Assembly (NCBI RefSeq): GCF_001677475.2
Contig: NZ_CP015229.1
Direction: 5' to 3' (one strand)
Length of the DNA: 64,000 nucleotides
Source of the DNA: Escherichia coli
GTDB taxonomy: Bacteria; Pseudomonadota; Gammaproteobacteria; Enterobacterales; Enterobacteriaceae
Made by a program: the position numbers and the translations under genes
Notes under the pieces: generated by a model
Seen by the model: the letters and a program-made list of their open reading frames with translations, nothing else
What the model was told of the DNA's origin: nothing
Databases searched by the model: none
In this document: piece after piece, positions 1 through 64,000 of the stretch
Position numbering within the stretch: the stretch's first letter is position 1
How the letters are laid out: every line of letters begins with the position of its first letter

Positions 1-815
1 GTGCGCAGCAGTTCGTTAATGCCGACTTTGCCGCGAGTTTTCGCGTCAACTTTCTTAACGATAACCGCACAGTAGAGGCTGTATTTGCCATCTTTCGACG
101 GCAGATTACCTGAAACAACCACAGACCCCGCCGGAACGCGGCCGTAGTGGATTTCGCCGGTTTCACGGTCGTAAATACGGGTGCTCTGACCAATGTATAC
201 GCCCATGGAAATGACGGAACCTTCTTCGACAATCACCCCTTCAACCACTTCAGAGCGCGCGCCGATGAAGCAATTATCTTCAATGATGGTTGGGTTAGCC
301 TGCAGCGGTTCCAGCACGCCGCCGATGCCCACGCCACCGGAAAGGTGGACGTTTTTACCAATCTGCGCACAAGAACCGACGGTCGCCCAGGTATCAACCA
401 TGGTGCCTTCATCAACATATGCGCCGATGTTGACGTAAGACGGCATCAGCACGGTGTTACGGGCAATGAACGCACCCTGACGTACCGCCGCTGGTGGCAC
501 AACACGGAAGCCTTCTTTCTGGAAACGTGCTTCGTCGTAATCAGCGAATTTCATCGGCACTTTATCGAAGTAGCGGCTTTCTGCCCCTTCGATCACCTGA
601 TTATCATTAATACGGAAAGAGAGCAGCACCGCTTTTTTTAACCACTGATGCGTCACCCATTGACCGTCAATTTTTTCCGCCACACGCAGTGCGCCGGAAT
701 CCAGCAGGGCGATCACCTGATTTACCGCTTCGCGGGTAACGGTGTCTGCATTGGCTGGCGTGATCTCGGCACGGCGTTCAAAAGCGGTTTCAATAATGTT
801 CTGTAACTGCTGCAT
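1..815 (-). CDS. dapD: 2,3,4,5-tetrahydropyridine-2,6-dicarboxylate N-succinyltransferase DapD; C-terminal codons run off the window start
   Basis: Reverse-strand translation from the ATG complement at 813-815 reads [31 protein letters not shown]...; not in ORF track because there is no in-window stop; the plus-strand ORF 147-641 is its antisense shadow. Confidence 0.9.
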
Positions 816-845
816 TGTTAAACTCTTTTCATATCAGTAAACACA

Positions 846-3536
<2,691 letters not shown>

Positions 3537-3579
3537 TTAAATTATCGCATTAAAAAAGCCGGCATTCGCCGGCTTCATC

Positions 3580-4374
3580 TTATTCGTCGTGCGAGATTAT
3601 CGCCGGGATGGTGTCATCCTTGCGTAGCGTCAAAATTTCGCAGCCGTTATCAGTCACCACAATAGTATGCTCGTATTGTGCAGACAAGCTGCGATCTTTG
3701 GTTTTTACCGTCCATCCATCTTTCATGGTGCGGATCTCTTTTTTACCCGCGTTGACCATTGGCTCGATGGTGAACGTCATCCCCGGTTTCAGCACGACGT
3801 TGGTTTCACGGGAGTCATAGTGCAGCACCTGCGGTTCTTCATGGAAGCCGCGACCAATACCGTGTCCACAATATTCACGAACGACGGAGAAGCCTTCTGC
3901 TTCGACAAACTTCTGAATCGCCGCACCGATTTCGCGCAGATTAATGCCAGGTTTTACCATGCCCAGCGCCAGGTACAGGCTTTCTTGCGTGATGCGGCAC
4001 AGACGTTCGCCCATGATGGTCGGCTTACCGACGATAAACATTTTCGATGTATCGCCGTGGAAACCATCTTTGATTACGGTGACATCAATGTTAACGATAT
4101 CGCCATCTTTCAGCAGCTTAGCATCGTCCGGAATACCGTGGCACACCACTTCATTAATAGAAATGCAAACGGATTTCGGATAGCCGTGATAGCCGAGGCA
4201 GGCAGAAACCGCGTGTTGTTCATTAACAATGTAATCATTACAGATGCGATCCAGCTCGCCGGTGCTGACGCCCGGTTTAACATACGGTTCGATCATCTCC
4301 AGCACTTCGGCAGCCAGTCGGCCAGCGACGCGCATTTTTTCGATATCTTCTGGGGTCTTGATTGAGATAGCCAT
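3580..4374 (-). CDS. map: Methionine aminopeptidase
   Basis: 264-aa ORF MAISIKTPEDIEKMRVAGRLAAEVLEMIEPYVKPGVSTGELDRICNDYIV...; classic E. coli Map. Confidence 0.95.
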   Translation of the reverse strand: MAISIKTPEDIEKMRVAGRLAAEVLEMIEPYVKPGVSTGELDRICNDYIVNEQHAVSACLGYHGYPKSVCISINEVVCHGIPDDAKLLKDGDIVNIDVTVIKDGFHGDTSKMFIVGKPTIMGERLCRITQESLYLALGMVKPGINLREIGAAIQKFVEAEGFSVVREYCGHGIGRGFHEEPQVLHYDSRETNVVLKPGMTFTIEPMVNAGKKEIRTMKDGWTVKTKDRSLSAQYEHTIVVTDNGCEILTLRKDDTIPAIISHDE

Positions 4375-4499
4375 TAATTCTGTCCATCAGCGTCGGTGAT
4401 ACCGACAATATATATGTAAGTGCCGTCAATGGTATCACACCCGGGCAAATTGAGAATCATTCTGAATTTCGCCAAACGTGCCACTGAAGGTTTTCTATA

Positions 4500-5467
<968 letters not shown>

Positions 5468-5640
5468 TAAGGCTTGATAACTCCCCCAAAATAGTTCGAG
5501 TTGCAGAAAGGCGGCAAGCTCGAGAATTCCCGGGAGCTTACATCAGTAAGTGACCGGGATGAGCGAGCGAAGATAACGCATCTGCGGCGCGAAATATGAA
5601 GGGGGAGAGCCCTTATAGACCAGGTAGTACACGTTTGGTT

Positions 5641-5670
5641 AGGGGGCCTGCATATGGCCCCCTTTTTCAC
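5641..5670 (+). terminator. rpsB-tsf intergenic hairpin (attenuator/partial terminator)
   Basis: agggggcc-tgcatatg-gccccct followed by ttttcac. Confidence 0.45.
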
Positions 5671-5724
5671 TTTTATATCTGTGCGGTTTAATGCCGGGCA
5701 GATCACATCTCCGAGGATTTTAGA

Positions 5725-6576
5725 ATGGCTGAAATTACCGCATCCCTGGTAAAAGAGCTGCGTGAGCGTACTGGCGCAGGCATGATGGATTGCAAAAAAG
5801 CACTGACTGAAGCTAACGGCGACATCGAGCTGGCAATCGAAAACATGCGTAAGTCCGGTGCTATTAAAGCAGCGAAAAAAGCAGGCAACGTTGCTGCTGA
5901 CGGCGTGATCAAAACCAAAATCGACGGCAACTACGGCATCATTCTGGAAGTTAACTGCCAGACTGACTTCGTTGCAAAAGACGCTGGTTTCCAGGCGTTC
6001 GCAGACAAAGTTCTGGACGCAGCTGTTGCTGGCAAAATCACTGACGTTGAAGTTCTGAAAGCACAGTTCGAAGAAGAACGTGTTGCGCTGGTAGCGAAAA
6101 TTGGTGAAAACATCAACATTCGCCGCGTTGCTGCGCTGGAAGGCGACGTTCTGGGTTCTTATCAGCACGGTGCGCGTATCGGCGTTCTGGTTGCTGCTAA
6201 AGGCGCTGACGAAGAGCTGGTTAAACACATCGCTATGCACGTTGCTGCAAGCAAGCCAGAATTCATCAAACCGGAAGATGTATCCGCTGAAGTGGTAGAA
6301 AAAGAATACCAGGTACAGCTGGATATCGCGATGCAGTCTGGTAAGCCGAAAGAAATCGCAGAGAAAATGGTTGAAGGCCGCATGAAGAAATTCACCGGCG
6401 AAGTTTCTCTGACCGGTCAGCCGTTCGTTATGGAACCGGCAAAAACTGTTGGTCAGCTGCTGAAAGAGCATAACGCTGAAGTGACTGGCTTCATCCGCTT
6501 CGAAGTAGGTGAAGGCATCGAGAAAGTTGAGACTGACTTTGCAGCAGAAGTTGCTGCGATGTCCAAGCAGTCTTAA
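5725..6576 (+). CDS. tsf: Elongation factor Ts
   Basis: 283-aa [48 protein letters not shown]... Confidence 0.95.
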
Positions 6577-6586
6577 TCATCGAAAA

Positions 6587-6614
6587 GGAGCCGCCTGAGG
6601 GCGGCTTCTTTTTG
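6587..6614 (+). terminator. Rho-independent terminator after tsf
   Basis: Stem agccgcc / ggcggct with loop tgag followed by T-run tctttttgtg. Confidence 0.6.
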
Positions 6615-6722
6615 TGCCCATCTTGTAAATTCAGCTAACCCTTGTGGGGCTGCGCTGAATAGCGACGTACAATGTCGCTAGTATTAATTCATTTCAATCG
6701 TTGACAGTCTCAGGAAAGAAAC

Positions 6723-7448
6723 ATGGCTACCAATGCAAAACCCGTCTATAAACGCATTCTGCTTAAGTTGAGTGGCGAAGCTCTGCAGGGCACTGAAGGC
6801 TTCGGTATTGATGCAAGCATACTGGATCGCATGGCTCAGGAAATCAAAGAACTGGTTGAACTGGGTATTCAGGTTGGTGTGGTGATTGGTGGGGGTAACC
6901 TGTTCCGTGGCGCTGGTCTGGCGAAAGCGGGTATGAACCGCGTTGTGGGCGACCACATGGGGATGCTGGCGACCGTAATGAACGGCCTGGCAATGCGTGA
7001 TGCACTGCACCGCGCCTATGTGAACGCTCGTCTGATGTCCGCTATTCCATTGAATGGCGTGTGCGACAGCTACAGCTGGGCAGAAGCTATCAGCCTGTTG
7101 CGCAACAACCGTGTGGTGATCCTCTCCGCCGGTACAGGTAACCCGTTCTTTACCACCGACTCAGCAGCGTGCCTGCGTGGTATCGAAATTGAAGCCGATG
7201 TGGTGCTGAAAGCAACCAAAGTTGACGGTGTGTTTACTGCTGATCCGGCGAAAGATCCAACTGCAACCATGTACGAGCAACTGACTTACAGCGAAGTGCT
7301 GGAAAAAGAGCTGAAAGTCATGGACCTGGCGGCCTTCACGCTGGCTCGTGACCATAAATTACCGATTCGTGTTTTCAACATGAACAAACCGGGTGCGCTG
7401 CGCCGTGTGGTAATGGGTGAAAAAGAAGGGACTTTAATCACGGAATAA
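6723..7448 (+). CDS. pyrH: UMP kinase
   Basis: 241-aa [51 protein letters not shown]... Confidence 0.95.
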
Positions 7449-7739
7449 TTCCCGTGATGGATAAATAAGGGTAAGATTCCGCGTAAGTATCGCGGGGGCG
7501 TAAGTCTGGTTATAAGGCGTTATTGTTGCAGGCAGTTTGGTCACGGCCAGCGCGCAGCAACCGGAGCGTACAAAAGTACGTGAGGATGGCGAGCACTGCC
7601 CGGGGCCAAAATGGCAAATAAAATAGCCTAATAATCCAGACGATTACCCGTAATATGTTTAATCAGGGCTATACTTAGCACACTTCCACTGTGTGTGACT
7701 GTCTGGTCTGACTGAGACAAGTTTTCAAGGATTCGTAAC

Positions 7740-8297
7740 GTGATTAGCGATATCAGAAAAGATGCTGAAGTACGCATGGACAAATGCGTAGAAGCGTTCA
7801 AAACCCAAATCAGCAAAATACGCACGGGTCGTGCTTCTCCCAGCCTGCTGGATGGCATTGTCGTGGAATATTACGGCACGCCGACGCCGCTGCGTCAGCT
7901 GGCAAGCGTAACGGTAGAAGATTCCCGTACTCTGAAAATCAACGTGTTTGATCGTTCAATGTCTCCGGCCGTTGAAAAAGCGATTATGGCGTCCGATCTT
8001 GGCCTGAACCCGAACTCTGCGGGTAGCGACATCCGTGTTCCGCTGCCGCCGCTGACGGAAGAACGTCGTAAAGATCTGACCAAAATCGTTCGTGGTGAAG
8101 CAGAACAAGCGCGTGTTGCAGTACGTAACGTGCGTCGTGACGCGAACGACAAAGTGAAAGCACTGTTGAAAGATAAAGAGATCAGCGAAGACGACGATCG
8201 CCGTTCTCAGGACGATGTACAGAAACTGACTGATGCTGCAATCAAGAAAATTGAAGCGGCGCTGGCAGACAAAGAAGCAGAACTGATGCAGTTCTGA
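7740..8297 (+). CDS. frr: Ribosome recycling factor
   Basis: 185-aa ORF with GTG start, [46 protein letters not shown]... Confidence 0.95.
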
Positions 8298-8311
8298 TTT
8301 CTTGAACGACA

Positions 8312-8360
8312 AAAACGCCGCTCAGTAGATCCTTGCGGATCGGCTGGCGGCGTTTTGCTT
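8312..8360 (+). terminator. Probable terminator after frr
   Basis: acgccgc ... gcggcgt inverted repeat with nested gatccttgcggatc palindrome, followed by ttttgctttttatt. Confidence 0.45.
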
Positions 8361-8388
8361 TTTATTCTGTCTCAACTCTGGATGTTTC

Positions 8389-9585
8389 ATGAAGCAACTC
8401 ACCATTCTGGGCTCGACCGGCTCGATTGGTTGCAGCACGCTGGACGTGGTGCGCCATAATCCCGAACACTTCCGCGTAGTTGCGCTGGTGGCAGGCAAAA
8501 ATGTCACTCGCATGGTAGAACAGTGCCTGGAATTCTCTCCCCGCTATGCCGTAATGGACGATGAAGCGAGTGCGAAACTTCTTAAAACGATGCTACAGCA
8601 ACAGGGGAGCTGCACCGAAGTCTTAAGTGGGCAACAAGCCGCTTGCGATATGGCAGCGCTTGAGGAGGTTGATCAGGTGATGGCAGCCATTGTTGGTGCT
8701 GCTGGGCTGTTACCTACGCTTGCTGCGATCCGCGCGGGTAAAACCATTTTGCTGGCCAATAAAGAATCACTGGTTACTTGCGGACGTCTGTTTATGGACG
8801 CCGTAAAGCAGAGCAAAGCGCAATTGTTACCGGTCGATAGCGAACATAACGCCATTTTTCAGAGTTTACCGCAACCTATCCAGCATAATCTGGGATACGC
8901 TGACCTTGAGCAAAATGGCGTGGTGTCCATTTTACTTACCGGGTCTGGTGGCCCTTTCCGTGAGACGCCATTGCGCGATTTGGCAACAATGACGCCGGAT
9001 CAAGCCTGCCGTCATCCGAACTGGTCGATGGGGCGTAAAATTTCTGTCGATTCGGCTACCATGATGAACAAAGGTCTGGAATACATTGAAGCGCGTTGGC
9101 TGTTTAACGCCAGCGCCAGCCAGATGGAAGTGCTGATTCACCCGCAGTCAGTGATTCACTCAATGGTGCGCTATCAGGACGGCAGTGTTCTGGCGCAGCT
9201 GGGGGAACCGGATATGCGTACGCCAATTGCCCACACCATGGCATGGCCGAATCGCGTGAACTCTGGCGTGAAGCCGCTCGATTTTTGCAAACTAAGTGCG
9301 TTGACATTTGCCGCACCGGATTATGATCGTTATCCATGCCTGAAACTGGCGATGGAGGCGTTCGAACAAGGCCAGGCAGCGACGACAGCATTGAATGCCG
9401 CAAACGAAATCACCGTTGCTGCTTTTCTTGCGCAACAAATCCGCTTTACGGATATCGCCGCGTTGAATTTATCCGTACTGGAAAAAATGGATATGCGCGA
9501 ACCACAATGTGTGGACGATGTGTTATCTGTTGATGCGAACGCGCGTGAAGTCGCCAGAAAAGAGGTGATGCGTCTCGCAAGCTGA
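8389..9585 (+). CDS. dxr: 1-deoxy-D-xylulose 5-phosphate reductoisomerase
   Basis: 398-aa [42 protein letters not shown]... Confidence 0.95.
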
Positions 9586-9690
9586 GGATAATCCGGCTAC
9601 AGAGAGTCGCGCTATTTGTTAGCGTAGGGCTTCAGTGATATAGTCTGCGCCATCTGATCGTAAGTAGTTGGCTTTATAAGGTCAGGTATG

Positions 9691-9716
9691 CCGTGGTTTT
9701 ACACGGCTTTTTTTTG
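9691..9716 (+). terminator. Probable terminator in dxr-uppS spacer
   Basis: gccgtgg-ttttac-acggc followed by run of eight T. Confidence 0.45.
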
Positions 9717-9770
9717 TATAGGCTTCAGTATTCCTGAGTACCGTAAACCCTGTCAGGGAATAAGAAACGC

Positions 9771-10532
9771 GTGATGTTGTCTGCTACTCAACCACTTAGC
9801 GAAAAATTGCCAGCGCATGGCTGTCGTCATGTTGCGATCATTATGGACGGCAATGGTCGCTGGGCAAAAAAGCAAGGGAAGATTCGTGCCTTTGGGCATA
9901 AAGCCGGGGCAAAATCCGTCCGCCGGGCTGTCTCTTTTGCGGCCAACAACGGTATTGAGGCGTTAACTCTGTATGCCTTTAGTAGTGAAAACTGGAACCG
10001 ACCAGCGCAGGAAGTCAGTGCGTTAATGGAACTGTTTGTGTGGGCGCTTGATAGCGAAGTAAAGAGTCTGCACCGACATAACGTGCGTCTGCGTATTATT
10101 GGCGATACCAGTCGCTTTAACTCGCGTTTGCAAGAACGTATTCGTAAATCTGAAGCGCTAACAGCCGGGAATACCGGTCTGACGCTGAATATTGCGGCGA
10201 ACTACGGTGGACGTTGGGATATAGTCCAGGGAGTCAGGCAACTGGCTGAAAAGGTGCAGCAAGGAAACCTGCAACCAGATCAGATAGATGAAGAGATGCT
10301 AAACCAGCATGTCTGTATGCATGAACTGGCCCCTGTAGATTTAGTAATTAGGACTGGGGGGGAGCATCGCATTAGTAACTTTTTGCTTTGGCAAATTGCC
10401 TATGCCGAACTTTACTTTACAGATGTTCTCTGGCCCGATTTCGATGAACAAGACTTTGAAGGGGCGTTAAATGCCTTTGCTAATCGAGAGCGTCGTTTCG
10501 GCGGCACCGAGCCCGGTGATGAAACAGCCTGA
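9771..10532 (+). CDS. uppS: Undecaprenyl pyrophosphate synthase (ditrans,polycis-UPP synthase)
   Basis: 253-aa ORF MMLSATQPLSEKLPAHGCRHVAIIMDGNGRWAKKQG...; also known as ispU. Confidence 0.95.
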   Translation: MMLSATQPLSEKLPAHGCRHVAIIMDGNGRWAKKQGKIRAFGHKAGAKSVRRAVSFAANNGIEALTLYAFSSENWNRPAQEVSALMELFVWALDSEVKSLHRHNVRLRIIGDTSRFNSRLQERIRKSEALTAGNTGLTLNIAANYGGRWDIVQGVRQLAEKVQQGNLQPDQIDEEMLNQHVCMHELAPVDLVIRTGGEHRISNFLLWQIAYAELYFTDVLWPDFDEQDFEGALNAFANRERRFGGTEPGDETA

Positions 10533-10544
10533 TGGGGGTCGCTT

Positions 10545-11402
10545 TTGCTGAAGTATCGCCTGATATCTGCTTTTGTGTTAATACCCGTCGTCATCGCGGC
10601 GTTGTTTCTGTTGCCGCCGGTGGGGTTCGCCATTGTAACGCTGGTGGTCTGCATGCTGGCAGCGTGGGAATGGGGACAGCTTAGCGGTTTTACCACTCGC
10701 TCGCAGCGAGTATGGCTGGCGGTGCTGTGCGGGTTATTGTTGGCGCTGATGCTTTTTCTGTTGCCGGAATATCACCGAAATATTCATCAACCGCTGGTTG
10801 AAATCTCACTTTGGGCTTCGCTGGGTTGGTGGATTGTCGCGCTATTGCTGGTGCTGTTTTACCCAAGTTCCGCAGCAATCTGGCGTAACTCTAAAACATT
10901 GCGCATTATTTTTGGCGTGCTAACCATTGTTCCCTTCTTCTGGGGCATGCTGGCGTTACGGGCCTGGCACTACGACGAGAATCATTACAGTGGCGCAATA
11001 TGGCTGCTCTATGTCATGATCCTGGTATGGGGCGCTGACTCTGGCGCATATATGTTTGGCAAATTGTTTGGTAAACATAAGCTGGCACCGAAGGTTTCTC
11101 CGGGTAAAACCTGGCAAGGCTTTATCGGTGGACTCGCGACTGCAGCGGTAATCTCATGGGGTTATGGCATGTGGGCGAATCTTGACGTCGCTCCCGTCAC
11201 CTTACTCATTTGCTCTATTGTCGCAGCGTTAGCCTCAGTGCTCGGCGATCTGACCGAGAGTATGTTTAAGCGTGAAGCAGGAATTAAGGACAGCGGTCAT
11301 TTAATTCCAGGACACGGTGGTATTTTAGATCGTATTGATAGCCTGACGGCTGCGGTACCGGTCTTTGCTTGCTTGTTGTTACTGGTATTCAGGACGCTTT
11401 AA
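10545..11402 (+). CDS. cdsA: CDP-diglyceride synthase (phosphatidate cytidylyltransferase)
   Basis: 285-aa multi-pass membrane [26 protein letters not shown]... Confidence 0.95.
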
Positions 11403-11413
11403 CGGAAGGTAAT

Positions 11414-12766
11414 ATGCTGAGTTTTCTCTGGGATTTGGCTTCGTTCATCGTTGCACTGGGTGTACTTATCACCGTGCATGAATTTGGTCATTTCTGGGTT
11501 GCCCGGCGTTGTGGTGTTCGCGTTGAGCGTTTCTCAATAGGGTTTGGTAAGGCGCTCTGGCGGCGAACTGATAAGCTCGGCACCGAATATGTTATCGCCC
11601 TGATCCCGTTGGGCGGTTATGTCAAAATGCTGGATGAGCGCGCAGAACCGGTCGTTCCGGAACTCCGCCACCATGCCTTCAATAATAAATCTGTCGGCCA
11701 ACGAGCGGCGATTATTGCCGCAGGTCCGGTTGCAAACTTCATTTTTGCTATCTTTGCCTACTGGCTGGTTTTTATTATTGGTGTGCCTGGCGTACGTCCG
11801 GTGGTTGGCGAAATAGCAGCCAATTCGATAGCTGCGGAAGCACAAATTGCACCAGGTACGGAACTAAAAGCCGTAGATGGTATCGAAACGCCTGATTGGG
11901 ATGCCGTGCGTTTGCAGTTGGTCGATAAAATTGGCGATGAAAGCACCACCATTACGGTAGCGCCATTTGGCAGCGACCAACGGCGGGATGTAAAGCTCGA
12001 TTTACGTCACTGGGCGTTTGAGCCTGATAAAGAAGATCCGGTAACTTCGCTGGGGATTCGTCCTCGTGGGCCGCAAATTGAACCTGTACTGGAAAATGTG
12101 CAGCCAAACTCGGCGGCAAGCAAGGCAGGTTTGCAAGCAGGCGACAGGATCGTTAAAGTCGATGGTCAGCCCTTAACGCAGTGGGTGACCTTTGTGATGC
12201 TTGTCCGGGATAACCCGGGTAAATCCTTAGCGTTAGAAATCGAAAGGCAGGGGAGTCCCTTGTCTTTGACATTAATCCCGGAGAGTAAACCGGGTAATGG
12301 TAAAGCGATTGGTTTTGTCGGTATTGAGCCGAAAGTCATTCCTTTGCCTGATGAGTATAAAGTTGTACGCCAGTATGGGCCGTTCAACGCTATCGTCGAA
12401 GCCACGGACAAAACGTGGCAGTTGATGAAGCTGACGGTCAGTATGCTGGGAAAATTGATCACCGGTGATGTGAAACTGAACAACCTCAGTGGGCCGATCT
12501 CTATCGCCAAGGGGGCTGGGATGACAGCGGAACTCGGGGTAGTTTATTACCTGCCGTTTCTTGCGCTTATTAGCGTGAACTTAGGGATAATTAACCTGTT
12601 TCCGTTGCCCGTACTTGACGGGGGGCATCTGCTGTTCCTTGCGATCGAAAAGATCAAGGGCGGACCGGTATCCGAGCGGGTTCAAGACTTTTGTTATCGC
12701 ATTGGCTCGATTCTGCTGGTGCTGTTAATGGGGCTTGCACTTTTCAATGATTTCTCTCGGTTATGA
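11414..12766 (+). CDS. rseP: Regulator of sigma-E protease RseP (site-2 protease, PDZ domains)
   Basis: ORF-track entry 11369-12766 trimmed to ATG at 11414: [32 protein letters not shown] (HExxH zinc motif). Confidence 0.93.
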
Positions 12767-12777
12767 GAGTTAGTTAG

Positions 12778-15228
<2,451 letters not shown>

Positions 15229-15349
15229 GTGTTCTCCACAAAGGAATGTAGTGGTAGTGTAGCGATGACTTTAGGCGATCAATATAAGATCGTCGGGCCA
15301 CGCAAAGAACTGCACCCTCCGGTGCAAATGGGATGGTAAGGAGTTTATT

Positions 15350-15835
15350 GTGAAAAAGTGGTTATTAGCTGCAGGTCTCGGTTTAGCACTGGCAACTTCT
15401 GCTCAGGCGGCTGACAAAATTGCAATCGTCAATATGGGCAGCCTGTTCCAGCAGGTAGCGCAGAAAACCGGTGTTTCTAACACGCTGGAAAATGAGTTCA
15501 AAGGCCGTGCCAGCGAACTGCAGCGTATGGAAACCGATCTGCAGGCTAAAATGAAAAAGCTGCAGTCCATGAAAGCGGGCAGCGATCGCTCTAAGCTGGA
15601 AAAAGACGTGATGGCTCAGCGCCAGACTTTTGCTCAGAAAGCGCAGGCTTTTGAGCAGGATCGCGCACGTCGTTCCAACGAAGAACGCGGCAAACTGGTT
15701 ACTCGTATCCAGACTGCTGTGAAATCCGTTGCCAACAGCCAGGATATCGATCTGGTTGTTGATGCAAACGCCGTTGCTTACAACAGCAGCGATGTAAAAG
15801 ACATCACTGCCGACGTACTGAAACAGGTTAAATAA
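15350..15835 (+). CDS. skp: Periplasmic chaperone Skp
   Basis: 161-aa ORF, GTG start, signal peptide [20 protein letters not shown]. Confidence 0.95.
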
Positions 15836-15838
15836 GTA

Positions 15839-16864
15839 ATGCCTTCAATTCGACTGGCTGATTTAGCGCAGCAGTTGGATGCAGAACTACACGGTGATGG
15901 CGATATCGTCATCACCGGCGTTGCGTCCATGCAATCTGCACAAACAGGTCACATTACGTTCATGGTTAACCCAAAATACCGTGAGCATTTAGGCTTGTGC
16001 CAGGCGTCCGCGGTTGTCATGACCCAGGACGATCTTCCTTTCGCGAAAAGTGCCGCGCTGGTAGTGAAGAATCCCTACCTGACTTACGCGCGCATGGCGC
16101 AAATTTTAGATACCACGCCGCAGCCCGCGCAGAACATTGCACCCAGTGCGGTGATCGACGCGACGGCGAAGCTGGGTAACAACGTATCGATTGGCGCTAA
16201 CGCGGTGATTGAGTCCGGCGTTGAACTGGGCGATAACGTGATTATCGGTGCCGGTTGCTTCGTAGGTAAAAACAGCAAAATCGGTGCAGGTTCGCGTCTC
16301 TGGGCGAACGTAACCATTTACCATGAGATCCAGATCGGTCAGAATTGCCTGATCCAATCCGGAACAGTGGTAGGCGCAGACGGCTTTGGTTATGCCAACG
16401 ATCGTGGTAACTGGGTGAAGATCCCGCAGATAGGTCGCGTAATTATTGGCGATCGCGTGGAGATCGGCGCATGTACTACCATCGATCGCGGCGCGCTGGA
16501 TGACACTGTTATTGGCAATGGCGTGATCATTGATAACCAGTGCCAGATTGCACATAACGTCGTGATTGGCGACAATACGGCGGTTGCCGGTGGCGTCATT
16601 ATGGCGGGCAGCCTGAAAATTGGTCGTTACTGCATGATCGGCGGAGCCAGCGTAATCAACGGGCATATGGAAATATGCGACAAAGTGACGGTTACGGGCA
16701 TGGGTATGGTGATGCGTCCCATCACTGAACCAGGAGTCTATTCCTCAGGCATTCCGCTGCAACCCAACAAAGTCTGGCGCAAAACCGCTGCACTGGTGAT
16801 GAACATTGATGACATGAGCAAGCGTCTGAAATCGCTTGAGCGCAAGGTTAATCAACAAGACTAA
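15839..16864 (+). CDS. lpxD: UDP-3-O-(3-hydroxymyristoyl)glucosamine N-acyltransferase
   Basis: 341-aa [40 protein letters not shown]..., hexapeptide repeats. Confidence 0.95.
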
Positions 16865-16968
16865 CGTTCCATCTTTTGTTCGCCAAACTTTACGGCCTGT
16901 CTCATTCTTACGATTGCGGCAGGCCGTGTTATTATTGTCGTTTCTTATATTTTGACAGGAAGAGTATC

Positions 16969-17424
16969 TTGACTACTAACACTCATACTCTGCAGATTGA
17001 AGAGATTTTAGAACTTCTGCCGCACCGTTTCCCGTTCTTACTGGTGGATCGCGTGCTGGATTTTGAAGAAGGTCGTTTTCTGCGCGCAGTAAAAAATGTC
17101 TCTGTCAATGAGCCATTCTTCCAGGGCCATTTCCCTGGAAAACCGATTTTCCCGGGTGTGCTGATTCTGGAAGCAATGGCACAGGCAACAGGTATTCTGG
17201 CGTTTAAAAGCGTAGGAAAACTGGAACCGGGTGAGCTGTACTACTTCGCTGGTATTGACGAAGCGCGCTTCAAGCGCCCGGTCGTGCCTGGCGATCAAAT
17301 GATCATGGAAGTCACTTTCGAAAAAACGCGCCGCGGCCTGACCCGTTTTAAAGGGGTTGCTCTGGTCGACGGTAAAGTAGTTTGCGAAGCAACGATGATG
17401 TGTGCTCGTAGCCGGGAGGCCTGA
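16969..17424 (+). CDS. fabZ: 3-hydroxyacyl-ACP dehydratase FabZ
   Basis: ORF-track entry 16876-17424 trimmed to TTG start at 16969 giving (M)[34 protein letters not shown]... Confidence 0.9.
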
Positions 17425-17427
17425 TAC

Positions 17428-18216
17428 GTGATTGATAAATCCGCCTTTGTGCATCCAACCGCCATTGTGGAAGAGGGCGCGTCGATTGGCGCGAACGCTC
17501 ACATTGGTCCTTTTTGTATCGTTGGACCCCATGTCGAAATTGGTGAGGGTACCGTACTGAAATCTCACGTTGTCGTGAATGGTCATACTAAAATTGGCCG
17601 CGATAATGAGATTTATCAGTTCGCCTCCATCGGCGAAGTTAACCAGGATTTGAAATATGCTGGCGAACCGACCCGTGTGGAAATCGGCGATCGTAACCGC
17701 ATTCGCGAAAGCGTCACCATTCATCGTGGCACAGTCCAGGGCGGTGGATTGACGAAGGTGGGCAGCGACAACTTACTGATGATCAACGCGCACATTGCGC
17801 ACGATTGTACGGTAGGTAACCGCTGTATTCTCGCCAACAACGCAACGCTGGCGGGTCACGTATCGGTTGACGACTTCGCGATCATCGGCGGCATGACCGC
17901 AGTCCATCAGTTCTGCATCATTGGTGCGCATGTGATGGTTGGCGGCTGCTCCGGTGTGGCGCAGGACGTCCCTCCTTATGTCATTGCGCAGGGTAACCAC
18001 GCAACGCCGTTCGGTGTCAATATCGAAGGGCTGAAGCGCCGCGGATTCAGCCGTGAGGCGATTACCGCTATCCGCAATGCGTATAAGCTGATTTATCGTA
18101 GCGGTAAAACGCTCGATGAAGTGAAACCGGAAATTGCTGAACTGGCGGAAACATATCCGGAAGTGAAAGCCTTTACCGATTTCTTTGCACGCTCAACGCG
18201 CGGTCTGATTCGTTAA
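17428..18216 (+). CDS. lpxA: UDP-N-acetylglucosamine acyltransferase
   Basis: 262-aa ORF, GTG start, [42 protein letters not shown]... Confidence 0.95.
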
Positions 18217-19364
18217 TGACTGAACAGCGTCCATTAACGATTGCCCTGGTCGCCGGAGAAACCTCCGGCGATATCCTGGGGGCCGGTTTAATCCGCGCTC
18301 TGAAAGAACGTGTGCCCAAAGCCCGCTTTGTTGGTGTTGCCGGGCCACGAATGCAGGCTGAAGGCTGCGAAGCCTGGTACGAAATGGAAGAACTGGCGGT
18401 GATGGGCATTGTTGAAGTGCTCGGTCGTCTGCGTCGCTTACTGCATATTCGTGCCGATCTGACAAAGCGTTTTGGCGAACTGAAGCCAGATGTTTTTGTT
18501 GGTATTGATGCGCCTGACTTCAATATTACTCTTGAAGGTAACCTCAAAAAGCAGGGTATCAAAACCATTCATTACGTCAGTCCGTCCGTCTGGGCGTGGC
18601 GACAGAAACGCGTTTTCAAAATAGGCAGAGCCACCGATCTGGTGCTCGCATTTCTGCCTTTCGAAAAAGCGTTTTATGACAAATACAACGTGCCGTGCCG
18701 CTTTATCGGTCATACCATGGCTGATGCCATGCCGTTAGATCCAGATAAAAATGGTGCCCGTGATGTGCTGGGGATCCCTTACGATGCCCACTGTCTGGCA
18801 TTGTTGCCGGGCAGCCGTGGTGCAGAAGTTGAGATGCTTAGTGCCGATTTCCTGAAAACGGCCCAGCTTTTGCGCCAGACATATCCGGATCTCGAGATCG
18901 TGGTGCCGCTGGTGAATGCCAAACGCCGCGAGCAGTTTGAACGCATCAAAGCTGAAGTTGCGCCAGACCTGTCGGTTCATTTGCTGGATGGGATGGGCCG
19001 TGAGGCGATGGTCGCCAGCGATGCGGCGCTACTGGCGTCGGGTACGGCAGCACTGGAATGTATGCTGGCGAAATGCCCGATGGTGGTGGGATATCGCATG
19101 AAGCCTTTCACCTTCTGGCTGGCGAAGCGACTGGTGAAAACTGATTATGTCTCTCTACCCAATTTGCTGGCGGGCAGAGAGTTAGTCAAAGAGTTATTGC
19201 AGGAAGAGTGTGAGCCGCAAAAACTGGCAGAGGCGTTGTTACCGCTGTTGGCGAACGGGAAAACCAGCCACGCGATGCACGACACCTTCCGCGAACTGCA
19301 TCAGCAGATCCGCTGCAATGCCGATGAGCAGGCGGCACAAGCCGTTCTGGAGTTAGCACAATGA
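18216..19364 (+). CDS. lpxB: Lipid-A-disaccharide synthase
   Basis: 382-aa [34 protein letters not shown]...; start overlaps lpxA stop by 1 nt (taATGa). Confidence 0.95.
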
Positions 19365-19957
19365 TCGAATTTGTTTATCCGCACACGCAGCTTGTTGCGG
19401 GTGTGGATGAAGTCGGGCGCGGGCCGTTAGTTGGCGCGGTTGTCACCGCTGCAGTGATTCTCGACCCGGCGCGTCCGATTGTCGGGCTGAATGATTCCAA
19501 AAAGCTGAGCGAAAAACGCCGTCTGGCGTTGTATGAAGAGATTAAAGAGAAAGCGTTAAGCTGGAGTCTGGGTCGCGCTGAACCTCATGAAATCGACGAA
19601 CTGAATATTCTACACGCGACCATGCTGGCGATGCAGCGTGCGGTTGCGGGGCTGCATATCGTCCCGGAATATGTGTTGATTGATGGTAACCGCTGTCCGA
19701 AATTACCGATGCCTTCGATGGCAGTGGTGAAAGGCGACAGCCGCGTGCCGGAAATCAGTGCGGCGTCTATTCTGGCGAAAGTCACGCGCGACGCTGAAAT
19801 GGCGGCGCTGGACATCGTTTATCCACAATATGGCTTTGCCCAACACAAAGGGTATCCAACCGCTTTTCATCTTGAAAAACTGGCTGAACATGGCGCGACC
19901 GAACACCATCGGCGCAGCTTTGGCCCTGTCAAACGCGCACTGGGACTTGCGTCCTGA
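19361..19957 (+). CDS. rnhB: Ribonuclease HII
   Basis: 198-aa [38 protein letters not shown]...; 4-nt overlap with lpxB. Confidence 0.95.
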
Positions 19958-19993
19958 TTCTTGTGTCGAGATTAAGTAAACCGGAATCTGAAG

Positions 19994-22900
19994 ATGTCTG
20001 AACCACGTTTCGTACACCTGCGGGTGCACAGCGACTACTCGATGATCGATGGCCTGGCCAAAACCGCACCGCTGGTAAAAAAGGCGGCGGCGTTGGGTAT
20101 GCCAGCACTGGCGATCACCGATTTCACCAACCTTTGCGGTCTGGTGAAGTTCTACGGAGCGGGACATGGCGCAGGGATTAAGCCTATCGTCGGGGCAGAT
20201 TTTAATGTCCAGTGCGACCTGCTGGGTGATGAGTTAACCCACCTGACGGTACTGGCGGCGAACAATACCGGCTATCAGAATCTGACGTTGCTGATCTCAA
20301 AAGCGTATCAGCGCGGGTACGGTGCCGCCGGGCCGATCATCGATCGCGACTGGCTTATCGAATTAAACGAAGGGTTGATCCTTCTTTCCGGCGGGCGCAT
20401 GGGCGACGTCGGACGCAGTCTTTTGCGTGGTAACAGCGCGCTGGTAGATGAGTGTGTCGCATTTTATGAAGAACACTTCCCGGATCGCTATTTTCTCGAA
20501 CTGATTCGCACCGGCAGACCGGACGAAGAAAGCTATTTGCACGCGGCGGTGGAACTGGCGGAAGCGCGCGGTTTGCCCGTCGTGGCGACCAACGACGTGC
20601 GCTTTATCGACAGCAGCGACTTTGACGCACACGAAATCCGCGTCGCGATCCACGACGGCTTTACCCTCGACGATCCTAAACGCCCGCGTAACTATTCGCC
20701 GCAGCAATATATGCGTAGCGAAGAGGAGATGTGCGAGCTGTTTGCCGACATCCCCGAAGCTCTTGCCAACACCGTTGAGATCGCCAAACGTTGTAACGTA
20801 ACTGTGCGTCTGGGTGAATACTTCCTGCCGCAATTCCCGACCGGGGACATGAGCACCGAAGATTATCTGGTCAAGCGTGCAAAAGAAGGCCTGGAAGAGC
20901 GTCTGGCCTTTTTATTCCCTGATGAGGAAGAACGTGTTAAGCGCCGCCCGGAATATGACGAACGTCTGGAGACTGAACTTCAGGTTATCAACCAGATGGG
21001 CTTCCCGGGCTACTTCCTCATCGTTATGGAATTTATCCAGTGGTCGAAAGATAACGGCGTACCGGTAGGGCCAGGCCGTGGCTCCGGTGCGGGTTCACTG
21101 GTGGCCTACGCGCTGAAAATCACCGACCTCGATCCGCTGGAATTTGACCTGCTGTTCGAACGTTTCCTTAACCCGGAACGTGTCTCCATGCCTGACTTCG
21201 ACGTTGACTTCTGTATGGAGAAACGCGATCAGGTTATCGAACACGTAGCGGACATGTACGGTCGTGATGCGGTATCGCAGATTATCACCTTCGGTACGAT
21301 GGCGGCGAAAGCGGTGATCCGCGACGTAGGCCGCGTGCTGGGGCATCCGTACGGCTTTGTCGATCGTATCTCGAAACTGATCCCGCCCGATCCGGGGATG
21401 ACGCTGGCGAAAGCGTTTGAAGCCGAGCCGCAGCTGCCGGAAATCTACGAAGCGGATGAAGAAGTTAAGGCGCTGATCGACATGGCGCGCAAACTGGAAG
21501 GGGTTACCCGTAACGCCGGTAAGCACGCTGGTGGGGTGGTTATCGCGCCGACCAAAATTACTGATTTTGCGCCGCTTTATTGCGATGAAGAGGGCAAACA
21601 TCCGGTCACCCAGTTTGATAAAAGCGACGTTGAATACGCCGGGCTGGTGAAGTTCGACTTCCTCGGTTTGCGTACGCTCACCATCATCAACTGGGCGCTG
21701 GAGATGATCAACAAGCGGCGGGCGAAGAATGGCGAGCCGCCGCTGGATATCGCCGCGATCCCGCTGGATGACAAGAAAAGCTTCGACATGCTGCAACGCT
21801 CGGAAACCACGGCGGTATTCCAGCTTGAATCGCGCGGCATGAAGGACCTGATCAAGCGTCTGCAACCTGACTGCTTCGAAGATATGATCGCACTGGTGGC
21901 ACTGTTCCGCCCCGGCCCGTTGCAATCAGGGATGGTGGATAACTTTATCGACCGTAAACATGGTCGCGAAGAAATCTCCTATCCGGACGTACAGTGGCAG
22001 CATGAAAGCCTGAAACCGGTACTGGAGCCAACCTACGGCATCATCCTGTATCAGGAACAGGTCATGCAGATTGCGCAGGTGCTTTCTGGTTATACCCTCG
22101 GTGGCGCGGATATGCTGCGCCGTGCGATGGGTAAGAAAAAGCCGGAAGAGATGGCTAAGCAGCGTTCTGTATTTGCTGAAGGTGCAGAAAAGAACGGAAT
22201 CAACGCCGAACTGGCGATGAAAATCTTCGACCTGGTGGAGAAATTCGCTGGTTACGGATTTAACAAATCGCACTCTGCGGCCTATGCTTTGGTGTCATAT
22301 CAAACGTTATGGCTGAAAGCGCACTATCCGGCGGAGTTTATGGCGGCGGTAATGACCGCCGATATGGACAACACCGAGAAGGTGGTGGGCCTGGTGGATG
22401 AGTGCTGGCGGATGGGGCTGAAAATCCTGCCACCAGATATAAACTCCGGTCTTTACCATTTCCACGTCAACGACGACGGCGAAATCGTGTATGGTATTGG
22501 CGCGATCAAAGGGGTCGGTGAAGGTCCGATTGAGGCCATCATCGAAGCCCGTAACAAAGGCGGCTACTTCCGCGAACTGTTTGATCTCTGCGCCCGAACC
22601 GACACCAAAAAGTTAAACCGGCGGGTGCTGGAAAAACTGATCATGTCCGGGGCGTTTGACCGTCTTGGGCCACACCGCGCGGCGCTGATGAACTCGCTGG
22701 GCGATGCGTTAAAAGCGGCAGATCAACACGCGAAAGCGGAAGCTATCGGTCAGGCCGATATGTTCGGCGTGCTGGCCGAAGAGCCGGAACAAATTGAACA
22801 ATCCTACGCCAGCTGCCAACCGTGGCCGGAGCAGGTGGTATTAGATGGGGAACGTGAAACGTTAGGTCTGTACCTGACGGGACACCCTATCAACCAGTAT

Positions 22901-23476
22901 TTAAAAGAGATTGAGCGTTATGTCGGAGGCGTAAGGCTGAAAGACATGCACCCGACAGAACGTGGTAAAGTCATCACGGCTGCGGGGCTCGTTGTTGCCG
23001 CGCGGGTTATGGTCACCAAGCGCGGCAATCGTATCGGTATCTGCACGCTGGATGACCGTTCCGGGCGGCTGGAAGTGATGTTGTTTACTGACGCCCTGGA
23101 TAAATACCAGCAATTGCTGGAAAAAGACCGCATACTTATCGTCAGCGGACAGGTCAGCTTTGATGACTTCAGCGGTGGGCTTAAAATGACCGCTCGCGAA
23201 GTGATGGATATTGACGAAGCCCGGGAAAAATATGCTCGCGGGCTTGCTATCTCGCTGACGGACAGGCAAATTGATGACCAGCTTTTAAACCGACTCCGTC
23301 AGTCTCTGGAACCCCACCGCTCTGGGACAATTCCAGTACATCTCTACTATCAGAGGGCGGATGCACGCGCGCGGTTGCGTTTTGGCGCGACGTGGCGTGT
23401 CTCTCCGAGCGATCGTTTATTAAACGATCTCCGTGGCCTCATTGGTTCGGAGCAGGTGGAACTGGAGTTTGACTAA
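19994..23476 (+). CDS. dnaE: DNA polymerase III alpha subunit
   Basis: 1160-aa [50 protein letters not shown]... (PHP domain start). Confidence 0.97.
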
Positions 23477-23488
23477 TACAGGAATACT

Positions 23489-24448
23489 ATGAGTCTGAAT
23501 TTCCTTGATTTTGAACAGCCGATTGCAGAGCTGGAAGCGAAAATCGATTCTCTGACTGCGGTTAGCCGTCAGGATGAGAAACTGGATATTAACATCGATG
23601 AAGAAGTGCATCGTCTGCGTGAAAAAAGCGTAGAACTGACACGTAAAATCTTCGCCGATCTCGGTGCATGGCAGATTGCGCAACTGGCACGCCATCCACA
23701 GCGTCCTTATACCCTGGATTACGTTCGCCTGGCATTTGATGAATTTGACGAACTGGCTGGCGACCGCGCGTATGCAGACGATAAAGCTATCGTCGGTGGT
23801 ATAGCGCGTCTCGATGGTCGTCCGGTGATGATCATTGGTCATCAAAAAGGTCGTGAAACCAAAGAAAAAATTCGCCGTAACTTTGGCATGCCAGCGCCAG
23901 AAGGTTACCGCAAAGCACTGCGTCTGATGCAAATGGCTGAACGCTTTAAGATGCCAATCATCACCTTTATTGACACCCCGGGGGCTTATCCGGGCGTGGG
24001 CGCAGAAGAGCGCGGTCAGTCTGAAGCCATTGCACGCAACCTGCGTGAAATGTCTCGCCTTAGCGTACCGACTATTTGTACCGTTATCGGTGAAGGTGGT
24101 TCTGGCGGCGCGCTGGCGATTGGCGTGGGCGATAAAGTGAATATGCTGCAATACAGCACCTATTCCGTTATCTCGCCGGAAGGTTGTGCGTCCATTCTGT
24201 GGAAGAGCGCCGACAAAGCGCCGTTGGCGGCTGAAGCGATGGGGATCATCGCTCCGCGTCTGAAAGAACTGAAACTGATCGACTCCATCATCCCTGAACC
24301 GCTGGGTGGTGCTCACCGTAACCCGGAAGCGATGGCGGCGTCTCTGAAAGCGCAGCTGCTGGCGGATCTGGCCGATCTCGACGTGTTAAGCACTGAAGAT
24401 TTAAAAAATCGTCGTTATCAGCGCCTGATGAGCTACGGTTACGCGTAA
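23489..24448 (+). CDS. accA: Acetyl-CoA carboxylase carboxyltransferase alpha subunit
   Basis: 319-aa [43 protein letters not shown]... Confidence 0.95.
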
Positions 24449-24463
24449 TTCGCAAATGTTCTG

Positions 24464-24492
24464 AAAAAGGGTCACTTCGGTGGCCCTTTTTT
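24464..24492 (+). terminator. Rho-independent terminator after accA
   Basis: aaaaagggtcac-ttcgg-tggccc followed by ttttttatc. Confidence 0.5.
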
Positions 24493-24546
24493 ATCGCCAC
24501 GGTTTGAGCAGGCTATGATTAAGGAAGGATTTTCCAGGAGGAACAC

Positions 24547-26688
24547 ATGAACATCATTGCCATTATGGGACCGCATGGCGTCTTTTATAAAGATGAGCCC
24601 ATCAAAGAACTGGAGTCGGCGCTGGTGGCGCAAGGCTTTCAGATTATCTGGCCACAAAACAGCGTTGATTTGCTGAAATTTATCGAACATAACCCTCGAA
24701 TTTGCGGCGTGATTTTTGACTGGGATGAGTACAGTCTCGATTTATGTAGCGATATCAATCAACTTAATGAATATCTCCCGCTTTATGCCTTCATCAACAC
24801 CCACTCGACGATGGATGTCAGCGTGCAGGATATGCGGATGGCGCTCTGGTTTTTTGAATATGCGCTTGGGCAGGCGGAAGATATCGCCATTCGTATGCGT
24901 CAGCACACCAACGAATATCTCGATAACATTACCCCGCCATTCACGAAAGCCTTGTTTACCTACGTCAAAGAGCGGAAGTACACCTTTTGTACGCCGGGGC
25001 ATATGGGCGGCACCGCATATCAAAAAAGCCCGATTGGCTGTCTATTTTATGATTTTTTCGGCGGGAATACTCTTAAGGCTGATGTCTCTATTTCGGTCAC
25101 CGAGCTTGGTTCGTTGCTTGACCACACTGGGCTACACCTGGAAGCGGAAGAGTACATCGCGCGGACTTTTGGCGCGGAACAGAGTTATATCGTTACCAAC
25201 GGAACATCGACGTCGAACAAAATTGTGGGTATGTACGCCGCGCCATCCGGCAGTACGCTGTTGATCGACCGCAACTGCCATAAATCACTGGCGCATCTAT
25301 TGATGATGAACGATGTAGTGCCAGTCTGGCTAAAACCGACGCGTAATGCGTTGGGGATTCTGGGTGGGATCCCGCGCCGTGAATTTACTCGCGACAGCAT
25401 CGAAGAGAAAGTCGCTGCCACCACGCAAGCACAATGGCCGGTTCATGCGGTGATCACCAACTCCACCTATGATGGCTTGCTCTACAACACCGACTGGATC
25501 AAACAGATGCTGGATGTCCCCTCGATCCACTTCGATTCCGCCTGGGTGCCGTACACCCATTTTCATCCGATCTACCAGGGCAAAAGTGGTATGAGCGGCG
25601 AGCGTGTTGCGGGAAAAGTGATCTTCGAAACGCAATCGACCCACAAAATGCTGGCTGCGTTATCGCAGGCTTCGCTGATCCACATTAAAGGCGAGTATGA
25701 CGAAGAGGCGTTTAACGAAGCCTTTATGATGCATACCACCACCTCGCCCAGTTATCCCATTGTTGCTTCGGTTGAGACGGCGGCGGCGATGCTGCGTGGT
25801 AATCCGGGCAAACGGCTGATTAACCGTTCGGTGGAGCGGGCGCTGCATTTTCGCAAAGAGGTCCAGCGGCTGCGGGAAGAGTCTGACGGCTGGTTTTTTG
25901 ATATCTGGCAACCGCCGCAGGTGGATGAAGCCGAATGCTGGCCCGTTGCGCCTGGCGAAGAGTGGCACGGCTTTAACGATGCGGATGCCGATCATATGTT
26001 TCTCGATCCGGTTAAAGTCACTATTTTGACACCGGGGATGGACGAGCAGGGCAATATGAGCGAGGAGGGGATCCCGGCGGCGCTGGTGGCAAAATTCCTC
26101 GACGAACGTGGGATTGTAGTAGAGAAAACCGGCCCTTATAACCTGCTGTTTCTTTTTAGTATTGGCATCGATAAAACCAAAGCGATGGGATTATTGCGTG
26201 GGTTGACGGAATTTAAACGCTCTTACGATCTCAACCTGCGGATCAAAAATATGCTGCCCGATCTCTATGCAGAAGATCCCGATTTTTACCGCAATATGCG
26301 TATTCAGGATCTGGCGCAAGGGATCCATAAGCTGATTCGTAAACACGATCTTCCCGGTTTGATGTTGCGGGCATTCGATACTTTGCCGGAAATGATCATG
26401 ACGCCACATCAGGCATGGCAGAGACAGATTAAAGGTGAAGTAGAAACCATTGCGCTGGAACAACTGGTCGGTAGAGTATCGGCAAATATGATCCTGCCTT
26501 ATCCACCGGGCGTACCGCTGTTGATGCCTGGAGAAATGCTGACCAAAGAGAGCCGCACAGTACTCGATTTTCTACTGATGCTTTGTTCCGTAGGGCAACA
26601 TTACCCCGGTTTTGAAACGGATATTCACGGCGCGAAACAGGACGAAGACGGCGTTTACCGCGTACGAGTCCTAAAAATGGCGGGATAA
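24547..26688 (+). CDS. ldcC: Constitutive lysine decarboxylase (PLP-dependent, Orn/Lys/Arg decarboxylase family)
   Basis: 713-aa ORF MNIIAIMGPHGVFYKDEPIKELESALVAQGFQIIWPQNSVDLLKF...; position after accA matches ldcC rather than cadA. Confidence 0.93.
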   Translation: MNIIAIMGPHGVFYKDEPIKELESALVAQGFQIIWPQNSVDLLKFIEHNPRICGVIFDWDEYSLDLCSDINQLNEYLPLYAFINTHSTMDVSVQDMRMALWFFEYALGQAEDIAIRMRQHTNEYLDNITPPFTKALFTYVKERKYTFCTPGHMGGTAYQKSPIGCLFYDFFGGNTLKADVSISVTELGSLLDHTGLHLEAEEYIARTFGAEQSYIVTNGTSTSNKIVGMYAAPSGSTLLIDRNCHKSLAHLLMMNDVVPVWLKPTRNALGILGGIPRREFTRDSIEEKVAATTQAQWPVHAVITNSTYDGLLYNTDWIKQMLDVPSIHFDSAWVPYTHFHPIYQGKSGMSGERVAGKVIFETQSTHKMLAALSQASLIHIKGEYDEEAFNEAFMMHTTTSPSYPIVASVETAAAMLRGNPGKRLINRSVERALHFRKEVQRLREESDGWFFDIWQPPQVDEAECWPVAPGEEWHGFNDADADHMFLDPVKVTILTPGMDEQGNMSEEGIPAALVAKFLDERGIVVEKTGPYNLLFLFSIGIDKTKAMGLLRGLTEFKRSYDLNLRIKNMLPDLYAEDPDFYRNMRIQDLAQGIHKLIRKHDLPGLMLRAFDTLPEMIMTPHQAWQRQIKGEVETIALEQLVGRVSANMILPYPPGVPLLMPGEMLTKESRTVLDFLLMLCSVGQHYPGFETDIHGAKQDEDGVYRVRVLKMAG

Positions 26689-26744
26689 CTTGCCAGAGCG
26701 GCTTCCGGGCGAGTAACGTGCTGTTAACAAATAAAGGAGACGTT

Positions 26745-27134
26745 ATGCTGGGTTTAAAACAGGTTCACCATATTGCGATTATTGCGACGGATTATGCGGT
26801 GAGCAAAGCTTTCTACTGCGATATTCTTGGTTTCACGCTGCAAAGCGAAGTCTATCGCGAAGCGCGCGACTCGTGGAAAGGGGATTTGGCGCTTAATGGG
26901 CAATATGTGATTGAGCTTTTCTCATTTCCGTTCCCGCCGGAGCGCCCCAGCCGACCGGAAGCTTGCGGCCTGCGTCATCTGGCTTTTAGCGTTGATGACA
27001 TCGATGCGGCAGTGGCGCACCTTGAAAGCCATAACGTGAAGTGTGAAGCCATCCGTGTCGATCCATACACGCAAAAACGCTTCACCTTCTTTAACGATCC
27101 GGACGGGCTGCCGTTGGAACTGTATGAGCAGTAA
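26745..27134 (+). CDS. yaeR: VOC/glyoxalase-family protein YaeR
   Basis: ORF-track entry 26718-27134 trimmed to ATG at 26745: MLGLKQVHHIAIIATDYAVSKAFYCDILGFTLQSEV... Confidence 0.85.
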   Translation: MLGLKQVHHIAIIATDYAVSKAFYCDILGFTLQSEVYREARDSWKGDLALNGQYVIELFSFPFPPERPSRPEACGLRHLAFSVDDIDAAVAHLESHNVKCEAIRVDPYTQKRFTFFNDPDGLPLELYEQ

Positions 27135-27198
27135 GGCTTGTCATCGCCGCATTTGCCCGGTAACGTGCCGGGCATTGCTACTGTAAAATCGCACCATC

Positions 27199-28494
27199 AT
27201 GACACTCACGCTCAATAGACAACTTCTTACCTCACGCCAGATTCTGGTGGCCTTTAGCGGCGGGCTTGACTCCACCGTTCTGCTGCATCAGTTGGTGCAG
27301 TGGCGGACGGAAAATCCGGGTGTCGCTCTGCGCGCTATTCATGTGCATCACGGTTTAAGTGCCAATGCCGATGCCTGGGTTACGCATTGCGAAAACGTCT
27401 GCCAACAGTGGCAGGTGCCGCTGGTGGTCGAACGCGTACAACTTGCGCAAGAGGGGCTGGGGATTGAGGCCCAGGCGCGGCAGGCGCGTTATCAGGCATT
27501 TGCCCGCACCTTGTTGCCCGGTGAAGTGCTGGTCACCGCGCAACATCTCGACGATCAATGTGAAACTTTTCTGCTGGCGCTAAAACGCGGTAGCGGCCCT
27601 GCCGGGCTTTCGGCTATGGCGGAAGTTTCGGAGTTTGCCGGAACACGGCTTATCCGCCCGTTGCTTGCCCGCACGCGGGGGGAACTGGAGCAGTGGGCAT
27701 TGGCGCATGGTTTACGCTGGATTGAAGACGAAAGTAATCAGGACGACTCATACGATCGTAACTTTCTGCGCCTGCGCGTAGTGCCGTTATTGCAGCAGCG
27801 TTGGCCGCATTTTGCCGAAACAACGGCCCGCAGCGCCGCACTTTGTGCTGAACAAGAGAGCCTGCTGGATGAACTGCTGGCAGATGATTTAGCACACTGT
27901 CAATCGCCGCAGGGGACGCTGCAGATTGCGCCAATGCTGGCGATGAGTGATGCCCGTCGCGCGGCGATTATTCGCCGCTGGCTGGCAGGGCAGAATGCAC
28001 CGATGCCTTCCCGCGACGCGCTGGTGCGGATCTGGAAGGAAGTGGCGCTGGCGCGAGAAGATGCCTCCCCCTGTTTACGCCTAGGCGCGTTTGAAATCCG
28101 CCGCTATCAGTCGCAACTGTGGTGGATTAAATCCGTCACCGGGCAAAGCGAAACCATTGTGCCGTGGCAGACGTGGCTACAACCGCTGGAATTACCGGCG
28201 GGGCTGGGAAGTGTACAGCTTACTGCGGGAGGCGATATTCGCCCTCCGCGTGCAGACGAAGCGATCAGCGTGCGTTTCAAAGCGCCAGGATTGCTGCATA
28301 TTGTCGGGCGCAACGGCGGACGTAAGCTGAAGAAAATCTGGCAAGAGTTAGGCGTTCCGCCGTGGCTACGTGACACCACGCCACTGCTGTTTTATGGCGA
28401 AACGCTGATTGCGGCGGCAGGGGTATTTGTGACGCAAGAAGGTGTGGCAGAAGATGAGAATGGCGTAAGTTTTGTCTGGCAGAGAAACGCTTAG
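27199..28494 (+). CDS. tilS: tRNA(Ile)-lysidine synthetase
   Basis: 431-aa [35 protein letters not shown] (SGGxDS PP-loop motif). Confidence 0.95.
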
Positions 28495-28509
28495 TTAAGT
28501 AAAAGCCGG

Positions 28510-28543
28510 ATATGACGCATCAAACGTCGCATCCGGCGAAAGT
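28510..28543. repeat. REP-like imperfect palindrome between convergent tilS and rof (likely bidirectional terminator)
   Basis: gccggatatgacgcatcaaacgtcgcatccggc, outer gccggat/atccggc arms. Confidence 0.4.
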
Positions 28544-28546
28544 CAA

Positions 28547-28807
28547 TCAGGACTCGCTCACCACCACCGTACCGATTTCCGGGTGGCTAAAGCTGGTAAT
28601 TTTATCCAGACGCAGCTCGCGGGTTGCACCAGCGGCTTCGACGACCAGATATTCCACATTTTTGCGGGAGACTAAATCACTGGCTTTTGCCTGCAATTTT
28701 TCGCCATCTTTCAGCTCAAGTGTCAGCATTAAATGATGCTGGCAGGCGAGCTCAAGATTATCGTAATCATCACAATTGATTGGTTGATACGTATCATTCA
28801 TTGACAT
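28547..28807 (-). CDS. rof: Rho-binding antiterminator Rof (YaeO)
   Basis: 86-aa [49 protein letters not shown]...; true start may be the third codon (MNDTYQ). Confidence 0.85.
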
Positions 28808-29012
28808 AATCGCTCACCAGTAAGTTTGCCGCAGCGTATGCTGCTTTTTCCCTGACAGCCTCAGAAAGGGCGTCGTCGGCAGCCATTTCATTCAGCACTT
28901 TCAAAACGCAGCCCAGCGCGTCCGGAACGTATCCTAAGTCTCCGCTGGCGATTTCCGCGTACCGCTTGCGTATTAACTCACAATATTTTTCCACATGCCC
29001 TCCTGTCAGCAC
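28794..29012 (-). CDS. yaeP: UPF0253 small protein YaeP
   Basis: 72-aa ORF; likely true start at internal Met giving [47 protein letters not shown]...; 3' end overlaps rof start. Confidence 0.8.
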
Positions 29013-29159
29013 TCTGACTTAACCGTGGATGCAAGTCTAAGCCTACGAAGATAAACTCTGTTTCGCAAGGTGACTATACCACACTCATTTCTGCAATATC
29101 AGCGCCGCAACTGCACGTATTCCGTTACAATGGCCTCCTGATTCGAAAGGAGTTTTCTT

Positions 29160-29705
29160 ATGGCGCTTAAAGCGACAATTTATAAAGCGACGGTTAATGT
29201 GGCCGATCTCGACCGCAACCAGTTTCTCGATGCCTCTCTGACGCTGGCGCGCCATCCTTCAGAAACCCAGGAGCGCATGATGCTGCGCTTGCTGGCATGG
29301 CTAAAATATGCCGATGAACGTCTGCAATTTACCCGTGGTTTGTGTGCCGATGATGAGCCGGAAGCGTGGCTGCGTAACGATCATTTGGGCATTGATTTGT
29401 GGATTGAGCTGGGGCTGCCGGATGAGCGACGAATTAAGAAAGCCTGCACCCAGGCCGCAGAAGTGGCACTGTTTACCTATAATAGTCGGGCGGCGCAAAT
29501 CTGGTGGCAGCAAAATCAGAGCAAATGTGCGCAGTTTGCCAATCTTTCCGTCTGGTATCTGGACGACGAGCAGCTGGCGAAAGTGAGCGCCTTTGCCGAT
29601 CGTACCATGACGCTGCAGGCAACGATTCAGGATGGTGTTATCTGGTTATCGGATGATAAGAATAATCTGGAAGTGAACTTAACCGCCTGGCAACAACCTT
29701 CATGA
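29160..29705 (+). CDS. yaeQ: YaeQ family protein
   Basis: 181-aa [50 protein letters not shown]... Confidence 0.9.
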
Positions 29706-30124
29706 TTGTGATTTCCCGACATGTTGCTATTCCCGATGGTGAGCTTGAGATCACCGCCATTCGTGCGCAGGGCGCGGGCGGGCAGCATGTTAATAAGACC
29801 TCAACGGCTATTCATCTGCGTTTTGACATTCGGGCGTCCAGCCTGCCAGAGTATTACAAAGAGCGTCTGCTCGCCGCCAGCCATCATTTGATCAGCAGTG
29901 ATGGCGTGATTGTCATTAAGGCACAGGAATACCGCAATCAGGAACTGAACCGCGAAGCGGCGCTGGCCCGGCTGGTGGCAGTGATTAAAGATTTAACAAC
30001 AGAACAAAAAGCCCGACGACCCACTCGCCCCACCCGTGCATCGAAAGAGCGCAGGCTGGCATCGAAAGCACAAAAATCAAGCGTGAAGGCGATGCGCGGC
30101 AAAGTGCGCAGCGGTCGGGAATAA
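29702..30124 (+). CDS. arfB: Peptidyl-tRNA hydrolase ArfB (YaeJ), ribosome rescue factor
   Basis: 140-aa ORF with GGQ motif ([19 protein letters not shown]) and basic C-terminal tail; 4-nt overlap with yaeQ. Confidence 0.9.
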
Positions 30125-30137
30125 AAAGAAGGAATGG

Positions 30138-30848
30138 ATGGTGAAAAAAGCGATAGTGACAGCGATGGCTGTAATCAGCCTCTTTACTCTGATGGGTTGT
30201 AATAATCGGGCCGAAGTCGATACGCTTTCTCCGGCGCAGGCTGCCGAACTGAAACCGATGCCGCAAAGTTGGCGCGGCGTGCTGCCGTGTGCCGATTGCG
30301 AAGGAATCGAAACCTCTCTGTTCCTCGAAAAAGACGGAACCTGGGTGATGAATGAGCGTTATCTCGGTGCTCGTGAAGAACCTTCCTCCTTCGCTTCCTA
30401 CGGTACATGGGCGCGAACCGCTGACAAGCTGGTATTAACCGACAGCAAAGGTGAAAAGTCATATTATCGGGCGAAAGGAGATGCGCTGGAGATGCTCGAT
30501 CGTGAAGGTAATCCGATTGAATCGCAGTTCAACTATACGCTGGAACCGGCACAATCCAGTTTACCCATGACGCCGATGACCCTGCGGGGCATGTATTTTT
30601 ATATGGCTGATGCGGCGACCTTCACTGATTGCGCGACCGGAAAACGTTTCATGGTAGCGAATAACGCAGAGCTGGAGCGTAGCTACCTGGCTGCGCGCGG
30701 TCATAGTGAAAAACCGATGTTACTGTCAGTAGAAGGTCACTTTACGCTTGAGGCTAATCCGGATACCGGTGCGCCGACTAAAGTATTGGCACCCGATACG
30801 GCAGGGAAATTTTACCCAAACCAGGATTGCAGTAGTTTGGGGCAGTAA
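30138..30848 (+). CDS. nlpE: Outer-membrane lipoprotein NlpE (CutF), Cpx pathway sensor
   Basis: 236-aa ORF MVKKAIVTAMAVISLFTLMGCNNRAEVD (lipobox LMGC), CxxC motif PCADCEG. Confidence 0.9.
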   Translation: MVKKAIVTAMAVISLFTLMGCNNRAEVDTLSPAQAAELKPMPQSWRGVLPCADCEGIETSLFLEKDGTWVMNERYLGAREEPSSFASYGTWARTADKLVLTDSKGEKSYYRAKGDALEMLDREGNPIESQFNYTLEPAQSSLPMTPMTLRGMYFYMADAATFTDCATGKRFMVANNAELERSYLAARGHSEKPMLLSVEGHFTLEANPDTGAPTKVLAPDTAGKFYPNQDCSSLGQ

Positions 30849-30850
30849 TT

Positions 30851-30876
30851 GAAAGCCGGAGCATTCTCCGGCTTTC
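30851..30876. terminator. Bidirectional terminator hairpin between nlpE and yaeF
   Basis: gaaagccggag-cattc-tccggctttc perfect inverted repeat. Confidence 0.5.
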
Positions 30877-30877
30877 A

Positions 30878-31711
30878 TCACTGAGTCAGCCCAACAAAGC
30901 GACCCGCCTTGATATAAATCCCTGGCTTCAGGTGCCCAACATACTGTAACTGCGTTTCTGGCTTAAACGCAGAGACATCGCCAGTACGCATATGCATCAG
31001 ATCGGCAGGGCTAATCCAGCCCGATTGCGCCAGCGTAAGCGGATGCCCGGCTTTGGCAAATGCATCCGTGACAAATTCCGAACAAAACCACGACTTTTTG
31101 TCTCCTTCGCCCACACTGCTTAACTGCGCTTTCGCCAGGCCGCTGACGCACTGTTGGCGAAAATCCTCGGAGAACGGATTCAGTGAGCACATCTGGCGAG
31201 TCACCATAAATGGAATAAATTCGACAATGCCGCGATAGTTATAACCGCTATCTTTGATTTTATTGGCAAACGCGGTGATATCTGTGGCTTGTTGCGGGGT
31301 AAGATCCGGAACTCGTAAGACGAAAAGCTTATCACTATGCTTCATCGCTTTTTTAAGGGAAACAATCTGGACACCATCCCCTGTCGCTTCTGCAACGTTA
31401 TTATCACCCAGATAGATTGCAACGTGACTCACAGAGGAAGTGTTGAAGACGCGGATTCCAAATGAGGTTACCCCAAGGCTTGAGGAGAACAGCAAATCGC
31501 CGGGTTTGAGATCAGGTACCGTTATTTCTTTTATTGATTGTTCGGTGAAAGAGCTTTGATGCTGGAATTTGACAGCCCATGTTTTTGCCTCGACATCTAC
31601 CGCTGTGGCAGAGGAGTCTGGCTGGCTGATATCAACGGTACACGCCGAAAGTAAAAGAAAGCTGGGGAGAAGCAGGCGGTAGTACGCCTTTGGTTTATCC
31701 ATTTTATACAA
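30878..31711 (-). CDS. yaeF: Probable lipoprotein peptidase YaeF (NlpC/P60-like)
   Basis: 277-aa ORF; likely start 3 codons in at MDKPKAYYRLLLPSFLLLSACTVD (lipobox LSAC). Confidence 0.85.
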   Translation of the reverse strand: MYKMDKPKAYYRLLLPSFLLLSACTVDISQPDSSATAVDVEAKTWAVKFQHQSSFTEQSIKEITVPDLKPGDLLFSSSLGVTSFGIRVFNTSSVSHVAIYLGDNNVAEATGDGVQIVSLKKAMKHSDKLFVLRVPDLTPQQATDITAFANKIKDSGYNYRGIVEFIPFMVTRQMCSLNPFSEDFRQQCVSGLAKAQLSSVGEGDKKSWFCSEFVTDAFAKAGHPLTLAQSGWISPADLMHMRTGDVSAFKPETQLQYVGHLKPGIYIKAGRFVGLTQ

Positions 31712-31754
31712 TCCATGTAAAAAAGGGCCCTGAAATTCAGGACCCTTTCTGGCA

Positions 31755-33473
31755 TCAGCCTTTAATCTGTTTCACCAGATAATCGACGATGTCACCAGTC
31801 TTAATTAACTGTTTCTCGCCGTTACGACGATATTTATATTCGATATCGTCGTTGTCAAGGTTACGGTCGCCCAGCACAATCGTGTGCGGAATACCGATCA
31901 GTTCCATATCAGCAAACATCACGCCCGGACGCTCTTTGCGGTCATCCAGCAGCACTTCGATACCCTGCGCGCGCAGTTCGCTGTACAGTTTCTCGGCCAG
32001 TTCCTGTACGCGGAAGGATTTGTGCATGTTCATCGGCAGAATCGCCACCTGGAACGGCGCGATAGCGTCAGGCCATACGATGCCGCGTTCGTCGTAGTTC
32101 TGCTCGATCGCCGCAGCTACTACACGCGTTACCCCGATACCGTAGCAACCCATCGTCAGGATTTGATTACGGCCATCTTCACCCTGTACGGAGGCTTTCA
32201 GTGCTTCAGAGTACTTAGTACCCAGCTGGAAGATGTGACCGACTTCGATACCACGTTTGATCAGCAGCGTACCCTGGCCATCCGGGCTTGGATCGCCAGC
32301 CACCACGTTACGGATATCCGCAACTTCCGGGGTAGCGACATCGCGATCCCAGTTGATACCGAAGTAGTGTTTACCATCGATGTTAGCACCAGCAGCGAAA
32401 TCACTCATCGTCGCAACGGTACGGTCAATCACCACCGGAATCGGCATGTTTACCGGACCCAGTGAACCCGGACCGGCTTTAACCACGGCACGAATTTCTT
32501 CTTCGGTCGCGAAAGTCAGCGGGCTTGCAACCTGCGGCAGTTTTTCTGCTTTAACTTCGTTCAGTTCGTGGTCACCGCGCACCAGCAGCGCAACCAGCGG
32601 GAAGCTACTGCCTTCAACCGCTTTAACCAGCAGAGTCTTAACCGTTTTCTCAATCGGCAGATTGAACTGTTCAACCAGTTCAGCGATGGTTTTCGCGTTC
32701 GGCGTATCAACCAGCGTCATTTCCTGGGTAGCAGCAGCGCGCGGCTCTTTCGGCGCGATAGCTTCTGCCAGTTCAATGTTCGCTGCATAGTCAGAGGTGT
32801 CGGAGAAGACCACATCGTCTTCACCGCTCTGCGCCAGCACCTGGAATTCGTGAGAGGCGCTGCCGCCGATAGAACCGGTGTCGGCCTGTACGGCGCGGAA
32901 ATCCAGCCCCATGCGGCTGAAGATTTTGCTGTAGGCCGCATACATTGCATCGTAGGTTTCCTGCAGGGATTCCTGAGAAGTATGGAAAGAGTAAGCATCT
33001 TTCATCAGGAATTCGCGGGAACGCATGACGCCGAAACGCGGACGCACTTCGTCGCGGAACTTGGTCTGGATCTGATAGAAGTTCAACGGCAGCTGTTTGT
33101 AAGAGCTAAGCTCGTTACGAATCAGGTCAGTGATAACTTCTTCGTGAGTTGGGCCGAGTACGAACGGACGCTCGCCACGGTCAACAAAACGCAGCAGTTC
33201 CGGACCGTACTGTTCCCAACGACCACTCTCTTGCCACAAATCGGCTGGCTGAACCACCGGCATCGACACCTCGATCGCACCGGCGTTGTTCATCTCTTCA
33301 CGCACGATGTTTTCGACTTTTTTCAGAACGCGCACGCCGGTCGGCAGCCAGGTATATAACCCGGAGGCCAGCTTGCGGATCATCCCGGCGCGCAGCATCA
33401 GCTGATGGCTGATCACCTCGGCGTCGGCAGGTGTCTCCTTGAGAGTGGAGAGCAGGTATTGGCTAGTACGCAT
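31755..33473 (-). CDS. proS: Prolyl-tRNA synthetase
   Basis: ORF-track entry 31755-33527 trimmed to ATG complement at 33471-33473: [44 protein letters not shown]... Confidence 0.95.
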
Positions 33474-33583
33474 GTTGTTACGGTTCCAGTTGGAAGGTAG
33501 AACAGGCTCAAGGCGAGCCTGGGACAAAAAAAGTGATTTAGTTTACCAGTGCAAAAGAAATGTCAAAAGAGAAGGGCGTGAAT

Positions 33584-34291
33584 TTAACGCGGTTCCAGCG
33601 CAAAGACTTCAAAACCTGCGTCGGTGACGCGCCAGCGAACGTTAAAATCATGCAGCCAGACGGCATAGGTTTTACCCGTTTCCTCACCTTTACGATAGGC
33701 CGGGCGCGGGTCCTGCGCCAGTACTTCGCGGATAAACAGCGTTAACTGCGGATAACGCTTCTCCAGCGCCAAAAGCTGCTTTTCGACCTCTGCGGTAAAA
33801 CTCACTGCCATTTCTGCCGCAGGCGCACTTTGCGCATAGCTGGCACTGGCATCGGGAAGCGATTCGGCAAAGGGGAGATACGGTTTGATATCCACCACCG
33901 GCGTCCCATCGACCAGATCCAGACTGCCGAGCTTCAGAATCACGCTGTCTTTATGGCAAACAACCTCTTTCAGCTCTACCAGCGACATACCAATTGGGTT
34001 AGGGCGAAAAGTGGAGCGTGTAGCGAAAACACCCATTCTGGCATTACCACCAAGACGAGGCGGACGCACAGTCGGACGCCAGCCGCCTTCCATCGTTTGA
34101 TGAAAGACGAAAAGGATCCATAAATGGCTGAATGCTTCCAGGCCGCGAACGGCGTCGGCCTGGTTGTAGGGAGCAATGAGATGCAGTTCGCCGTTGGCGC
34201 TTTTTACCAGACCTGGCTGGCGCGGAACGGCGAATTTTTCTTTATAGGGCGAGCGAATAACGCCTATTTGCTCGAACTGGAAACTGCTCAT
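33584..34291 (-). CDS. tsaA: tRNA (adenine37-N6)-methyltransferase TsaA/TrmO (YaeB)
   Basis: 235-aa ORF MSSFQFEQIGVIRSPYKEKFAVPRQPGLVKSANGELHLIAPYNQ... Confidence 0.9.
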   Translation of the reverse strand: MSSFQFEQIGVIRSPYKEKFAVPRQPGLVKSANGELHLIAPYNQADAVRGLEAFSHLWILFVFHQTMEGGWRPTVRPPRLGGNARMGVFATRSTFRPNPIGMSLVELKEVVCHKDSVILKLGSLDLVDGTPVVDIKPYLPFAESLPDASASYAQSAPAAEMAVSFTAEVEKQLLALEKRYPQLTLFIREVLAQDPRPAYRKGEETGKTYAVWLHDFNVRWRVTDAGFEVFALEPR

Positions 34292-34692
34292 TTCGCCGTA
34301 ATGTTAAGCGCAGAGCCGATACATACAGCCTGACGATAGCAGCCTGGTGTACCGCTGGTAACTTCGCAGCTATGCAGTAATACCGCATTGGCTTTCATTT
34401 TAGAGGCGTTGATTTGCATCCGCTTACGCGCGGTTGGAATGCTCGGCGGAGAGTCCTGATTAGAGGCCTGGCAAGAGTCGCCACTGACTTCACCGAGATC
34501 GCGGAACGGTTTGCCGACTAATTCTTCTGCATTGGTATAAATTCGGACCGGCGTGGCGCGCGGCGCTTTCGGTTTTGCAGGCTCCGCTTTCGGCTGGGGT
34601 GCAGTGCTTTGAACGGGTTCGACAGGGGATCTGCTTAACATGGAACAGCCGCTTAGCATGAGTGCTACTAAACAGATCGGTAAAGCACGCAT
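34288..34692 (-). CDS. rcsF: Outer-membrane lipoprotein RcsF (Rcs phosphorelay sensor)
   Basis: 134-aa ORF MRALPICLVALMLSGCSMLS (lipobox LSGC), Pro/Lys-rich linker, C-terminal Cys-rich domain. Confidence 0.9.
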   Translation of the reverse strand: MRALPICLVALMLSGCSMLSRSPVEPVQSTAPQPKAEPAKPKAPRATPVRIYTNAEELVGKPFRDLGEVSGDSCQASNQDSPPSIPTARKRMQINASKMKANAVLLHSCEVTSGTPGCYRQAVCIGSALNITAK

Positions 34693-34809
34693 AGTATTTC
34701 CTCAATGTATGATCAAAACGTCAATATTGAATCAGGAGCTTGTAAAAATGACAAGACGGGCAAGCGCCCGTCCTGAATGATATTACAAATTGTGGAAACA
34801 GCCTAAAAA

Positions 34810-35625
34810 TTACCAGCCTTTAACAGCGCCGCCGTTAAACACTTTGTTTGCTGCTTCGTAAACTTCGTCAGACTGATAAGCCTGGACGAATTTCTTCACG
34901 TTCTCGGCGTCTTTGTTATCTTCACGCGTTACGATCAGGTTTACGTACGGGGACTCTTTATCTTCGACAAAGATACCGTCTTTCGCCGGAGTCAGACCAA
35001 TCTGGCTGGCATAGGTGGTATTGATAACTGCCAGAGCGATTTGCGCGTCGTCCAGAGAACGCGGCAGCTGCGGTGCTTCCAGCTCAACAATTTTCAGATT
35101 TTTGGGGTTCTCAACAACATCAAGAACGGTCGGCAGCAGGCCAACGCCATCTTTCAGTTTGATCAAGCCCACTTTTTGCAGCAGCAGCAGTGAACGACCA
35201 AGGTTAGTTGGGTCGTTTGGCACGGCAACCTGCGAACCATCCTGCAGTTCATCCAGTGATTTGATTTTCTTGGAGTAACCTGCAATCGGATAAACAAAAG
35301 TGTTGCCTACTGCGACCAGTTTGTAGCCACGATCTTTCAGTTGCTGATCAAGGTACGGTTTATGCTGGAAGGCGTTGGCGTCGATATCGCCTTTGCTCAA
35401 TGCTTCGTTTGGCAGAACATAGTCGTTGAAGGTTACCAGCTCAACGTCCAGGCCATATTTGTCTTTCGCAACTTTCTGCGCGACTTCTGCAACCTGCTGT
35501 TCGGCACCAACAATCACGCCGACTTTAATGTGGTTTGGATCTTTTTCATCCTGACCGCAGCCTACCAGTGCCAGTGATCCGATCAGGGCTCCCACTGCCG
35601 CAAAGGTTTTGAATTTGAACGCCAT
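34810..35625 (-). CDS. metQ: D-methionine ABC transporter substrate-binding lipoprotein
   Basis: 271-aa ORF MAFKFKTFAAVGALIGSLALVGCGQDEKDPNHIKVGVIVGAEQQV... Confidence 0.95.
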   Translation of the reverse strand: MAFKFKTFAAVGALIGSLALVGCGQDEKDPNHIKVGVIVGAEQQVAEVAQKVAKDKYGLDVELVTFNDYVLPNEALSKGDIDANAFQHKPYLDQQLKDRGYKLVAVGNTFVYPIAGYSKKIKSLDELQDGSQVAVPNDPTNLGRSLLLLQKVGLIKLKDGVGLLPTVLDVVENPKNLKIVELEAPQLPRSLDDAQIALAVINTTYASQIGLTPAKDGIFVEDKESPYVNLIVTREDNKDAENVKKFVQAYQSDEVYEAANKVFNGGAVKGW

Positions 35626-35664
35626 ACCTTATTCCTTCTTCAATTATTTATGTTGTGTTGAACG

Positions 35665-36318
35665 TTACTTGCGAGTGACAGCCCGGACGATGCGGTCGCC
35701 TGCGAACTGAATTAAATAAACCAGAATGACCAGCAATACCAGTACCGTATTCATCACCGTCGCGTTGTAGCCGATGTAGCCATACTGATAGCCAATCTGA
35801 CCTAAACCACCGGCACCGACTGCACCACCCATCGCGGAATAACCAACCAGGGTAATCAGGGTGATAGTTGCCGCATTCACCAGACCCGGCAGCGCTTCCG
35901 GTAACAGCACCTTACGGACGATCTGCATCGGCGTGGCACCCATTGCGCGGGAAGCTTCAATTAACCCGGTTGGGATCTCCAGCAGAGCGTTCTCGACCAT
36001 ACGGGCAATAAACGGTGCTGCACCAACGGTTAACGGAACAATCGCTGCCTGCAAACCAATCGATGTACCGACAATAACGCGGGTAAACGGAATCATCCAT
36101 ACCAGCAAGATAATGAACGGGATGGAACGGAAAATGTTCACAATCGCAGAAACGGTACGATACAGCTTCGCGTTAGCAATAATTTGCCCCGGACGCGTGA
36201 CATAAAGCAGAACGCCAACCGGCAGACCAATCACAAAGCCAAAAAAACCGGATACGAAGGTCATTGCCAGCGTTTCCCATACGCCACGAACCAGCAGCCA
36301 CATCATCGGCTCAGACAT
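35665..36318 (-). CDS. metI: D-methionine ABC transporter permease
   Basis: 217-aa membrane [38 protein letters not shown]... Confidence 0.95.
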
Positions 36319-37342
36319 AACCCAGTACCTCTACTTTTACATGGTGTTCCTGCAGCCAGGCAATGGCGGCTTGCGTATCTTGTTGGGTGCCGTGCATTTC
36401 AGTCAGCATGATGCCGAACTTAACGCCACCGGCGTAATCCATCTGCGCGCTAATAATGTTGTTGTTGACGTTGAAACGACGCGCGGTTTCAGAAAGCAGC
36501 GGGGCATCGACCGATTGACCGGTAAACTCCAGACGCAGCATCGGCACGCAGTCAGTAAATGGCTCCGCTTGCAGACGTTCCTGGTAATCTTCCGGGATAT
36601 CCAGATGCAGGGTCGACTGAATAAACTTCTGCGCCAGCGGCGTTTTCGGATGCGAGAACACTTCACTTACCGTGTCCTGCTCGATCAGTTCGCCATTGCT
36701 GATGACCGCCACGCAATCACAAATGCGCTTCACAACGTCCATTTCGTGAGTGATCAACAGAATCGTCAAACCCAGACGGCGGTTGATGTCTTTCAGCAGT
36801 TCGAGAATAGAACGTGTCGTTGCCGGGTCCAGCGCGCTGGTGGCTTCATCACACAGCAATACTTTGGGATTGCTGGCTAACGCACGGGCAATTGCCACAC
36901 GTTGTTTCTGCCCACCGGAAAGATTCGACGGGTAGCTATCATGCTTATCGCCAAGACCAACCAATGACAGCAATTCCGTCACGCGACGTTTGATCTCGTC
37001 TTTCGGTGTGTTGTCCAGCTCCAGCGGCAGAGCCACGTTGCCAAAAACAGTACGCGAAGAGAGCAGGTTAAAATGCTGGAAAATCATACCAATCTGGCGG
37101 CGAGCTTTGGTCAACTCGGATTCTGACAGCGTGGTCAGTTCCTGGCCATCGACCAGCACGCTACCCTCGGTTGGGCGCTCCAGCAGGTTTACACAACGTA
37201 TAAGCGTACTCTTACCCGCGCCTGAGGCACCGATAACGCCATAAATTTGTCCAGCTGGCACATGCAGGCTGACGTTGTTCAACGCCTGGATGGTGCGGGT
37301 GCCCTGGTGGAACACTTTGGTGATATTCGAAAGTTTTATCAT
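36311..37342 (-). CDS. metN: D-methionine ABC transporter ATP-binding protein
   Basis: 343-aa [49 protein letters not shown] (Walker A), [15 protein letters not shown] signature. Confidence 0.95.
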
Positions 37343-37424
37343 TGATTATTTATTATCGTCATTAAGTTAGTCGTGGCATTTCGAATGCCTGGAACGGGCA
37401 ACGCCGTCAATGAAATGGATGTTA

Positions 37425-37448
37425 AGGCATCCAGACGTCTAAATCAAT
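37425..37448 (-). promoter_or_regulatory. Probable MetJ operator (met boxes) upstream of metNIQ
   Basis: Exact consensus met box AGACGTCT at 37433-37440 flanked by degenerate 8-mers aggcatcc and aaatcaat, about 90 nt upstream of the metN start. Confidence 0.5.
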
Positions 37449-37529
37449 CAGGTTTATGCGAAGAGCACTTTCTTGCAGGTCGAAACATGCGATACTAGCG
37501 TCACATGCCTTATTAAGGAGCTATAAAAG

Positions 37530-38102
37530 GTGGCGAAGAGCGTACCCGCAATTTTTCTTGACCGTGATGGCACCATTAATGTCGATCACGGCTATGTCCA
37601 TGAGATCGACAATTTTGAATTTATCGACGGTGTTATTGACGCCATGCGCGAGCTAAAAAAAATGGGCTTTGCGCTGGTGGTAGTAACCAACCAGTCTGGC
37701 ATTGCTCGCGGTAAATTTACTGAAGCGCAGTTTGAAACGCTGACCGAGTGGATGGACTGGTCGCTGGCGGACCGAGATGTCGATCTGGATGGCATCTATT
37801 ATTGCCCGCATCATCCGCAGGGTAGTGTTGAAGAGTTTCGCCAGGTCTGCGACTGCCGCAAACCACATCCGGGGATGCTTTTGTCGGCACGCGATTATTT
37901 GCATATTGATATGGCCGCTTCTTATATGGTGGGCGATAAATTAGAAGATATGCTGGCAGCGGCTGCGGCGAACGTGGGAACAAAAGTGCTGGTGCGTACG
38001 GGTAAACCTGTTACGCCTGAAGCAGAAAATGCAGCGGATTGGGTGTTAAATAGCCTGGCAGACCTGCCGCAAGCGATAAAAAAGCAGCAAAAACCGGCGT
38101 AA
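37530..38102 (+). CDS. gmhB: D-glycero-beta-D-manno-heptose-1,7-bisphosphate 7-phosphatase
   Basis: 190-aa ORF, GTG start, (M)[34 protein letters not shown] (HAD DxDGT motif). Confidence 0.9.
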
Positions 38103-38124
38103 TGATTAAAAGATGAGCGGTTGA

Positions 38125-38180
38125 AATAAAAATGCATTTTTCCGCTTGTCTTCCTGAGACGACTCCCTATAATGCGCCTC
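38125..38180 (+). promoter_or_regulatory. rRNA operon P1 promoter with AT-rich UP element
   Basis: -35 ttgtct at 38147-38152, 16-nt spacer, -10 tataat at 38169-38174, GC-rich discriminator gcgcc; upstream gaaataaaaatgcattttt. Confidence 0.7.
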
Positions 38181-38255
38181 CATCGACACGGCGGATGTGA
38201 ATCACTTCACACAAGCAGTCGGTTCGGTTGAAGAGAAAAATCCTGAGATTCAGGG

Positions 38256-38283
38256 TTGACTCTGAAAGAGGAAAGCGTAATAT
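38256..38283 (+). promoter_or_regulatory. rRNA operon P2 promoter
   Basis: -35 ttgact at 38256-38261, 16-nt spacer, -10 taatat at 38278-38283. Confidence 0.6.
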
Positions 38284-38323
38284 ACGCCACCTCGCGACAG
38301 TGAGCTGAAAGCCGCGTCGCAAC

Positions 38324-38336
38324 TGCTCTTTAACAA
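38324..38336 (+). promoter_or_regulatory. rrn leader boxA antitermination element
   Basis: tgctctttaacaa matches rrn boxA consensus. Confidence 0.75.
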
Positions 38337-38467
38337 TTTATCAGACAATCTGTGTGGGCACTCGAAGATACGGATTCTTAACGTCGCAAGACGAAAAATG
38401 AATACCAAGTCTCAAGAGTGAACACGTAATTCATTACGAAGTTTAATTCTTTGAGCATCAAACTTTT

Positions 38468-40009
<1,542 letters not shown>

Positions 40010-40077
40010 CCTTAAAGAACTGTGCTTTGCAGTGCTCACACAGATTGTCTGATGAAAATGAGCAGTAAAACCTCTAC

Positions 40078-40154
<77 letters not shown>

Positions 40155-40196
40155 AATTTGCACCGCAAATTTGAAGAGGTTTTAACTACATGTTAT

Positions 40197-40272
40197 GGGG
40201 CTATAGCTCAGCTGGGAGAGCGCCTGCTTTGCACGCAGGAGGTCTGCGGTTCGATCCCGCATAGCTCCACCA
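40197..40272 (+). tRNA. alaV: tRNA-Ala (anticodon TGC)
   Basis: ggggctatagctcagctgggagagcgcctgctttgcacgcaggaggtctgcggttcgatcccgcatagctccacca, 76 nt. Confidence 0.95.
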
Positions 40273-40455
40273 TCTCTGTAGTGATTAAATAAAAAATACT
40301 TCAGAGTGTACCTGCAAAGGTTCACTGCGAAGTTTTGCTCTTTAAAAATCTGGATCAAGCTGAAAATTGAAACACTGAACAACGAAAGTTGTTCGTGAGT
40401 CTCTCAAATTTTCGCAACACGATGATGCATCGAAAGAAACATCTTCGGGTTGTGA

Positions 40456-43358
<2,903 letters not shown>

Positions 43359-43456
43359 ACAACGCCGAAGATGTTTTGGCGGATAGAGAGAAGATTTTCA
43401 GCCTGATACAGATTAAATCGACAGGTCAGAACATGACGTGTTGATAAAACAGAATT

Positions 43457-43576
43457 TGCCTGGCGGCCGTAGCGCGGTGGTCCCACCTGACCCCATGCCG
43501 AACTCAGAAGTGAAACGCCGTAGCGCCGATGGTAGTGTGGGGTCTCCCCATGCGAGAGTAGGGAACTGCCAGGCAT
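43457..43576 (+). rRNA. rrfH: 5S ribosomal RNA
   Basis: tgcctggcggccgtagcgcggtggtcccacctgacccc...gggaactgccaggcat, 120 nt. Confidence 0.95.
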
Positions 43577-43628
43577 CAAATTAAGCAGTAAGCCGGTCAT
43601 AAAACCGGTGGTTGTAAAAGAATTCGGT

Positions 43629-43705
43629 GGAGCGGTAGTTCAGTCGGTTAGAATACCTGCCTGTCACGCAGGGGGTCGCGGGTTCGAGTCCCGTCCGTTC
43701 CGCCA
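43629..43705 (+). tRNA. aspU: tRNA-Asp (anticodon GTC), distal tRNA of the rrn operon
   Basis: ggagcggtagttcagtcggttagaatacctgcctgtcacgcagggggtcgcgggttcgagtcccgtccgttccgcca, 77 nt. Confidence 0.95.
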
Positions 43706-43716
43706 CTTATTAAGAA

Positions 43717-43746
43717 GCCTCGAGTTAACGCTCGAGGTTTTTTTTC
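43717..43746 (+). terminator. rrn operon terminator
   Basis: cctcgag-ttaacg-ctcgagg followed by nine T. Confidence 0.65.
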
Positions 43747-43867
43747 GTCTGGATATCTATTATTGCCAGAATCGCAAAAATCCTCTGCGTTTTACGCTCT
43801 TTTTCCGCAACAGTCTGAAGCCCATAATCACCTCAGTTAACGAAAATAGCATTAAAAGAGGCATATT

Positions 43868-44671
43868 ATGGCTATCCCTGCATTTGGTTTAGGTACTTTC
43901 CGTCTGAAAGACGACGTTGTTATTTCATCTGTGAAAACGGCGCTTGAACTTGGTTATCGCGCAATTGATACCGCACAAATCTATGATAACGAAGCCGCAG
44001 TAGGTCAGGCGATTGCAGAAAGTGGCGTGCCACGTCATGAACTCTACATCACCACTAAAATCTGGATTGAAAATCTCAGCAAAGACAAATTGATCCCGAG
44101 TCTGAAAGAGAGCCTGCAAAAATTGCGTACCGATTATGTTGATCTGACGCTAATCCACTGGCCGTCACCAAACGATGAAGTCTCTGTTGAAGAGTTTATG
44201 CAGGCGCTGCTGGAAGCCAAAAAACAAGGGCTGACGCGTGAGATCGGTATTTCCAACTTCACGATCCCATTGATGGAAAAGGCGATTGCTGCTGTTGGCG
44301 CTGAAAACATCGCTACTAACCAGATTGAACTCTCTCCTTATCTGCAAAACCGTAAAGTGGTCGCCTGGGCTAAACAGCACGGCATCCATATTACTTCCTA
44401 TATGACGCTGGCGTATGGTAAGGCCCTGAAAGATGAGGTTATTGCTCGTATCGCAGCTAAACACAATGCGACTCCGGCACAAGTGATTCTGGCGTGGGCT
44501 ATGGGGGAAGGTTACTCGGTAATTCCTTCTTCTACTAGACGTGAAAACCTGGAGAGTAATCTTAAGGCACAAAATTTACAGCTTGATGCCGAAGATAAAA
44601 AAGCGATCGCCGCACTGGATTGCAACGACCGCCTGGTTAGCCCGGAAGGTCTGGCTCCTGAATGGGATTAA
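43868..44671 (+). CDS. dkgB: 2,5-diketo-D-gluconate reductase B (aldo-keto reductase)
   Basis: 267-aa [49 protein letters not shown]... Confidence 0.9.
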
Positions 44672-45582
44672 GCCTCTCTGACAGCTCCTTCGGGAGCTGT
44701 TTTTACATGCTCGCTAAGGAAATCGATAAAAGCCCGGATGCGCGTACTTACCGCACGGTCGCTGTAATAGACTGCACTAAATGGCATTTCCACTGGCAAC
44801 ACTTTATCTGCCATTAACTCCACCAATTCTCCGCGAGCGATTTCTCTGTCGATCATGTAGTCGGACAAACACGCAATCCCGTTGCCACTCAGGCAAAGCT
44901 GTTTCAGTGTTTCCCCACTATTGGATGACAAACCGTACTTCACCTCATGTAATTGTCCATCGCTACAGGCTATCGGCCAGGTATTGAGGGAAGCGGGTTC
45001 AGTGAATCCCAGGCAAACATGTTGCTTTAAATCGTCGAGCGTTTCTGGCTTCCCATAGAGGGAAATATAATCGGGGGAGGCGATAATTTTTCGATAACTG
45101 TTAAATAACGGTCTGGCACGTAAGCTGGAATCCGTTAACGTACCGGCGCGTATCGCAACATCCACTTTTCTTTCGATCAAATTAATAATCGTTTCAGAGG
45201 AGACAAGCGATAAAGTGACTTCCGGATAGCGTTCACGGAAAGGTTTAATTAACGGCATCAGGAAATGCAGCACCACGGGCGTCGCGGCATCGATGCGCAA
45301 CAGTCCACGCGGTGTATTACGCGTCTCCATAATTTCTGATTCTGCCGCTGCCATCTCCTGCAAAATTGACTGTACGCGACGAAAATAACGCTCGCCTTCT
45401 TCCGTTAGGCTAAGTTGTCGCGTGGTGCGATTAAGCAGGCTAACGCCAAGTTTCATCTCCAGCTTTTTCACCGCCCGGCTTACCGCTGAGTTTGCTTGCC
45501 CTAATTGTTCCGCTGCCCGGCTAAAGCTGCCGCTTTCGACGACCGAAACAAAAATGGCGAGTTCTTCCGACGTGGCTTTCAT
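44668..45582 (-). CDS. yafC: LysR-family transcriptional regulator YafC
   Basis: 304-aa [59 protein letters not shown] (HTH); convergent 4-nt overlap with dkgB. Confidence 0.85.
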
Positions 45583-45771
45583 TTTTGCTCCTGTTGCAAA
45601 ATAGATGAGATATTTTGAATTTATTTGTCATTAAACCATCAGGATGCGTGATATGTCATCCGATTTAATGTTCTCAATAATGAGCAAATTTCTGACCGGT
45701 GTAAGCACTTGCTTACATAACAATATACAATTGCTCGTTGAAAGAGTGAGCTAAAATCCCTATAACAGTAG

Positions 45772-46623
<852 letters not shown>

Positions 46624-46699
46624 GGTATGTCAGGTCTGCCACAGGGCAGACCAACGTTTGGCGCTGCCCTTTTTAATCAAACAATAAAAGGACAGCGCA

Positions 46700-47470
46700 A
46701 TGACAACACAATCCCACCATGACCACGTAGAAAAGCAGTTTAGCTCTCAAGCCAGCGAATATCTGACCAGTACCGTACATGCATCCGGACGAGATTTACA
46801 GCGCCTGGCGGTGCGTCTGGCTGATTATCCTGATGCAAGTGTACTTGATATGGGCTGCGGAGCAGGGCATGCCAGCTTTGTTGCTGCGCAAAACGTGAGC
46901 GCGGTGGTGGCGTATGACTTATCTGCCCAAATGCTGGATGTCGTGGCACAAGCTGCCGAAGCCCGGCAACTGAAAAATATCACCACCCGCCAGGGTTATG
47001 CCGAAAGTCTGCCATTTGCCGATAACGCATTTGATATTGTTATCAGCCGTTATTCTGCCCATCACTGGCATGATGTTGGTGCAGCACTGCGTGAAGTGAA
47101 CCGGATATTGAAACCTGGCGGTAGGCTGATTGTGATGGACGTAATGTCTCCGGGCCACCCAGTGCGCGACATCTGGTTACAGACGGTAGAAGCATTACGC
47201 GATACCTCTCACGTACGAAACTACGCCAGCGGTGAGTGGTTGACGTTAATCAATGAAGCCAATCTGGTAGTTGATAATTTAATTACAGATAAGTTACCGC
47301 TGGAATTTTCTTCATGGGTCGTGAGAATGCGTACGCCAGAAGCGTTAGTAGACGCTATTCGCATTTACCAACAGAGCGCATCGACAGAGGTGAGAACGTA
47401 TTTTTCCTTGCAGAATGATGGCTCTTTCATCAGTGATATCATCATGGTAGAAGCACATAAAGCGGCATAA
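46700..47470 (+). CDS. yafE: Class I SAM-dependent methyltransferase YafE
   Basis: 256-aa ORF with SAM motif LDMGCGAGH and VISRYSAHHW; start codon choice uncertain. Confidence 0.8.
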   Translation: MTTQSHHDHVEKQFSSQASEYLTSTVHASGRDLQRLAVRLADYPDASVLDMGCGAGHASFVAAQNVSAVVAYDLSAQMLDVVAQAAEARQLKNITTRQGYAESLPFADNAFDIVISRYSAHHWHDVGAALREVNRILKPGGRLIVMDVMSPGHPVRDIWLQTVEALRDTSHVRNYASGEWLTLINEANLVVDNLITDKLPLEFSSWVVRMRTPEALVDAIRIYQQSASTEVRTYFSLQNDGSFISDIIMVEAHKAA

Positions 47471-47472
47471 AT

Positions 47473-47506
47473 AAAAAAGGCACCGGGGGAATCGGTGCCT
47501 TTTTAT
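47473..47506. terminator. Bidirectional terminator between yafE and mltD
   Basis: aaaaaaggcaccg-ggggaat-cggtgcctttttatt. Confidence 0.55.
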
Positions 47507-47517
47507 TATCTGGTTTG

Positions 47518-48876
47518 TCAGGAATCTGGCATGTTGTTGTTTTTCACAAACAACGTCAGCTTATCGCCTGGTTGCAGATTCGCAGTGTCGCTGTTCCAGC
47601 GCATCACATCTTTAATGTTCACGCCGTGGCGTTTAGCAATGCTTGAAAGCGAATCGCCTTTGCGCACACGATACGTAATGCTATCGCTGTTGTTTGCCAA
47701 CCGCTGTGCGCTACTACCTGCGCCAATCGTCAAGCTTTGGCCTGGCTTCAGCTTAGATCCGCGCAGTTTGTTCCACTGCTGCAAATCCTTGGTGCTAACG
47801 CCGAGACGTGAAGCGATACTTGAAAGCGTGTCGCCAGAGCGTACGGTGTAAACACGGCTGTTAAGCGGCGTATTGTCGGCAACCAGCGTCGACTGTACAG
47901 CAGCAATTTCGCCCGAAGCCAGAGATTCACGCAGTTGATCTGCATGCTTCTTTGGCACCATCACGTACTGCGGACCACTTGCGCCCAGCGTGGAGCCTTT
48001 CACGCCAGCGTTGAATGTCTTCAGCTTGCTGACGGAAATCCCCGCCATATCTGCAACCTTCGCCATTTCAACCGGGCTGCTCAGGTGCACACGCGCCAGA
48101 GCACGGCTTTCATCGGTCGTTGGCAGACGTACGCCATAACGCTTGCTGTTTTTGAGAATATCACTCAATGCCAGCATTTTAGGCACGTACTGCTTCGTTT
48201 CCTGCGGCAACGGTAACGACCAGAAGTCCGTGGATTTCCCACGCGCTTTGTTCGTTTTAATTGCCTTCATGACCCGACCTTCGCCGCTGTTATAAGCCGC
48301 TACGGTCAGAAGCCAGTCGCCGTCAAACATCTTGTTCAGACGCTGCATCATGTTCAGCGCGGCAGTTGTTGAAGCAACAACATCGCGACGCGCGTCATAA
48401 TTGCGGGTCTGTTTCAAACCATAATTGCGCCCCGTGCTCGGAATGATCTGCCAGATGCCTGCGGCATTGGCGCCAGACGTTGCGTGAGGATCAAAAGCGC
48501 TCTCCACTATGGGTAGTAGTACCAGTTCCATAGGCATGTTACGTTTTTTAACTTGCCCGGCTATCCAGTACATATACGGCTCTGCCCGTAAAGTTACATC
48601 GTGGAGATAGCTCTTATTGCGTAAATATTTCTGTTTCTGTTCGCGAATCCGGTCATTTTCCGGAATTCCCATCTTTAGCTCGTCGCCAATGAAAGCCCAC
48701 AAGTCACCATCTGGCGCGATAGACGTCCCATCGTCCATCCATCGTGCCTGACTTGTAAACTTTGCTGCTTCCCCTTGACCAGCTGCAGAAAGGCTCTGTG
48801 CGTGCTGTTGAACGTTGCCGGTACTCTGGCAACCCACGAGCAGGACAGAGGCGAGTAATATCGCTTTTGCCTTCAT
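47518..48876 (-). CDS. mltD: Membrane-bound lytic murein transglycosylase D (lipoprotein with C-terminal LysM repeats)
   Basis: 452-aa ORF MKAKAILLASVLLVGCQSTGN (lipobox LVGC); two LysM-like repeats (YTVRSGDTLSSIASRLGV, YRVRKGDSLSSIAKRHGV). Confidence 0.9.
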   Translation of the reverse strand: MKAKAILLASVLLVGCQSTGNVQQHAQSLSAAGQGEAAKFTSQARWMDDGTSIAPDGDLWAFIGDELKMGIPENDRIREQKQKYLRNKSYLHDVTLRAEPYMYWIAGQVKKRNMPMELVLLPIVESAFDPHATSGANAAGIWQIIPSTGRNYGLKQTRNYDARRDVVASTTAALNMMQRLNKMFDGDWLLTVAAYNSGEGRVMKAIKTNKARGKSTDFWSLPLPQETKQYVPKMLALSDILKNSKRYGVRLPTTDESRALARVHLSSPVEMAKVADMAGISVSKLKTFNAGVKGSTLGASGPQYVMVPKKHADQLRESLASGEIAAVQSTLVADNTPLNSRVYTVRSGDTLSSIASRLGVSTKDLQQWNKLRGSKLKPGQSLTIGAGSSAQRLANNSDSITYRVRKGDSLSSIAKRHGVNIKDVMRWNSDTANLQPGDKLTLFVKNNNMPDS

Positions 48877-48947
48877 GTGTGTGTCAATAGTTGCTTAAAA
48901 GACGACCGATCATAACGGCGAACGGAGCCGATGACAAGAAAGTTTTA

Positions 48948-49706
<759 letters not shown>

Positions 49707-49736
49707 TTACCTCTCAGTGTGAAACGGAAGGTTGTG

Positions 49737-50459
49737 ATGAAACCGGCAAGAGTCCCTCAAACTGTCGTGGCTCCTGATTGCTGGGGCGATTTGCCCTGGG
49801 GAGAGCTTTATCGCAAGGCGCTGGAGCGCCAGCTCAACCCGTGGTTCACTAAAATGTATGGTTTTCATCTGCTTAAGATTGGCAATTTAAGCGCAGAAAT
49901 CAATTGCGAAGCGTGCGCGGTTTCTCATCAAGTGAATGTTTCTGCGCAAGGAATGCCCGTCCAGGTGCAGGCGGACCCACTTCATCTTCCTTTTGCCGAT
50001 AAATCCGTTGATGTGTGTCTACTGGCACATACATTGCCGTGGTGCACCGATCCGCATCGTTTATTGCGTGAAGCCGATCGGGTATTGATTGATGATGGCT
50101 GGCTGGTGATTAGTGGCTTCAATCCCATAAGTTTAATGGGATTACGAAAACTTGTGCCGGTATTGCGCAAAACCTCGCCCTATAACAGCCGGATGTTTAC
50201 TCTGATGCGGCAGCTGGACTGGCTCTCTTTGTTGAATTTTGAAGTGCTACACGCCAGCCGTTTCCACGTTCTCCCGTGGAACAAACACGGTGGAAAACTA
50301 TTGAATGCGCATATTCCTGCGCTTGGTTGCTTACAACTTATTGTCGCCCGGAAACGGACTATTCCTTTAACGCTAAATCCGATGAAACAGAGTAAAAACA
50401 AGCCACGAATTCGCCAGGCGGTTGGAGCCACCCGGCAATGTCGTAAACCACAGGTTTAA
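49737..50459 (+). CDS. yafS: Methyltransferase-like protein YafS
   Basis: ORF-track entry 49719-50459 trimmed to ATG at 49737: [37 protein letters not shown]... Confidence 0.8.
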
Positions 50460-50923
50460 ACTTCGACTTGATAGCCCGTATCTTCCAGTGTGGGATTCAT
50501 CGCTGCGGCACGAGCCAGTTCATCGCAACGTTCGTTTTCCGGGTGTCCGGCATGGCCTTTAACCCATTCCCATTTGATTTGATGCTGCCCCAACGCAGCA
50601 TCAAGACGTTGCCAGAGATCGACATTTTTTACTGGTTTTTTGTCTGCTGTTTTCCAGCCACGTTTTTTCCAGTTATGGATCCACTGGGTGATACCCTGGC
50701 GGACATACTGGCTGTCGGTACTCAAAATGACTTCGCAATGTTCTTTTAACGCCTCCAGCGCGATAATAGCGGCCATCAACTCCATACGGTTGTTGGTGGT
50801 GCGGGTGTAGCCTGCGCTAAAGGTTTTCTCGCGTCCGCGATAGCGTAAAATAGCGCCGTAACCCCCAGGTCCAGGATTGCCCAGACACGAACCATCGGTG
50901 AAAATTTCTACCTGTTTAAGCAT
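50456..50923 (-). CDS. rnhA: Ribonuclease HI
   Basis: ORF-track entry 50456-50995 trimmed to ATG complement at 50921-50923: [49 protein letters not shown]... Confidence 0.95.
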
Positions 50924-50987
50924 CTCTGGTAGACTTCCTGTAATTGAATCGAACTGTAAAACGACAAGTCTGACATAAATGACCGCT

Positions 50988-51719
50988 ATGAGCACTGCAA
51001 TTACACGCCAGATCGTTCTCGATACCGAAACTACCGGTATGAACCAGATTGGTGCGCACTATGAAGGCCACAAGATCATTGAGATTGGTGCCGTTGAAGT
51101 GGTGAACCGTCGCCTGACGGGCAATAACTTCCATGTTTATCTCAAACCCGATCGGCTGGTGGATCCGGAAGCCTTTGGCGTACATGGTATTGCCGATGAA
51201 TTTTTGCTCGATAAGCCCACGTTTGCCGAGGTAGCCGATGAGTTCATGGACTATATTCGCGGCGCGGAGTTGGTGATCCATAACGCAGCGTTCGATATCG
51301 GCTTTATGGACTACGAGTTTTCGTTGCTTAAGCGCGATATTCCGAAGACCAATACCTTCTGTAAGATCACCGATAGCCTTGCGGTGGCGAGGAAAATGTT
51401 TCCCGGTAAGCGCAACAGCCTCGATGCGTTATGTGCCCGCTACGAAATAGATAACAGTAAACGAACGCTGCACGGGGCATTACTCGATGCCCAGATCCTT
51501 GCGGAAGTTTATCTGGCGATGACTGGTGGTCAAACGTCGATGGCTTTTGCGATGGAAGGAGAGACACAACAGCAACAAGGTGAAACAACAATTCAGCGCA
51601 TTGTGCGTCAGGCAAGTAAGTTACGCGTTGTTTTTGCGACAGATGAAGAGCTTGCGGCACATGAAGCCCGTCTCGATCTGGTGCAGAAAAAGGGCGGAAG
51701 CTGCCTCTGGCGGGCATAA
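50988..51719 (+). CDS. dnaQ: DNA polymerase III epsilon subunit (3'-5' proofreading exonuclease)
   Basis: ORF-track entry 50979-51719 trimmed to ATG at 50988: [39 protein letters not shown]...; divergent from rnhA. Confidence 0.95.
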
Positions 51720-51841
51720 ATACCTGTAAAAGGCGCTAAAAATAGCGACTTGGGCGATTTTTGCAGCAAACGATTCAAAAGATGAGAAAAACCGTTGACG
51801 AAGGGTGAGGCAATCCGTAATATTCGCCTCATTCCCAACGG

Positions 51842-51918
51842 AACACAACGCGGAGCGGTAGTTCAGTCGGTTAGAATACCTGCCTGTCACGCAGGGGGTC
51901 GCGGGTTCGAGTCCCGTC
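51842..51918 (+). tRNA. aspV: tRNA-Asp (anticodon GTC)
   Basis: Identical 77-nt sequence to aspU; located after dnaQ as in K-12. Confidence 0.95.
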
Positions 51919-51925
51919 CGTTCCG

Positions 51926-51966
51926 CCAATATTCAGAAAGCCCGAATCAGTAATGATTCGGGCTTT
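51926..51966 (+). terminator. aspV terminator
   Basis: gaaagcccgaatc-agtaat-gattcgggctttc followed by gtcgtttt. Confidence 0.65.
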
Positions 51967-52015
51967 CGTCGTTTTGGTGAAGCGAGAATTTTTCACTCCG
52001 CAAGTAAAACGAATA

Positions 52016-52055
52016 TGATTTAAAAAATGGCCAGATAATATAAATTCTGGCCACT
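52016..52055 (-). terminator. Probable terminator of the minus-strand T6SS operon (after tssA)
   Basis: On the minus strand: tggccag-aatttatatta-tctggcca followed by ttttttaaatc. Confidence 0.5.
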
Positions 52056-52059
52056 TCTG

Positions 52060-53106
52060 TTACTCCAGCGCATCCCATTTTTCCAGCAGTTCTACTGGAA
52101 TTTCATTTATTACCTCCGAGAAGCGTTTTCCGACCAGGCGTTCTGCCTGGCGCAGCAAAGGAATGGTCGGGCTGCTCGGTTCGCTGTGCTCAAACCAGCG
52201 ACGGATGACACGCAGGCGTTCCAGCGCGTCGTTCCGGTCGCGGATCTGCCGGGGTTCTGCGCCGGACATCGGTGATATTTCCTCCGCGATATGCACCGGT
52301 AGCGCAATCTGCTCTGATGATATCTCTTCAGTATGAACGATGGTGGTGCTCTCCGGCTGTTCAGCCACTGGTTGTGGCAGGATCTCCGGCGTGGTGGTCC
52401 GTATCGCTCCCGGCAACAGGGCCAGCAATTGTGTCAGACGGGATAGGTTCGGTGCCTGGTCATTCAGCGTTTCACGCGCATGGCGTTGCAGCCGCTCAGT
52501 GGTCTCTGCGGCCTGGCGAAAGGCATCCAGCGGCAGTGTGCCGCGCGCCTCCAGGTCGGCCAGTTGCTGGCGTACCGATTCTGGTGCCAGCGCATCCGCC
52601 GGGCGTGATGCAGACAGCGAACGCTCCACATCCCGTACCTGAAGGCGTATGGCAGCATTGTTTGACAGTGTAATGCCACGAATATCCGCTATTACGCCTT
52701 CATGGTCCAGCAACGCCGCCAGGGCGTTACTACGTGCCACTGCCGCCTCTTCGGCGGTGATATCTTCAGTCGCGAGCAGTTGAGGATGGATGGCGTTCGG
52801 GTACGTGGCGCACAACGTTTCCAGCAGCGCGAGCGCCTCCGCCAGTCCCCTGGCACCGGCCTGCTGGATACGGCAGCGCAGCAGGACAACCAGAATGCGG
52901 ATATCTTTGCTGCGCGTCAGCAGGCGGCAGGCATCCCGCTCAAGCTCCGCCCAGTTAATGGTTTCCGGCGTACTGACAAAATCGCCGTATTGCGCTTCTT
53001 CACGCGGTGCGGCGCGCGTGAACAGTAGCAGGTATTCCGGATCGTACTCCAGATCCGGGCCGCAGGGGCATTCTGCCGAAATTGGGTCAGACAGGGATGT
53101 ATCCAT
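52060..53106 (-). CDS. tssA: T6SS protein TssA (ImpA N-terminal domain family)
   Basis: 348-aa ORF MDTSLSDPISAECPCGPDLEYDPEYLLLFTRAAPREEAQYGDFVSTPETINWAELERDACRLLTRSKDIRILVVLL, the ImpA_N signature pattern. Confidence 0.8.
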   Translation of the reverse strand: MDTSLSDPISAECPCGPDLEYDPEYLLLFTRAAPREEAQYGDFVSTPETINWAELERDACRLLTRSKDIRILVVLLRCRIQQAGARGLAEALALLETLCATYPNAIHPQLLATEDITAEEAAVARSNALAALLDHEGVIADIRGITLSNNAAIRLQVRDVERSLSASRPADALAPESVRQQLADLEARGTLPLDAFRQAAETTERLQRHARETLNDQAPNLSRLTQLLALLPGAIRTTTPEILPQPVAEQPESTTIVHTEEISSEQIALPVHIAEEISPMSGAEPRQIRDRNDALERLRVIRRWFEHSEPSSPTIPLLRQAERLVGKRFSEVINEIPVELLEKWDALE

Positions 53107-53116
53107 TAAATTATCC

Positions 53117-54112
53117 TCAGTGCGCCAGGTAGTGTTCTGGTTCGAAAATCATGCCCGTCACCGGGTTTTCGTGCATGGCTTTACCCGCCCATGCGGTCCA
53201 GCCCAGTTGGTACGAACCACCGGTAACAGCCGGAGGGGCGGCGTGGGGCTTTAGCTGTAGCTCAATTTCCCAGCAGTATTCAAAACCGCTAAAGGAGCGG
53301 ACCAGTTCTGTCAGGACTGGCAGGTTATTGCCGCCAGGCAGAAAACGTCGGTAATCCTCCAGCGTCAGCGGGCCGATAACCAGCCGGAACTTATACTGCA
53401 TGTCCGGCACGGCCTGGCCGATGAGTGCACCGTTGCCAATAACGGAAGAGGGGGCTGGCATCCCCAGCCGGGTGATCTCATCGTCCGCCACGGCTATCCA
53501 GTGCAGGACATACTCCTGTATCCGGAAAGGTACACCGAAATAGTGCGCCAGCGTGGTGGCCAGACCGTCCGGATTGCGGGACTCACGCACCAGATGGGCC
53601 GATGCCGCCAGGCGAGCGTGATCCTGCAACGGGCTGTCGGCGCTCTCCCGCAAATCCTGCCCGCTGAGGCTGGCGATATAAAAGGCAAAACGGTCATGTT
53701 GCGGTTTATCCAGACCGCCCCCAGCGGACTGGGCGCTGCGCCATGCCTGGTAAAACTGCGTCAGCCAGCGGTGATGAAAAAGATCAGAAAAACGGGTTAG
53801 CGTCGGGTCTCTTCGGCTTTCAGTCCGGTTGTGCGCCAGTTCGGTGTAGTGCAGCGGCAGTGGACCGTTCGGCCCCCACAGCCCGAGACTGTACAAACTG
53901 ATATGCAGCCGCTCTTCCTGCCAGCTCACACTGGCGATTTCCCGTGGCGCAAAGGTCAGCGCGGGAGTTTGTCCGAGGCGAAATTTTTCCATCCGTGGTT
54001 GCCAGGTGTTGCCTGCCGGAACAGTACACAACTGCACATCCACGCGGCGCATCAGGTTCAGAAAACCGTAACGCCAGGGGGTTTCCTGCGCCTGAGTGAA
54101 ATCGTCGCTCAT
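53117..54112 (-). CDS. tssG: T6SS baseplate subunit TssG
   Basis: 331-aa ORF MSDDFTQAQETPWRYGFLNLMRRVDVQL..., immediately downstream of and 4-nt overlapping tssF. Confidence 0.8.
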   Translation of the reverse strand: MSDDFTQAQETPWRYGFLNLMRRVDVQLCTVPAGNTWQPRMEKFRLGQTPALTFAPREIASVSWQEERLHISLYSLGLWGPNGPLPLHYTELAHNRTESRRDPTLTRFSDLFHHRWLTQFYQAWRSAQSAGGGLDKPQHDRFAFYIASLSGQDLRESADSPLQDHARLAASAHLVRESRNPDGLATTLAHYFGVPFRIQEYVLHWIAVADDEITRLGMPAPSSVIGNGALIGQAVPDMQYKFRLVIGPLTLEDYRRFLPGGNNLPVLTELVRSFSGFEYCWEIELQLKPHAAPPAVTGGSYQLGWTAWAGKAMHENPVTGMIFEPEHYLAH

Positions 54113-55992
54113 ACGCTTCCCCGCTGTCCCGCCCTGGCAGGCCAGGTCATAATTTTGCCGCGCTGCATGCTGTGCAGCGTCATCTGCGAGAAGGTATTAA
54201 TGGAAACATGACGGGCGATATAGTGCTCCAACACCAGACCGAACAGATACGGACTGATACCGGAGAACCCCTCCTCATCCACGGTCAGTTCACAACTGAC
54301 GCCGCGCCCATAGACCAGCAGCCCGGAACCGGGCAGACGGCGGGTGACCGGGGTGGTGTTGCAGCCAATCAGGCTGCGCACCTGGCGCGACTGCGGACTG
54401 TCATGCGCCGGAATAAACAGGTTAAGCAGATCGCGCAGCGCCTGACCACCGGTACGGTGATCCAGATCGGCCAGCGGCAGATAGTTAAAGGATAACTGGC
54501 GGATCAACCGCCAGGCCATTTCACGTTCAGCCAGCGGAGGCTGCGGCGGACGCGGCGGACGGATAAGCCCCACGCCCGCCACCGGGATGGCCGCATCCAC
54601 GGTCAGATCGTCCCGTCCATTGCGGGCAATAAGACAGGGCAGATCGCGGTTGGTGACCATAGCCGTGATGGTGATATGGCGCAGATTTTCCGGGTATGGC
54701 GCTTCATACTGGTCAACCAGCGACAGGAACACTTCTGATCCTGTATAGGAGGTGCGGGTGCCATAGCGGCGGGCATTTTCCGACAACCGGCGCGGCTCCC
54801 GGCGCAGGGAAAAATAACGTCCGTGATTGCCTTCATCATTATTGCGGGTGTGGTAGAGCGGGCGAAAGGCCATCTTCCGTGTGGTGTCAGTTTCCAGCCC
54901 TTCCACTTCCTGGACCGAGAACACCTCATAATCCAGCGGATGGGTTCTGTCCACCACCAGATGCTGTTCCGTCGTGCTGTGCGTGACATCGATCCGGGCG
55001 GCGACTCGGGGAAACAGGTTGATAACCGGGGTACAGAACAGACTGAACTGTGCCGCGTTTGTCTGGTGGATCAGCCAGTCCGGCGGCAGGCGGTTCAGCA
55101 GGATAACAATCTCCGCCACTCCGCCTTCAATTTTCTGTAACCCGGCAGACAGGCCTGTCGGGGTGAAAAAAAAGAAGCGTTCCGGACAGGTAAAATATTC
55201 ATGTAGCAGGTTATGGCCGTGAAACACATTCCACGCCAGCGGCAACAGTCCCTGATCCGGATCCAGGCCTTCGTACATAACGGGCTGTTTCAGATTCACA
55301 TCCAGTGCGCCGTCAAAATGCCCCGGAATGCCAGCCAGGCTCGCGATGGCGCTGGTATGCAGTAGTTCGAACAGGTGTGAGGCCGTGCGCTCCTCGCCGC
55401 AGAGATAAAATGGTAGCTTGTTCAGCCCTGCAAGCTGACTGAACGTCAGTTCACCAAAGGTGCGCAGGGTAATACGCAGCGCACCAGCGACGTGAATGTT
55501 GGCTGGCAGGTAGCGGTGCAGGGCAGGCATATCCGGCGGCGCGGCGGTCAGGCGCACCTCTTCGATGGCAAGCGGCCACAGCGTCACATTCTGGCTGCTA
55601 CGAAACTGGCAGGCAGTACTTTCGCCTTCCGGAATGGCGGAAAAAAAGGCCGTGTTGCGCGGGACGGTGAATCCCTTCGCCAGATCGCCTTCTTCCGGAT
55701 CGGGATGAAGCTGCGCCACGCTCATTGAGGGCGTGGGTGTGACGTAATTGGGGCTGACCACTTCCAGCAGGCGCTGGGTGAAACGGGGGAATTCAGCGTC
55801 AATTTTTAGCTGCGTGCGGGCGGTCAGGAAGCTGAAGGCCTCGACCATTCGCTCCACATACGGATCGGCAATATCCGTTCCCTGCATACCCAGTCGGGCG
55901 GCGACTTTAGGATGACGGGCGGCAAATTCGGCTCCCGTTTCCCGCAGATAGCTCAGTTCGCGGTTGTAGTATTCCAGTAGCCGTGGATCCAT
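54109..55992 (-). CDS. tssF: T6SS baseplate subunit TssF
   Basis: 627-aa ORF with the characteristic TssF N-terminus MDPRLLEYYNRELSYLRETGAEFAARHPKVAARLGM. Confidence 0.88.
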   Translation of the reverse strand: MDPRLLEYYNRELSYLRETGAEFAARHPKVAARLGMQGTDIADPYVERMVEAFSFLTARTQLKIDAEFPRFTQRLLEVVSPNYVTPTPSMSVAQLHPDPEEGDLAKGFTVPRNTAFFSAIPEGESTACQFRSSQNVTLWPLAIEEVRLTAAPPDMPALHRYLPANIHVAGALRITLRTFGELTFSQLAGLNKLPFYLCGEERTASHLFELLHTSAIASLAGIPGHFDGALDVNLKQPVMYEGLDPDQGLLPLAWNVFHGHNLLHEYFTCPERFFFFTPTGLSAGLQKIEGGVAEIVILLNRLPPDWLIHQTNAAQFSLFCTPVINLFPRVAARIDVTHSTTEQHLVVDRTHPLDYEVFSVQEVEGLETDTTRKMAFRPLYHTRNNDEGNHGRYFSLRREPRRLSENARRYGTRTSYTGSEVFLSLVDQYEAPYPENLRHITITAMVTNRDLPCLIARNGRDDLTVDAAIPVAGVGLIRPPRPPQPPLAEREMAWRLIRQLSFNYLPLADLDHRTGGQALRDLLNLFIPAHDSPQSRQVRSLIGCNTTPVTRRLPGSGLLVYGRGVSCELTVDEEGFSGISPYLFGLVLEHYIARHVSINTFSQMTLHSMQRGKIMTWPARAGQRGSV

Positions 55993-56007
55993 CGGTTTCT
56001 CTCTGAA

Positions 56008-56502
56008 TTAAAAAAACGTAATGCGGCTCTGTTCCATATCCAGCGCGCTGCGTACCCGGAATGCCATCGGGTAGGGCTGCGTGAGGATCTCGCCGCGAAT
56101 TTCAAACTGTAATGTGTTATGGCCGCTCTGGTGGCGCTCATCCTGAAGTGGGATGATTTGCAGGGGGGACGCTTTCAGCCGGGGTTCAAACCGGATGATG
56201 GTACGCAAAATGGCCCTGTGAATATCGTCCCACTTGTGTTCATACAGAAAGCTGCCCGCCAGTGGCGGCAGGCCGTAGTTCAGTACGGACGCTGCCGCGT
56301 GCGGATAACGTGCAGCATCAATATCATCTTCATGGCTGACGGTGTTGAGCAGAAATGACAAATCCCGGCGAATGATCTCCTTAAGCTGAACCGGGCTGAC
56401 GCTGATATCGTGGTCGCGTTTCTGGTTTGGGGCATCATCACACAGGCGGTCAAACAGCGTGGGCAGCAGGTGATTGCCCGGACGCTGGCGGGAAGCGCTC
56501 AC
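56008..56502 (-). CDS. tssE: T6SS baseplate protein TssE (gp25-like)
   Basis: 164-aa ORF LLPTLFDRLCDDAP...VQLKEIIRRDLSFLLNT...YGLPPLAG, typical TssE pattern. Confidence 0.8.
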   Translation of the reverse strand: MSASRQRPGNHLLPTLFDRLCDDAPNQKRDHDISVSPVQLKEIIRRDLSFLLNTVSHEDDIDAARYPHAAASVLNYGLPPLAGSFLYEHKWDDIHRAILRTIIRFEPRLKASPLQIIPLQDERHQSGHNTLQFEIRGEILTQPYPMAFRVRSALDMEQSRITFF

Positions 56503-57329
56503 GCGTCGCTTCCTTCAGCGGTGTTAAAGGTACAGGTGGACAAATCCAGCAGGCTGATATCGCCGTGACCGGTGAGCCACACCCTCTGACCCAGCGCCTG
56601 TACCAGAGTCTCTCCCGGCCCGTCCTGCCAGACCGTTTTCCGGCACAGACGCAGGGAGTCGGCAGCCTTTTCAGAGCCGCTGTAGCGGGAAAACAGCCAG
56701 GCACTGTGTGTGTCGCCATTATTCAGTGTGACGTTGACGGGTTTCCAGATCAAATCGGTCAGATGCGCAGGCCGCGGCGATTTTAGCGAACAGATTTGTG
56801 AAAACGGCAACCAGATATATACTCCGCCCGCGATGAGTTCGAGTACCGGACCGGTACGGGAGTCGCTGTCGCTAATCCAGTCAAATGCGCCGCCATTCCA
56901 CTGTCCTGCAGTATCTGTTATGGCCTCAAGTGCGCGGCTGCGGTGGGCGTCAGCTTCCTGCGCTTCACCACGGGCGTTACAGGCGAGGGCGGTCAGCAGA
57001 TCCTCCATCCAGGCGGGCGGCGGGAGAATAAAATCGGGCCGCTGTTCTCCCTGAAAGCAGGCGTGGCGGTATATCTCACAGCGGATCAGCTCGCCAAATA
57101 CCTGCGCTTCGCGGGTATAATTTGCGTCCATCCGGGCGCATAGCTGGATCTGTTGCAGTGCCCGCGACCAGTCGCCTGCCACGCACAATAACTGAAACAG
57201 GCTGTGGCGGCGGGAGGCCTGCGCCGGGGGCATCCTGACCTGCTGCTCTGCCATCTGAATGCCCTCCGCCACGGAATAATCCCGCAGCAGCGCCGACAGG
57301 GTAGCCGGTAGCTCGTTATTGTTTGTCAT
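56499..57329 (-). CDS. tagJ: T6SS accessory protein, TagJ/ImpE-like (tentative)
   Basis: 276-aa ORF in operon between fha-like gene and tssE; size and overall pattern resemble ImpE-family proteins; assignment by recollection, not alignment. Confidence 0.5.
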   Translation of the reverse strand: MTNNNELPATLSALLRDYSVAEGIQMAEQQVRMPPAQASRRHSLFQLLCVAGDWSRALQQIQLCARMDANYTREAQVFGELIRCEIYRHACFQGEQRPDFILPPPAWMEDLLTALACNARGEAQEADAHRSRALEAITDTAGQWNGGAFDWISDSDSRTGPVLELIAGGVYIWLPFSQICSLKSPRPAHLTDLIWKPVNVTLNNGDTHSAWLFSRYSGSEKAADSLRLCRKTVWQDGPGETLVQALGQRVWLTGHGDISLLDLSTCTFNTAEGSDA

Positions 57330-58230
57330 GAGATATCTCTCCGTGTTGTGCCGGGTTTATCCGATAATGGCTGTCAATGCCAATGATGCGATGCTCTTTG
57401 CGTGTCAGGTCGGGTAGAACGGTGTTATGCGCTGTTTCCGGTGCGCATTCCGGGGATAGCAGGTGCAGGATATCTGGGGGCGTCTTTTCGGCAGGCCAGG
57501 CGGTTTCCCCTTCGCCGGTGGCGTCCAGGACATCGAGAATAGCGTCAATGCTTAACCCGCCAGTGACCATATCCTGCAATGTCTCGGCTTCAGTGACCAG
57601 ATCACGCAATGAATCCAGATCCTGTGAGGAGGGCTCTTCGTTAAAGGGAAAAGGATCAGCATGGCGATGAAGATCTTGTTCAGGAGATAACAACGCCTCG
57701 CGGTATTCCTGATAAAGTCGAGTCAGGGCATTTTCTTTTTTAGCATCTTCTCCAGTGGAGGAGGCTCCATGAACAGGAATGATATCGAATGGATTTTGTG
57801 ATGTCAGATGCTGCTGCCTGAACCAATCCAGATCCAGATATTCGGTTATTGTTTCCGACATGGTGGCAGTCTGCGATGTCGTTTTTACTGCGCTCAGGTC
57901 CGGAGATGATGGATTGCCGTGCACAAGGCACCATGAAGATAACCCCCATTCTATCAGGTCGCCTTCATTCAGACGCATACGGTGATGAGGTTCCACAATC
58001 TGGTCGTTTACCGTACAGCAATATTCGGTAGACTGATTGATAATCCACCATGCTTCTTCGTGGCGGGTCAGACTGAGGGCAATCTTTACATCATCATTCA
58101 CCTCAAAAACAGGAATCCAGGGTGAGGTAACGGTGAAGATAATTTGGGTTCCTTCAGTCGCGTAAATTGTGTTATCGGCGATCCCGTGCGCCTGTATTTT
58201 TTGGAGTCCCCACGTAATATTTGGTTTCAT
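57316..58230 (-). CDS. T6SS-associated protein with N-terminal FHA-like domain (TagH/Fha-like, tentative)
   Basis: 304-aa ORF; first gene of the minus-strand operon; N-terminal roughly 100 aa end in ...TVNDQIVEPHHRMRLNEGDLIEWG, resembling the C-terminal strand pattern of FHA domains; acidic Ser/Thr-rich C-terminal half. Confidence 0.45.
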   Translation of the reverse strand: MKPNITWGLQKIQAHGIADNTIYATEGTQIIFTVTSPWIPVFEVNDDVKIALSLTRHEEAWWIINQSTEYCCTVNDQIVEPHHRMRLNEGDLIEWGLSSWCLVHGNPSSPDLSAVKTTSQTATMSETITEYLDLDWFRQQHLTSQNPFDIIPVHGASSTGEDAKKENALTRLYQEYREALLSPEQDLHRHADPFPFNEEPSSQDLDSLRDLVTEAETLQDMVTGGLSIDAILDVLDATGEGETAWPAEKTPPDILHLLSPECAPETAHNTVLPDLTRKEHRIIGIDSHYRINPAQHGEISHDKQ

Positions 58231-58562
58231 TGTGTATCACTGTGTAGAATGTTTCTTTCAAAAGAATAAGTTTTCTAAATTTTTAGATAAGCAATGCTGA
58301 TTAATTTACTTTATCAATATAAGTTTTCGCGGAAATATATAGTGGCGATTTTCAATTTAATATATTCATGGTATGTATGAAATTGGCTTGCTCTATTGAA
58401 TATCACCATGAAAAAGATACTACCTGCTATATTACATTGTGTTCTGTGATATGCATCATTGTTTCATTCGGCCTTTTTGATAATTCTATTAATTAGAAGT
58501 TTTAATCGATACAGTTATGTTTATGTATCATTTATATGTTCTTACATCATTAGGTGTAACAG
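58231..58562. promoter_or_regulatory. AT-rich divergent promoter/control region between the two T6SS operons
   Basis: 332-nt non-coding region, visibly AT-rich with multiple A/T tracts, between divergently transcribed fha-like gene and clpV. Confidence 0.5.
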
Positions 58563-61196
58563 ATGGACACTCCTGTTTCGCGCAGTGCACTGTATGGAAA
58601 GCTAACCAAATCTTTGTTTAGATCTTTGGAATCTGCGACGACGTTCTGTAAATTACGCGCTAATCCTTATGTCGAACTGACGCATTGGTTGCATCAGTTA
58701 ATACAACAACCAGAGAATGACATTCACAATGTGCTTCGACATTATCAAATAACATCTGCTGATGTTGAGAAGGCGTTAATTCAGCAATTGAATATATTGC
58801 CTGCCGGAGCGAGTGTAATTAACGATTTTTCCCATCATATCGATCTTTCTGTTGAAAAAGCCTGGATGTTGGCAAGTATCCGCTTTGGCGATCAAAAAAT
58901 TCGTAGTGGATGGTTATTACTTGCCTGGTTAACCACGCCAGAATTGTGTCGGGTGTTAAAAAATATTTGTGCGCCATTGGCAGAGCTGCCGGTAGATGAA
59001 CTATTAGATATTCTTCCGTCTTTAATCACTTCATCTCCTGAATTAACAGAAATGCCTTATGACTGCTCGGATTTAAATTCTGCAGTACCGGGGGAAGCTA
59101 GCCAGGTCTTTGCCGGCGAATCAACCGGAAGCAAATCCGCGCTGGCGAAATACTGCCAGGACATGACTGCGCTGGCCCGTGAAGGCAATATCGATCCGGT
59201 CACCGGTCGCGAACACGAGATCCGTACTATGACGGATATTCTGCTGCGCCGTCGCCAGAACAACCCGCTACTGACCGGCGAAGCGGGAGTCGGGAAAACG
59301 GCAGTGGTGGAAGGATTCGCGCTGGCGATTGCCGGGGGGGAAGTACCGCCTTCACTGCGTAACGTGCGGTTGCTGTCACTGGATGTTGGAGCGCTGCTGG
59401 CTGGGGCGTCCATGAAGGGTGAATTTGAATCCCGCCTGAAAGCGTTGCTAGAAGAGGCCGCGCGCTCGCCGCAGCCGGTAATCCTTTTTGTTGATGAAGT
59501 TCACACGCTGGTGGGCGCTGGTGGTACATCCGGTACGGGGGATGCTGCCAACCTGCTGAAACCGGCGCTGGCGCGTGGCACCCTGCGCACCATCGGCGCA
59601 ACCACCTGGAGCGAGTACAAACGCCATATCGAAAAGGATCCGGCGCTGACTCGGCGTTTTCAGGTATTGCAGGTTGCTGAGCCGGAAGAGGTTGCGGCTG
59701 TTGAGATGGTACGCGGGTTAGTCACCACGCTTGAAAAACACCATGACGTGCTGATCCTTGATGAGGCCGTGCGCGCCGCCGTACAGCTTTCTCACCGTTA
59801 CATTCCGGCCCGGCAACTACCGGATAAGGCCATCAGCCTGCTGGATACGGCGGCGGCCCGTGTAGCGCTGTCGCTGCATACCCCGCCTGCGAGAGTCCAG
59901 TATCTGCGCCAGCAGCTCAACGCTGCCGAACTGGAGCAGGTGTTGTTATTAAAGCAGGAAAAAATGGGTATCCGCTCGGAGCGGGGCGATGTACTGACGG
60001 CGCGGATTATATCGCTTAATGCCGATCTTTCTGACACCGAAGCGCGGTGGCAGCAGGAACTGGAGTTGGTTCGCAGTTTACAGGAGCAACGCGGCGCAGC
60101 GCCTGGCGAGCGCGACGAAATCACTCTACAACAGGCAGAAACGGCATTAAGAGGCTGGCAGGGTGAAAACCCCGTCGTGTACCCGGAAGTCAGTGCAACC
60201 GTGGTGGCAGAGATTGTCTCCGACTGGACCGGTATTCCCGCCGGACGGATGGTGAAAGATGAAGCCAGTCAGATACTGGAATTGCCCACCCGTTTGGCGC
60301 AGCGTGTTACCGGGCAGATGGATGCGTTGGCGCAGATTGGCGAGCGTATCCAGACCGCGCGGGCGGGTTTAGGTGACCCGCGTAAGCCTGTGGGTGTCTT
60401 TTTGCTGGCCGGGCCGTCCGGAGTAGGCAAGACTGAGACCGCGCTGGCACTGGTAGAAGCAATCTATGGCGGTGAACAGAATCTGATCACCATCAACATG
60501 AGCGAGTATCAGGAGTCTCACACAGTCTCCACTCTGAAAGGCGCGCCGCCCGGCTACGTCGGTTATGGCGAAGGCGGCGTGTTGACGGAAGCGGTACGCC
60601 GCCATCCCTGGAGCGTGGTATTGCTGGATGAAATTGAAAAAGCCCATCACGACGTCCACGAGCTGTTCTTCCAGGTGTTTGATAAGGGGGCGATGGAAGA
60701 TGGCGAAGGTGTCCACATCGATTTCAAAAATACCACGCTGTTGTTGACGACTAACGCGGGGGCGGAACTTATCAGCCAGCTCTGTGAGGATCCGGCGCTG
60801 ATGCCCGATTCGGCAGGGTTAAAAGAGGCGTTAATGCCGGAGTTACGTAAACACTTCCCGGCGGCTTTCCTGGGGCGTGTGACGGTTATTCCTTATTTAC
60901 CGCTGGATGAGACCGCGCGTGGTGTTATTGCCCGCCTGCATCTTGGCAGATTGATGGCTCGGATGGCGGAGCAGCATGGCGTTTCACTGGTGTATGGCGA
61001 TGAACTGATTACGCATATTGTGTCGCGCTGCCCGATGCACGAGACCGGCGCTCGTTTGCTCATCGGCTATATCGAACAACATATCCTCCCACAACTGTCC
61101 CGTTATTGGTTGCAGGCGATGACAGAGAAAACGGCCATCACGCAAATCCGCATTCGTGTTGATGAGGATGAACAGATTATTTTTGAAACGGATTAA
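58563..61196 (+). CDS. clpV: T6SS AAA+ ATPase ClpV (TssH)
   Basis: 877-aa ORF with two AAA+ modules: Walker A GEAGVGKTAV and GPSGVGKTETA, Clp N-domain-like N-terminus. Confidence 0.92.
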   Translation: MDTPVSRSALYGKLTKSLFRSLESATTFCKLRANPYVELTHWLHQLIQQPENDIHNVLRHYQITSADVEKALIQQLNILPAGASVINDFSHHIDLSVEKAWMLASIRFGDQKIRSGWLLLAWLTTPELCRVLKNICAPLAELPVDELLDILPSLITSSPELTEMPYDCSDLNSAVPGEASQVFAGESTGSKSALAKYCQDMTALAREGNIDPVTGREHEIRTMTDILLRRRQNNPLLTGEAGVGKTAVVEGFALAIAGGEVPPSLRNVRLLSLDVGALLAGASMKGEFESRLKALLEEAARSPQPVILFVDEVHTLVGAGGTSGTGDAANLLKPALARGTLRTIGATTWSEYKRHIEKDPALTRRFQVLQVAEPEEVAAVEMVRGLVTTLEKHHDVLILDEAVRAAVQLSHRYIPARQLPDKAISLLDTAAARVALSLHTPPARVQYLRQQLNAAELEQVLLLKQEKMGIRSERGDVLTARIISLNADLSDTEARWQQELELVRSLQEQRGAAPGERDEITLQQAETALRGWQGENPVVYPEVSATVVAEIVSDWTGIPAGRMVKDEASQILELPTRLAQRVTGQMDALAQIGERIQTARAGLGDPRKPVGVFLLAGPSGVGKTETALALVEAIYGGEQNLITINMSEYQESHTVSTLKGAPPGYVGYGEGGVLTEAVRRHPWSVVLLDEIEKAHHDVHELFFQVFDKGAMEDGEGVHIDFKNTTLLLTTNAGAELISQLCEDPALMPDSAGLKEALMPELRKHFPAAFLGRVTVIPYLPLDETARGVIARLHLGRLMARMAEQHGVSLVYGDELITHIVSRCPMHETGARLLIGYIEQHILPQLSRYWLQAMTEKTAITQIRIRVDEDEQIIFETD

Positions 61197-61386
61197 TGGA
61201 GCATCCTTATGGCAAAAGAATTAAGTGGCGCACTGTGGTTCAGTCGCTTTCCTGGAAGTTCTTCCACTAATGATTTGCAGGGGACTTTTCGTGCATCGGT
61301 AGATAATTTTTTGCGCGCGCATTGGTAATGCGCGTGCAAGGGTCAGTATCTCTGCAACATATCGCCCTCCCGCCAGAGCATATCTC

Positions 61387-61773
61387 ATGCACTGGTCATG
61401 GTTGATTGCTCATGAAATCGTTCAGGCAAAAAACGTCCCGGCGATGGAGGGGGTGGATATTGAGTGGGTTCACCCGACTGAGCAAGCCTCGCTTGAAGCG
61501 GCGCAGGCTATGGTTACGGCCTATGGTATTAATAATCTGAATGTCGCGCCTGCACTGAGCTCCAACCATACACGCGGTACTGCGATAGATATGAATATCA
61601 GTTGGAGCGGAACATTAACAATTGCGGGGAGCAATGGTCAGAATGTTGCAATTAATACACTACCTCGAACCGGAATGAATGCCCAGCTTCAGGCGGTAGG
61701 TCTGGGTTACGGCGTCAGAAAATTTGTTGGCGGCAATACAGATATACCTCACTGGTCAATTGATGGACATTAA
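61387..61773 (+). CDS. Candidate T6SS effector: small zinc metallopeptidase of the VanY/peptidase M15 (LAS) type, predicted peptidoglycan peptidase
   Basis: 128-aa ORF, no signal peptide, no Cys; exact VanY-type motif S59-N-H61-T-R-G64-T-A66-I-D68 (SxHxxGxAxD) at nt 61561-61590 and C-terminal His in IPHWSIDGH; located between clpV and tssB. Confidence 0.5.
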   Translation: MHWSWLIAHEIVQAKNVPAMEGVDIEWVHPTEQASLEAAQAMVTAYGINNLNVAPALSSNHTRGTAIDMNISWSGTLTIAGSNGQNVAINTLPRTGMNAQLQAVGLGYGVRKFVGGNTDIPHWSIDGH

Positions 61774-61775
61774 GT

Positions 61776-62066
61776 ATGACATTTCGTTATCCGATGTTGT
61801 TGACATTCCTGTTAATGATGTTCGCTTTCTGTGTTCAGGGGGAACCGCCTTTACCACAGGATGTGCAGCATTTTCTGAGTAATGCGGAAATGTGCCAGCA
61901 TCTTGCTGGTGAATGGGACAGTTCTTTACCAAAGAAGGATAAAAGAGACATCGAAAAGGGGGTTGATACCTGGTGTCCTCCGGCGAAGAAATCACTCCCT
62001 GTGCTGCGGGAAAAGTACAAAGAAAACAAAGAGATTATAAAAATACTCTCTGCGTATGATTTTTAA
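61776..62066 (+). CDS. Candidate periplasmic immunity protein for the upstream peptidase
   Basis: 96-aa ORF starting 2 nt after the peptidase stop; N-terminal Sec-type signal peptide MTFRYPMLLTFLLMMFAFCVQG; two Cys in mature part; Lys/Glu-rich C-terminus. Confidence 0.45.
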   Translation: MTFRYPMLLTFLLMMFAFCVQGEPPLPQDVQHFLSNAEMCQHLAGEWDSSLPKKDKRDIEKGVDTWCPPAKKSLPVLREKYKENKEIIKILSAYDF

Positions 62067-62127
62067 ACTGTACCGTCGGGCCACTCTCCAGGTGGTCGTC
62101 GGCTGACTGATAAGGAAATGAAGGATT

Positions 62128-62673
62128 ATGGCTATCAACAACAGCGCGCAGAAGTTTATTGCCCGCAACCGCGCGCCCCGCGTGCAGATTGAGTATGACG
62201 TTGAGATTTACGGCTCCGAGAAAAAAATCGAACTGCCGTTTGTCATGGCGGTGCTGGCCGATCTGGCTGGTAAACCACGCGAAGAGCTGCCACCGGTCAC
62301 CGATCGTAAATTCCTTGATATTGATATCGATAACTTCAACGAGCGGATGAAAGCCATTGCGCCGCGCGTGGCGTTTGCTGTCCCCAATACGCTGACGGGC
62401 GAAGGGCAGTTAATGGTCGATATCACGCTGGAGAATATGGACGATTTTTCGCCTGCGCAGATTGCCCGTAAGGTGGATGCCCTGAACCAGCTGCTGGAAG
62501 CGCGTACTCAGCTTGCCAACCTACAAACGTATATGGATGGTAAAGCGGGAGCAGAAAATCTTATCAACAAACTATTACAAGACCCTACGTTACTGAAAGC
62601 TCTGGCTAGTGCGCCAAAACCTGTCGCTCAACAGGAAAGTGTCTTATCAGGTGAAACGGGAACAGCAGACTAA
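62128..62673 (+). CDS. tssB: T6SS contractile sheath small subunit TssB (VipA)
   Basis: 181-aa ORF MAINNSAQKFIARNRAPRVQIEYDVEIYGSEKKIELPFVMAVLADLAGKP..., classic VipA pattern. Confidence 0.9.
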   Translation: MAINNSAQKFIARNRAPRVQIEYDVEIYGSEKKIELPFVMAVLADLAGKPREELPPVTDRKFLDIDIDNFNERMKAIAPRVAFAVPNTLTGEGQLMVDITLENMDDFSPAQIARKVDALNQLLEARTQLANLQTYMDGKAGAENLINKLLQDPTLLKALASAPKPVAQQESVLSGETGTAD

Positions 62674-62697
62674 CTGCGATTTTATTAAGGAACTTCC

Positions 62698-64000
62698 ATG
62701 GTAAACGATACTCTTCTGGCGACTGGCGAACTCTCTGCTGCGCAAACCACTGCCTATCAGGACACTGAATTTGATTCGCTCTTGGATAAAGCCTTCCGTC
62801 CCAAGACACCTCAGGCAGCAAAGGCTGTTGAGGCAGCAGTTCAGACGCTGGCCCAACAGGCTTTGACAAATACCGTCACCGTCAGTGACGACGCTTATAA
62901 AAGTATTGCTGCGATTATTGAGCAGATCGATTTCAAATTAACTGAGCAGATCAAACTAATCCTGAGTCATCCGGAATTTCAGAAACTGGAGTCCTCCTGG
63001 CGTGGGATGGAACATTTGGTTTACAACACTGAAACCGATGAAAAATTAAAAATCCGTTTTATGAATCTTTCAAAGGATGAATTGCGGAAAAATATGAAGC
63101 GTTACAAAGGGATCGCCTGGGATCAAAGCCCCATGTTCAAAAAGCTTTATGAAGCTGAATATGGACAGTTAGGCGGAGAACCTTACGGTTGTATCATTGC
63201 GGATTATTATTTTGATCACACGCCACCGGATGTAGATCTGCTCGGCTCCATTGCCAAAGTGGCAGCCTCAGCCCATGCGCCGTTTATTGCTGGGGCCTCT
63301 CCGTCAGTGTTGCAGATGGACTCCTGGCAGGAACTGGCTAACCCGCGTGATCTGACCAAAATTGTGACCCAAAACCTCGAATACGCACCGTGGAACTCGC
63401 TGCGAAAAAGTGAGGATTCTCGCTACATTGGCCTGACGATGCCACGTTTTCTCTCCCGTTTGCCTTATGGTGCGAAAACAAACCCTGTCGATGAGTTTGA
63501 TTTTGAAGAAGATGCGGATGGCGCAGATCACAGCAAATATGTCTGGAGCAATGCCGCCTATGCAATGGGTGTAAATATCAACCGCTCTTTCAAACATTAC
63601 GGTTGGTGTACGTTGATCCGTGGTGTTGAATCTGGTGGCGCGGTGGAAAATCTGCCCTGTCATACCTTCCCGACCGATGACGGCGGCGTGGATATGAAAT
63701 GCCCGACAGAAATTGCCATCTCTGACCGTCGTGAAGCTGAACTGGCGAAAAATGGTTTTATCCCACTTATCCACCGCAAAAACTCTGATTACGCCGCCTT
63801 TATTGGCGCGCAGTCTCTACAAAAACCGCAGGAGTATTACGATCCGGACGCTACGGCCAACGCCAATCTCTCTGTTCGTTTGCCATATCTTTTCGCCTGT
63901 TCACGGTTTGCGCACTTCCTCAAATGTATCGTGCGCGACAAGATCGGCTCGTTCAAAGAGCGTGAAGATATGCAGCGCTGGCTCAATGAGTGGATCATGA
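62698..64000 (+). CDS. tssC: T6SS contractile sheath large subunit TssC (VipB), 5' partial, continues past window end
   Basis: ATG at 62698 with SD-like aagg upstream; translation MVNDTLLATGELSAAQTTAYQDTEFDSLLDKAFRPKTPQAAKAVE...; no stop in window so absent from ORF track. Confidence 0.9.
   Translation, partial: MVNDTLLATGELSAAQTTAYQDTEFDSLLDKAFRPKTPQAAKAVEAAVQTLAQQALTNTVTVSDDAYKSIAAIIEQIDFKLTEQIKLILSHPEFQKLESSWRGMEHLVYNTETDEKLKIRFMNLSKDELRKNMKRYKGIAWDQSPMFKKLYEAEYGQLGGEPYGCIIADYYFDHTPPDVDLLGSIAKVAASAHAPFIAGASPSVLQMDSWQELANPRDLTKIVTQNLEYAPWNSLRKSEDSRYIGLTMPRFLSRLPYGAKTNPVDEFDFEEDADGADHSKYVWSNAAYAMGVNINRSFKHYGWCTLIRGVESGGAVENLPCHTFPTDDGGVDMKCPTEIAISDRREAELAKNGFIPLIHRKNSDYAAFIGAQSLQKPQEYYDPDATANANLSVRLPYLFACSRFAHFLKCIVRDKIGSFKEREDMQRWLNEWIM

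Follow-up and report, generated by a model that had tools for sequence, protein, structure and literature searches.

The gene pairs of the trp operon are the classic example of termination-reinitiation coupling. Described coupled overlapping pairs are co-directional with spacings of -4 nt (ATGA) or -1 nt (TAATG), and their Shine-Dalgarno (SD) motif either lies inside the upstream gene or is absent (PMC6728339, PMC12548453). Among prokaryotic overlaps, these two spacings occur most often, and coupling works best if the start codon lies between -4 and +3 nt from the upstream gene (review PMC12548453). Bacterial non-AUG initiation, in which GUG or UUG behind an SD motif is decoded as fMet, is equally well described. 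Overlapping stop and start codons and non-ATG starts are already known from the skp-lpxD-fabZ-lpxA-lpxB-rnhB-dnaE cluster of Escherichia coli K-12 (b0178-b0184, NC_000913.3), which is the closest described counterpart of the locus analysed here.

The window, a stretch of 64,000 nt from an E. coli contig (NZ_CP015229.1), carries the genes of the K-12 cluster in unchanged order, and its start codons and start-to-start distances are those of K-12. It belongs to a different lineage, since among complete E. coli genomes the highest identity is 98.3% for the block and 93.3% for rnhB, and none of the differences from K-12 touch the junctions. The overlapping stop and start codons and the GTG and TTG starts of the Escherichia lpxD-fabZ-lpxA-lpxB-rnhB block are real and conserved, and they are nothing new. 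A sequence-only reading of the window had described them as ordinary for the locus, and its trimmed starts agree with the curated annotation, with profiling and N-terminomics in K-12, and with 80 related species. Just like the coupled pairs, the overlapping pairs of the window are co-directional and spaced by -4 or -1 nt, and the SD motif is either placed within the preceding gene (rnhB) or missing (lpxB, arfB). Unlike pairs for which coupling was measured, coupling here is suggested by the sequence, and no complex is known that contains both products of a pair; LpxA and LpxB are enzymes of consecutive pathway steps, and LpxB and RnhB are functionally unrelated. To non-AUG initiation, the locus adds that fabZ keeps its TTG and lpxA its GTG in every one of about 80 Enterobacteriaceae species, and otherwise nothing different in kind. 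In our view, these features very probably mark the true, evolutionarily fixed boundaries of skp-lpxD-fabZ-lpxA-lpxB-rnhB, frr, yaeQ-arfB and gmhB (Table 1), and we further infer translational coupling at the junctions.

Table 1. Positions of the genes, junctions and spacer element in the window.
Feature	Coordinates	Strand	Details
frr	7740-8297	+	GTG start; 100% identity to RefSeq CDS; NCBIfam equivalog frr
skp	15350-15835	+	GTG start; SD GGTAAGGAG at 15335-15343
skp/lpxD junction	15833-15841	+	TAAGTAATG; 3-nt gap; weak lpxD SD
lpxD	15839-16864	+	ATG start; RefSeq match; NCBIfam lipid_A_lpxD
Hairpin (16893-16926) with U-rich tail	16893-16941	+	lpxD-fabZ spacer
fabZ SD and start	16957-16971	+	SD AGGAAGAG; TTG start at 16969
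fabZ	16969-17424	+	RefSeq match; NCBIfam FabZ equivalog begins at residue 9
fabZ/lpxA junction	17414-17430	+	SD GGGAGG in the fabZ 3' end, then TGA TAC GTG; 3-nt gap, same frame
lpxA	17428-18216	+	GTG start; RefSeq match; NCBIfam lipid_A_lpxA
lpxA/lpxB junction	18214-18218	+	TAATG; lpxA stop TAA 18214-18216, lpxB ATG 18216-18218; 1 nt common
lpxB	18216-19364	+	ATG start; NCBIfam lpxB, residues 1-380 = profile 1-382 of 382
lpxB/rnhB junction	19349-19364	+	SD GGAG (19349-19352) within lpxB, then ATGA (19361-19364); 4-nt overlap
rnhB	19361-19957	+	ATG start; NCBIfam ribonuclease HII
yaeQ and arfB	29160-29705 and 29702-30124	+	ATGA overlap 29702-29705; arfB without SD
gmhB	37530-38102	+	GTG start; RefSeq match

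All ten open reading frames (ORFs) examined are intact and coincide with mapped RefSeq coding sequences of E. coli NZ_CP018957.1, which map onto the window end to end and gap-free; the distances from start to start equal those between the K-12 starts. The trimmed starts proposed by the sequence-only reading fall at the same positions as those of the curated E. coli annotation. Its two 4-nt overlaps, lpxB/rnhB and yaeQ/arfB, and its TTG start for fabZ and GTG starts for frr, skp, lpxA and gmhB were read at the positions in Table 1. The one-base overlap of lpxA and lpxB was also as claimed, apart from a trivial slip: the six letters taATGa, placed at 18214-18218, span 18214-18219. NCBIfam equivalog or subfamily scores lie far over the cut-offs for Skp, LpxD, FabZ, LpxA, LpxB, RNase HII, ArfB, Frr and GmhB, and the profiles start at or near the proposed N-termini. 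YaeQ matched no NCBIfam model and shows 96.9% identity to annotated yaeQ. In lpxD, lpxA, lpxB, rnhB, arfB, frr, skp and gmhB, no in-frame ATG, GTG or TTG separates the nearest upstream in-frame stop from the named codon, and the boundaries of these genes thus follow from ORF structure alone.

The earlier claim that overlaps and non-ATG starts explain the over-extended entries of a mechanical ORF list stood only in part. Within the block, fabZ alone is over-extended, from 16969 to 16876 (93 nt), and the cause is an unrelated upstream TTG. Over-extension comes from unrelated in-frame ATG, GTG or TTG codons that follow the upstream stop and precede the true start, not from overlaps or non-ATG starts. 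Elsewhere in the window, it affects ispU, rseP, yaeR, proS, yaeF and yaeP, and the skp, lpxA, frr and gmhB entries show no over-extension at all. The spurious fabZ start at 16876 lies within the unconserved first ~30 nt past the lpxD stop; this stretch (16865-16895) varies in length, and the whole spacer ranges from 99 to 240 nt across species. The consequence reaches little beyond annotation: for the lpxD-rnhB block, the trimmed starts are right rather than the longest ORFs.

Non-ATG starts are not unusually frequent in the window, with seven of 35 complete genes (20%) against a genome norm of ~18% (p = 0.46); the frr-rnhB run contains five among 12 genes, for which p = 0.05 is a post hoc value. 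The SD energies of the frr, skp, fabZ, lpxA and gmhB starts range from -4.3 to -10.3 kcal/mol at a spacing of 5-8 nt, with -10.3 for lpxA, -8.7 for skp and -8.4 for gmhB. For initiation at these codons, we used the in vitro INRI-seq and the in vivo Ribo-RET values in Table S2 of PMC9825163, which were obtained with K-12 and not with this strain; the start-site contexts of the window and K-12, compared by eye, are identical across 25-30 nt. None of the window's 11 minus-strand genes has a value above zero in the Ribo-RET column, which was not used for tsaA and rof. The K-12 data show peaks at the non-ATG starts of all these five genes, in line with the trimmed starts of the sequence-only reading. 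Both methods detect the frr GTG; signals by INRI-seq and Ribo-RET are ~143 and 92 CPM at the skp GTG, ~40 and 240 CPM at the fabZ TTG, and ~170 and 7.9 CPM at the gmhB GTG, and the lpxA GTG has an INRI-seq peak and 121 CPM in Ribo-RET (PMC9825163). Published K-12 N-terminal proteomics gives N-terminal peptides for frr and gmhB, and none for FabZ, LpxA, LpxB, LpxD, RnhB or ArfB among the matches listed. For skp, an internal N-terminus at M60 is the sole entry among the matches listed. We assume that cleavage of the Skp signal peptide would account for the absent N-terminal peptide. The GTG and TTG codons of frr, skp, fabZ, lpxA and gmhB, which lie behind good SD motifs, are very probably genuine initiation sites.

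These data also bear on the idea that some starts are mis-annotated, for instance that fabZ begins at TTG 16876, as the mechanical ORF list has it, or that the GTG and TTG genes begin at a nearby ATG. Such errors do occur, as the K-12 annotation of ispU, a gene of the same window, has one codon too many (GTG 9771 instead of ATG 9774), and alternative INRI-seq peaks are on record at an ATT 9 nt upstream of the frr start and a CTG 30 nt downstream of the rnhB start (Table S3, PMC9825163). However, the frr, skp, lpxA and gmhB starts follow an in-frame stop at a distance of 6-78 nt with no start codon between, and the N-terminal peptides confirm two of these starts, frr and gmhB. In fabZ, the region of TTG 16876 is unconserved, whereas the SD motif and TTG 16969 are invariant, the Ribo-RET signal sits at TTG 16969, and the FabZ profile starts close behind it. 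We therefore regard mis-annotation as highly improbable.

Conservation was assessed in 80 Enterobacteriaceae species, with totals of 75 to 81 per feature. The fabZ TTG occurs in 78/78 and its SD motif is invariant in 77/78, and the lpxA GTG and the +3 gap between fabZ and lpxA are present in 81/81. The skp start is GTG in 72 and TTG in three of 75, and 73 of 76 species have a skp/lpxD gap of 3 nt. The lpxA/lpxB junction reads TAATG in ~59 species and TAAATG in 21, which gives a spacing of -1 or 0 in all; the "-4" spacings found for five species, and odd codons in one genome (L017), were artefacts of tblastn projection, and the sequences read TAATG. The lpxB/rnhB ATGA is kept in 75 of 79, together with a CTGGAG motif. 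In the same genes, only 0-5% of fourfold sites are invariant, and synonymous sites are saturated. Long antisense open stretches in lpxD, lpxA and lpxB differ in length among species, from ~100 to 380 codons, and we discarded them as conserved ORFs.

The start codons might be equivalent to ATG under selection and leave the level of expression unaffected, and their exchange in other genomes fits this: skp changes from GTG to TTG in one clade, and distant relatives carry fabZ with ATG and lpxA with ATG or GTG. Yet a single base change to ATG was available throughout the family and is found in 0/78 species for fabZ and 0/81 for lpxA, although 95-100% of fourfold sites vary. Moreover, Hecht et al. 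reportedly found GTG and TTG to be generally weaker initiators than ATG. Neutrality of the start codons is, in our estimate, rather unlikely. Being weaker than ATG, the GTG and TTG codons would instead probably set lower, fixed translation rates. Their full conservation in fabZ and lpxA hints at selection on expression ratios at the branch point of lipid A and fatty-acid synthesis, which is an expected kind of result and could interest those who engineer or target the pathway. A bolder, doubtful extension is that the fabZ TTG, the lpxA GTG, the junctions of -4 to +3 nt and the hairpin with its RNA 3'-end site together form a hard-wired device fixing the LpxD:FabZ:LpxA:LpxB synthesis ratio. If true, the device would act where the lipid A and phospholipid pathways part at R-3-hydroxymyristoyl-ACP, and it would account for elements that are unchanged in ~80 Enterobacteriaceae despite saturated synonymous divergence.

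The five junctions, skp/lpxD (+3), fabZ/lpxA (+3), lpxA/lpxB (-1), lpxB/rnhB (-4) and yaeQ/arfB (-4), are all co-directional and fall within the range from -4 to +3 nt. The SD motif is weak or absent at lpxD (-3.2 kcal/mol), lpxB (-2.4) and arfB (-1.5), and opening the lpxB start region takes 16.2 kcal/mol, the joint-highest value of 19 start regions. At these three starts, INRI-seq and Ribo-RET signals are zero in K-12, and rnhB has weak peaks in both (PMC9825163). A missing peak is not specific and could mean a weak or structured site, since ~30% of annotated starts escape INRI-seq; dnaE and tilS, away from tight junctions, likewise show no peaks, and rof, an overlapping window gene with a weak SD motif, does show an INRI-seq peak (PMC9825163). 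Initiation was detected for one of five weak-SD junction genes versus 25 of 30 other window genes (Fisher p = 0.01, post hoc). The weak or absent SD motifs, stop-abutting starts and missing peaks of lpxD, lpxB and arfB are consistent with termination-reinitiation coupling. At the +3, +3, -1 and -4 junctions of the block, the terminating ribosome could restart on the next gene or unfold the downstream start region. Because they offer no usable SD motif and no initiation signal of their own, translation of lpxB, arfB and probably lpxD would depend largely on ribosomes coming from lpxA, yaeQ and skp, respectively. In contrast, rnhB and lpxA would be only partly coupled, since their SD motifs within the upstream gene permit independent starts too. 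A literature search on lpxA/lpxB coupling or the fabZ TTG returned nothing relevant and no experiment on these gene pairs.

The overlaps could also be neutral by-products of a compact genome, with ribosomes binding independently at each gene and the spacing having no role in expression. This would suit rnhB and lpxA, which have SD motifs and peaks of their own, and the lpxA/lpxB spacing, which is -1 in some species and 0 in others. It is at odds with lpxB, arfB and lpxD, which lack an SD motif and give no signal either in vivo or on isolated fragments, and with spacings that ~80 species keep within -4 to +3 nt despite saturated synonymous sites. Moreover, the literature generally treats lpxD and lpxB as essential and expressed genes. 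Of five -4 nt pairs native to E. coli, four were coupled when tested and one was not (Huber et al. 2019, PMC6728339), the uncoupled pair being in line with neutrality. Taken together, we consider neutral overlaps unlikely. Under coupling, lpxB, arfB and probably lpxD are likely to fail in expression if a cloned or engineered construct leaves out the upstream gene's 3' end.

The genes from lpxD to rnhB are presumably co-transcribed as an operon. Neither a terminator-like site nor a Term-seq 3' end was found at the lpxA/lpxB and lpxB/rnhB junctions, and published Term-seq data place ORF-internal RNA 3' ends within lpxD, fabZ and lpxB. A scan for promoter and terminator consensus sequences at 15200-20100 yielded as many hits as expected from shuffling and was uninformative, and an Rfam scan of 7000-39000 at gathering thresholds returned 16S rRNA only. 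In the lpxD-fabZ spacer, a published SELEX-predicted promoter sits in the less conserved 5' part, and no convincing pair of sigma-70 hexamers was seen by eye in the conserved part. A Term-seq RNA 3' end at K-12 position 202063/4, corresponding to 16931/16932 of the window, lies just past the spacer hairpin. The hairpin itself is strongly conserved, being present in 77 of 78 species (z = -5.3).

Direct reading of the window sequence bore out all the junctions and start codons described in the sequence-only reading, which had reported overlapping stop/start junctions and GTG or TTG starts. The letters taATGa proposed at the lpxA/lpxB junction were also right, but not their span of 18214-18218, as the six letters occupy 18214-18219.

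Genes (by direct sequence reading), gene junctions and spacer hairpin in window coordinates
Feature	Position	Strand	Start or sequence	Remark
frr	7740-8297	+	GTG	
skp	15350-15835	+	GTG	
lpxD	15839-16864	+	ATG	
fabZ	16969-17424	+	TTG	
lpxA	17428-18216	+	GTG	
lpxB	18216-19364	+	ATG	
rnhB	19361-19957	+	ATG	
yaeQ	29160-29705	+	ATG	
arfB	29702-30124	+	ATG	
gmhB	37530-38102	+	GTG	
skp/lpxD junction			TAAGTAATG	spacing +3
fabZ/lpxA junction			TGATACGTG	spacing +3, same frame
lpxA/lpxB junction			TAATG	single base 18216 common to both genes
lpxB/rnhB junction			ATGA	
yaeQ/arfB junction			ATGA	
GC-rich hairpin, lpxD-fabZ spacer	16893-16926		CGGCCTG...CAGGCCG	then UGUUAUUAUUG, U-rich tail to 16941

Each CDS in the RefSeq annotation of the E. 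coli reference locus NZ_CP018957.1 was mapped onto the window by BLAST, and those of the skp-lpxD-fabZ-lpxA-lpxB-rnhB block, which sits within the dapD...rrnH stretch of the Escherichia chromosome, mapped full-length and gapless. The start-to-start distances (489, 1130, 459, 788, 1145, 633 and 542 nt) equal those of K-12 (Table S2, PMC9825163), so the window starts agree with the curated K-12 annotation as well as with the RefSeq CDS. Family profiles, which confirmed the protein identities, begin at or a few residues from the proposed N-termini. Each of lpxD, lpxA, lpxB, rnhB, arfB, frr, skp and gmhB has an in-frame stop 6-78 nt before its named start, and no ATG, GTG or TTG falls between the two; thus, the overlaps and GTG starts follow from the ORF structure. 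The boundaries are mostly independent of annotation, fabZ being the exception because of an in-frame TTG at 16876, 93 nt upstream. This incidental TTG also over-extends the fabZ ORF. Over-extended ORF entries had been attributed to the overlaps and non-ATG starts; fabZ is such an entry, the sole one within the block, but the cause is a different one, and the mechanical ORFs of skp, lpxA, frr and gmhB begin exactly at the true GTG. The lpxD-fabZ spacer varies from 99 to 240 nt among all loci having both genes. In 57 related spacers of similar length, the first ~30 nt 3' of the lpxD stop, TTG 16876 included, are unconserved, and AGGAAGAG-N4-TTG (16957-16971) is invariant.

Identity to other genomes was uneven, and no complete E. 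coli genome is a close match to the window. Of 5426 complete E. coli genomes, 5423 gave a match to a 4.8-kb query around the block, none above 98.3% identity, and rnhB was at most 93.3% identical to any of the 5423; toward the reference locus, window 3.5-18.5 kb was 98.4-100% identical and dapD/glnD 94-97%. This pattern points to an unusual Escherichia lineage that may be divergent or mosaic.

Published K-12 data agreed with the proposed starts. Table S2 of PMC9825163 combines cell-free initiation footprints from five replicates (INRI-seq) with re-analysed in vivo retapamulin profiling (Ribo-RET, Meydan et al. 2019), and the start-site contexts of the window matched the INRI-seq oligo table by eye over 25-30 nt. 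Initiation signal was present at the GTG codons of frr (INRI-seq detected; Ribo-RET 547 CPM), skp (~143; 92 CPM), lpxA (~16; 121 CPM) and gmhB (~170; 7.9 CPM) and at the fabZ TTG (~40; 240 CPM). The rnhB ATG gave a weak INRI-seq signal and 5.5 CPM in Ribo-RET, and lpxD, lpxB, arfB and dnaE were zero in both. Deformylation-assisted N-terminomics (PMC13245402) places N-terminal peptides at the GTG codons of frr and gmhB; among the entries listed there, no N-terminal peptide of FabZ, LpxA, LpxB, LpxD, RnhB or ArfB appears, and none contradicts the proposed starts.

The same entries include an internal initiation-type N-terminus at Skp Met60 (METDLQAK..., K-12), whose ATG is present at 15527-15529. 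The ispU/uppS start reads GTGATG (9771-9776), with GTG chosen in the K-12 annotation and ATG one codon later in RefSeq/PGAP; the listed peptide MLSATQPLSEK... (PMC13245402) supports ATG 9774. The Ribo-RET column is exactly zero for 11/11 minus-strand genes of window 1-37342, including map, proS and metQ (PMC9825163), which suggests a strand problem in the re-analysed column, unfit as evidence for those genes.

We scanned relatives with LpxA, one genome per species, obtaining 80 Enterobacteriaceae loci with 88-97% protein identity. The fabZ start was TTG in 78/78 and the lpxA start GTG in 81/81; skp began with GTG in 72 and TTG in 3, and lpxD, lpxB and rnhB with ATG at every readable locus. Spacing was +3 at skp/lpxD in 73/76 and at fabZ/lpxA in 81/81, lpxB/rnhB was ATGA in 75/79, and lpxA/lpxB was TAATG in ~59 and TAAATG in 21. 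Since only 0-5% of fourfold-degenerate sites in the same genes are invariant (~3.4 states per site) while the start codons stay constant, sequence comparison indicates purifying selection in Enterobacteriaceae on which weak codon serves as start, beyond the mere presence of a start. Two distant relatives (52-55% LpxA identity) have other tight arrangements, one with fabZ ATG and a 1-nt fabZ/lpxA overlap, the other with a GTGA fabZ/lpxA overlap and again ATGA at lpxB/rnhB, so tight junctions are a general property of the cluster. The fabZ TTG occurred in Enterobacteriaceae only, within the few genomes compared here.

Only TGA TAC lies between fabZ and lpxA (17422-17430), in one reading frame. 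Among 50%-identity protein representatives, five single predicted ORFs of 411-586 aa (P0002, P0040, P0046, P0067, P0130) carry a FabA-like/FabZ domain and a full LpxA; they may be fusions, or assembly or gene-calling artefacts.

The Shine-Dalgarno (SD) pairing energies were -10.3 kcal/mol for lpxA and -5.9 for rnhB, with the motif within the upstream gene, and -2.4 for lpxB, -1.5 for arfB, -3.2 for lpxD and -2.1 for tsaA, classed as without motif. The junction genes lacking an independent initiation signal are this SD-less group: initiation was detected in 1/5 weak-SD junction genes versus 25/30 other window genes (Fisher p = 0.01, post hoc), although absent peaks are unspecific because INRI-seq misses ~30% of all starts (PMC9825163). 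Opening the lpxB start region costs 16.2 kcal/mol, the highest of 19 jointly with tsaA. Coupling efficiency is highest at -4 to +3 nt (PMC12548453), and 4/5 tested native E. coli -4 nt pairs were coupled by termination-reinitiation with variable SD dependence (PMC6728339). From the weak SDs, the missing initiation signals, the costly lpxB opening and this literature, we infer that lpxB and arfB would be translated mainly by ribosomes passed on from lpxA and yaeQ, and lpxD probably by those from skp; lpxB/rnhB and fabZ/lpxA would be coupled only in part. Our literature search found no coupling experiment on these gene pairs. A perfect 8-bp hairpin, CGCCGGAG-AAAC-CTCCGGCG (18251-18277), lies 35 nt inside lpxB and may add to its structured start region; published Term-seq places an ORF-internal RNA 3' end directly past it (K-12 203409, window 18277).

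The spacer hairpin between lpxD and fabZ, which has no Rfam family, occurs in 77/78 Enterobacteriaceae species, among which it takes 55 distinct sequence forms; its mean folding energy is -21.9 versus -9.0 kcal/mol for shuffles (z = -5.3). Term-seq reports an RNA 3' end 5-6 nt past the stem (K-12 202063/4, window 16931/16932). Genomic SELEX found an RpoD site in this spacer, the predicted promoter overlapping the hairpin 5' arm, and one laboratory used the 104-bp spacer as operon promoter. The likely role of the hairpin is leaky termination or protection of a processing end. The lipid A/phospholipid balance is known to be critical, and we tentatively entertain, as a rather doubtful idea, that weak starts, coupling junctions and hairpin jointly hard-wire enzyme ratios at this branch point.

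The features had been called ordinary for the locus, and they are: the curated K-12 operon has the same junctions and start codons, nothing is new in kind, and textbook knowledge covers both groups, short overlaps of stop and start codons with translational coupling on the one side and initiation at GUG or UUG on the other. Of the 35 complete genes within the initial 38 kb, 7 start with GTG or TTG (p = 0.46 versus the ~18% that published figures indicate for well-annotated genomes), as do 5 of the 12 in the frr-rnhB run (p = 0.05 for this post hoc choice). Across prokaryotes, no overlap classes are more enriched than -4 and -1 nt (PMC12548453). The count of non-ATG starts and overlaps is not beyond chance. 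Further instances, absent from the sequence-only reading, are the cdsA TTG (10545; no INRI-seq peak, weak Ribo-RET), the yaeP GTG (minus strand, 28994), and overlaps of 14 nt at rof/yaeP (28794-28807), 4 nt at tsaA/rcsF (34288-34291) and 8 nt at metI/metN (36311-36318).

What the first reader, a model, noticed from the sequence alone, without database searches (positions are those of the whole stretch)
37417..37448. MetJ operator upstream of metNIQ
A perfect met box AGACGTCT (37433-37440) flanked by degenerate 8-mers lies upstream of metN, consistent with MetJ/S-adenosylmethionine repression of the D-methionine transporter. The flanking boxes are weak, so operator strength may be modest.
Basis: partly seen in the sequence, partly recalled or inferred. 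Interest (0 to 1): 0.2.

Follow-up and report, generated by a model that had tools for sequence, protein, structure and literature searches.

The report
Known MetJ operator at metN promoter
This is the already characterised binding site of the methionine repressor MetJ, sitting on the promoter of the E. coli methionine-uptake operon metNIQ; it is real and highly conserved but ordinary and not new.

Summary
AGACGTCT lies at 37433-37440, 91-98 bp upstream of the metN start codon on the minus strand.

With the published MetJ weight matrix the operator has three tandem boxes, not four. They span 37417-37440 (metN sense: AGACGTCT GGATGCCT TAACATCC) and total 20.4 bits. This is base-for-base the published E. 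coli K-12 metN operator, with the same 74-nt gap to the ATG.

It is the -35 hexamer region (TTGATT). A published transcription start, which maps to window position 37411, puts the boxes at -29 to -6. They fill the promoter spacer and cover the -10 hexamer (TAACAT, part of box 3). The likely mechanism is promoter occlusion by three cooperatively bound MetJ-SAM dimers.

Supporting evidence:
- The 32-bp promoter/operator block is a sharp conservation island in 106 Enterobacterales.
- A 42-bp stretch containing it is identical in 5349 of 5426 complete E. coli genomes.
- No site this strong appeared in 300 shuffles of the window.

Published data show about 20-fold MetJ-dependent repression of a metN-lacZ fusion and about 14-fold derepression in a metJ deletion, so "modest strength" is not supported. 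The feature is already known and of low interest.

The parts
37417..37440 (-). MetJ operator: three tandem 8-bp met boxes in register (metN sense: AGACGTCT GGATGCCT TAACATCC)
   Evidence: Published-matrix scan gives 20.43 bits and this is the only passing site in the window. It is identical to the published K-12 metN operator. It is conserved in 106 Enterobacterales.
37433..37440 (-). Met box 1, perfect consensus AGACGTCT, at -29..-22 (inside the promoter spacer)
   Evidence: 12.58 bits. Mean identity to the window is 0.98 across 106 distinct sequences.
37425..37432 (-). Met box 2, GGATGCCT, at -21..-14
   Evidence: 4.22 bits. Mean identity is 0.89. Pectobacterium, Dickeya, Providencia and related genera carry the stronger AGACGCCT.
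37417..37424 (-). Met box 3, TAACATCC, at -13..-6; its first six bases are the -10 hexamer
   Evidence: 3.63 bits. Mean identity is 0.98. Its non-consensus T and A at box positions 1-2 are the T and A of a TAnnnT -10 hexamer (inference).
37419..37424 (-). -10 hexamer TAACAT (-13..-8) of the metN promoter
   Evidence: Placed from the published TSS. TAACAT occurs in 87, TACCAT in 14 and TAGCAT in 5 of 106 sequences.
   Evidence: The 8-mer scores -9.93 bits as a met box yet is conserved: TTGATT in 70 and TTGACT in 32 of 106.
37411..37411 (-). metN transcription start site (A)
   Evidence: Kim et al. 2012 Table S1 gives K-12 position 222,714 (minus strand), 83 reads and a 69-nt 5' UTR. K. pneumoniae has the same relative start. 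The 51-mer maps exactly to window 37411-37461.
37343..37411 (-). 69-nt metN leader
   Evidence: Runs from the TSS to the ATG. No Rfam family matches. The first 28 nt tend to form a hairpin across species.
34810..37342 (-). Regulated operon metN (36311-37342), metI (35665-36318) and metQ (34810-35625)
   Evidence: ORFs. RefSeq annotation of near-identical E. coli genomes. All three genes are derepressed in a metJ deletion.

Best explanation
The block 37411-37447 (minus strand) is the sigma-70 promoter of metNIQ with a MetJ operator built into it. The -35 hexamer TTGATT is followed by a 17-bp spacer and the -10 hexamer TAACAT, and transcription starts at 37411. Three tandem 8-bp met boxes occupy -29 to -6. 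They fill the spacer and cover the -10 hexamer.

When methionine, and hence S-adenosylmethionine, is plentiful, three MetJ dimers carrying SAM bind the adjacent boxes cooperatively. The perfect box 1 probably anchors binding to the two weak boxes. This blocks RNA polymerase from the promoter and shuts down synthesis of the high-affinity L-/D-methionine ABC importer.

What is shown:
- the array and its score
- its identity to the published operator
- its conservation
- its position relative to the published TSS
- published MetJ-dependent repression

What is inferred:
- occlusion as the mechanism
- the anchoring role of box 1
- the reading of box 3's non-consensus bases as a compromise with -10 function
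For: Array and chance. There are three in-register boxes totalling 20.43 bits. It is the only passing site in 64 kb, and 0 of 300 shuffles reach that score.

Match to the published operator. The sequence, box count, score and 74-nt gap are identical to the published K-12 metN operator.

Position. The published TSS in both E. coli and K. pneumoniae places the boxes at -29..-6.

Conservation.
- 106 of 120 loci recovered through a MetN coding motif carry a passing site 34-105 nt upstream of metN.
- The seven Enterobacterales that fail the threshold still keep box 1, with box 2 at 2.0-2.8 bits.
- The conservation island (1.6-1.9 bits per column) stops sharply at both edges, where it falls to 0.24-0.48.
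- Box 1 lies wholly in the spacer, where a promoter alone imposes no such constraint.
- A 42-mer is identical in 5349 of 5426 complete E. coli genomes.

Published function. The metN-lacZ ratio, wild type over metJ deletion, is 0.05. In a metJ deletion metN, metI and metQ are up 11- to 14-fold.
Against: Direct MetJ binding to this fragment could not be verified here. The gel-shift figure is held only as an image, and the primary papers (Merlin 2002, Gal 2002, Marincs 2006) are not in the library.

The -35 and -10 hexamers match consensus at only 4 of 6 each, so the consensus scan did not list this promoter.

Boxes 2 and 3 only just pass the published per-box threshold of 3.15 bits.

The anchored alignment selects the best-scoring 24-mer. 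Part of the box conservation is therefore by construction, although the flanking -35 conservation and the sharp edges are not.

metJ itself is outside the window.
Confidence: 0.95

Rival explanations
1. A four-box, 32-bp operator as the reader drew it (37417-37448), with AAATCAAT as a fourth degenerate met box bound by a fourth MetJ dimer.
For: The 8-mer is in register with the other boxes. It is as conserved as they are, with mean identity 0.94.
Against: It scores -9.93 bits against a per-box threshold of 3.15. The published annotation lists three boxes. Its conserved core is TTGAyT, exactly 17 bp upstream of the -10 and at -36..-31 from the mapped TSS, which marks it as the -35 hexamer.
Confidence: 0.03
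2. The block is only the metN core promoter. The met-box resemblance is coincidental, and MetJ acts on metN indirectly, as it does on metH through MetR.
For: metH shows that strong repression in a wild type versus metJ-deletion comparison can be indirect. Direct binding at metN could not be checked here.
Against: A perfect consensus box inside the spacer is 98% conserved across Enterobacterales. 0 of 300 shuffles give such an array. In four Pasteurellaceae loci the boxes likewise sit directly after a TTGACA -35-like hexamer. metNIQ boxes were among the 'known metboxes' used to build the published matrix.
Confidence: 0.02
3. The operator is bidirectional and also controls the divergent gene gmhB (LPS heptose phosphatase).
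For: metN and gmhB are divergent neighbours in 107 of 115 loci, with a median 188-bp intergenic region. The boxes lie 89 bp from the gmhB start codon.
Against: gmhB is not among the 38 genes that change in the metJ-deletion RNA-seq. A separate conserved block at 37487-37498 (plus strand: TG-n-GATACT) looks like gmhB's own extended -10. That would put the met boxes at roughly -60 to -90 from a gmhB start (inference). exbB, which shares the metC operator region, is bound but not regulated.
Confidence: 0.04
4. The inverted repeat TGGATG-N6-CATCCA followed by a T-rich run (37433-37416, minus strand) is a terminator or attenuator hairpin rather than a protein-binding site.
For: The consensus scan flagged it as terminator-like.
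Against: It lies at -22..-5, upstream of the mapped TSS, so it is not in the metN transcript. The symmetry follows from two adjacent, roughly palindromic met boxes. There is no Rfam match.
Confidence: 0.01

Closest known systems
E. coli K-12 metN (abc/metD) MetJ operator, as listed by Augustus & Spicer 2011 (PMC3228920, Table S1)
   Same: The 24-bp sequence, three boxes, the score (20.45 published, 20.43 here) and the 74-nt gap to the ATG are identical. The 51-nt promoter sequence is the same. The window differs from K-12 at only 2 of 301 surrounding bases, both in the leader.
   Different: Nothing in the operator or promoter differs. The window comes from another E. coli strain (best match 99.2% over 1.9 kb).
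Other MetJ operators of the E. coli methionine regulon (metA, metJ/metB, metC, metE/metR, metF, metK, mmuP, ybdH/mtnE)
   Same: All are tandem 8-bp met boxes near the promoter of a methionine gene, read by a MetJ-SAM dimer per box.
   Different: Box number and information content vary from 2 to 4 boxes and 15.0 to 31.2 bits. metN ranks in the lower half by score, with one perfect and two weak boxes. Its last box doubles as the -10 hexamer.
metN operators of other Enterobacterales and of Pasteurellaceae
   Same: The architecture is shared: a -35 hexamer directly followed by met boxes.
   Different: Pectobacterium, Dickeya, Providencia and related genera have a stronger box 2 (AGACGCCT; sites of 21.8-27.7 bits, some with four boxes) and shorter leaders. 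In the Haemophilus-type loci the perfect box is the second one, after TTGACAT AGCATTCT.

Membership tests
MetJ operator (met-box array) | At least two adjacent 8-bp boxes in register, each resembling AGACGTCT | tested here: met
   Three adjacent boxes score 12.58, 4.22 and 3.63 bits. Each is at or above the published per-box threshold of 3.15 bits.
MetJ operator (met-box array) | Total site score at least that of one consensus box (12.58 bits) with the published matrix, and beyond chance | tested here: met
   20.43 bits. It is the only passing site in 64 kb, and 0 of 300 dinucleotide shuffles reach 20.4.
MetJ operator (met-box array) | Positioned on or next to the promoter of the regulated gene | tested here: met
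   The boxes lie at -29..-6 relative to the published TSS, which maps to window 37411.
MetJ operator (met-box array) | Regulated gene belongs to methionine synthesis or uptake | tested here: met
   The downstream genes are metN, metI and metQ by RefSeq annotation of near-identical genomes.
MetJ operator (met-box array) | Conserved upstream of orthologues in MetJ-bearing taxa | tested here: met
   106 of 120 loci pass, and seven more keep box 1 with a slightly sub-threshold box 2. The conservation island has sharp edges. The published survey found metboxes in 121 of 122 enterobacterial genomes with metNIQ.
MetJ operator (met-box array) | MetJ- and SAM-dependent repression in vivo | not testable with these tools
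   Published for K-12, whose promoter/operator is identical to the window's: the lacZ ratio is 0.05, and metN has log2 fold change 3.98 in a metJ deletion.
MetJ operator (met-box array) | [quoted passage not shown] | not testable with these tools
   The gel-shift figure is held only as an image. The primary papers are not in the library.
MetJ operator (met-box array) | metJ present in the same genome | not testable with these tools
   metJ lies outside the 64-kb window. K-12 carries it as b3938.
Sigma-70 promoter | -35 and -10 hexamers with 16-18 bp spacing placed correctly relative to a mapped TSS | tested here: met
   TTGATT, 17 bp, TAACAT, then 7 nt to the TSS at 37411. Each hexamer matches at 4 of 6, which is below the scan's 9-of-12 cut-off, so the scan did not list it. 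Both hexamers are conserved.

The most novel reading that the evidence does not exclude
MetJ may not be the only control on metNIQ. The metN leader may carry an undescribed post-transcriptional element. Its first 28 nt form a hairpin in most Enterobacterales despite differing sequences. A CCACGG(C/A)TAAC motif and an AT-rich region before the ATG with no evident Shine-Dalgarno sequence are conserved. These could set mRNA stability or translation.
Probability: 0.2. Interest if true: 0.25.

Novelty: already known. Interest (0 to 1): 0.08.

Why it matters
It confirms a textbook circuit: SAM-loaded MetJ shuts off methionine import when the cell has enough methionine. The only added value is a precise anatomy in window coordinates. 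There are three boxes, not four, and they sit in the spacer and on the -10 hexamer. The supposed fourth box is the -35. This explains how an operator with two weak boxes still gives about 20-fold repression. Nothing here changes current understanding.

Tried and rejected
Literature not available:
- Merlin 2002, Gal 2002, Marincs 2006 and Thomason 2015 are not held.
- The gel-shift supplement is an image only.

Tests that gave nothing:
- The promoter consensus scan did not list the real promoter, which matches at 8 of 12. It listed ATGCCA-16-GATAAT at 37379-37352 instead. No TSS supports that site in the E. coli or K. pneumoniae data.
- The same scan flagged a terminator-like hairpin. I rejected it because it lies upstream of the TSS.
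- An Rfam scan of 37250-37600 at E-value up to 1 found nothing.
- RNAalifold on 17 Enterobacteriaceae leaders gave no consensus structure. Counting pairs for two hand-drawn hairpins showed no covariation beyond shuffles (79.1% versus 77.9% paired).

Readings rejected:
- The four-box reading, on the matrix score.
- gmhB co-regulation is made unlikely by the metJ-deletion RNA-seq.

Full report
**Context.** The window is E. coli chromosome. A 1.9-kb stretch around the finding matches 5424 of 5426 complete E. coli genomes, at up to 99.2% identity, and the annotated genes there are metI, metN and gmhB.

Gene coordinates:
- metQ: 34810-35625 (minus strand)
- metI: 35665-36318 (minus strand)
- metN: 36311-37342 (minus strand)
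- gmhB: 37530-38102 (plus strand)

An rRNA operon follows gmhB in the annotated reference genome. The finding lies in the 187-bp metN-gmhB intergenic region. In the 301 bases around it, the window differs from K-12 MG1655 at two positions only, 37380 and 37392. Both are in the metN leader.

**The observation.** AGACGTCT is at 37433-37440 and is the only perfect copy in the window. One perfect box means little by itself. Dinucleotide shuffles of the window carry 0.57 copies on average, and 45% of them have at least one.

I scored the region with the published MetJ information matrix and its rules: each box at least a quarter of the consensus score, adjacent boxes in register, and a total at least equal to the consensus score (PMC3228920 Table 3).

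| Window coordinates | Plus strand | metN sense | Bits |
|---|---|---|---|
| 37417-24 | GGATGTTA | TAACATCC | 3.63 |
| 37425-32 | AGGCATCC | GGATGCCT | 4.22 |
| 37433-40 | AGACGTCT | AGACGTCT | 12.58 |
| 37441-48 | AAATCAAT | ATTGATTT | -9.93 |

The next 8-mers on either side score -19.4 and -17.2. The site is therefore three boxes, 24 bp and 20.43 bits. It is the only site in 64 kb that passes the published rules. Shuffles give 0.66 passing sites per window, but none of 300 reached 20.4 bits (maximum 19.4).

**Comparison with the annotated operator.** Table S1 of Augustus & Spicer 2011 lists the following for E. coli K-12 b0199 metN: 3 boxes, 20.45 bits, a 74-nt gap to the start codon, and the sequence agacgtctggatgccttaacatcc. 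This is the reverse complement of window 37417-37440, and 37343-37416 is 74 nt. The match is exact.

Among the E. coli operators in that table, metN ranks in the lower half by bits: metK 15.0, metC 18.9, metN 20.45, metE/R 21.1, ybdH/mtnE 21.9, metF 25.0, metA 27.2, mmuP 27.9 and metJ/B 31.2.

**Promoter anatomy.** Kim et al. 2012 (PMC3415461, Table S1) mapped a metN TSS at K-12 position 222,714 on the minus strand, with 83 reads and a 69-nt 5' UTR. They found the equivalent TSS in K. pneumoniae (248,447; 105 reads; 71-nt UTR). The last 37 bases of the two 51-nt promoter sequences are identical. The E. coli 51-mer maps exactly to window 37411-37461, so the TSS is at 37411.

Positions relative to the TSS:

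| Element | Sequence | Window coordinates | Position |
|---|---|---|---|
| -35 hexamer | TTGATT | 37442-37447 | -36..-31 |
| Spacer | 17 bp | 37425-37441 | -30..-14 |
| -10 hexamer | TAACAT | 37419-37424 | -13..-8 |
| Box 1 | AGACGTCT | 37433-37440 | -29..-22 |
| Box 2 | GGATGCCT | 37425-37432 | -21..-14 |
| Box 3 | TAACATCC | 37417-37424 | -13..-6 |

The generic promoter scan missed this promoter, because each hexamer matches at only 4 of 6. It reported instead a 9-of-12 match close to the ATG, which no TSS supports in the published data.

**Conservation.** To avoid selecting on the operator itself, I scanned one genome per species for a degenerate pattern that encodes a MetN peptide ([18 protein letters not shown]).

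- 106 loci have a site passing the published rules, 34-105 nt upstream of the metN ATG.
- Of the 14 without a site, three have a truncated upstream sequence and four are Pasteurellaceae.
- The other seven are Enterobacterales. They keep box 1 at 10.3-12.6 bits, with box 2 at 2.0-2.8 bits, just under the threshold.

I anchored 106 distinct Enterobacterales sequences on the operator and measured conservation per segment:

| Segment | Bits per column |
|---|---|
| Far upstream | 0.24 |
| Next 8 bp | 0.38 |
| ATTGATTT (-35 region) | 1.74 |
| Box 1 | 1.88 |
| Box 2 | 1.60 |
| Box 3 | 1.89 |
| Just downstream | 0.48 |
| Further downstream | 0.24 |

Its upstream 8 bp is conserved as TTGAyT (TTGATT in 70 sequences, TTGACT in 32). 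Box 3 begins TAACAT in 87, TACCAT in 14 and TAGCAT in 5. Its T and A, which are non-consensus for MetJ, are kept as expected for a -10 hexamer.

Box 1 lies wholly in the spacer, where a promoter alone would not impose 98% identity. A gapped alignment of the whole intergenic region gives the same picture.

One caveat applies: anchoring on the best-scoring 24-mer inflates box conservation somewhat. The conserved non-consensus bases, the -35 block and the sharp edges are not produced by the anchoring.

Within E. coli, the 42-mer 37409-37450 is identical in 5349 of 5426 complete genomes. In four Pasteurellaceae loci (Haemophilus) a TTGACA is also followed directly by two boxes (TTGACAT AGCATTCT AGACGTCT).

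**Function.** A fusion of the 400 bp upstream of E. coli metN to lacZ gave an activity ratio of 0.05 between wild type and a metJ deletion. Negative controls were near 1.0, and most repressed genes were below 0.25.

An independent RNA-seq comparison of a metJ deletion with a control K-12 strain gave log2 fold changes of 3.98 for metN, 3.80 for metI and 3.61 for metQ. This is 11- to 14-fold by normalised counts. Repression is therefore strong, not modest.

**Mechanism.** It is established that each MetJ dimer reads one 8-bp box through a beta-ribbon, that at least two adjacent boxes are needed, that neighbouring dimers bind cooperatively, and that SAM is the co-repressor (Somers & Phillips 1992 and Old et al. 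1991, as cited; one search states the two-box requirement).

Here the array covers -29 to -6. The best-supported mechanism is that three dimers occlude the promoter, with the perfect box 1 nucleating binding to the two weak boxes. Occlusion and nucleation are my inferences. I could not check direct binding to this fragment, because the gel-shift figure is held only as an image and the primary metD papers are not in the library.

**Rivals.**
- *Four-box operator.* It fails on the matrix score and on the -35 assignment.
- *Promoter only, with indirect MetJ control.* This is very unlikely given the conserved consensus box in the spacer and the shuffle result.
- *Co-regulation of the divergent gmhB.* gmhB is absent from the 38 differentially expressed genes in the metJ deletion. 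A separate conserved block at 37487-37498 (plus strand: TG-n-GATACT) looks like gmhB's own extended -10 element.
- *Terminator-like hairpin*. It lies upstream of the TSS. It is simply the symmetry of two adjacent, roughly palindromic boxes.

**Verdict.** The finding is real, correctly identified and already known. Two corrections apply: there are three boxes rather than four, because the fourth 8-mer is the -35 region, and repression is strong. Interest is low.

Noticed in passing
window 37384-37411 (minus strand), first 28 nt of the metN leader; same position in L002-L121: Most Enterobacterales can form a hairpin starting about 3-4 nt after the TSS, with different sequences in different genera. 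Across 97 species the mean MFE z-score is -1.28 and 31% fall below -2. Two control segments give about 0 and 1-4%. The window's own hairpin is weak (-4.5 kcal/mol, z = +0.26), and 17 Enterobacteriaceae show no covariation. It may be a 5' stabilising stem-loop.
   Followed up: partly
window 37343-37383 (minus strand), 3' part of the metN leader: The motifs AATGCCACG(G/A)CTAAC and CGATAATAAATAA are conserved just before the ATG, and there is no obvious Shine-Dalgarno sequence. The promoter scan scores ATGCCA-16-GATAAT (37379-37352) at 9 of 12, but no TSS is reported there in E. coli or K. pneumoniae.
   Followed up: partly
window 37487-37498 and 37515-37520 (plus strand): A second conserved block sits in the intergenic region: cATGcGATACTa, which fits an extended -10 (TG-n-GATACT). 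It lies about 35 nt upstream of the gmhB GTG and is followed by a conserved AAGGAG ribosome-binding site. It is probably the gmhB promoter. Kim et al. 2012 list no gmhB TSS.
   Followed up: partly
L002-L121: The divergent metN-gmhB arrangement is kept in 107 of 115 loci, with a tightly constrained intergenic length (quartiles 181-189 bp). In Tatumella ptyseos (L041) gmhB is about 1.5 kb away. No gmhB match was found beside metN in six of the seven Pasteurellaceae loci or in Psychromonas.
   Followed up: partly
window 37409-37450 versus the E. coli genome collection: Three of the 5356 matching places for the 42-bp promoter/operator are on records labelled as plasmids. 74 genomes gave no megablast match, possibly because a single internal mismatch breaks the 28-base word.
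   Followed up: no
window 36300-38200: The best identity to any of 5426 complete E. coli genomes is only 99.2% over 1.9 kb, and 4794 records fall at 95-99%. The window's strain therefore has no very close relative in that collection at this locus.
   Followed up: no
L009, L013, L085 (Haemophilus); L056, L066, L117: Pasteurellaceae metN promoters show TTGACAT followed by a weak box and then a perfect AGACGTCT, 29-46 nt from the ATG. The perfect box is shifted by one 8-bp register compared with E. coli.
   Followed up: no

Follow-up and report, generated by a model that had tools for sequence, protein, structure and literature searches.

A conserved hairpin inside the 3′ coding end of yafC is a probable intrinsic terminator of the convergent gene dkgB in Escherichia coli

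The genes dkgB and yafC of Escherichia coli converge and overlap at their stop codons, and a palindrome followed by a run of T residues lies within the last codons of yafC. The question raised by this arrangement is whether one stretch of DNA both terminates the transcription of dkgB and encodes the C-terminus of YafC and, if it does, which of these roles has been selected. We have examined the locus in a 64-kb window of E. coli DNA (the whole stretch analysed, 64,000 nucleotides, from whose first letter all positions are counted). The coordinates of the features are collected in Table 1.

The product of dkgB matches the Pfam family Aldo_ket_red (4.6e-55), and YafC matches HTH_1 and LysR_substrate, with the LysR_substrate match ending at residue 293. 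The 4-nt overlap of the two stop codons proposed in the initial annotation is confirmed by the sequence, the list of open reading frames and the RefSeq annotation, and a shorter yafC is ruled out for this sequence because there is no earlier in-frame stop. In K-12, the RefSeq annotation places dkgB at 229167–229970 and yafC at 229967–230881, with the identical overlap, and the two names are attached to both reading frames in essentially all complete E. coli genomes, K-12 included. The overlap recurs in nine of nine Escherichia sequences (seven loci, K-12 and the window); the two stops are separated by 6–47 nt in most other genera, with outliers to 123 nt. The gene order in the Escherichia neighbourhood is rrn (16S–tRNA–tRNA–23S–5S)–tRNA-Asp–dkgB–yafC–yafD. 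The Rfam matches of the region, to SSU, LSU and 5S rRNA, to a tRNA ending at 43702 and to StyR-44, are all upstream, and no Rfam family is matched at the hairpin site.

Table 1. Features of the dkgB–yafC junction in the window
Feature	Position	Strand	Remarks and evidence
dkgB CDS	43868..44671	+	Aldo/keto reductase, 267 aa; stop TAA 44669–44671; ORF list, Pfam, annotation
yafC CDS	44668..45582	-	LysR-type regulator, 304 aa; stop TAA is the reverse complement of 44668–44670
dkgB/yafC stop-codon overlap, TTAA	44668..44671		4 nt; sequence and ORF list
Spacer GCCTCTCTG, dkgB stop to hairpin	44672..44680	+	9 nt; other strand encodes YafC R302-E303-A304
Hairpin 5′ arm ACAGCTCC	44681..44688	+	Sequence, fold, RNAalifold consensus, pair counts
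Tetraloop TTCG (UUCG)	44689..44692	+	Opposite YafC residue 298
Hairpin 3′ arm GGAGCTGT	44693..44700	+	Sequence, fold, pair counts, RNAalifold
T run TTTTT (U-tract)	44700..44704	+	ACAT next; sequence
Predicted dkgB transcript 3′ end	~44703–44706	+	
YafC C-terminal tail K294–A304	44671..44703	-	11 residues, coded wholly by U-tract, hairpin and spacer

The core of the palindrome is a 7-bp stem in which CAGCTCC (44682–44688) pairs with GGAGCTG (44693–44699) across the TTCG loop (44689–44692). All seven pairs are Watson–Crick and five of them are G-C, giving a GC-rich stem-loop within the limits used here for an intrinsic terminator, a stem of about 5–14 bp and a loop of 3–8 nt. The stem grows to 8 bp with A44681–T44700 and to 9 bp with G44680·T44701; its free energy lies between −13.4 and −15.2 kcal/mol, and the RNAfold centroid is the 9-bp version, at −15.2 kcal/mol. 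The U-tract that follows has five U residues, at the short end of the usual range, and the hairpin begins 9 nt past the dkgB TAA, in the same orientation as dkgB. Hairpin and T run together span YafC codons 293–301 (V293–V301) of 304, the T run being read on the other strand as the A of T295, as K294 (AAA) and as the last base of V293. In the yafC sense, the palindrome is followed by CAGAGAGGCUUAAUCCC, without a U-tract, and terminator anatomy is found on the plus strand only. The initial annotation had ascribed a terminator-like shape to dkgB, and this is borne out by stem, tetraloop and TTTTT, all on the dkgB strand only. It had set the hairpin at 44682–44705 within the last yafC codons, a placement that proves exact except at its far end, 44705, which is one base past the T run.

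We propose that the palindrome is the Rho-independent (intrinsic) terminator of dkgB, a prediction to which we assign a probability of about 0.85. Past the dkgB stop, the nascent RNA would fold into a GC-rich stem of 7–9 bp capped by a UUCG loop (44680/1 to 44700/1), and the U-tract at 44700–44704, directly after the stem, would allow the transcript to be released at about 44703–44706. The dkgB message would then have a 3′ untranslated region of about 35 nt, antisense to the last 12–13 codons of yafC (about 38 nt), and plus-strand transcription, from dkgB and from any read-through out of rrn–tRNA-Asp, would be kept from the body of yafC. The yafC frame, for its part, would continue through the A-run and the hairpin to a stop, with the terminator dictating an 11-residue tail.

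Sites of this kind stand out from chance. A strict scan requiring at least seven Watson–Crick pairs, a dG of −11 or below and a T-rich tail returned seven sites when both strands of the 64-kb window were covered; the mean over 40 dinucleotide shuffles was 0.15. The hairpin site is not listed by a generic promoter and terminator scan of the window, probably because greedy, G-T-tolerant extension of the stem takes up two of the T residues and leaves four T residues in the tail window.

To follow the pairing across species, we scanned for YafC in one genome per species, which gave 80 Enterobacteriaceae loci. Together with K-12 and the window, these yielded 68 sequences with a dkgB 3′ end and stop convergent to yafC, and the same hairpin is present in 49 of them, at a fixed place relative to the conserved ...FLSEH motif of YafC. 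Pairing was assessed in an alignment of 49 sequences (48 related loci and the window) from more than 15 genera; a fiftieth locus, from Cedecea davisae (L059), has the hairpin with an A to G change that gives a G·U pair and stands outside the alignment. The 7-bp core is paired in 329 of 329 cells of the alignment, compared with 27–55% in controls in which the 3′ partner was slid. Two of the pairs have changed on both sides, from U-A to C-G in five sequences and from C-G to U-A in one; a compensated stem of this kind, CAGCCCC/GGGGCTG, is found in Cedecea. Three species have U·G wobbles in the dkgB sense, and since these would be C·A mismatches in yafC-sense RNA, the structure is that of the dkgB-sense RNA. 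The RNAalifold consensus contains this helix alone. Covariation is limited in that four of the seven pairs never vary: the outer pairs (CAGC/GCTG) are invariant in 49 of 49 sequences, but they were fixed by the pattern with which sequences were selected and therefore carry no weight. In 40 of the 49 sequences, three or more T residues come directly after the stem, and T25 of the alignment is invariant; weaker U-tracts are seen in the C. freundii group (TCTTATA), in Cedecea and Siccibacter (TTCACAT) and in Dryocola (TGCACAT). Overall, the pairing is kept beyond what sequence conservation or coding explains, as is expected of a conserved RNA structure.

In E. coli itself, 5,418 genomes carry the 81-nt junction at an identity of 95% or more. 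The commonest version, K-12 included, differs from the window solely in its loop, which is TCCG. The stem is intact in the two most divergent full-length variants examined, and in one genome an IS4 element is inserted in the hairpin. The possibility of a dispersed repeat, REP or other, was rejected: the window contains one match at up to two mismatches, and the junction occurs at a median of one place per E. coli genome.

The yafC strand records the same constraint at its synonymous sites. Four four-fold-degenerate sites fall in the stem (in ACA, GCT, GGA and GCT) and are invariant in the 35 species that share the window's frame, whereas 0 of 90 such sites elsewhere in yafC are invariant and their mean diversity is 0.58. 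The loop varies freely (TTCG, TCCG, TGCG, TTTG, TTTC, TTCA, CCGC and TACG), and its changes alter the encoded YafC residue 298, which is E, G, A, K or R. The frame in which yafC is read across the hairpin is set by the length of the T run, five or four residues according to genus, and the identical 20 nt are translated as KTAPEGAV with T5 and as KQLPKEL* with T4. The T5 lineages are Escherichia, Citrobacter, Enterobacter, Lelliottia and Huaxiibacter, in which YafC ends with REA, KEG or a stop; the T4 lineages (...HVK-QLPKEL*) are Leclercia, Silvania, Klebsiella michiganensis, Yokenella, Cedecea, Buttiauxella, Dryocola, Siccibacter and 'E. pulveris'. A neighbour-joining tree built from the two flanking proteins shows two or more changes of frame state; being a midpoint-rooted gene tree, it is indicative only. 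The yafC stop falls in the loop of the hairpin (one genome), abuts the stem or lies 9 nt past it. Since the LysR_substrate match stops at residue 293, all 11 residues of the YafC tail come from reading the U-tract, hairpin and spacer in reverse; the domain-coding part of yafC ends beside the signal, and the frame therefore runs on to the next stop.

The hairpin also keeps company with dkgB. It is absent from nine of nine loci where no dkgB was found beside yafC, and the YafC tail there is unrelated; in all nine, YafC still ends with a ...FLSEH-like sequence. The tRNA-Asp terminator lies opposite yafC at five of these loci (two Salmonella enterica subspecies, Superficieibacter and others), and yafC is followed by a different sequence at the remaining four. 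In Salmonella arizonae, a remnant only is found, GCTGTTTTT / GCTGTTTTTAC. Among the lineages that have dkgB and lack this hairpin are Trabulsiella, Kosakonia, Shimwellia and most Kluyvera, and these mostly have a different hairpin in the intergenic slot after dkgB, often with a T-rich tail; the tail of the replacement hairpin runs into the yafC stop. Some hairpin occupies the post-dkgB slot at 64 of the 68 loci. The analysis thus establishes the structure, its strand asymmetry, its association with dkgB, and a conservation of both nucleotides and pairing that does not depend on the yafC frame.

Because the pairing is preserved, the synonymous sites are frozen, one stretch of nucleotides serves two reading frames and the hairpin is absent where no adjacent dkgB was found, the sequence comparisons indicate that it is the dkgB-sense RNA structure that is under selection and that the YafC tail is a by-product of the hairpin. 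The earlier suggestion that the palindrome constrains the tail holds, with the constraint running from RNA structure to peptide: the stem is kept, the synonymous sites are frozen and two frames are used. The comparison it called for, of YafC C-terminal residues with the hairpin, finds the stem retained in 49 sequences with compensatory changes and the peptide variable.

Other explanations for the conserved stem have to be weighed against termination. One that we consider unlikely is that the stem-loop protects a 3′ end generated elsewhere, dkgB transcription stopping further downstream, through Rho or by collision with yafC polymerases, and 3′-to-5′ exonucleases trimming the RNA back. This reading predicts conservation of the stem just as well, several lineages have a short or interrupted U-tract, the hairpin lies at a ribosome-occlusion distance in Escherichia, Cedecea, Buttiauxella and Dryocola (PMC4824070), and overlapping dkgB–yafC transcription has been reported (PMC12288877). 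A protective stem needs no T residues, yet at least three follow it in 40 of 49 sequences, with T25 invariant, and they are kept even though bases of the T run are free to vary in the yafC frame, synonymously or by residue. The anatomy, too, is that of a textbook intrinsic terminator. That the structure acts instead in yafC mRNA, by slowing ribosomes near the stop or by protecting the 3′ end, its resemblance to a plus-strand terminator being incidental, is highly improbable. All three wobble variants pair in the dkgB sense only and the conserved homopolymer is a U-tract in the dkgB sense only. As a palindrome, it can also form an 8-bp fold in yafC-sense RNA (the 61-nt stretch has an MFE of −18.3 kcal/mol, z −2.47). 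In every case the hairpin is at the extreme end of the yafC reading frame, but the position of the yafC stop relative to it varies, and it is absent in all nine yafC loci found without an adjacent dkgB.

Scarcely credible, in our judgement, is any reading in which neither RNA has a role, whether the repeat is an operator bound as DNA by a dimeric protein, the YafC tail is selected as protein or the palindrome arose by chance. An operator would account for the perfect 8 + 8 inverted repeat with its 4-bp spacer and for outer base-pairs that are the same in 49 of 49 sequences, an invariance discounted above; the changes in the half-sites are, however, RNA-style compensations and G·U states that break DNA symmetry. 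With a YafC tail that is translated in two frames and falls outside the Pfam domain, protein-level selection cannot explain invariance of the nucleotides. Chance is excluded by the shuffle comparison and by the 20-nt palindrome pattern, which occurs once in the window against an expected 0.02.

SEnd-seq work by Ju et al. in 2019 is said to have found bidirectional terminators between convergent genes. The dkgB hairpin resembles these in being a single palindrome at overlapping convergent 3′ ends that can fold in both transcripts. It differs in that the upstream flank, GCCTCTCTG, is not an A-tract and the yafC-sense 3′ flank, CAGAGAGGCUUAAUCCC, consequently has no U-tract; with the wobbles also directional, we take the dkgB hairpin to be unidirectional and reject the bidirectional reading. 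Termination of yafC at this hairpin would, moreover, remove the yafC stop codon. A collision model has been put forward for termination at convergent genes (bioRxiv 10.1101/2022.10.23.513370). Two further candidates were examined. A minus-strand hairpin within dkgB (44634..44601, dG −20.5, with a TTTTATC tail) was rejected as a conserved structure: 80% of cells are paired among 62 distinct sequences, several pairs are broken in 11–24 sequences, there are no compensatory changes and the T-tract is lost in many genera. This hairpin may act as a yafC terminator in Escherichia. Of 36 long spacers from other genera, 5 have a G-quadruplex motif on the yafC-sense strand, which is hence not conserved.

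Compared with canonical E. coli intrinsic terminators, the predicted dkgB terminator has the expected GC-rich stem of 7–9 bp, 4-nt loop (C-UUCG-G), U-run and position after the stop codon, but it lies wholly inside a convergent coding sequence, is 8–10 nt from its own stop and has five U residues. It is most likely a terminator of the ordinary intrinsic type, with no new mechanism, whose position is unusually tight and serves two uses at once. What appears less usual is that the whole hairpin is in the convergent coding sequence, close to the stop of its own gene, and that the RNA signal rather than the peptide is selected.

That termination actually occurs here, with what efficiency, and that the dkgB 3′ end is at about 44703–44706 we infer from the sequence. 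No dkgB or yafC entries appear in the supplementary tables of the 3′-end and transcript-mapping data sets of Adams et al. 2021 (Term-seq), SMRT-Cappable-seq 2018 and TERMITe 2025, which may reflect low expression, and searches of the literature, one of them for the K-12 hairpin sequence in full texts, turned up no description of the hairpin in a paper or data set. The gene pair is among the 165 convergent excludons of E. coli MG1655 (ExcludonFinder Table 1, PMC12288877). This listing is compatible with some read-through, and overlapping transcription is expected because the coding sequences overlap. Like convergent excludons, dkgB and yafC have a 4-nt overlap between their coding sequences, and the 3′ untranslated region predicted for dkgB would be antisense to yafC. 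The excludon concept, however, is one of mutual regulation through a long antisense overlap, whereas the conserved element at dkgB–yafC would limit the overlap.

The distance from the dkgB stop to the hairpin is 8–10 nt in Escherichia and 27–42 nt in Citrobacter, Enterobacter, Leclercia and Klebsiella; similarly short spacings occur in Cedecea, Buttiauxella and Dryocola. Loss of spacer in Escherichia appears to have brought the hairpin to within 8–10 nt of the stop. In a reporter carrying the tR2 terminator, efficiency is near 0 a few base-pairs past a stop codon and about 0.9 beyond about 30 bp (PMC4824070), the loss near the stop being attributed to occlusion by the ribosome, with strong context effects (Li et al., NAR 2016, PMC4824070). 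On this scale, the Escherichia spacing falls in the strongly reduced range and that of 27–42 nt near the plateau reached above ~30 bp. The tR2 series is nevertheless a synthetic reporter with one phage terminator; a spacing of 18 nt gave ~0.8 in one series and 17 nt gave ~0.12 in another (PMC4824070), and with so strong a dependence on context these values cannot be used to estimate the efficiency at dkgB. At a distance of 8–10 nt, folding should be hindered by a ribosome pausing on the stop codon, so that termination may be partial or leaky under coupled translation, and the short U-tract and the short stop distance together may make the efficiency of the dkgB terminator in Escherichia modest.

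A more tentative possibility, and in our view a doubtful one, is that the loss of ~25 nt of spacer in Escherichia placed the terminator in the footprint of the ribosome at the stop codon and created a translation-gated switch between the convergent genes. Coupled translation of dkgB would then block the hairpin and send polymerases antisense into yafC, and uncoupled or untranslated transcripts would terminate.

For annotation, intrinsic termination at the hairpin would give dkgB a well-supported 3′ boundary, and YafC residues 294–304 should not be read as a functional motif. Sites of this kind are missed by terminator finders whose search is confined to intergenic regions or whose greedy stem extension runs into the U-tract. 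The junction offers a case in which one stretch of DNA serves two genes on opposite strands and the selected function can be identified: the hairpin is frozen, and the YafC tail drifts through loop substitutions, relocation of the stop and a one-base change of U-tract length that shifts the frame. Were termination gated by translation, the locus would provide a chromosomal test case for ribosome–polymerase coupling, which has so far been measured mainly on reporters, and an example of a protein tail, and even its reading frame, set by the terminator of the neighbouring gene.

The consensus terminator scan of the window between 43000 and 46500, in which a tail was required to hold at least five T's in eight positions, probably overlooks hairpins whose stems can be extended into the T run by A-T or G-T pairs, because the tail left after such extension falls below this threshold. 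The predicted terminator hairpin of dkgB is probably one case missed in this way. Other terminator-like sites in the window are collected in the table, together with an insertion in a related locus. The terminator of tRNA-Asp is of importance here because dkgB lies just downstream of the rRNA operon.

Terminator-like sites in the window and the IS4 insertion at a related dkgB–yafC locus
Feature	Coordinates	Strand	Remarks
Strong terminator directly 3' of tRNA-Asp	43713-43742	+	GCCTCGAG-TTAACG-CTCGAGG, then 8 T's
Terminator-like hairpin for yafC	44591-44634	minus	AGGCGGTCGTTGCA-ATCCAG-TGCGGCGATCGCTT, then TTTTATCTTC
Palindrome with T-rich tails	30855-30872	both	resembles bidirectional terminator
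Palindrome with T-rich tails	47474-47504	both	resembles bidirectional terminator
Palindrome with T-rich tails	51940-51963	both	resembles bidirectional terminator
IS4 element, exactly in the predicted dkgB terminator hairpin	2540-3970 (locus L082)		E. coli strain 582, NZ_CP120568.1

The yafC-side hairpin begins 34 nt past the yafC stop codon and has 14 pairs, 4 of them G·U, with a dG of -20.5. It is situated within the 3' coding end of dkgB, so that the candidate stop signal of each gene would lie inside the coding sequence of the other. Comparison of 62 distinct sequences revealed pairing in only 80% of cells, no compensatory changes and the loss of the T-tract in many genera, and for these reasons we reject this hairpin as a conserved structure.

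The long spacers (27–42 nt) that separate the dkgB stop codon from the hairpin at loci in the range L008–L066 of the comparison are rich in C and poor in G, with mean fractions of 0.40 and 0.10, respectively. The motifs CCCTCTGT and AACCCTC recur in them and are present too in Kluyvera loci that are without the dkgB hairpin; only GCCTCTCTG is left in the Escherichia spacer. A canonical G-quadruplex motif is found on the strand opposite the spacer in 5 of 36 spacers.

The 4-nt overlap of the dkgB and yafC stop codons has a second, independent occurrence in Citrobacter sp. R56 and NCU1 (L047 and L050). The hairpin at these loci, CGTGCGGGTGG-TAATG-CTACCCGCATG, likewise lies within the 3' end of yafC; it is distinct from the dkgB hairpin of the window, longer, and without a clear T-tract. 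At the Cedecea colo locus, where only a fragment of dkgB remains, two copies of the hairpin, ACAGCCCC-TGT-GGGGCTGT followed by TTTAG and a degenerate ACAGTTCC...GAAACTGT followed by TTTAC, flank some 100 nt of inserted sequence. In E. coli strain 582, the IS4 element, bordered by a 12-bp target duplication (CTCCTCCGGGAG), parts dkgB from its predicted terminator and alters the 3' end of yafC.

When the 1.9-kb dkgB–yafC region (43800–45700) was compared with 5,424 complete E. coli genomes, the best identity was 98.6%. The TTCG loop variant of the window (examined over 44650–44730) occurs in at most 6 of 5,418 genomes, yet no other loop is as frequent when the remaining genera are pooled. The window probably derives from a divergent Escherichia lineage.

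Follow-up and report, generated by a model that had tools for sequence, protein, structure and literature searches.

Both knockout screens and assays in vitro have included the YafE protein of Escherichia coli K-12 (YAFE_ECOLI) among candidate methyltransferases (PMC3936739, PMC12096079). In the latter work YafE was cloned from MG1655 genomic DNA, and the protein was soluble and could be purified to about 90% homogeneity. No methyltransferase activity of the purified protein was detected, and titration with SAM gave no change in intrinsic fluorescence, "suggesting no SAM binding", whereas for YafS a Kd for SAM of 0.68 uM was reported (PMC12096079). Deletion of yafE was accompanied by fewer called m6A peaks, in one replicate, and the authors did not mention that motif I is missing from the K-12 gene (PMC12096079). 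Elsewhere the Keio yafE knockout or the yafE of Salmonella was screened as a candidate methyltransferase, with no phenotype. Our literature search found no paper noting that K-12 yafE is truncated, and none treating yafE together with yafD.

Two proteins of solved structure, Bacillus subtilis YcgJ (1xxl, 2glu) and Bacillus halodurans BH2331 (1vl5), are the best structural matches to YafE among those listed in our search. In both, a C-terminal subdomain accompanies a class I Rossmann core, as it does in the YafE model described below. They are just 30–33% identical to YafE and are themselves uncharacterised, and thus give no function; in the data examined, neither has an adjoining yafD-like gene. 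YafE homologues are also called 'UbiE' by some sources, and the UbiE/MenG family (TIGR01934, PF01209) and YafE do have in common a Methyltransf_11-type core, motif I and the post-I acidic residue. In this work we compare these systems with the yafE locus found in a 64,000-nucleotide stretch of an E. coli genome, which we refer to as the window.

Fold and family of YafE in the window

In the window yafE encodes a protein of 256 amino acids with the N-terminus MTTQSHHDHVEKQF, and lies between yafD on one side and the oppositely oriented mltD on the other (Table 1). The exact protein is present in public databases (for example ANO87360.1), and RefSeq annotates a 771-nt yafE coding sequence with the same start in the intact strains LHM10-1 and HS.

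Table 1. Sequence features of the yafD–yafE–mltD region, in order along the window
Feature	Position	Strand	Basis
yafD, endonuclease/exonuclease/phosphatase family, upstream partner of yafE	45823..46623	+	ORF, annotation
Intergenic ATG, annotated K-12 yafE start, 3 nt past yafD stop	46627..46629	+	MG1655 coordinates, translation
Spacer hairpin 1, GGTCTGCC-ACAG-GGCAGACC, starting 10 nt past yafD stop	46633..46652	+	fold z-score
Left imperfect direct repeat copy at breakpoint, CAGGGCAGACCAACGTTTGGCGCTGC	46642..46667	+	repeat search and GCTGC microhomology
Spacer hairpin 2, GCGCTGCCCTTTT ... AAAAGGACAGCGC, 3' arm holding yafE Shine-Dalgarno	46661..46698	+	inverted repeat, MFE
220-bp segment absent from K-12/B-lineage allele	46668-46887	.	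window compared with K-12-like and MG1655 sequence
Shine-Dalgarno AAGGA, 7 nt before yafE ATG	46688..46692	+	conserved in orthologues
yafE start codon ATG	46700..46702	+	ATG at homologous position in 80/80 orthologous loci
yafE CDS, class I SAM-dependent methyltransferase by sequence and model, YcgJ/BH2331-like group	46700..47470	+	256 codons plus stop; ORF list, Pfam
yafE codons 2-48, N-terminal helical cap ahead of beta1	46703..46843	+	AF2 model, family alignment, pN/pS
Motif I LDMGCGAGH, residues 49-57: beta1 end and glycine-rich SAM-binding loop	46844..46870	+	sequence read directly
Internal Met51 codon, not start site	46850..46852	+	variable in orthologues, no Shine-Dalgarno, within beta1
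Right imperfect direct repeat copy, in codons 55-63, CAGGGCATGCCAGCTTTGTTGCTGC	46863..46887	+	repeat search and GCTGC microhomology
GC-rich hairpin with flanking A- and T-runs, between convergent yafE and mltD; probably bidirectional terminator	47474..47504	.	terminator scan
mltD	47518..48876	-	

The Pfam profile Methyltransf_11 (PF08241) matches residues 49–145 of YafE with an E-value of 1.2e-27 and 96.8 bits against a cut-off of 21.2, and the match covers profile positions 1–95 of 95. A match at this level indicates that yafE is not a chance open reading frame. None of the NCBIfam equivalogs reached its cut-off against the window protein. An AF2 model of the 256-residue protein, built with the family alignment, has a pLDDT of 96.2 and a pTM of 0.93. 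From the N-terminus, the model consists of helices at residues 6–15, 18–22, 25–28 and 31–40, strand beta1 at 47–51, a glycine loop and a helix at 57–63. The class I beta/alpha sandwich with its seven-stranded sheet is apparent in this structure, which is a predicted and not a solved one. At the end of beta1 the predicted structure places the acidic D50 followed by GxGxG, which is the arrangement of motif I, and D73 closes the strand formed by residues 68–73. In the class I fold the acidic residue at the end of beta2, known as the post-I motif, binds the ribose of SAM. Both D50 and D73 are invariant in an 82-sequence family alignment in which L49, G54, G56 and H57 of motif I are at least 90% conserved.

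A Foldseek search with the YafE model returned 1646 PDB chains at E <= 0.001, and each of the 50 that were listed is either a class I methyltransferase or a protein from structural genomics that has the class I fold. On the strength of its sequence and its modelled structure, the window YafE is a class I SAM-dependent methyltransferase. Among the matches listed the closest are YcgJ and BH2331, with target-normalised TM-scores of 0.91 and 0.93 and rmsd values of 1.6–2.0 A. The likeness is also visible in sequence, with phmmer E-values of 8.3e-39 for YcgJ (YafE residues 45–242) and 3.6e-31 for BH2331 (residues 20–250). Since the BH2331 alignment begins at query residue 20, the N-terminal helices are common to BH2331 and YafE. 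YafE thus resembles the YcgJ/BH2331 group over its full length in both sequence and fold, from the N-terminal helices through to the C-terminal subdomain.

The likeness to UbiE/MenG is limited to the core, at about residues 40–155. We rejected an assignment of YafE as a UbiE/MenG quinone C-methyltransferase, as the scores fall well short of the cut-offs (78.4 against 158.35 for TIGR01934, 68.9 against 216 for NF001244); the UbiE equivalogs score YafE at 52–69 with cut-offs of 216–378. An assignment as the malonyl-ACP O-methyltransferase BioC was rejected on the same grounds (61.8 against 342 for NF007610, 61.3 against 184.95 for TIGR02072).

The deletion allele of K-12 and B strains

We consider it very probable (about 0.93) that the window carries the intact ancestral yafE, read from the ATG at 46700, and that the 207-residue form of K-12 and B strains is a 220-bp deletion allele of it. 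By direct comparison, the K-12 sequence matches the window without a difference up to position 46667 and then picks up 220 bp further on. The pentanucleotide GCTGC is common to both breakpoints (46663–46667 and 46883–46887), and owing to this microhomology the deletion can equally be placed at 46663–46882. The deletion takes the end of the spacer including its T-run, the Shine-Dalgarno sequence, the ATG, about 63 codons and motif I. GCTGC lies at the end of a longer imperfect direct repeat, of which there is one copy at each breakpoint, and in a megablast search the alignment of the K-12 junction with intact genes runs over the right-hand copy at 90–92% identity. We infer that slippage or illegitimate recombination at these direct repeats gave rise to the deletion.

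In MG1655, yafE (b0210, 231926..232549) is annotated as a gene for 207 amino acids that starts 3 nt past the yafD stop codon, and its product has the N-terminus MSGLPQGRPTFGAAQNVSAVV. Residues 1–14 of this product are derived from spacer DNA, and from Gln15 onward it corresponds to YafE from Gln64. In the window the same ATG, at 46627, is out of frame with yafE and opens a reading frame of only 31 codons. As 220 leaves a remainder of 1 when divided by 3, the deletion shifts this ATG into the yafE frame and joins it to codon 64, and gene finders then called the open frame that was left. Many other genera have GCG, ACG or GAG at the position of ATG 46627, or lack the codon, so the K-12 fusion is fortuitous. 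The same variation, together with the short out-of-frame reading frame in the window, led us to reject a conserved leader peptide starting from this codon.

An initial annotation of this DNA had referred to shorter annotated forms of about 207 amino acids that begin near an internal Met and cut off sequence needed ahead of motif I. A form of this length does exist, as MG1655 b0210, with the difference that it starts at the intergenic ATG and not near the internal Met. It does lack the sequence ahead of motif I as supposed, but motif I itself is lost as well.

The K-12 and window genes occupy a common locus between yafD and mltD, and their products fall into one 90%-identity cluster. They are ~96% identical over residues 64–256, where 7 amino acid differences are found in 193 codons. 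What distinguishes the K-12 gene from that of the window is the loss of the native Shine-Dalgarno sequence, the ATG and residues 1–63, in place of which there is a new N-terminus of 14 residues. Over the retained 193 codons there are 7 nonsynonymous and 5 synonymous codon differences. Three of the replacements (Q77H, S242F and E251D) are K-12-specific and occur at positions that are nearly invariant across genera, which suggests, from a small sample, that K-12 yafE is under relaxed constraint.

Of 5,426 complete E. coli genomes, 5,424 were matched in a megablast search with the yafE locus. In 3,802 of the 5,424 the match extended over 80% or more of the query, and most of the others matched at 79% in two pieces. 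With a 100-nt probe across the K-12 junction, 18 of 60 evenly spaced matches aligned in one piece at 97–100% identity; the figure of 3017 genomes with at least 80% of this probe covered mixes both alleles, as the two halves are joined in intact genomes. These results suggest that the deletion allele, with a single shared junction, is present in roughly 30% of complete E. coli genomes, or about 1,600, a number that is an estimate from coverage classes and not an exact tally. The B strain REL606 also has the 624-nt allele, annotated as a normal CDS. The gene is intact in E. coli HS, the match to 55989 is unbroken, and O157:H7 isolates keep the 220-bp segment. In recent annotations NCBI's PGAP pipeline marks the deletion allele as a pseudogene, and for a K-12 O16:H48 genome its entry reads 'incomplete; partial in the middle of a contig; missing N-terminus'. 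The long-form result is thus an ordinary one that is essentially known.

The K-12 protein is without the N-terminal cap, beta1, the GxGxG loop and helix alphaA, and is therefore most likely an inactive remnant. This conclusion is backed by one published negative SAM-binding assay, the outcome of which is explained by the deletion (PMC12096079). Structure prediction does not bear on this point. The initial annotation had proposed a comparison of predicted structures for the long and short forms, and although the long form is confidently modelled, the comparison does not discriminate: AF2 gives the 207-residue K-12 form a pLDDT of 96.0 as compared with 96.2, and simply omits the missing elements from the model. 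The new N-terminus is in part placed at the position of alphaA, as the sequence G..G...F.AA is by chance encoded in the DNA repeat. Values this similar can neither tell the two forms apart nor reveal misfolding.

An alternative is that truncated YafE keeps a SAM-independent role, such as the binding of a ligand or partner by the C-terminal two-thirds of the protein. The solubility and purification of the K-12 protein to about 90% homogeneity are in line with this, as is the lower number of m6A peaks seen in one replicate upon yafE deletion (PMC12096079). In addition, AF2 models the remaining fold confidently, and about 30% of complete E. coli genomes still have the frame open. We nonetheless regard such a role as unlikely, given that neither SAM binding nor activity was detected (PMC12096079), that beta1, the G-loop, alphaA and the N-terminal cap are gone, that relaxed constraint is suggested by the three substitutions specific to this lineage at sites that hardly vary otherwise, and that PGAP calls the gene a pseudogene. 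A SAM-independent role of the K-12 protein does not conflict with the start site that we assign in the window.

Translation start and ancestral state of yafE

We collected yafE from 80 loci representing about 25 genera of Enterobacteriaceae, which with the window gives 81 sequences. Predicted YafE lengths across the 80 loci range only from 255 to 258 amino acids. Each of the 81 sequences has AAGGA, AAGGG or TAGGA just 5' of the ATG, and within this element A70, G71 and G72 (alignment A3) are invariant. An in-frame TAA at 46685–46687, four codons 5' of the ATG, closes the frame, so that 46700 is the most upstream start that yafE can have.

The region between this start and motif I has the properties of coding sequence. 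Variability is 0.097, 0.073 and 0.384 at the first, second and third codon positions, respectively, which is a coding signature, and the median pN/pS in pairwise comparison with the window is 0.217 for codons 2–50 and 0.222 for codons 51–256. Judged by these ratios, purifying selection acts on codons 2–50 as it does on the remaining codons. An alignment of orthologues had been suggested initially as a check on the N-terminus, and it shows the first 50 residues to be as conserved as the remainder, with a mean commonest-residue fraction of 0.87 for residues 1–50, 0.86 for residues 51–150 and 0.85 for residues 151–256. More distant homologues carry the same region. A HMMER search of 1.84 billion representatives yielded 262 YafE homologues at E <= 1e-30, and those of full length (about 250–265 aa, 31–59% identity) align from query residue 3–13 and from their own residue 2–13. 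In the 82-sequence family alignment Tyr21 is invariant, and Phe14, Ala18, Ser24, Leu33 and Leu49 are at least 90% conserved. Taken together, five lines of evidence (the conserved ATG and Shine-Dalgarno sequence, the conserved N-terminus, the distant homologues, the RefSeq coding sequences and the structure model) strongly support the longer form as the real protein. We propose that translation would start at ATG 46700, directed by AAGGA at 46688–46692, and would yield a 256-residue class I SAM-dependent methyltransferase in which residues 1–46 form a helical cap, residues 47–51 strand beta1 and residues 52–56 the glycine-rich SAM loop.

It could be argued that the start is ambiguous on this DNA, with ribosomes initiating also or instead at Met51 or GTG38 to give products of about 206–219 residues. 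The two codons are indeed in frame (ATG51 at 46850 and GTG38 at 46811) and are the only further starts 5' of motif I, and the Shine-Dalgarno sequence of the 46700 start is predicted to be paired in a stable hairpin, so that its efficient use may need an additional event. However, reading the window sequence directly we see no Shine-Dalgarno-like sequence before either codon, and the selection on codons 2–50 is the same as on the remainder of the gene. Position 51 is Met in 48 of the 81 sequences, Leu in 31 and Val in 2, and the 33 orthologues with Leu or Val make it no conserved initiator. Met51 is also the last residue of beta1, the first strand of the Rossmann core in the AF2 model, so initiation there would strip away beta1 and the entire N-terminal cap, and with them the invariant Y21 and D50. 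Finally, a Met51 start would yield 206 and not 207 amino acids, and the 207-residue form is wholly accounted for by the deletion allele. We therefore consider internal initiation very improbable.

The start at 46700 is thus well supported and, as far as can be read from the DNA, there is no genuine ambiguity. The start-codon ambiguity raised by the initial annotation has to be withdrawn, as the 207-residue form reflects a different allele produced by the 220-bp deletion and not an alternative start. The open frame from 46700 that it described is real, as the ORF list and the Pfam match show. Its view that the longer form is structurally more plausible is borne out by the presence of beta1 (residues 47–51) and the cap in a model with a pLDDT of 96. 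It had also located the motif LDMGCGAGH 50 codons into the frame; the motif is present, but it starts after 48 codons, and it is Met51 that follows 50. The annotation of the window needs no correction, and the 256-residue reading agrees with current RefSeq for intact strains.

As to direction, the long form is found at each of the 80 outgroup loci, which come from Citrobacter, Salmonella, Klebsiella, Enterobacter and other genera as well as from Escherichia clades, and yafD, the spacer and the ATG are collinear there, which makes the K-12 state a derived deletion. The reverse reading takes the K-12 arrangement as the original one and the 220 bp of the window as an insertion that brought in the N-terminal 63 codons later. 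It has as its sole support the curated MG1655 record that lists the 207-aa CDS as a normal gene, and is refuted by this outgroup comparison. The equivalents of the N-terminal region and motif I in distant homologues and solved structures speak against it as well, as do breakpoints that lie in direct repeats as a deletion predicts.

The yafD–yafE spacer and the study of YafE

In all 80 loci yafD is directly 5' of yafE on the same strand, with a spacer of 75–114 nt, and yafC also belongs to the conserved neighbourhood. A promoter scan found no sigma-70-like site between yafD and yafE, a result that fits their co-transcription but is not proof of it. The 76-nt spacer of the window folds into two hairpins with a free energy of -35.9 kcal/mol and a z-score of -5.67 against shuffled controls. 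Hairpin 1, whose pattern is unique within the window, retains its 8 pairs in full across 58 sequences, and one of these pairs varies between U-A, U-G and C-G. For hairpin 2, a register-anchored count gives a mean of 9.8 of 13 pairs as compared with 4.3–5.3 in shifted registers; compensatory pair types occur at pairs 2, 3 and 12, and pair 4 is broken in half of the sequences. The yafE Shine-Dalgarno sequence is paired in the minimum free energy fold of 66 of 78 distinct orthologous leaders. RNAalifold keeps 13 pairs in the spacer (8 + 5), and among the orthologous spacers it finds no pair in which both sides have changed. A search of window positions 46300–47000 with the Rfam 15 covariance models gave no match at E <= 1. 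Beyond the Enterobacteriaceae, the search for the yafD–yafE pair and its spacer returned homologues of 54–59% identity in unrelated contexts, which add no power to detect covariation. Collectively, the evidence for a conserved structure in the spacer, drawn from sequence comparison, is moderate, not strong.

Hairpins 1 and 2 are alike in their 5' arms and also in their 3' arms, and this resemblance makes an alternative pairing between the 3' arm of hairpin 1 and the 5' arm of hairpin 2 possible. Such a pairing could in principle make the synthesis of YafE depend on translation of yafD. Before any such rearrangement, hairpin 2 would mask the Shine-Dalgarno sequence of yafE. When a ribosome terminates on yafD, whose stop codon is 10 nt before hairpin 1, it would melt hairpin 1. 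The 3' arm set free in this way (GGGCAG) could base-pair with CTGCCC in the 5' arm of hairpin 2 and thereby expose the Shine-Dalgarno sequence. That positions 46633–46698 constitute an unrecognised translational-control element of this type is a tentative proposal, which we think may well turn out to be wrong.

The K-12 deletion takes most of hairpin 2, including the arm with the Shine-Dalgarno sequence, and so the intact element, if real, could not be studied in the standard laboratory strain. The consequences for work on the protein are more direct. The yafE genes of K-12 and REL606 lack motif I, yet the MG1655 record and UniProt still list an ordinary 207-aa gene. Negative results obtained with K-12 YafE, including the reported absence of SAM binding, are consequently uninformative on the function of intact YafE. 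The K-12 protein is no valid proxy for the enzyme, and functional work should use the 256-aa allele, such as that of the window or of HS.

Annotation and strain distribution of the yafE deletion allele

The same deletion allele of yafE is annotated inconsistently, being presented as a coding sequence in REL606 and MG1655 and as a pseudogene in a newer K-12 record (see table). An intact 771-nt yafE is present in E. coli HS while K-12 and REL606 carry the deletion. All three are phylogroup A strains, so that the deletion would be a marker for just a subset of this group.

Features at the yafE locus. L numbers denote genome loci, with coordinates local to each.
Feature	Position	Remarks
yafE deletion allele, REL606 (NC_012967.1)	L084 12851-13474	normal 207-aa CDS, WP_000016015.1
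yafE deletion allele, MG1655 (NC_000913.3)	L003 1927-2550	normal 207-aa CDS, NP_414746.1
yafE deletion allele, K-12 O16:H48 genome	L001 1595-2191	newer PGAP: pseudogene, 'missing N-terminus'
Intact yafE, E. coli HS (NC_009800.1)	L085 6379-7149	
Divergent yafE, SCPM-O-B-8794	L004 1501-2268	
Spacer hairpins, yafD-yafE	window 46633-46698	predicted fold
GC-rich hairpin AAAAAGGCACCG...CGGTGCCTTTTT	window 47474-47504	between convergent yafE and mltD; A- and T-runs on flanks
yafE homologue P0125 between leuD and leuB, metagenomic contig	L089 824-3421	

Hairpins flanking yafE

Folding of the yafD-yafE spacer (z -5.67) predicts a pair of stable hairpins, and the yafE Shine-Dalgarno sequence is base-paired within hairpin 2. 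This two-hairpin arrangement is conserved across the Enterobacteriaceae, and a search of Rfam returned no match for the spacer hairpins. The 3' arm of hairpin 1 could alternatively pair with the 5' arm of hairpin 2 (GGGCAG/CTGCCC), with a T-run following, and this pairing suggests translational coupling or attenuation at the spacer. K-12 keeps hairpin 1 and has lost most of hairpin 2, including the Shine-Dalgarno arm. On the downstream side, the GC-rich hairpin looks like a bidirectional intrinsic terminator.

Divergent and possibly disrupted yafE copies

Complete E. coli genomes share 95-99% DNA identity at the yafE locus. The copy in a genome labelled 'Escherichia coli strain SCPM-O-B-8794' has only 94% protein identity to the YafE of the window, and its synonymous divergence (pS) of 0.35-0.50 lies far beyond this range, suggesting that the copy belongs to a divergent clade or has been recombined. 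At least one of the complete E. coli genomes, NZ_CM137004.1 (megablast hit H30), matches only 49% of the locus, in two places, which suggests that yafE was disrupted there in another, independent event, such as the entry of an insertion sequence. P0125, a homologue with 56% identity to YafE, is located between leuD and leuB; this position may hint at an isopropylmalate- or aconitate-like small carboxylic acid as the substrate of this methyltransferase group.

The N-terminus of K-12 YafE

K-12 YafE begins with 14 spacer-derived residues, MSGLPQGRPTFGAA, encoded at MG1655 L003 1927-1968 (window 46627-46667 plus 46888). These residues partly mimic residues 50-63 of intact YafE, DMGCGAGHASFVAA, because the deletion arose between similar DNA repeats. 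MAFFT and AF2 both place the spacer-derived residues at the motif I/alphaA position, a mimicry that could mislead automated annotation.

Follow-up and report, generated by a model that had tools for sequence, protein, structure and literature searches.

The tRNA gene aspV is a recognised integration hotspot, for which PAI-CFT073-aspV has been listed (PMC7545054). SPI-6 of Salmonella adjoins this gene, SPI-20 is also located at aspV, without obvious repeats (PMC2907695), and two variants of the E. coli T6SS-2 were found to be mutually exclusive at tRNA-Asp (PMC8715443). In the comparison of SPI-6 by Blondel et al. (2009), the partners were Burkholderia and Ralstonia rather than E. coli, and a search of the literature yielded no description of a SPI-6-like T6SS at aspV in E. 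coli. T6SS islands at aspV devoid of integrase and repeats have already been described, and the junction analyzed here is an ordinary feature of this well-known hotspot.

The window, that is, the whole stretch of 64,000 nucleotides analyzed, belongs to an E. coli chromosome (NZ_CP015229.1) and carries, in this order, rrnH, aspU, the genes from dkgB through dnaQ, aspV, and a T6SS cluster. The core genes on the left side of the hotspot end with dnaQ (50979–51719, plus strand), an open reading frame that bears this name in collinear genomes and was 98–99% identical to other E. coli; the mltD-dnaQ flank as a whole showed 98.2–98.5% identity to other E. coli, K-12 included. A consensus scan located a putative sigma-70-like promoter of aspV (TTGACG and TAATAT separated by 17 nt; 51795–51823, plus strand), within a block that was conserved in the alignment with Salmonella and C. 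farmeri. The tRNA-Asp(GTC) gene aspV itself (51852–51928, plus strand) was detected by ARAGORN and reached 67.7 bits with Rfam RF00005. In the Rfam scan of 51400–52400 the tRNA alone passed, the matches to the S15 leader and the Thr leader being far under their gathering scores. Downstream, the native Rho-independent terminator of aspV was predicted by folding and conservation at 51936–51974 (plus strand), as a stem-loop and a T-run: the consensus scan found a 14-bp stem with a 4-nt loop at 51936–51967, followed by GTCGTTTT. The energy of this hairpin was −24.6 kcal/mol (z = −6.0), and none of 200 shuffles was as good.

The first gene of the island, tssA (52060–53106, minus strand; stop codon at 52060–52062), is an open reading frame of the ImpA family named TssA or ImpA in relatives, and its product matched Pfam ImpA_N (PF06812) with E = 3.5e-30 and 105 bits, the gathering cut-off being 26.9. 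A second Rho-independent terminator, that of the tssA operon, was predicted at 52021–52058 (minus strand). Its core stem (52028–52035/52046–52053), followed by T6, closes a 10-nt loop and is extended to 52023–52058 via A/G:U pairs; its energy was −17.4 kcal/mol, with z = −5.7 against shuffles. This hairpin was missed in the consensus scan because its loop exceeded the limit of the scan, which was 8 nt.

Nine Escherichia junctions, a small sample, were aligned to follow the conservation of pairing. All 14 pairs of the aspV hairpin were retained in the nine sequences, with compensatory double changes at 51939/51964 and 51943/51960. The tssA hairpin showed one compensatory pair (52030/52051), and two of its changes form U.G pairs on the minus strand, which would be mismatches if read on the plus strand. 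Each of the single-sided changes in the two hairpins gave G.U on the transcribed strand. Both structures consist of a GC-rich stem-loop with a U-run, are more stable than expected by chance and have preserved their pairing; both are predicted to act as terminators. Some 53 nt separate the two hairpins; aspV and tssA lie 130 bases apart, with the two back-to-back terminators between them. Such terminators are common between convergent genes; the arrangement is real, and it is not remarkable. All of the elements listed in the earlier note were present, with corrections to their limits: the aspV terminator, given there as 51926–51966, starts 10 nt later, at 51936, and that of tssA, given as about 52016–52055, occupies 52021–52058; the description was accurate within some 10 nt.

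Beyond tssA, the genes tssG, tssF, tssE, tagJ, and tagK (53117–58230, minus strand) were assigned to one operon with it from the open reading frames and the annotation of the 98–99% identical loci L001 and L004, and their order matches that of Salmonella SPI-6. A divergent T6SS operon (58563–64000, plus strand; open reading frames and the L004 annotation) contains tssH/clpV, two small genes, tssB and the start of tssC, and the island runs past the window. The GC content rises from 0.47–0.50 in the core flank to 0.58–0.60 across tssA-tssE; this atypical composition and the variable presence among strains are traits of tRNA-integrated islands that the region does show. Its content and order, tssA-G-F-E-tagJ-tagK and the divergent tssH...tssBC-tae4-tai4-hcp-tssJKL...tssM in the aspV-yafV interval, are those of a SPI-6-type T6SS, a system for which i3 is the presumed subtype. 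A 94-nt "tRNA-His" reported by ARAGORN at 54233–54326 (minus strand) lies inside the tssF coding sequence, was repeated at the equivalent place in L010, and is almost certainly a false positive. Additionally, tssH/clpV is intact in the window (58563–61196, 877 aa), and in strain 2012C-4221 (L001:26864-28345) its annotation reads "AAA family ATPase", with a reduced length of 1,482 nt, which suggests decay of the T6SS in that strain.

The limits of the island were determined with a 601-nt query across the junction, compared with 5,426 complete E. coli genomes, which gave three classes of match. Full-length matches were obtained in 78 genomes, the best one in 2012C-4221 (99.3%), and the carriers numbered 78–87 by the full query or by the spacer described below, about 1.5% of the total. 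An empty-site allele was present in 757 genomes (W4, for example); here, aspV and the same terminator, common to both alleles up to 51974, are followed by approximately 60 unrelated nt and then by yafV. The breakpoint against this allele is 51974|51975, 46 nt past the tRNA. In 4,107 genomes, aspV is followed by a yafT/FHA-type T6SS island or its K-12 remnant, with a terminator of its own, and the breakpoint against this type (K-12, O157, U1) is 51935|51936. Finally, CEC15 and L725, in which the same T6SS is located at aspU, match the window only from 52062, in the tssA stop codon (breakpoint 52061|52062). The boundary was thus confined to a short interval, as had been claimed, being 51974|51975 when empty-site genomes are the reference, with 52061|52062 as its rightmost limit. 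Comparison with K-12, which had been recommended for placing it, would misplace the edge, since what K-12 has there is left over from another island, and its sequence departs from the window as early as 51935|51936.

Between the breakpoints against the empty site and the aspU-located T6SS lies an 87-nt spacer (51975–52061, no strand assigned), which was specific to the aspV form and holds the tssA terminator. It was found as one copy in each of 87 of the 5,426 E. coli genomes, with 90–100% identity and always at the aspV locus, and was not found in the Salmonella, Citrobacter or CEC15 junctions. The promoter-like sites within it were no better than 9/12 consensus matches and were set aside. 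A short conserved inverted repeat, GTGAAG...TTTTTCAC, was also noted in the spacer between the two terminators (51976–51998), and its ATTTTTCAC block was invariant in the nine Escherichia sequences.

Several genomes retained traces of a former island. Seven of them carry a scar that consists of the first 56 nt of the spacer, an IS1 inserted at 52030|52031, within the tssA terminator, and scraps of the island; in one example, E. coli C9 (L025:2955-4060, equivalent to window 51930–52030), nearly the whole island is deleted. In LR-31, a truncated tssA was retained beside aspV after an internal deletion. The approximately 60-nt spacer of the empty site was searched for inside the island-bearing genomes and was not found, and hence a clean insertion does not account for the difference between the empty and occupied alleles. 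With about 1.5% of the genomes carrying the junction, and the remainder including the 757 empty sites, the 4,107 with the other T6SS or its remnant and the seven IS1 scars, the island is not fixed in E. coli, contrary to what the earlier note had proposed.

The window covers the first 12 kb of the island, and the far end was read in VCSW7 and 2012C-4221 (98.9–99.3% identical). In VCSW7 (98.9%), the island extends over approximately 37 kb from aspV to yafV and contains the T6SS core, tae4/tai4, vgrG, Rhs, and an ISAs1 pseudogene located 36 nt from the yafV stop; 2012C-4221 is arranged alike. No integrase was annotated in either strain, and no integrase open reading frame or remnant was present in the window. 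Searches with four integrase queries and higA by tblastn gave no match in the window, VCSW7, or 2012C-4221, and no trace of integrase, higA, or attL was detected at the junction by blastn or tblastn. The last 14–25 nt of aspV, with up to three mismatches, were not repeated across the window or the islands of these two strains. The sole other match in the window was aspU (43688–43705), so that, besides aspU, the 14-nt sequence CGTCCGTTCCGCCA (51915–51928, plus strand), which serves as att core for another integrase in strain PapRG-06-5, occurs here as a single copy. In VCSW7, a site 1.5 kb from yafV agreed with the 3′ end of aspV at 12/14 positions; it was discarded, as this is no more than chance would give (about 0.3 such matches per 100 kb), 2012C-4221 lacks it, and a similar match lay inside fliG in L008. 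An integrase beside the tRNA, a 3′-end repeat at the far side and foreign DNA directly after the tRNA, which characterize integrase-mediated tRNA islands, were all lacking; the absence of integrase and att repeat reported before thus held for the window and, when the suggested search was carried downstream, for the whole island in the two relatives.

The ISAs1-yafV right junction recurred in K-12 and U1, whose T6SS is of the other type. Both types of T6SS island at aspV end in ISAs1/ISEc1 (H-repeat) at the yafV stop codon (L004:12388-13524, L002:8311-8598, L019:23303-24769), and the right junction is therefore shared by otherwise unrelated islands; the original one may have been erased by ISAs1. 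Two 11-nt matches, CGGGCTTTCGT between an arm of the aspV terminator and the last codons of the ISAs1 transposase near yafV, and another between the empty-site spacer and the start of the transposase, were rejected as recombination microhomology. They were judged to be due to chance because their BLAST E value was about 7, the first lies in a conserved transposase coding sequence, and their orientations are opposite.

The junction and its spacer were found to be orthologous in Escherichia sp. E1V33, Escherichia sp. MOD1-EC7003, and the divergent strain E69, for which identity to the window was 94–97% in the flank and 83–94% in the T6SS genes. The corresponding values were 83% and 70–84% for Salmonella, and 84% and 74–84% for C. 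farmeri. The most closely related E. coli carriers shared 98.4–99.7% identity in the T6SS genes and the junction, and 98.2–98.5% in the flanking core. Orthology in three other Escherichia lineages indicated that the junction is old, in agreement with the earlier note.

These results make it probable that the region is the left junction of an ancient SPI-6-like island of approximately 37 kb, a buffer of convergent terminators and not an att site, whose turnover proceeds by homologous exchange and IS deletion. An att site is discarded because the island begins after the native terminator, integrase and tRNA repeat are missing, and the far end consists of Rhs and ISAs1 at yafV. Transcription of the tRNA would stop at the native aspV terminator, and that of the tssA-tagK operon at the terminator on the other strand, at a distance of 53 nt, so that the tRNA would be insulated from the convergent T6SS operon. 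The junction is inherited, in the several Escherichia lineages, along with the core genes on its flanks. The empty, FHA-type, and SPI-6-like alleles would replace one another by homologous exchange of whole alleles via the conserved flanks, and by IS-mediated deletion, rather than by excision; judging from the shared flanks, the common right ends and the deletion scars, homologous exchange is the most likely mechanism of this turnover. Several observations qualify this reading, among them the missing 60 nt or so of the empty allele in occupied genomes. The T6SS genes are compositionally foreign (0.58–0.60 GC against 0.47–0.50) and more diverged than their flanks, so that repeated import may also have occurred. 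Furthermore, close relatives of this T6SS travel with integrases, at aspU (CEC15, L725), at thrW in C. koseri, and as a remnant at aspV in Salmonella.

These relatives bear on the integrase loss put forward in the earlier note. In the form considered here, the island would have entered at aspV by means of a P4-like integrase specific for tRNA-Asp, with subsequent erasure of the integrase and of both attL and attR. A scan of genome contigs with TssA gave only three close Escherichia loci, and other genera were reached via protein search and exact-protein contig look-ups. In E. coli CEC15 and L725, the same T6SS, with genes 88–96% identical, is located at aspU, 8 kb upstream of aspV, in the order tRNA-Asp, P4-like integrase split by IS3, Integrase_1-type pseudogene, higA, and tssA. 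This integrase has the domains Arm-DNA-bind_3, Phage_int_M, and Phage_integrase. At the far end of this aspU island, ISEc1 truncates dkgB, and the aspV-yafV interval is empty there. The tRNA-Asp/integrase junction seen in CEC15 (L005:3349-9000) and L725 (L024:1349-7000) occurred in 89 genomes; its counterpart in the window is aspU (43629–43705). In Citrobacter koseri, the T6SS cluster is located at thrW with the same higA/Integrase_1 module. The gap between aspV and tssA in Salmonella enterica CP034712.1 (L014:5057-5375) is a composite of 319 nt, in which positions 2–131 and 144–231 were 78 and 91% identical, respectively, to the attL region and first integrase codons of CEC15; positions 229–319 were 91% identical, over 91 nt, to the sequence following tssA in the C. 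koseri thrW island, and a 26-aa higA remnant was also present. Since this gap holds an integrase remnant, integrase loss did happen in Salmonella, and SPI-6 once had a P4-like integrase beside aspV. C. farmeri shows dnaQ-aspV-tssA with another, unrelated gap of 264 nt.

A similar history in the window would be favored by these cases and by the disruption of the right end by ISAs1, with which attR could have gone. Nevertheless, the tRNA is followed here by its native terminator, identical to that of the empty sites up to 51974. In the integrase-mediated cases at tRNA-Asp (CEC15, Salmonella, and PapRG-06-5), foreign DNA begins 1–2 nt past the CCA end, as observed in CEC15 against the normal aspU flank, and the native terminator lies beyond the far repeat. 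Because insertion by an integrase displaces the native terminator, a simple deletion cannot restore the order tRNA, terminator, island. This was illustrated by E. coli PapRG-06-5 (L022:448-45604), in which a 45-kb CP4-like island, bracketed by the 14-nt repeat CGTCCGTTCCGCCA, occupies aspV. It contains an intact integrase, approximately 30% identical to that of CEC15, fimbriae, an autotransporter, and a CbtA/YeeU toxin-antitoxin. Beyond its far repeat come the native terminator, the 87-nt spacer, and tssA, the T6SS junction being pushed 45 kb from the tRNA; hence, this junction behaved as pre-existing chromosome. Neither integrase, higA, nor attL left a trace in the window, and the ancestor of several Escherichia lineages already had the junction in its present form. 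Integrase loss is accordingly a weaker alternative for this junction and an unlikely one, the claim being unsupported here.

A recent horizontal acquisition from another Escherichia lineage, whose architecture the tight boundary would then reflect, agrees with the rarity of the junction in E. coli (78–87 of 5,426), with spacer alleles (90–100% identical) that differ more widely than the core, and with the GC step at the boundary, but it is less likely still, as the identity among the closest carriers resembles that of the flanking core, the dnaQ-aspV spacer next to the island is ordinary E. coli sequence, and such an event, which also requires homologous recombination and not an integrase, would alter the date of arrival and not the nature of the junction.

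Beyond the ancient junction favored above, it is conceivable, if rather doubtful, that the SPI-6-type T6SS is no inserted island and already resided between aspV and yafV in the forebear common to Escherichia, Salmonella, and Citrobacter, that it was lost repeatedly, with the FHA-type replacing it in most E. coli, and that the integrase-bearing forms are secondary captures. If so, the Integrase_1/higA/integrase module would let the cluster hop between tRNA genes, as at aspU, at thrW in C. koseri, and in the Salmonella remnant.

Compared with the islands that use the same tRNA landmark by means of P4-like integrases (PAI-CFT073-aspV, PapRG-06-5), the island in the window differs in that those begin right after the CCA end, have an integrase, and are closed by a copy of the 3′ end of the tRNA, which measures 14 nt in PapRG-06-5. 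The presence of a tRNA gene beside an island does not imply insertion mediated by an integrase. The FHA-type T6SS of E. coli (T6SS-2 of Journet and Cascales; O157 OI-7; the yafT-ykfM-yafU remnant of K-12) occupies the same hotspot, also without integrase or tRNA repeat, and its right end, Rhs and ISAs1/ISEc1 at yafV, is like that of the island described here. Nevertheless, its genes are unrelated (tagH, vasL, vasI), it diverges 7 nt past the tRNA with its own terminator, and, whole or as a remnant, it was present in 4,107 of the 5,426 genomes, against about 80 for the junction of the window. Of the two T6SS types, the genomes examined had either one or the other between aspV and yafV. Salmonella SPI-20, likened from its description, contains a T6SS of a different lineage. 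A further related system is Salmonella SPI-6 (SCI), which shares dnaQ, aspV, and tssA at the left, as well as the order and orientation of ImpE, gp25/TssE, TssF, TssG, and ImpA, with a nucleotide identity of 70–84% that is near the 83% of the flank; by yafV, at the right, SPI-6 carries saf, pagN-like, and LysR genes. The junctions of the two are, however, non-homologous, since the 319-nt gap with integrase and higA remnants in Salmonella contrasts with the native terminator and 87-nt spacer of the window. One T6SS, with an integrase-less form at aspV and an integrase-linked form at aspU in E. coli, and with an integrase remnant in Salmonella SPI-6, offers a natural comparison of how mobility is gained and lost.

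Follow-up and report, generated by a model that had tools for sequence, protein, structure and literature searches.

A putative i3-type T6SS cluster beside aspV in Escherichia coli and its predicted cargo effector-immunity pair

We analyzed a stretch of 64,000 nucleotides of an Escherichia coli genome (hereafter the window), whose last part, from 51975 to 64000, has the genes and the affinities expected of the tRNA-proximal half of a T6SS of subclass i3, the type of the Pseudomonas aeruginosa H1 and Salmonella SPI-6 systems. Judging from sequence comparisons, the locus appears to have occupied the dnaQ-aspV-yafV interval for a long time and to have been lost, or replaced by an i1 system, in most E. 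coli, rather than to stem from a recent integrase-mediated insertion. Two genes between tssH/clpV and tssB are predicted to encode a zinc peptidoglycan peptidase of the LAS/M15 fold, serving as a cargo effector, and its periplasmic immunity protein. Taken as a whole, this account (i3 cluster, cargo effector-immunity pair, and ancient aspV locus) seems to us probable.

The gene order after aspV is tssA, tssG, tssF, tssE, tagJ, and tagK on the minus strand, then tssH/clpV, the gene pair, tssB, and tssC on the plus strand (Table 1). A preliminary description of this DNA had reported a T6SS block abutting aspV, and ARAGORN, Rfam, NCBIfam, and Pfam agree with it. Its gene calls were essentially right, as TssG, TssF, TssE, TssH, and TssB all exceed the curated NCBIfam cut-offs, and Pfam recognizes ImpE and, in the tssA-like product (a short protein of 348 aa), ImpA_N. 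The gene it called fha-like is indeed an ORF, but it encodes TagK, whose match to the Pfam FHA profile is weak (E 0.0024, residues 54-96). The reading frame of tssC is cut by the window end after 434 codons without a stop, and shares 99.8% identity with the gene annotated as tssC in VCSW7. The window thus includes the canonical T6SS-i components TssB/TssC (sheath), TssE/F/G with TssA, and ClpV/TssH. As had been presumed, the other core components (tssJ, tssK, tssL, tssM, hcp, vgrG, and PAAR) would lie beyond the end of the window, and they are found, together with Rhs, downstream in the relatives VCSW7 and M18. In VCSW7, a 98.9%-identical relative, the island holds tae4-tai4, hcp, tssJ, tssK, tssL, tlde1, tssM, tagF, vgrG, and Rhs.

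Table 1. Features of the aspV junction and of the T6SS cluster (positions in the window)
Feature	Coordinates	Strand	Evidence or remark
dnaQ	50988..51719	+	intact ORF; 99-100% identity to E. coli dnaQ; dnaQ label in syntenic records
tRNA-Asp(GTC), aspV	51852..51928	+	ARAGORN; Rfam RF00005, 67.7 bits
aspV terminator hairpin	51936..51967	+	stem of 14 bp, then T-rich tail
Island-specific left end	51975..52059	-	homology to empty-site genomes stops at 51974
tssA-like	52060..53106	-	TIGR03363 146.9 bits (cut-off 160.85, not reached); Pfam ImpA_N E 1.6e-29
tssG, baseplate	53117..54112	-	TIGR03347 333.6 bits, full-length match
tssF, baseplate	54109..55992	-	TIGR03359 618.1 bits
tssE, baseplate, gp25-like	56008..56502	-	TIGR03357 65.6 bits
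tagJ (ImpE)	56499..57329	-	Pfam ImpE E 1.2e-40; HsiE1 170 bits
tagK	57316..58230	-	NF033418 T6SS_TagK 553.5 bits
Divergent intergenic region	58231..58562	.	AT-rich, 332 bp, 27.4% G+C
tssH/clpV, sheath-recycling AAA+ ATPase	58563..61196	+	TIGR03345 1215.3 bits (cut-off 884.95)
Effector pseudogene, LAS/M15-fold peptidoglycan peptidase (predicted)	61209..61773	+	frameshifted
Candidate periplasmic immunity protein	61776..62066	+	96 aa, signal-peptide-like N-terminus, intact
tssB, small sheath subunit	62128..62673	+	TIGR03358 190.3 bits
tssC, large sheath subunit, 5' part	62698..64000	+	open frame to window end

The preliminary description missed the subclass, which is i3/SPI-6-like and not the i1 of EHEC, ExPEC, and EAEC. 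This assignment is based on scores against reference chains and on the presence of TagJ, an accessory component characteristic of H1/SPI-6 clusters. The sheath and the ClpV N-domain are closer to references of i3 than to those of i1, i2, or i4b. TssB scores 259.6 bits against HsiB1 versus 37-46 bits against sheath chains of the TssB/VipA type from other systems with known structures. The best solved relative of TagJ is P. aeruginosa HsiE1, and that of the ClpV N-domain is P. aeruginosa ClpV1 (136 bits). The Tae4 of the VCSW7 island matches PDB 4J30/4HFF with 314 bits and about 80% identity, and its exact sequence also occurs on a contig carrying SPI-6 gene content. The H1-T6SS, the type member of i3, has a short TssA of the ImpA_N type as here, whereas its TagQRST/PpkA/PppA/Fha phosphorylation module is not annotated in the VCSW7 island, where TagK is found instead. 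Its gene order and effector set also differ from those of the E. coli island. The primary T6SS cluster of Enterobacter is of subclass i3 too.

The likeness to Salmonella SPI-6 extends to site, orientation (mltD-gloB-yafS-rnhA-dnaQ-tRNA-Asp-tssA), and gene order (tssA-G-F-E-tagJ-tagK / tssH-tssB-tssC ... hcp, tae4-tai4, hcp, tssJKL, tssM, tagF), the dnaQ-aspV position and the order being shared in loci L017 and L019. The SPI-6 proteins are 56-95% identical to those of the cluster (TssB 95, TssC 93, TssF 90, TssH 84, and TagK 56), and candidate peptidoglycan-hydrolase cargo occupies the same variable slots in both. There are also differences: in SPI-6 (one contig), tssB follows 100 bp after tssH without the effector-immunity pair, the VCSW7 island has no annotated counterpart of the SPI-6 fimbrial operons saf and tcf, and the host here is E. 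coli, where the i3 subclass is rare.

The left end of the island can be placed precisely. The last backbone gene upstream of the tRNA is dnaQ, and the terminator hairpin of aspV also belongs to the backbone, since it is common to the empty-site genomes CE10 and M18, with which the homology extends up to 51974. The first island-specific nucleotide relative to these genomes is therefore 51975, only 7 nt past the hairpin. The T6SS block had been described as starting about 50 nt past the terminator; the block is there, but island DNA begins earlier. The stop codon of the first island gene is at 52060. A second hairpin, read from the sequence at 52029-52052 and trailed by a run of T on the minus strand (52022-52027), is likely the terminator of the tssA-side operon; its 10-nt loop exceeds the range of the terminator scan. 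The G+C content is 0.486 in the flank and climbs to 0.59 in tssA-tagJ. Between the two operons, the divergent intergenic region presumably contains the promoters and the regulatory region of both, and a promoter scan of this region revealed nothing beyond chance.

The homology to K-12 ends 6 nt past the tRNA, and yafT, ykfM, yafU, and yafF are absent from this locus, as the preliminary description had it. Its view of these genes as the replaced original probably does not hold. The K-12 content is itself what remains of a different T6SS island, of the i1 type, that has collapsed: the O157 Sakai island has yafT at its left end, and the second piece that it shares with K-12 is an ISAs1 fragment. 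In line with the preliminary description, the occupation of aspV by a T6SS has been documented before, in Salmonella as well as in E. coli, and the literature treats the site as a hot spot of horizontal acquisition. Its usual T6SS in E. coli is i1 and not i3. The i1 islands (EHEC OI#7, EAEC 042 Ec042-0210-0226, and LF82 PAI I) occupy the same aspV-yafV interval as the i3 cluster, and their distal end carries, like that of the i3 island, vgrG-Rhs-ISAs1 beside yafV. The two are nonetheless unrelated in subclass: in the 30 kb of the VCSW7 island nearest to the tRNA, only three short DNA matches (68-72% identity) to the Sakai island are found, whereas the distal ends share one stretch of 1,289 bp at 94% identity, over the ISAs1 next to yafV. 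In the i1 island, yafT directly follows the tRNA and the native aspV terminator has been replaced. The i1 island is common in E. coli, whereas at least 80% of the i3 block is found in 115 of the 5,426 complete genomes (around 2%) and none of it in K-12. The block is thus far from universal in the species.

How old is the locus? Three other Escherichia lineages have the dnaQ-aspV-tssA...tssC arrangement too, as do Citrobacter amalonaticus and Salmonella. The median dS of the T6SS genes is 1.15 against Salmonella and 1.14 against Citrobacter, close to that of the flanking housekeeping genes (1.28 and 1.26), although values above 1 are near saturation and only 4-5 flank genes were compared, which makes this equality a soft test. 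Protein identities are 84-95% for the core T6SS and 78-93% for the flanks. Given the shared arrangement, the flank-like dS, and the lack of an integrase or tRNA-end repeat, we read the locus as ancient, with loss or replacement in the majority of E. coli. An integrase was sought among the ORFs and with NCBIfam in the window, and in the whole VCSW7 island, and none was found; a search for the tRNA 3' end allowing up to 3 mismatches in the window, VCSW7, and M18 matched only the two genuine tRNA-Asp genes. Both absences had been pointed out in the preliminary description at the tRNA-proximal boundary, and they extend to the complete VCSW7 island. Its account of an insertion replacing K-12 content, however, probably had the direction wrong.

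The alternative is a recent genomic island, brought by horizontal transfer to the 3' end of tRNA-Asp, where it displaced the aspV-yafV content. Several observations go against an old resident and would suit such an island. The cluster adjoins a tRNA at a reputed hot spot, and a G+C content of 0.59 versus 0.49 and the patchy distribution are classic signs of foreign DNA. CE10 and M18 have a clean empty site of 98 bp between aspV and yafV, which can be read as the state before insertion. In M18 and EC9, two further E. coli carriers that we inspected, the island lies behind the other tRNA-Asp (aspU), accompanied by fragments of tyrosine recombinase/integrase genes, hence the block has moved at least once. 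In comparisons within Escherichia, the divergence of the T6SS genes exceeds that of the flanks about 2.3-fold (0.28-0.54 vs 0.12-0.23), an excess that could come from recombination with divergent lineages. Yet a recent arrival fits poorly with the same position and gene order across Escherichia clades, Citrobacter, and Salmonella, and T6SS dS follows flank dS across genera, without the excess similarity expected after recent transfer. Relative to VCSW7, the island and the flank are equally close (dS 0.017 vs 0.031). Together with the missing integrase and repeat, this leads us to consider a recent island unlikely.

The preliminary description had noted a cargo pair between clpV and tssB. The pair is present, but its first gene is frameshifted here: an extra A at 61321 ends the frame after 39 codons, with the stop at 61326-61328, and a 128-aa ORF at 61387-61773 is the remainder of the gene, out of frame. 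In E. coli relatives the effector is full (182/187 aa); two Escherichia lineages have only fragments of it, and it is absent from Citrobacter and Salmonella. It has no significant match in Pfam, NCBIfam, PHROGs, or the PDB chains. Its family has invariant R, H-x6-D, and D-x2-H residues, which point to a LAS fold with its zinc motif. The LAS/M15 peptidases Ply500, LysB4, VanY/VanX, LdcB, and ChiX resemble it in predicted fold, in the H-x6-D ... D-x2-H motif, and in the conserved Arg, but the gene context here fits a toxin paired with an immunity protein, not an endolysin or a resistance enzyme. Among 60 Salmonella genomes, 30% are reported to have a 32-aa L-Ala-D-Glu-endopeptidase-like remnant ORF in the tssH-tssB gap (PMC10469887).

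The 896 representative homologues of the effector are mostly C-terminal domains of larger proteins, many of which also bear lipase or protease domains, and one homologue lies in a module made of PAAR, effector, and small ORF. On unrelated contigs, effector homologues are followed by a small ORF homologous to the 96-aa protein (E 8e-22 and 1e-10), so that the homologues of the two proteins co-occur. Such contexts favor a toxin over a housekeeping accessory that would remodel peptidoglycan and let the apparatus cross the wall of its own producer. A precedent for the latter is TagX of Acinetobacter, a peptidoglycan hydrolase resembling VanY, whose gene belongs to a T6SS cluster and which is reportedly needed for T6SS biogenesis, and the gene found here does sit amid the core genes clpV and tssB. 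However, the protein has neither signal peptide nor membrane anchor in its sequence, an exported partner is encoded next to it, and the gene is dispensable, being frameshifted, fragmentary, or absent where the core genes are intact. We thus regard a housekeeping role as very improbable.

From the named families one may propose how the system would work. TssE, TssF, and TssG, with TssK encoded downstream, would form the baseplate, and TssA would prime the polymerization of the TssB/TssC sheath around the Hcp tube. Contraction of the sheath would drive the VgrG/PAAR-Rhs spike and the cargo effectors into neighboring bacteria, and ClpV, helped by TagJ, would disassemble the contracted sheath. Low-G+C DNA of the kind found between the two operons is silenced by H-NS in SPI-6, and the same may apply to this region here. 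The effector, made in the cytoplasm, would cut the peptide stems of peptidoglycan in the periplasm of the prey, while the exported 96-aa protein would shield the producer and its kin from it. Here, the +1 frameshift inactivates the effector, leaving the immunity gene as the only intact member of the pair.

This loss raises the question of whether the cluster is a decaying relic that no longer fires. Close relatives give some reasons to think so: in HCP5S3_I2, IS elements sit within tagK and beside clpV, and hcp contains an internal stop; vgrG is truncated in VCSW7 and M18; and further genomes retain just a tssA fragment joined to vgrG or Rhs genes. The fragmentary or missing effector of other lineages goes in the same direction. 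However, the nine visible structural and accessory genes are of full length, with matches that span the whole of their family models, dN/dS is about 0.06 in tssF, 0.07 in tssH, and 0.02 in tssC, as expected under purifying selection, and a T6SS is not disabled by the loss of one cargo effector. A relic is therefore a possibility to be taken seriously, but we doubt it.

Systems of the SPI-6 type are well understood, and what is unusual here is their rarity in E. coli. We give roughly even chances to a broader proposal, namely that i3 is to be counted as a fourth T6SS subclass of E. coli, that i3, as shared with Salmonella and Citrobacter, was the ancestral occupant of aspV and the i1 islands and K-12 remnants came later, and that the cluster carries an experimentally uncharacterized family of LAS-fold peptidoglycan peptidase toxins with their immunity protein. 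If true, this toxin family would be widespread (around 900 representative clusters) and would have a small periplasmic immunity protein of its own. A recent survey of 131,000 E. coli genomes was blind to i3, because its reference set comprised only i1, i2, and i4b genes.

The gene order of the window follows K-12 from the rrnH operon via dkgB, yafC, yafD, mltD, gloB, yafS and rnhA to dnaQ, and an 8-kb query from this backbone is covered over at least 80% in 5,414 of 5,426 complete E. coli genomes. The preliminary description had reported a block of T6SS genes following aspV. NCBIfam and Pfam searches confirm this block and the list of its genes, with the exception of one name: the sixth ORF, previously labelled fha-like, is TagK, and its FHA-like stretch is weak. 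ARAGORN called a 94-nt "tRNA-His" inside tssF (54233-54326, minus strand), as it also did at the corresponding place in the record L002; we consider it a false positive since Rfam places no tRNA there. A scan for promoter and terminator consensus sequences gave counts not above those of shuffled controls, with the aspV terminator alone being informative, and a repeat search of 51800-64000 returned only short pairs at chance level.

Features at the aspV end of the window, with the family assignments of the T6SS genes
Feature	Coordinates	Strand	Assignment
tRNA-Asp(GTC), aspV	51852-51928
TssA-like ORF	52060-53106	minus	NCBIfam TssA model, 146.9 bits (cut-off 160.85); clear Pfam ImpA_N domain
TssG ORF	53117-54112	minus	above NCBIfam curated cut-off
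TssF ORF	54109-55992	minus	above NCBIfam curated cut-off
TssE ORF	56008-56502	minus	above NCBIfam curated cut-off
TagJ (fifth ORF)	56499-57329	minus	Pfam ImpE
TagK (sixth ORF)	57316-58230	minus	553.5 bits; FHA-like stretch weak (E 0.0024)
TssH ORF	58563-61196	plus	above NCBIfam curated cut-off
Small gene pair	between 61196 and 62128	plus
TssB ORF	62128-62673	plus	above NCBIfam curated cut-off
Open frame	62698 to window end	plus

The closest solved homologues of TssB, TagJ and the ClpV N-domain all belong to the H1-T6SS of Pseudomonas aeruginosa, which by homology makes the cluster a member of subclass i3. TssB scores 259.6 bits against HsiB1, compared with 37-46 bits against the TssB/VipA-type sheath chains of other systems with a solved structure; TagJ matches HsiE1 with 170 bits, and the ClpV N-domain matches that of ClpV1 with 136 bits. 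The top matches of the three proteins, PDB 4UQW-4UQZ, come from work on TagJ binding TssB. Salmonella SPI-6 and the primary Enterobacter cluster also belong to subclass i3. In E. coli VCSW7, which carries a complete island and has 98.9% identity to the window over the block, the next genes downstream are tae4-tai4, hcp, tssJ, tssK, tssL, tlde1 and tssM, followed further on by tagF and a glucosaminidase/Tgi2PP pair; the island ends in a truncated vgrG, a DcrB-related gene, a Rhs toxin and an ISAs1 pseudogene, after which comes yafV. All these components are named by the RefSeq pipeline annotation, and the VCSW7 Tae4 shares about 80% identity with the Tae4 of known structure (PDB 4J30/4HFF).

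Judging from these families, TssE, TssF and TssG would form the baseplate with TssK from downstream, and TssA would prime polymerisation of the TssB/C sheath on the Hcp tube. Contraction would deliver VgrG/PAAR-Rhs together with cargo such as Tae4, Tlde1 or the LAS peptidase encoded in the small gene pair, and ClpV, with TagJ bound to TssB, would recycle the sheath. The two divergent operons start from a 332-bp region with 27.4% G+C. SPI-6 is silenced by H-NS, and by analogy H-NS silencing at this region is plausible. Systems of this kind are well known, and this one is a rare example in E. coli. It is of interest for its evolutionary reading and for an unnamed effector family rather than for a new mechanism, and the understanding of T6SSs is unchanged by these findings.

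At least 80% of 51930-64000 is present in 115 of the 5,426 complete E. coli genomes, with a best identity of 99.1%. True homology (at least 90% identity) extends to about 177 genomes, and the remaining 313 share just some 74 bp of a different clpV. The dnaQ-aspV-tssA junction occurs in 78 genomes, several of which have only a tssA fragment fused to vgrG or Rhs genes. Several records, such as GF3-3, EC21Z-063, MB20 and BY68, keep the dnaQ-aspV junction and the first 874 to 3,554 bases of the island, joined to vgrG- or Rhs-type genes, as if the island had undergone internal deletion in them. In 2025, a survey covering about 131,000 genomes gave the E. coli subclasses as i1, i2 and i4b and limited its screening to those, and an ETEC study mentions in passing one "almost intact type i3 system". 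Surveys that start from the three textbook types of E. coli thus miss a fourth T6SS type, which is present whole or as a remnant in about 3% of complete genomes. Isolates from bat, soil and pig give the nearest matches to the junction. The backbone at 43800-51850 finds a best identity of 98.8% among 5,424 complete E. coli genomes, none reaching 99%, so that a close relative of the source lineage seems to be lacking among them.

The site without an island is seen in E. coli CE10 and M18, where aspV is followed by 98 bp and then yafV. The window matches these genomes across the tRNA and for 46 nt beyond it, a stretch which includes the terminator hairpin (51936-51967), and divergence begins at 51975. 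The first 85 bp after this boundary are island-specific and hold a hairpin and a T run, together resembling a terminator for the tssA-side operon. K-12 and O157 Sakai part from the window just 6 nt past the tRNA.

The cluster had been described as an insertion replacing the K-12 gene content, and this part of the description probably does not hold. The K-12 aspV-yafV interval itself matches the i1 island of O157 Sakai, at its left end (aspV and yafT, 99% over 1,061 bp) and, close to its right end, in an ISAs1 fragment. By these two matches the K-12 content is a collapsed remnant of an i1 T6SS island, not a native state displaced by the i3 cluster. In coordinates of the K-12 locus, positions 1932-4420 (the yafT, yafF region) match both ends of the O157 island; a stretch of about 1.1 kb with ykfM and yafU has no match in either the Sakai or the i3 island.

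A recent insertion at aspV is a tempting inference given the tRNA neighbour, the high G+C (0.59 across tssA-tagJ, 0.49 in the flank) and the patchy distribution. In the literature aspV is moreover described as a hot spot, occupied by SPI-6 and SPI-20 in Salmonella and by an i1 island in LF82, EHEC and EAEC 042. However, no integrase was found in the window or in the complete VCSW7 island, and the search for an att-like repeat of the tRNA 3' end was negative everywhere, including in both of these. The layout dnaQ, tRNA-Asp, tssA to tagK and, divergently, tssH to tssB-tssC recurs in Escherichia sp. MOD1-EC7003, "E. coli" E69 and Escherichia sp. E1V33, and the same arrangement from dnaQ to tssC is found in Citrobacter amalonaticus and in one Salmonella contig. 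A TagK-seeded scan of species-representative genomes returned only five loci because TagK evolves fast; the Salmonella contig was found instead through the exact Tae4 sequence of a PDB alignment. We compared synonymous divergence (Nei-Gojobori) between nine T6SS genes and four to five flanking genes. The median dS of the T6SS genes and the flanks was 1.15 and 1.28 for Salmonella and 1.14 and 1.26 for Citrobacter, values above 1 being near saturation and the flank genes few. The corresponding medians were 0.017 and 0.031 for VCSW7. The core-gene dN/dS was 0.02-0.07.

Given the missing integrase and tRNA repeat, the common layout, the dS and the dN/dS, the simplest reading is that the T6SS locus already existed before these genera diverged and that most E. 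coli have since lost or replaced it. Two observations temper this reading of ancient residence: within the other Escherichia lineages the T6SS genes diverge about twice as much as their flanks (median dS 0.28-0.54 against 0.12-0.23), and great age leaves the G+C excess unexplained. A tRNA neighbour, high G+C and patchiness do not here amount to a recent insertion, and the locus resembles a weapon inherited from long ago, dropped by most E. coli or exchanged for another T6SS at the site.

The first gene of the small pair encodes 182 or 187 residues in VCSW7, HCP5S3_I2, M18 and Escherichia sp. MOD1-EC7003. In the window, one extra A at 61321, in the GC-rich run GCGCGCGC-A-TTGG, shifts the frame, which then ends after 39 codons at a stop codon (61326-61328). 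The extra A is missing from these four relatives, one of them another Escherichia species, and may be either a genuine mutation or a sequencing error. In NCBIfam the 128-aa remnant ORF of the window had no match, and the 182-aa protein gave nothing significant in Pfam (best Peptidase_M15_4, E 0.11) or PHROGs (E 0.31) and only chance matches to PDB sequences. Only a representative-library search and structure prediction resolved it. It has 896 representative homologues, which mostly form the C-terminal part of longer proteins; phospholipase, subtilisin, trypsin-like or lipase domains also occur in some of these. In an alignment of 32 members R52, H115, D122, D173 and H176 are invariant, matching the H-x6-D ... 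D-x2-H pattern of VanX-type zinc peptidases, and the AlphaFold model (mean pLDDT 95.8) has as its best Foldseek match the Ply500 L-Ala-D-Glu peptidase (E 5e-4). The M18 copy (L010 17148-17711) is full-length and has Asn at the predicted zinc ligand D122 (GTAINM vs GTAIDM), and may be catalytically dead.

The second gene is intact, and its 96-aa product has a signal-peptide-like N-terminus. ORFs homologous to it follow effector homologues on unrelated metagenome contigs (E 8e-22 and 1e-10), and a PAAR gene precedes one such module. An assignment to the thiol-disulfide oxidoreductase StoA was rejected (28.6 bits against a cut-off of 210, and no CxxC motif). The predicted effector is in fragments in two Escherichia lineages and absent from Citrobacter, where the candidate immunity gene is kept. 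Such a pattern agrees with a cargo effector that is dispensable and whose immunity gene is retained, and does not agree with a TagX-like assembly factor. The pair would represent a toxin-immunity family that has no Pfam or NCBIfam model. In a Salmonella study (PMC10469887), 18 of 60 genomes were reported to have a 32-aa remnant resembling an L-Ala-D-Glu endopeptidase between tssH and tssB. Our Salmonella contig has only 100 bp there.

Copies of the same i3 island were also found in M18 (L010 1-8000 and L012) and EC9 (L020) after aspU, the tRNA-Asp ending rrnH, 8 kb upstream of aspV. There the island follows integrase gene fragments, an IS3 element and higA; at its other end an ISAs1 abuts a truncated dkgB, and the aspV-yafV interval of these strains is empty. 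Among the matches listed, those at about 95% identity all begin at window position 52062, and their carriers may share the aspU layout. In the window aspU (43629-43705) and aspV are separated by 8.2 kb, have a direct orientation and end in the same 23 nt at the 3' side, a possible substrate for the relocation in other strains. A simple recombination between the two does not yield the layout of M18 and EC9. A few kb beyond yafV, VCSW7 (L007 1-10837) and M18 (L012 32107-45001) carry a complete second lateral flagellar cluster of the Flag-2 type, of which K-12 retains only the lfhA and lafU pseudogenes.

Follow-up and report, generated by a model that had tools for sequence, protein, structure and literature searches.

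In an analysis of 100 T6SS gene clusters by Bernal et al. (2021; PMC7896307), clusters with long TssA proteins (TssA-L; groups 1 and 2) usually also had TagA, whereas those with short TssA proteins (TssA-S; groups 3–5) were without TagA and often had proteins of ~30 kDa, which were TagB in group 4B but TagJ in groups 3 and 5. The phylogenetic group 3 includes the H1-T6SS of Pseudomonas aeruginosa and the SPI-6 T6SS of Salmonella, in which a TssA-S is found with TagJ and no TagA (PMC7896307). TagJ1 of P. aeruginosa associates with itself, binds TssA1 and forms static foci, and TagB and TagJ have been proposed to act from the baseplate in stabilising the sheath while it polymerises (PMC7896307). 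The TssA-S proteins are 340–380 aa in length (~40 kDa) and consist of an Nt1 domain, a linker and a C-terminal domain (CTD) (PMC11106082). The Nt1 domain binds the cognate TssBC sheath and sets the specificity of the system, the C-terminus forms a ring, and a loop and a hairpin specific to TssA-S contribute to sheath binding (Fecht et al., 2024). The ring formed by the CTD of Burkholderia cenocepacia TssA-S is a 32-mer with a lumen of 100 Å (PMC11106082), and ring stoichiometry differs among the characterised TssA proteins. At the membrane, TssA1 of P. aeruginosa appears earlier than the sheath; it marks where initiation takes place and increases the initiation rate. [quoted passage not shown]

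The window, i.e., the whole stretch of 64,000 nucleotides of Escherichia coli DNA that was analysed, contains part of a T6SS gene cluster in which a single gene encodes an ImpA_N protein. The features found around this gene are the following.

51852..51928, plus strand: tRNA-Asp gene (aspV), the island boundary (ARAGORN; RefSeq annotation).
52023..52058, minus strand: terminator-like hairpin after tssA (sequence reading, RNA fold).
52060..53106, minus strand: tssA, coding sequence of a short-form TssA (TssA-S) (ORF list; ImpA_N; TIGR03363; RefSeq copy 99.8% identical).
53117..54112, minus strand: tssG, 331 aa, baseplate (Pfam T6SS_TssG, E = 3e-93; TIGR03347 above cutoff).
54109..55992, minus strand: tssF, 627 aa, baseplate (Pfam T6SS_TssF, E = 8e-221; TIGR03359 above cutoff).
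56008..56502, minus strand: tssE, 164 aa, gp25-like baseplate wedge (Pfam GPW_gp25, E = 4.9e-20; TIGR03357 above cutoff).
56499..57329, minus strand: tagJ, ImpE family, 276 aa, ~30 kDa (Pfam ImpE, PF07024, E = 7e-41; 4UQX, E = 5.9e-49).
57316..58230, minus strand: tagK, 304 aa, the gene that opens the operon, with a weak FHA match (NF033418 T6SS_TagK, 553 bits vs. a cutoff of 200).
58563..61196, plus strand: tssH/clpV, 877 aa, divergent, sheath-recycling ATPase (TIGR03345, 1215 bits vs. a cutoff of 885).
62128..62673, plus strand: tssB, 181 aa, small sheath subunit (Pfam T6SS_VipA, E = 6e-58; TIGR03358 above cutoff).
From ~62698 (open frame 62689-63999), plus strand: tssC, running off the end of the window (annotation of the reference island described below).

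The six genes tagK, tagJ, tssE, tssF, tssG and tssA are co-directional and tightly packed and form a minus-strand operon, of which tssA is the last gene and begins 10 bp past the stop codon of tssG. The terminator-like hairpin lies 7 bases past the tssA stop codon and has a 13-bp stem, a 10-nt loop and a run of U; its fold has an energy of −17.4 kcal/mol (z = −6.06), and none of 200 shuffled sequences folded as well. This hairpin, which was missed by a pattern scan for terminators because its loop exceeds 8 nt and was revealed by direct reading and folding, is the probable end of the operon. Two small genes lie between tssH and tssB, and in the window the gene that follows tssH carries a frameshift. 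At the edge of the island dnaQ is found just upstream of aspV, which is a chromosomal integration hot-spot. The window ends inside tssC, with ~27 kb of the island unseen, and the part beyond tssC was read from the complete island (L001) of E. coli AR_0077, which is 99.6–99.8% identical. None of the six operon genes differs in length from its counterpart in this annotated reference. In its RefSeq annotation, the island continues with tae4/tai4, hcp, tssJ, tssK, tssL, a tlde1-domain gene and tssM, which are followed by a second Tae4/Tai pair, a tagF-domain gene, vgrG, a DcrB-related gene and Rhs genes, and it ends at yafV. No PpkA/PppA threonine-phosphorylation genes were found in the annotated L001 island, which does have TagF and the FHA-like TagK.

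The closest described counterpart of this cluster is the T6SS of Salmonella enterica SPI-6, whose TssA (cluster P0031, 351 aa) is 71% identical to the E. coli protein over 100% of its length. The synteny tagK-tagJ-tssE-tssF-tssG-tssA is also the same and adjoins dnaQ/rnhA, the order at the P0031 locus being a 300-aa gene, ImpE, gp25, TssF, TssG, ImpA_N, dnaQ and rnhA. SPI-6 likewise adjoins aspV (PMC2907695). In some Salmonella lineages the TssA copies are 88–89% identical to the E. coli protein (P0004 and P0005). The two systems differ in that the linker sequence of the Salmonella TssA is not that of the E. coli TssA and in that the E. coli island, as judged from the L001 annotation, lacks the saf/tcf fimbrial region found in Salmonella SPI-6. 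In E. coli, the T6SS cluster studied here corresponds to the SPI-6 T6SS of Salmonella, and its site of insertion is aspV. The H1-T6SS of P. aeruginosa, to which the short TssA1 (class C of Schneider et al.) belongs, with the same Nt1-linker-CTD layout and a length in the 340–380 aa range, is also of group 3, has TagJ and shares the tagJ-tssE-tssF-tssG block, but its tssA1 lies beside tssB1, whereas tssA of the E. coli cluster follows tssG. The likeness to TssA1 rests on the published identity table, in which TssA1 and the group-3 TssA-S of S. enterica are 32% identical at 96% coverage and the respective TagJ proteins 36% identical at 89% coverage (PMC7896307).

The tssA ORF starts with ATG and consists of 348 codons and a stop (ORF listing). 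Its boundaries are those of a RefSeq CDS in E. coli AR_0077 with DNA 99.8% identical, the product of which (WP_032170716.1) bears the RefSeq name “ImpA family type VI secretion system protein.” Homologues of the tssA product that are full-length, more than 100 in number, were found in Salmonella, Citrobacter, Enterobacter, Snodgrassella, Cupriavidus, Ralstonia, Paraburkholderia and Burkholderia, with query coverage of 97–100% and lengths of about 343–379 aa. Given these homologues and an ImpA_N match with E = 3.5e-30, tssA is not a chance ORF: the reading frame is real, as are the size of the product and the ImpA_N domain. The 348-aa ORF that the earlier note had placed at 52060-53106 is therefore confirmed by the ORF list, by the RefSeq boundaries and by ImpA_N.

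The sole domain found in TssA by the Pfam scan is ImpA_N (PF06812), which is matched at residues 7–133 over profile positions 2–118 of 119. The earlier note had described the protein as an ImpA N-domain only, which holds for Pfam but not for the protein itself, as the latter also has an extension of Nt1, a linker and a conserved CTD. Its parts are the following.

52396..53106, minus strand: Nt1 domain, residues 1–237 (AF2, Foldseek, profile matches).
52708-53088, minus strand: ImpA_N core of Nt1, residues 7–133 (Pfam).
52243..52395, minus strand: inter-domain linker, residues 238–288, rich in P/E/T/S (AF2 pLDDT and family alignment).
52063..52242, minus strand: C-terminal domain, residues 289–348 (alignment, profile vs. 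PDB, Foldseek, AF2).

The AF2 model of TssA has a mean pLDDT of 75.9. In this model Nt1 is helical (pLDDT mostly 75–95) and has predicted beta-hairpins at residues 38–45 and 146–156, the second of which lies within the TssA-S-specific extension (residues 134–237) beyond the Pfam match. Compared with residues ~38–50 of TssA, the long TssA of EAEC has a gap of 12 residues in the profile alignment, and we infer that the elements at residues 38–45 and 146–156 are the published TssA-S “loop” and hairpin. Residues 239–286 of the linker have pLDDT values below 50 and are predicted to be disordered, and the linker is the sole region that varies in both length and sequence in an alignment of 28 TssA homologues. 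The CTD has three predicted helices (residues 291–308, 314–335 and 338–347) that are modelled with moderate confidence, the mean pLDDT of 10-residue blocks being 53–84. In the 28-sequence alignment the C-terminal ~60 residues are the most conserved part of TssA, and the N-terminal region to about residue 237 is conserved too. The CTD carries an invariant W-F-E-x-x-E-P-S-S-P motif, which together with an invariant P-C-G forms the signature of this TssA subfamily; its invariant residues in the same alignment are R291, A294, R302, W304, F305, E306, E309, P310, S311, S312 and P313, and further L317, L318, E322, G326, R328, P337, L340 and W344.

Both domains are matched best, in structure and in sequence, by TssA-S of B. 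cenocepacia (6HS5; 6H8E/6H8F/6HS6). When the family profile was compared with PDB, the ImpA_N cores of EAEC TssA (6RJU, E = 7.6e-12) and B. cenocepacia TssA-S (6HS5, E = 2.9e-11) were matched, and the CTD was separately matched to the solved B. cenocepacia CTD (6H8E, E = 2.4e-5; 6H8F/6HS6, E = 2.9e-4), a sequence match that spans only ~40 residues. Single-sequence searches of PDB with the CTD gave marginal matches (E ~0.1), and the matches were significant with the family profile and in fold comparison. The motif R..A....R.....F...EP.SP (R-x-x-A...F-x-x-x-E-P-x-S-P) is common to the two CTDs. The identity to the N-domain of B. cenocepacia TssA-S is only ~21%. The one Foldseek match of the AF2 model to PDB with E ≤ 1e-3 was 6HS5, the N-domain of B. 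cenocepacia TssA-S, whose whole ~240 residues were covered (E = 6e-7; TM(target) 0.67; 260 columns). For the CTD, Foldseek found 6H8F_B (probability 1.00; rmsd 1.3 Å over 39 columns; 33% identity) and 6H8E (probability 0.98–0.99). The layout of Nt1, flexible linker and CTD is that described for TssA-S, and by analogy with these homologues the CTD is likely to be the domain of oligomerisation, i.e., of ring formation.

The short class of the protein, which the earlier note had proposed, was upheld by the NCBIfam models. TIGR03363, a TssA model of 353 positions, was matched from end to end (residues 5–336; profile positions 6–338; E = 1.2e-42), whereas the long-form model TIGR03362 with 476 positions was matched at the N-terminus only (residues 5–164; profile positions 5–150), with 66.6 bits vs. 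a cutoff of 230. It should be noted that the TIGR03363 score of 146.9 bits missed the curated equivalog cutoff of 160.85. Because of this score, the enterobacterial/betaproteobacterial subfamily to which the protein belongs is regarded as having diverged from the rest of the short-TssA family and is not filed as a strict TIGR03363 equivalog; its RefSeq names are therefore mixed, i.e., “ImpA family” T6SS protein in some records and TssA in others. The length of 348 aa fits that of TssA-S (340–380 aa) and not that of TssA-L (470–540 aa), and neither Nt2 nor a long-type CTD was found in TssA by Pfam, NCBIfam or the family profile against PDB. The long TssA proteins of EAEC Sci-1 and Vibrio cholerae (6RJU and 6RIU) share the ImpA_N core (E = 7.6e-12 and 5.5e-4), to which the PDB matches of the family profile to long forms are confined; they lack the 12-residue “loop” segment, and their length of 470–540 aa, their Nt2, their different CTD and their pairing with TagA are all absent in the E. 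coli TssA. A long-form architecture within the 348 aa, the finding that would have contradicted the earlier note, was thus sought with Pfam, NCBIfam and the PDB profile, and it is ruled out by the Pfam result, by the N-terminus-only match of TIGR03362 and by the PDB profile matches. In addition to ImpA_N and a fitting length, the protein has the Nt1 extension, the flexible linker and a CTD of the B. cenocepacia type, and its gene lies in a cluster of groups 3–5 without TagA, as seen from the synteny with Salmonella SPI-6 and from the lack of a second ImpA_N ORF. We consider it very probable that tssA encodes the core TssA subunit, of the short class, of a group-3 (i3) T6SS.

The accessory partner expected of such a subunit appears to be encoded in the same operon, four genes from tssA. 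The tagJ product is homologous over its full length to P. aeruginosa TagJ1/HsiE1 (4UQX; E = 5.9e-49; residues 12–269), and its counterpart in L001 is named “T6SS accessory protein TagJ” by RefSeq. It has the ImpE domain, homology to TagJ1 and a mass of ~30 kDa, and its gene is sited between tagK and tssE among core genes. Given that a full-length TagJ homologue is encoded in the same operon and that short TssA proteins of group 3 pair with TagJ, the cognate partner, by analogy with these systems, would be of the TagJ class and inside the window, and no outside partner would be required.

The earlier note had instead suggested that TssA may depend on an additional partner that is not in the window. 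The protein would then be an incomplete, N-domain-only TssA in need of a TagA- or TagB-type partner encoded elsewhere, a reading that draws on the recognition of ImpA_N alone by Pfam, on the ~27 kb of island that lie beyond the end of the window in tssC, and on two hypothetical L001 proteins of ~27 kDa (26208-26942 and 28322-29023) that have no Pfam match. However, a CTD homologous to the ring domain of TssA-S is present, and TagJ, the known partner of group-3 short TssA, is in the window. No second ImpA_N or TagA-like ORF was found in the window or in the complete L001 island when six-frame ORFs of at least 50 aa were searched with the family HMM with filters off, and this HMM is sensitive enough to pick up the long TssA proteins in PDB. 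TagA and TagB are also absent from the RefSeq annotation of the L001 island, and a Pfam scan of ten L001 proteins returned TagF_N, DcrB and Tlde1/YkuD only. The genes for the two ~27-kDa proteins belong to duplicated modules directly upstream of vgrG genes, a position that is typical of effector/adaptor cargo and is unlike the core-gene position of tagB. As judged from L001, the island downstream, where the earlier note had advised looking for tagA/tagB-like genes, contains none that is annotated and no TagA-like ImpA_N ORF detected by the HMM, and we regard dependence on a partner from outside the window as very improbable.

Even less probable is that tssA is a decayed remnant, either a long TssA from which Nt2 and the C-terminal domain have disappeared or a pseudogene within an island in decay. 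Some copies in E. coli do cover only 24–71% of tssA and lie beside VgrG fragments, and the frameshifted gene after tssH could be read in the same way. The family is, however, conserved from end to end at 345–375 aa from Salmonella to Burkholderia (coverage 97–100%), its C-terminus is the most conserved part, and the six operon genes of the window have kept the lengths of the annotated reference. Although TagA proteins carry ImpA_N too, we give hardly any credence to a TagA-like, membrane-associated sheath stopper or clamp in place of a core TssA, given that the protein has no long C-terminal extension but a short helical CTD of the TssA-S type, that its predicted fold and CTD match TssA-S structures specifically, that the groups in which TagA occurs together with long TssA are 1 and 2, not 3, and that tssA is the single ImpA_N ORF of an island with every other core gene, so that the role of TssA is filled by its product.

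As the core TssA-S subunit, the protein may work as proposed for its homologues. By analogy with P. aeruginosa TssA1, B. cenocepacia TssA-S and P. putida TssA1, its CTD would oligomerise into a ring, and the Nt1 domains, held by their flexible linkers, would attach to the sheath of the cognate TssB/TssC. The ring would join the assembly of the membrane complex and baseplate and prime the polymerisation of the tube and sheath. It may also recruit the ~30-kDa TagJ, and the growing sheath would then be stabilised from its baseplate end with no distal TagA clamp; systems with TssA-S and TagJ would fire soon after extension. The genes for these putative partners, i.e., tssB, tssC and tagJ, are present, and the interactions are those known for the P. 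aeruginosa homologues only.

Matches to tssA with at least 80% identity were found in 170 of the 5,426 complete E. coli genomes, 128 of them covering at least 80% of the gene, and each match was a single chromosomal copy. The i3 cluster is thus found in ~2–3% of the complete E. coli genomes. Salmonella, Citrobacter and Enterobacter were reported to have a T6SS organisation other than that of E. coli T6SS1–3 (PMC6730261), and a 2025 survey, in which the E. coli T6SSs were divided into the subclasses i1, i2 and i4b, screened for those only (PMC12282107). Databases do annotate the i3-type island, but the usual i1/i2/i4b typing of E. coli does not include it. It is a tentative and rather doubtful suggestion that tssA may mark an uncounted SPI-6-like i3 T6SS that is always found at aspV, with a probable exchange between E. 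coli and Salmonella suggested by the 88–89%-identical Salmonella copies described above, and that this TssA subfamily, given its score under the TIGR03363 cutoff and its invariant signature, may differ from P. aeruginosa TssA1 in ring stoichiometry or in its use of TagJ.

The short TssA itself is already known, being a routinely annotated core component of T6SSs, and work on homologous systems has characterised its class, its domain layout and its partner. For the family, a TssA in which Pfam recognises ImpA_N only is not to be taken as truncated, since the small ring-forming CTD of short TssA proteins has no Pfam model. For E. coli, the strains with the aspV island carry an i3 (SPI-6-like) T6SS for which the current E. 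coli typing schemes do not screen.

The whole island at tRNA-Asp (aspV), which extends over positions 51852-64000 of the window and 1429-42269 of L001, the complete related island of E. coli AR_0077, is an SPI-6-like T6SS of group 3 (i3). In several E. coli genomes (H35-H40), tssA was reduced to its first 24-71%, and the partial gene directly adjoined fragments of VgrG or 'phage late control D'. These loci are deletion remnants of the same aspV island and resemble the SPI-6 remnants known from some Salmonella serovars (PMC2907695).

We noticed that the TssA homologues of some Salmonella enterica genomes (P0004 and P0005) were 88-89% identical to the E. coli TssA, while the common SPI-6 TssA of Salmonella shared only ~71% identity with it. 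This difference between the TssA sequences suggests that lineages of E. coli and of Salmonella exchanged the island relatively recently at the aspV site that they share.

Three further features of the window were found at the aspV side of the island and directly 3' of tssH:

51936-51967 (+): perfect hairpin with a 14-bp stem, GAAAGCCCGAATCA...TGATTCGGGCTTTC, directly 3' of tRNA-Asp
61209-61773 (+): frameshifted gene directly 3' of tssH, with an extra A at ~61321
61776-62066: second gene 3' of tssH, a 96-aa ORF with a hydrophobic N-terminus

The hairpin, which is followed by GTCGTTTTGG, lies between tRNA-Asp and the first gene of the island and is probably the aspV terminator. ARAGORN also predicted a 'tRNA-His' at 54233-54326 (-), within the tssF coding sequence. 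This prediction is almost certainly a false positive, because its length (94 nt) is atypical, the surrounding coding sequence is strongly supported and RefSeq annotates no such tRNA in AR_0077.

The AR_0077 counterpart of the frameshifted gene is intact, encodes 187 aa and is annotated as a 'peptidoglycan-binding domain-containing protein'. Compared with AR_0077, the window carries a single additional A (GCGCGCATTGG vs. GCGCGCTTGG), which shifts the reading frame and leaves an ORF of only 128 aa (61387-61773). A Pfam scan returned no match for either protein encoded 3' of tssH. The two genes may encode a T6SS effector and its immunity protein; in the window, the putative effector gene may be pseudogenised, or else the extra A may be a sequencing error.

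Beyond the window limits, L001 contains a duplicated module (26208-31644) in which genes for hypothetical proteins of ~240 aa and ~125 aa precede vgrG, the first vgrG copy being truncated. None of the module's four hypothetical proteins had a match in a Pfam scan; possibly, these are cargo or adaptor proteins associated with VgrG that have not been characterised so far.

A search of 5,426 complete E. coli genomes identified the tssA of the island in only 170 (matches of at least 80% identity). Given that recent surveys and reviews of E. coli T6SSs recognise only i1, i2 and i4b (T6SS1-3; PMC12282107, PMC6730261), the i3 subclass seems to have been left out of E. coli T6SS typing schemes.
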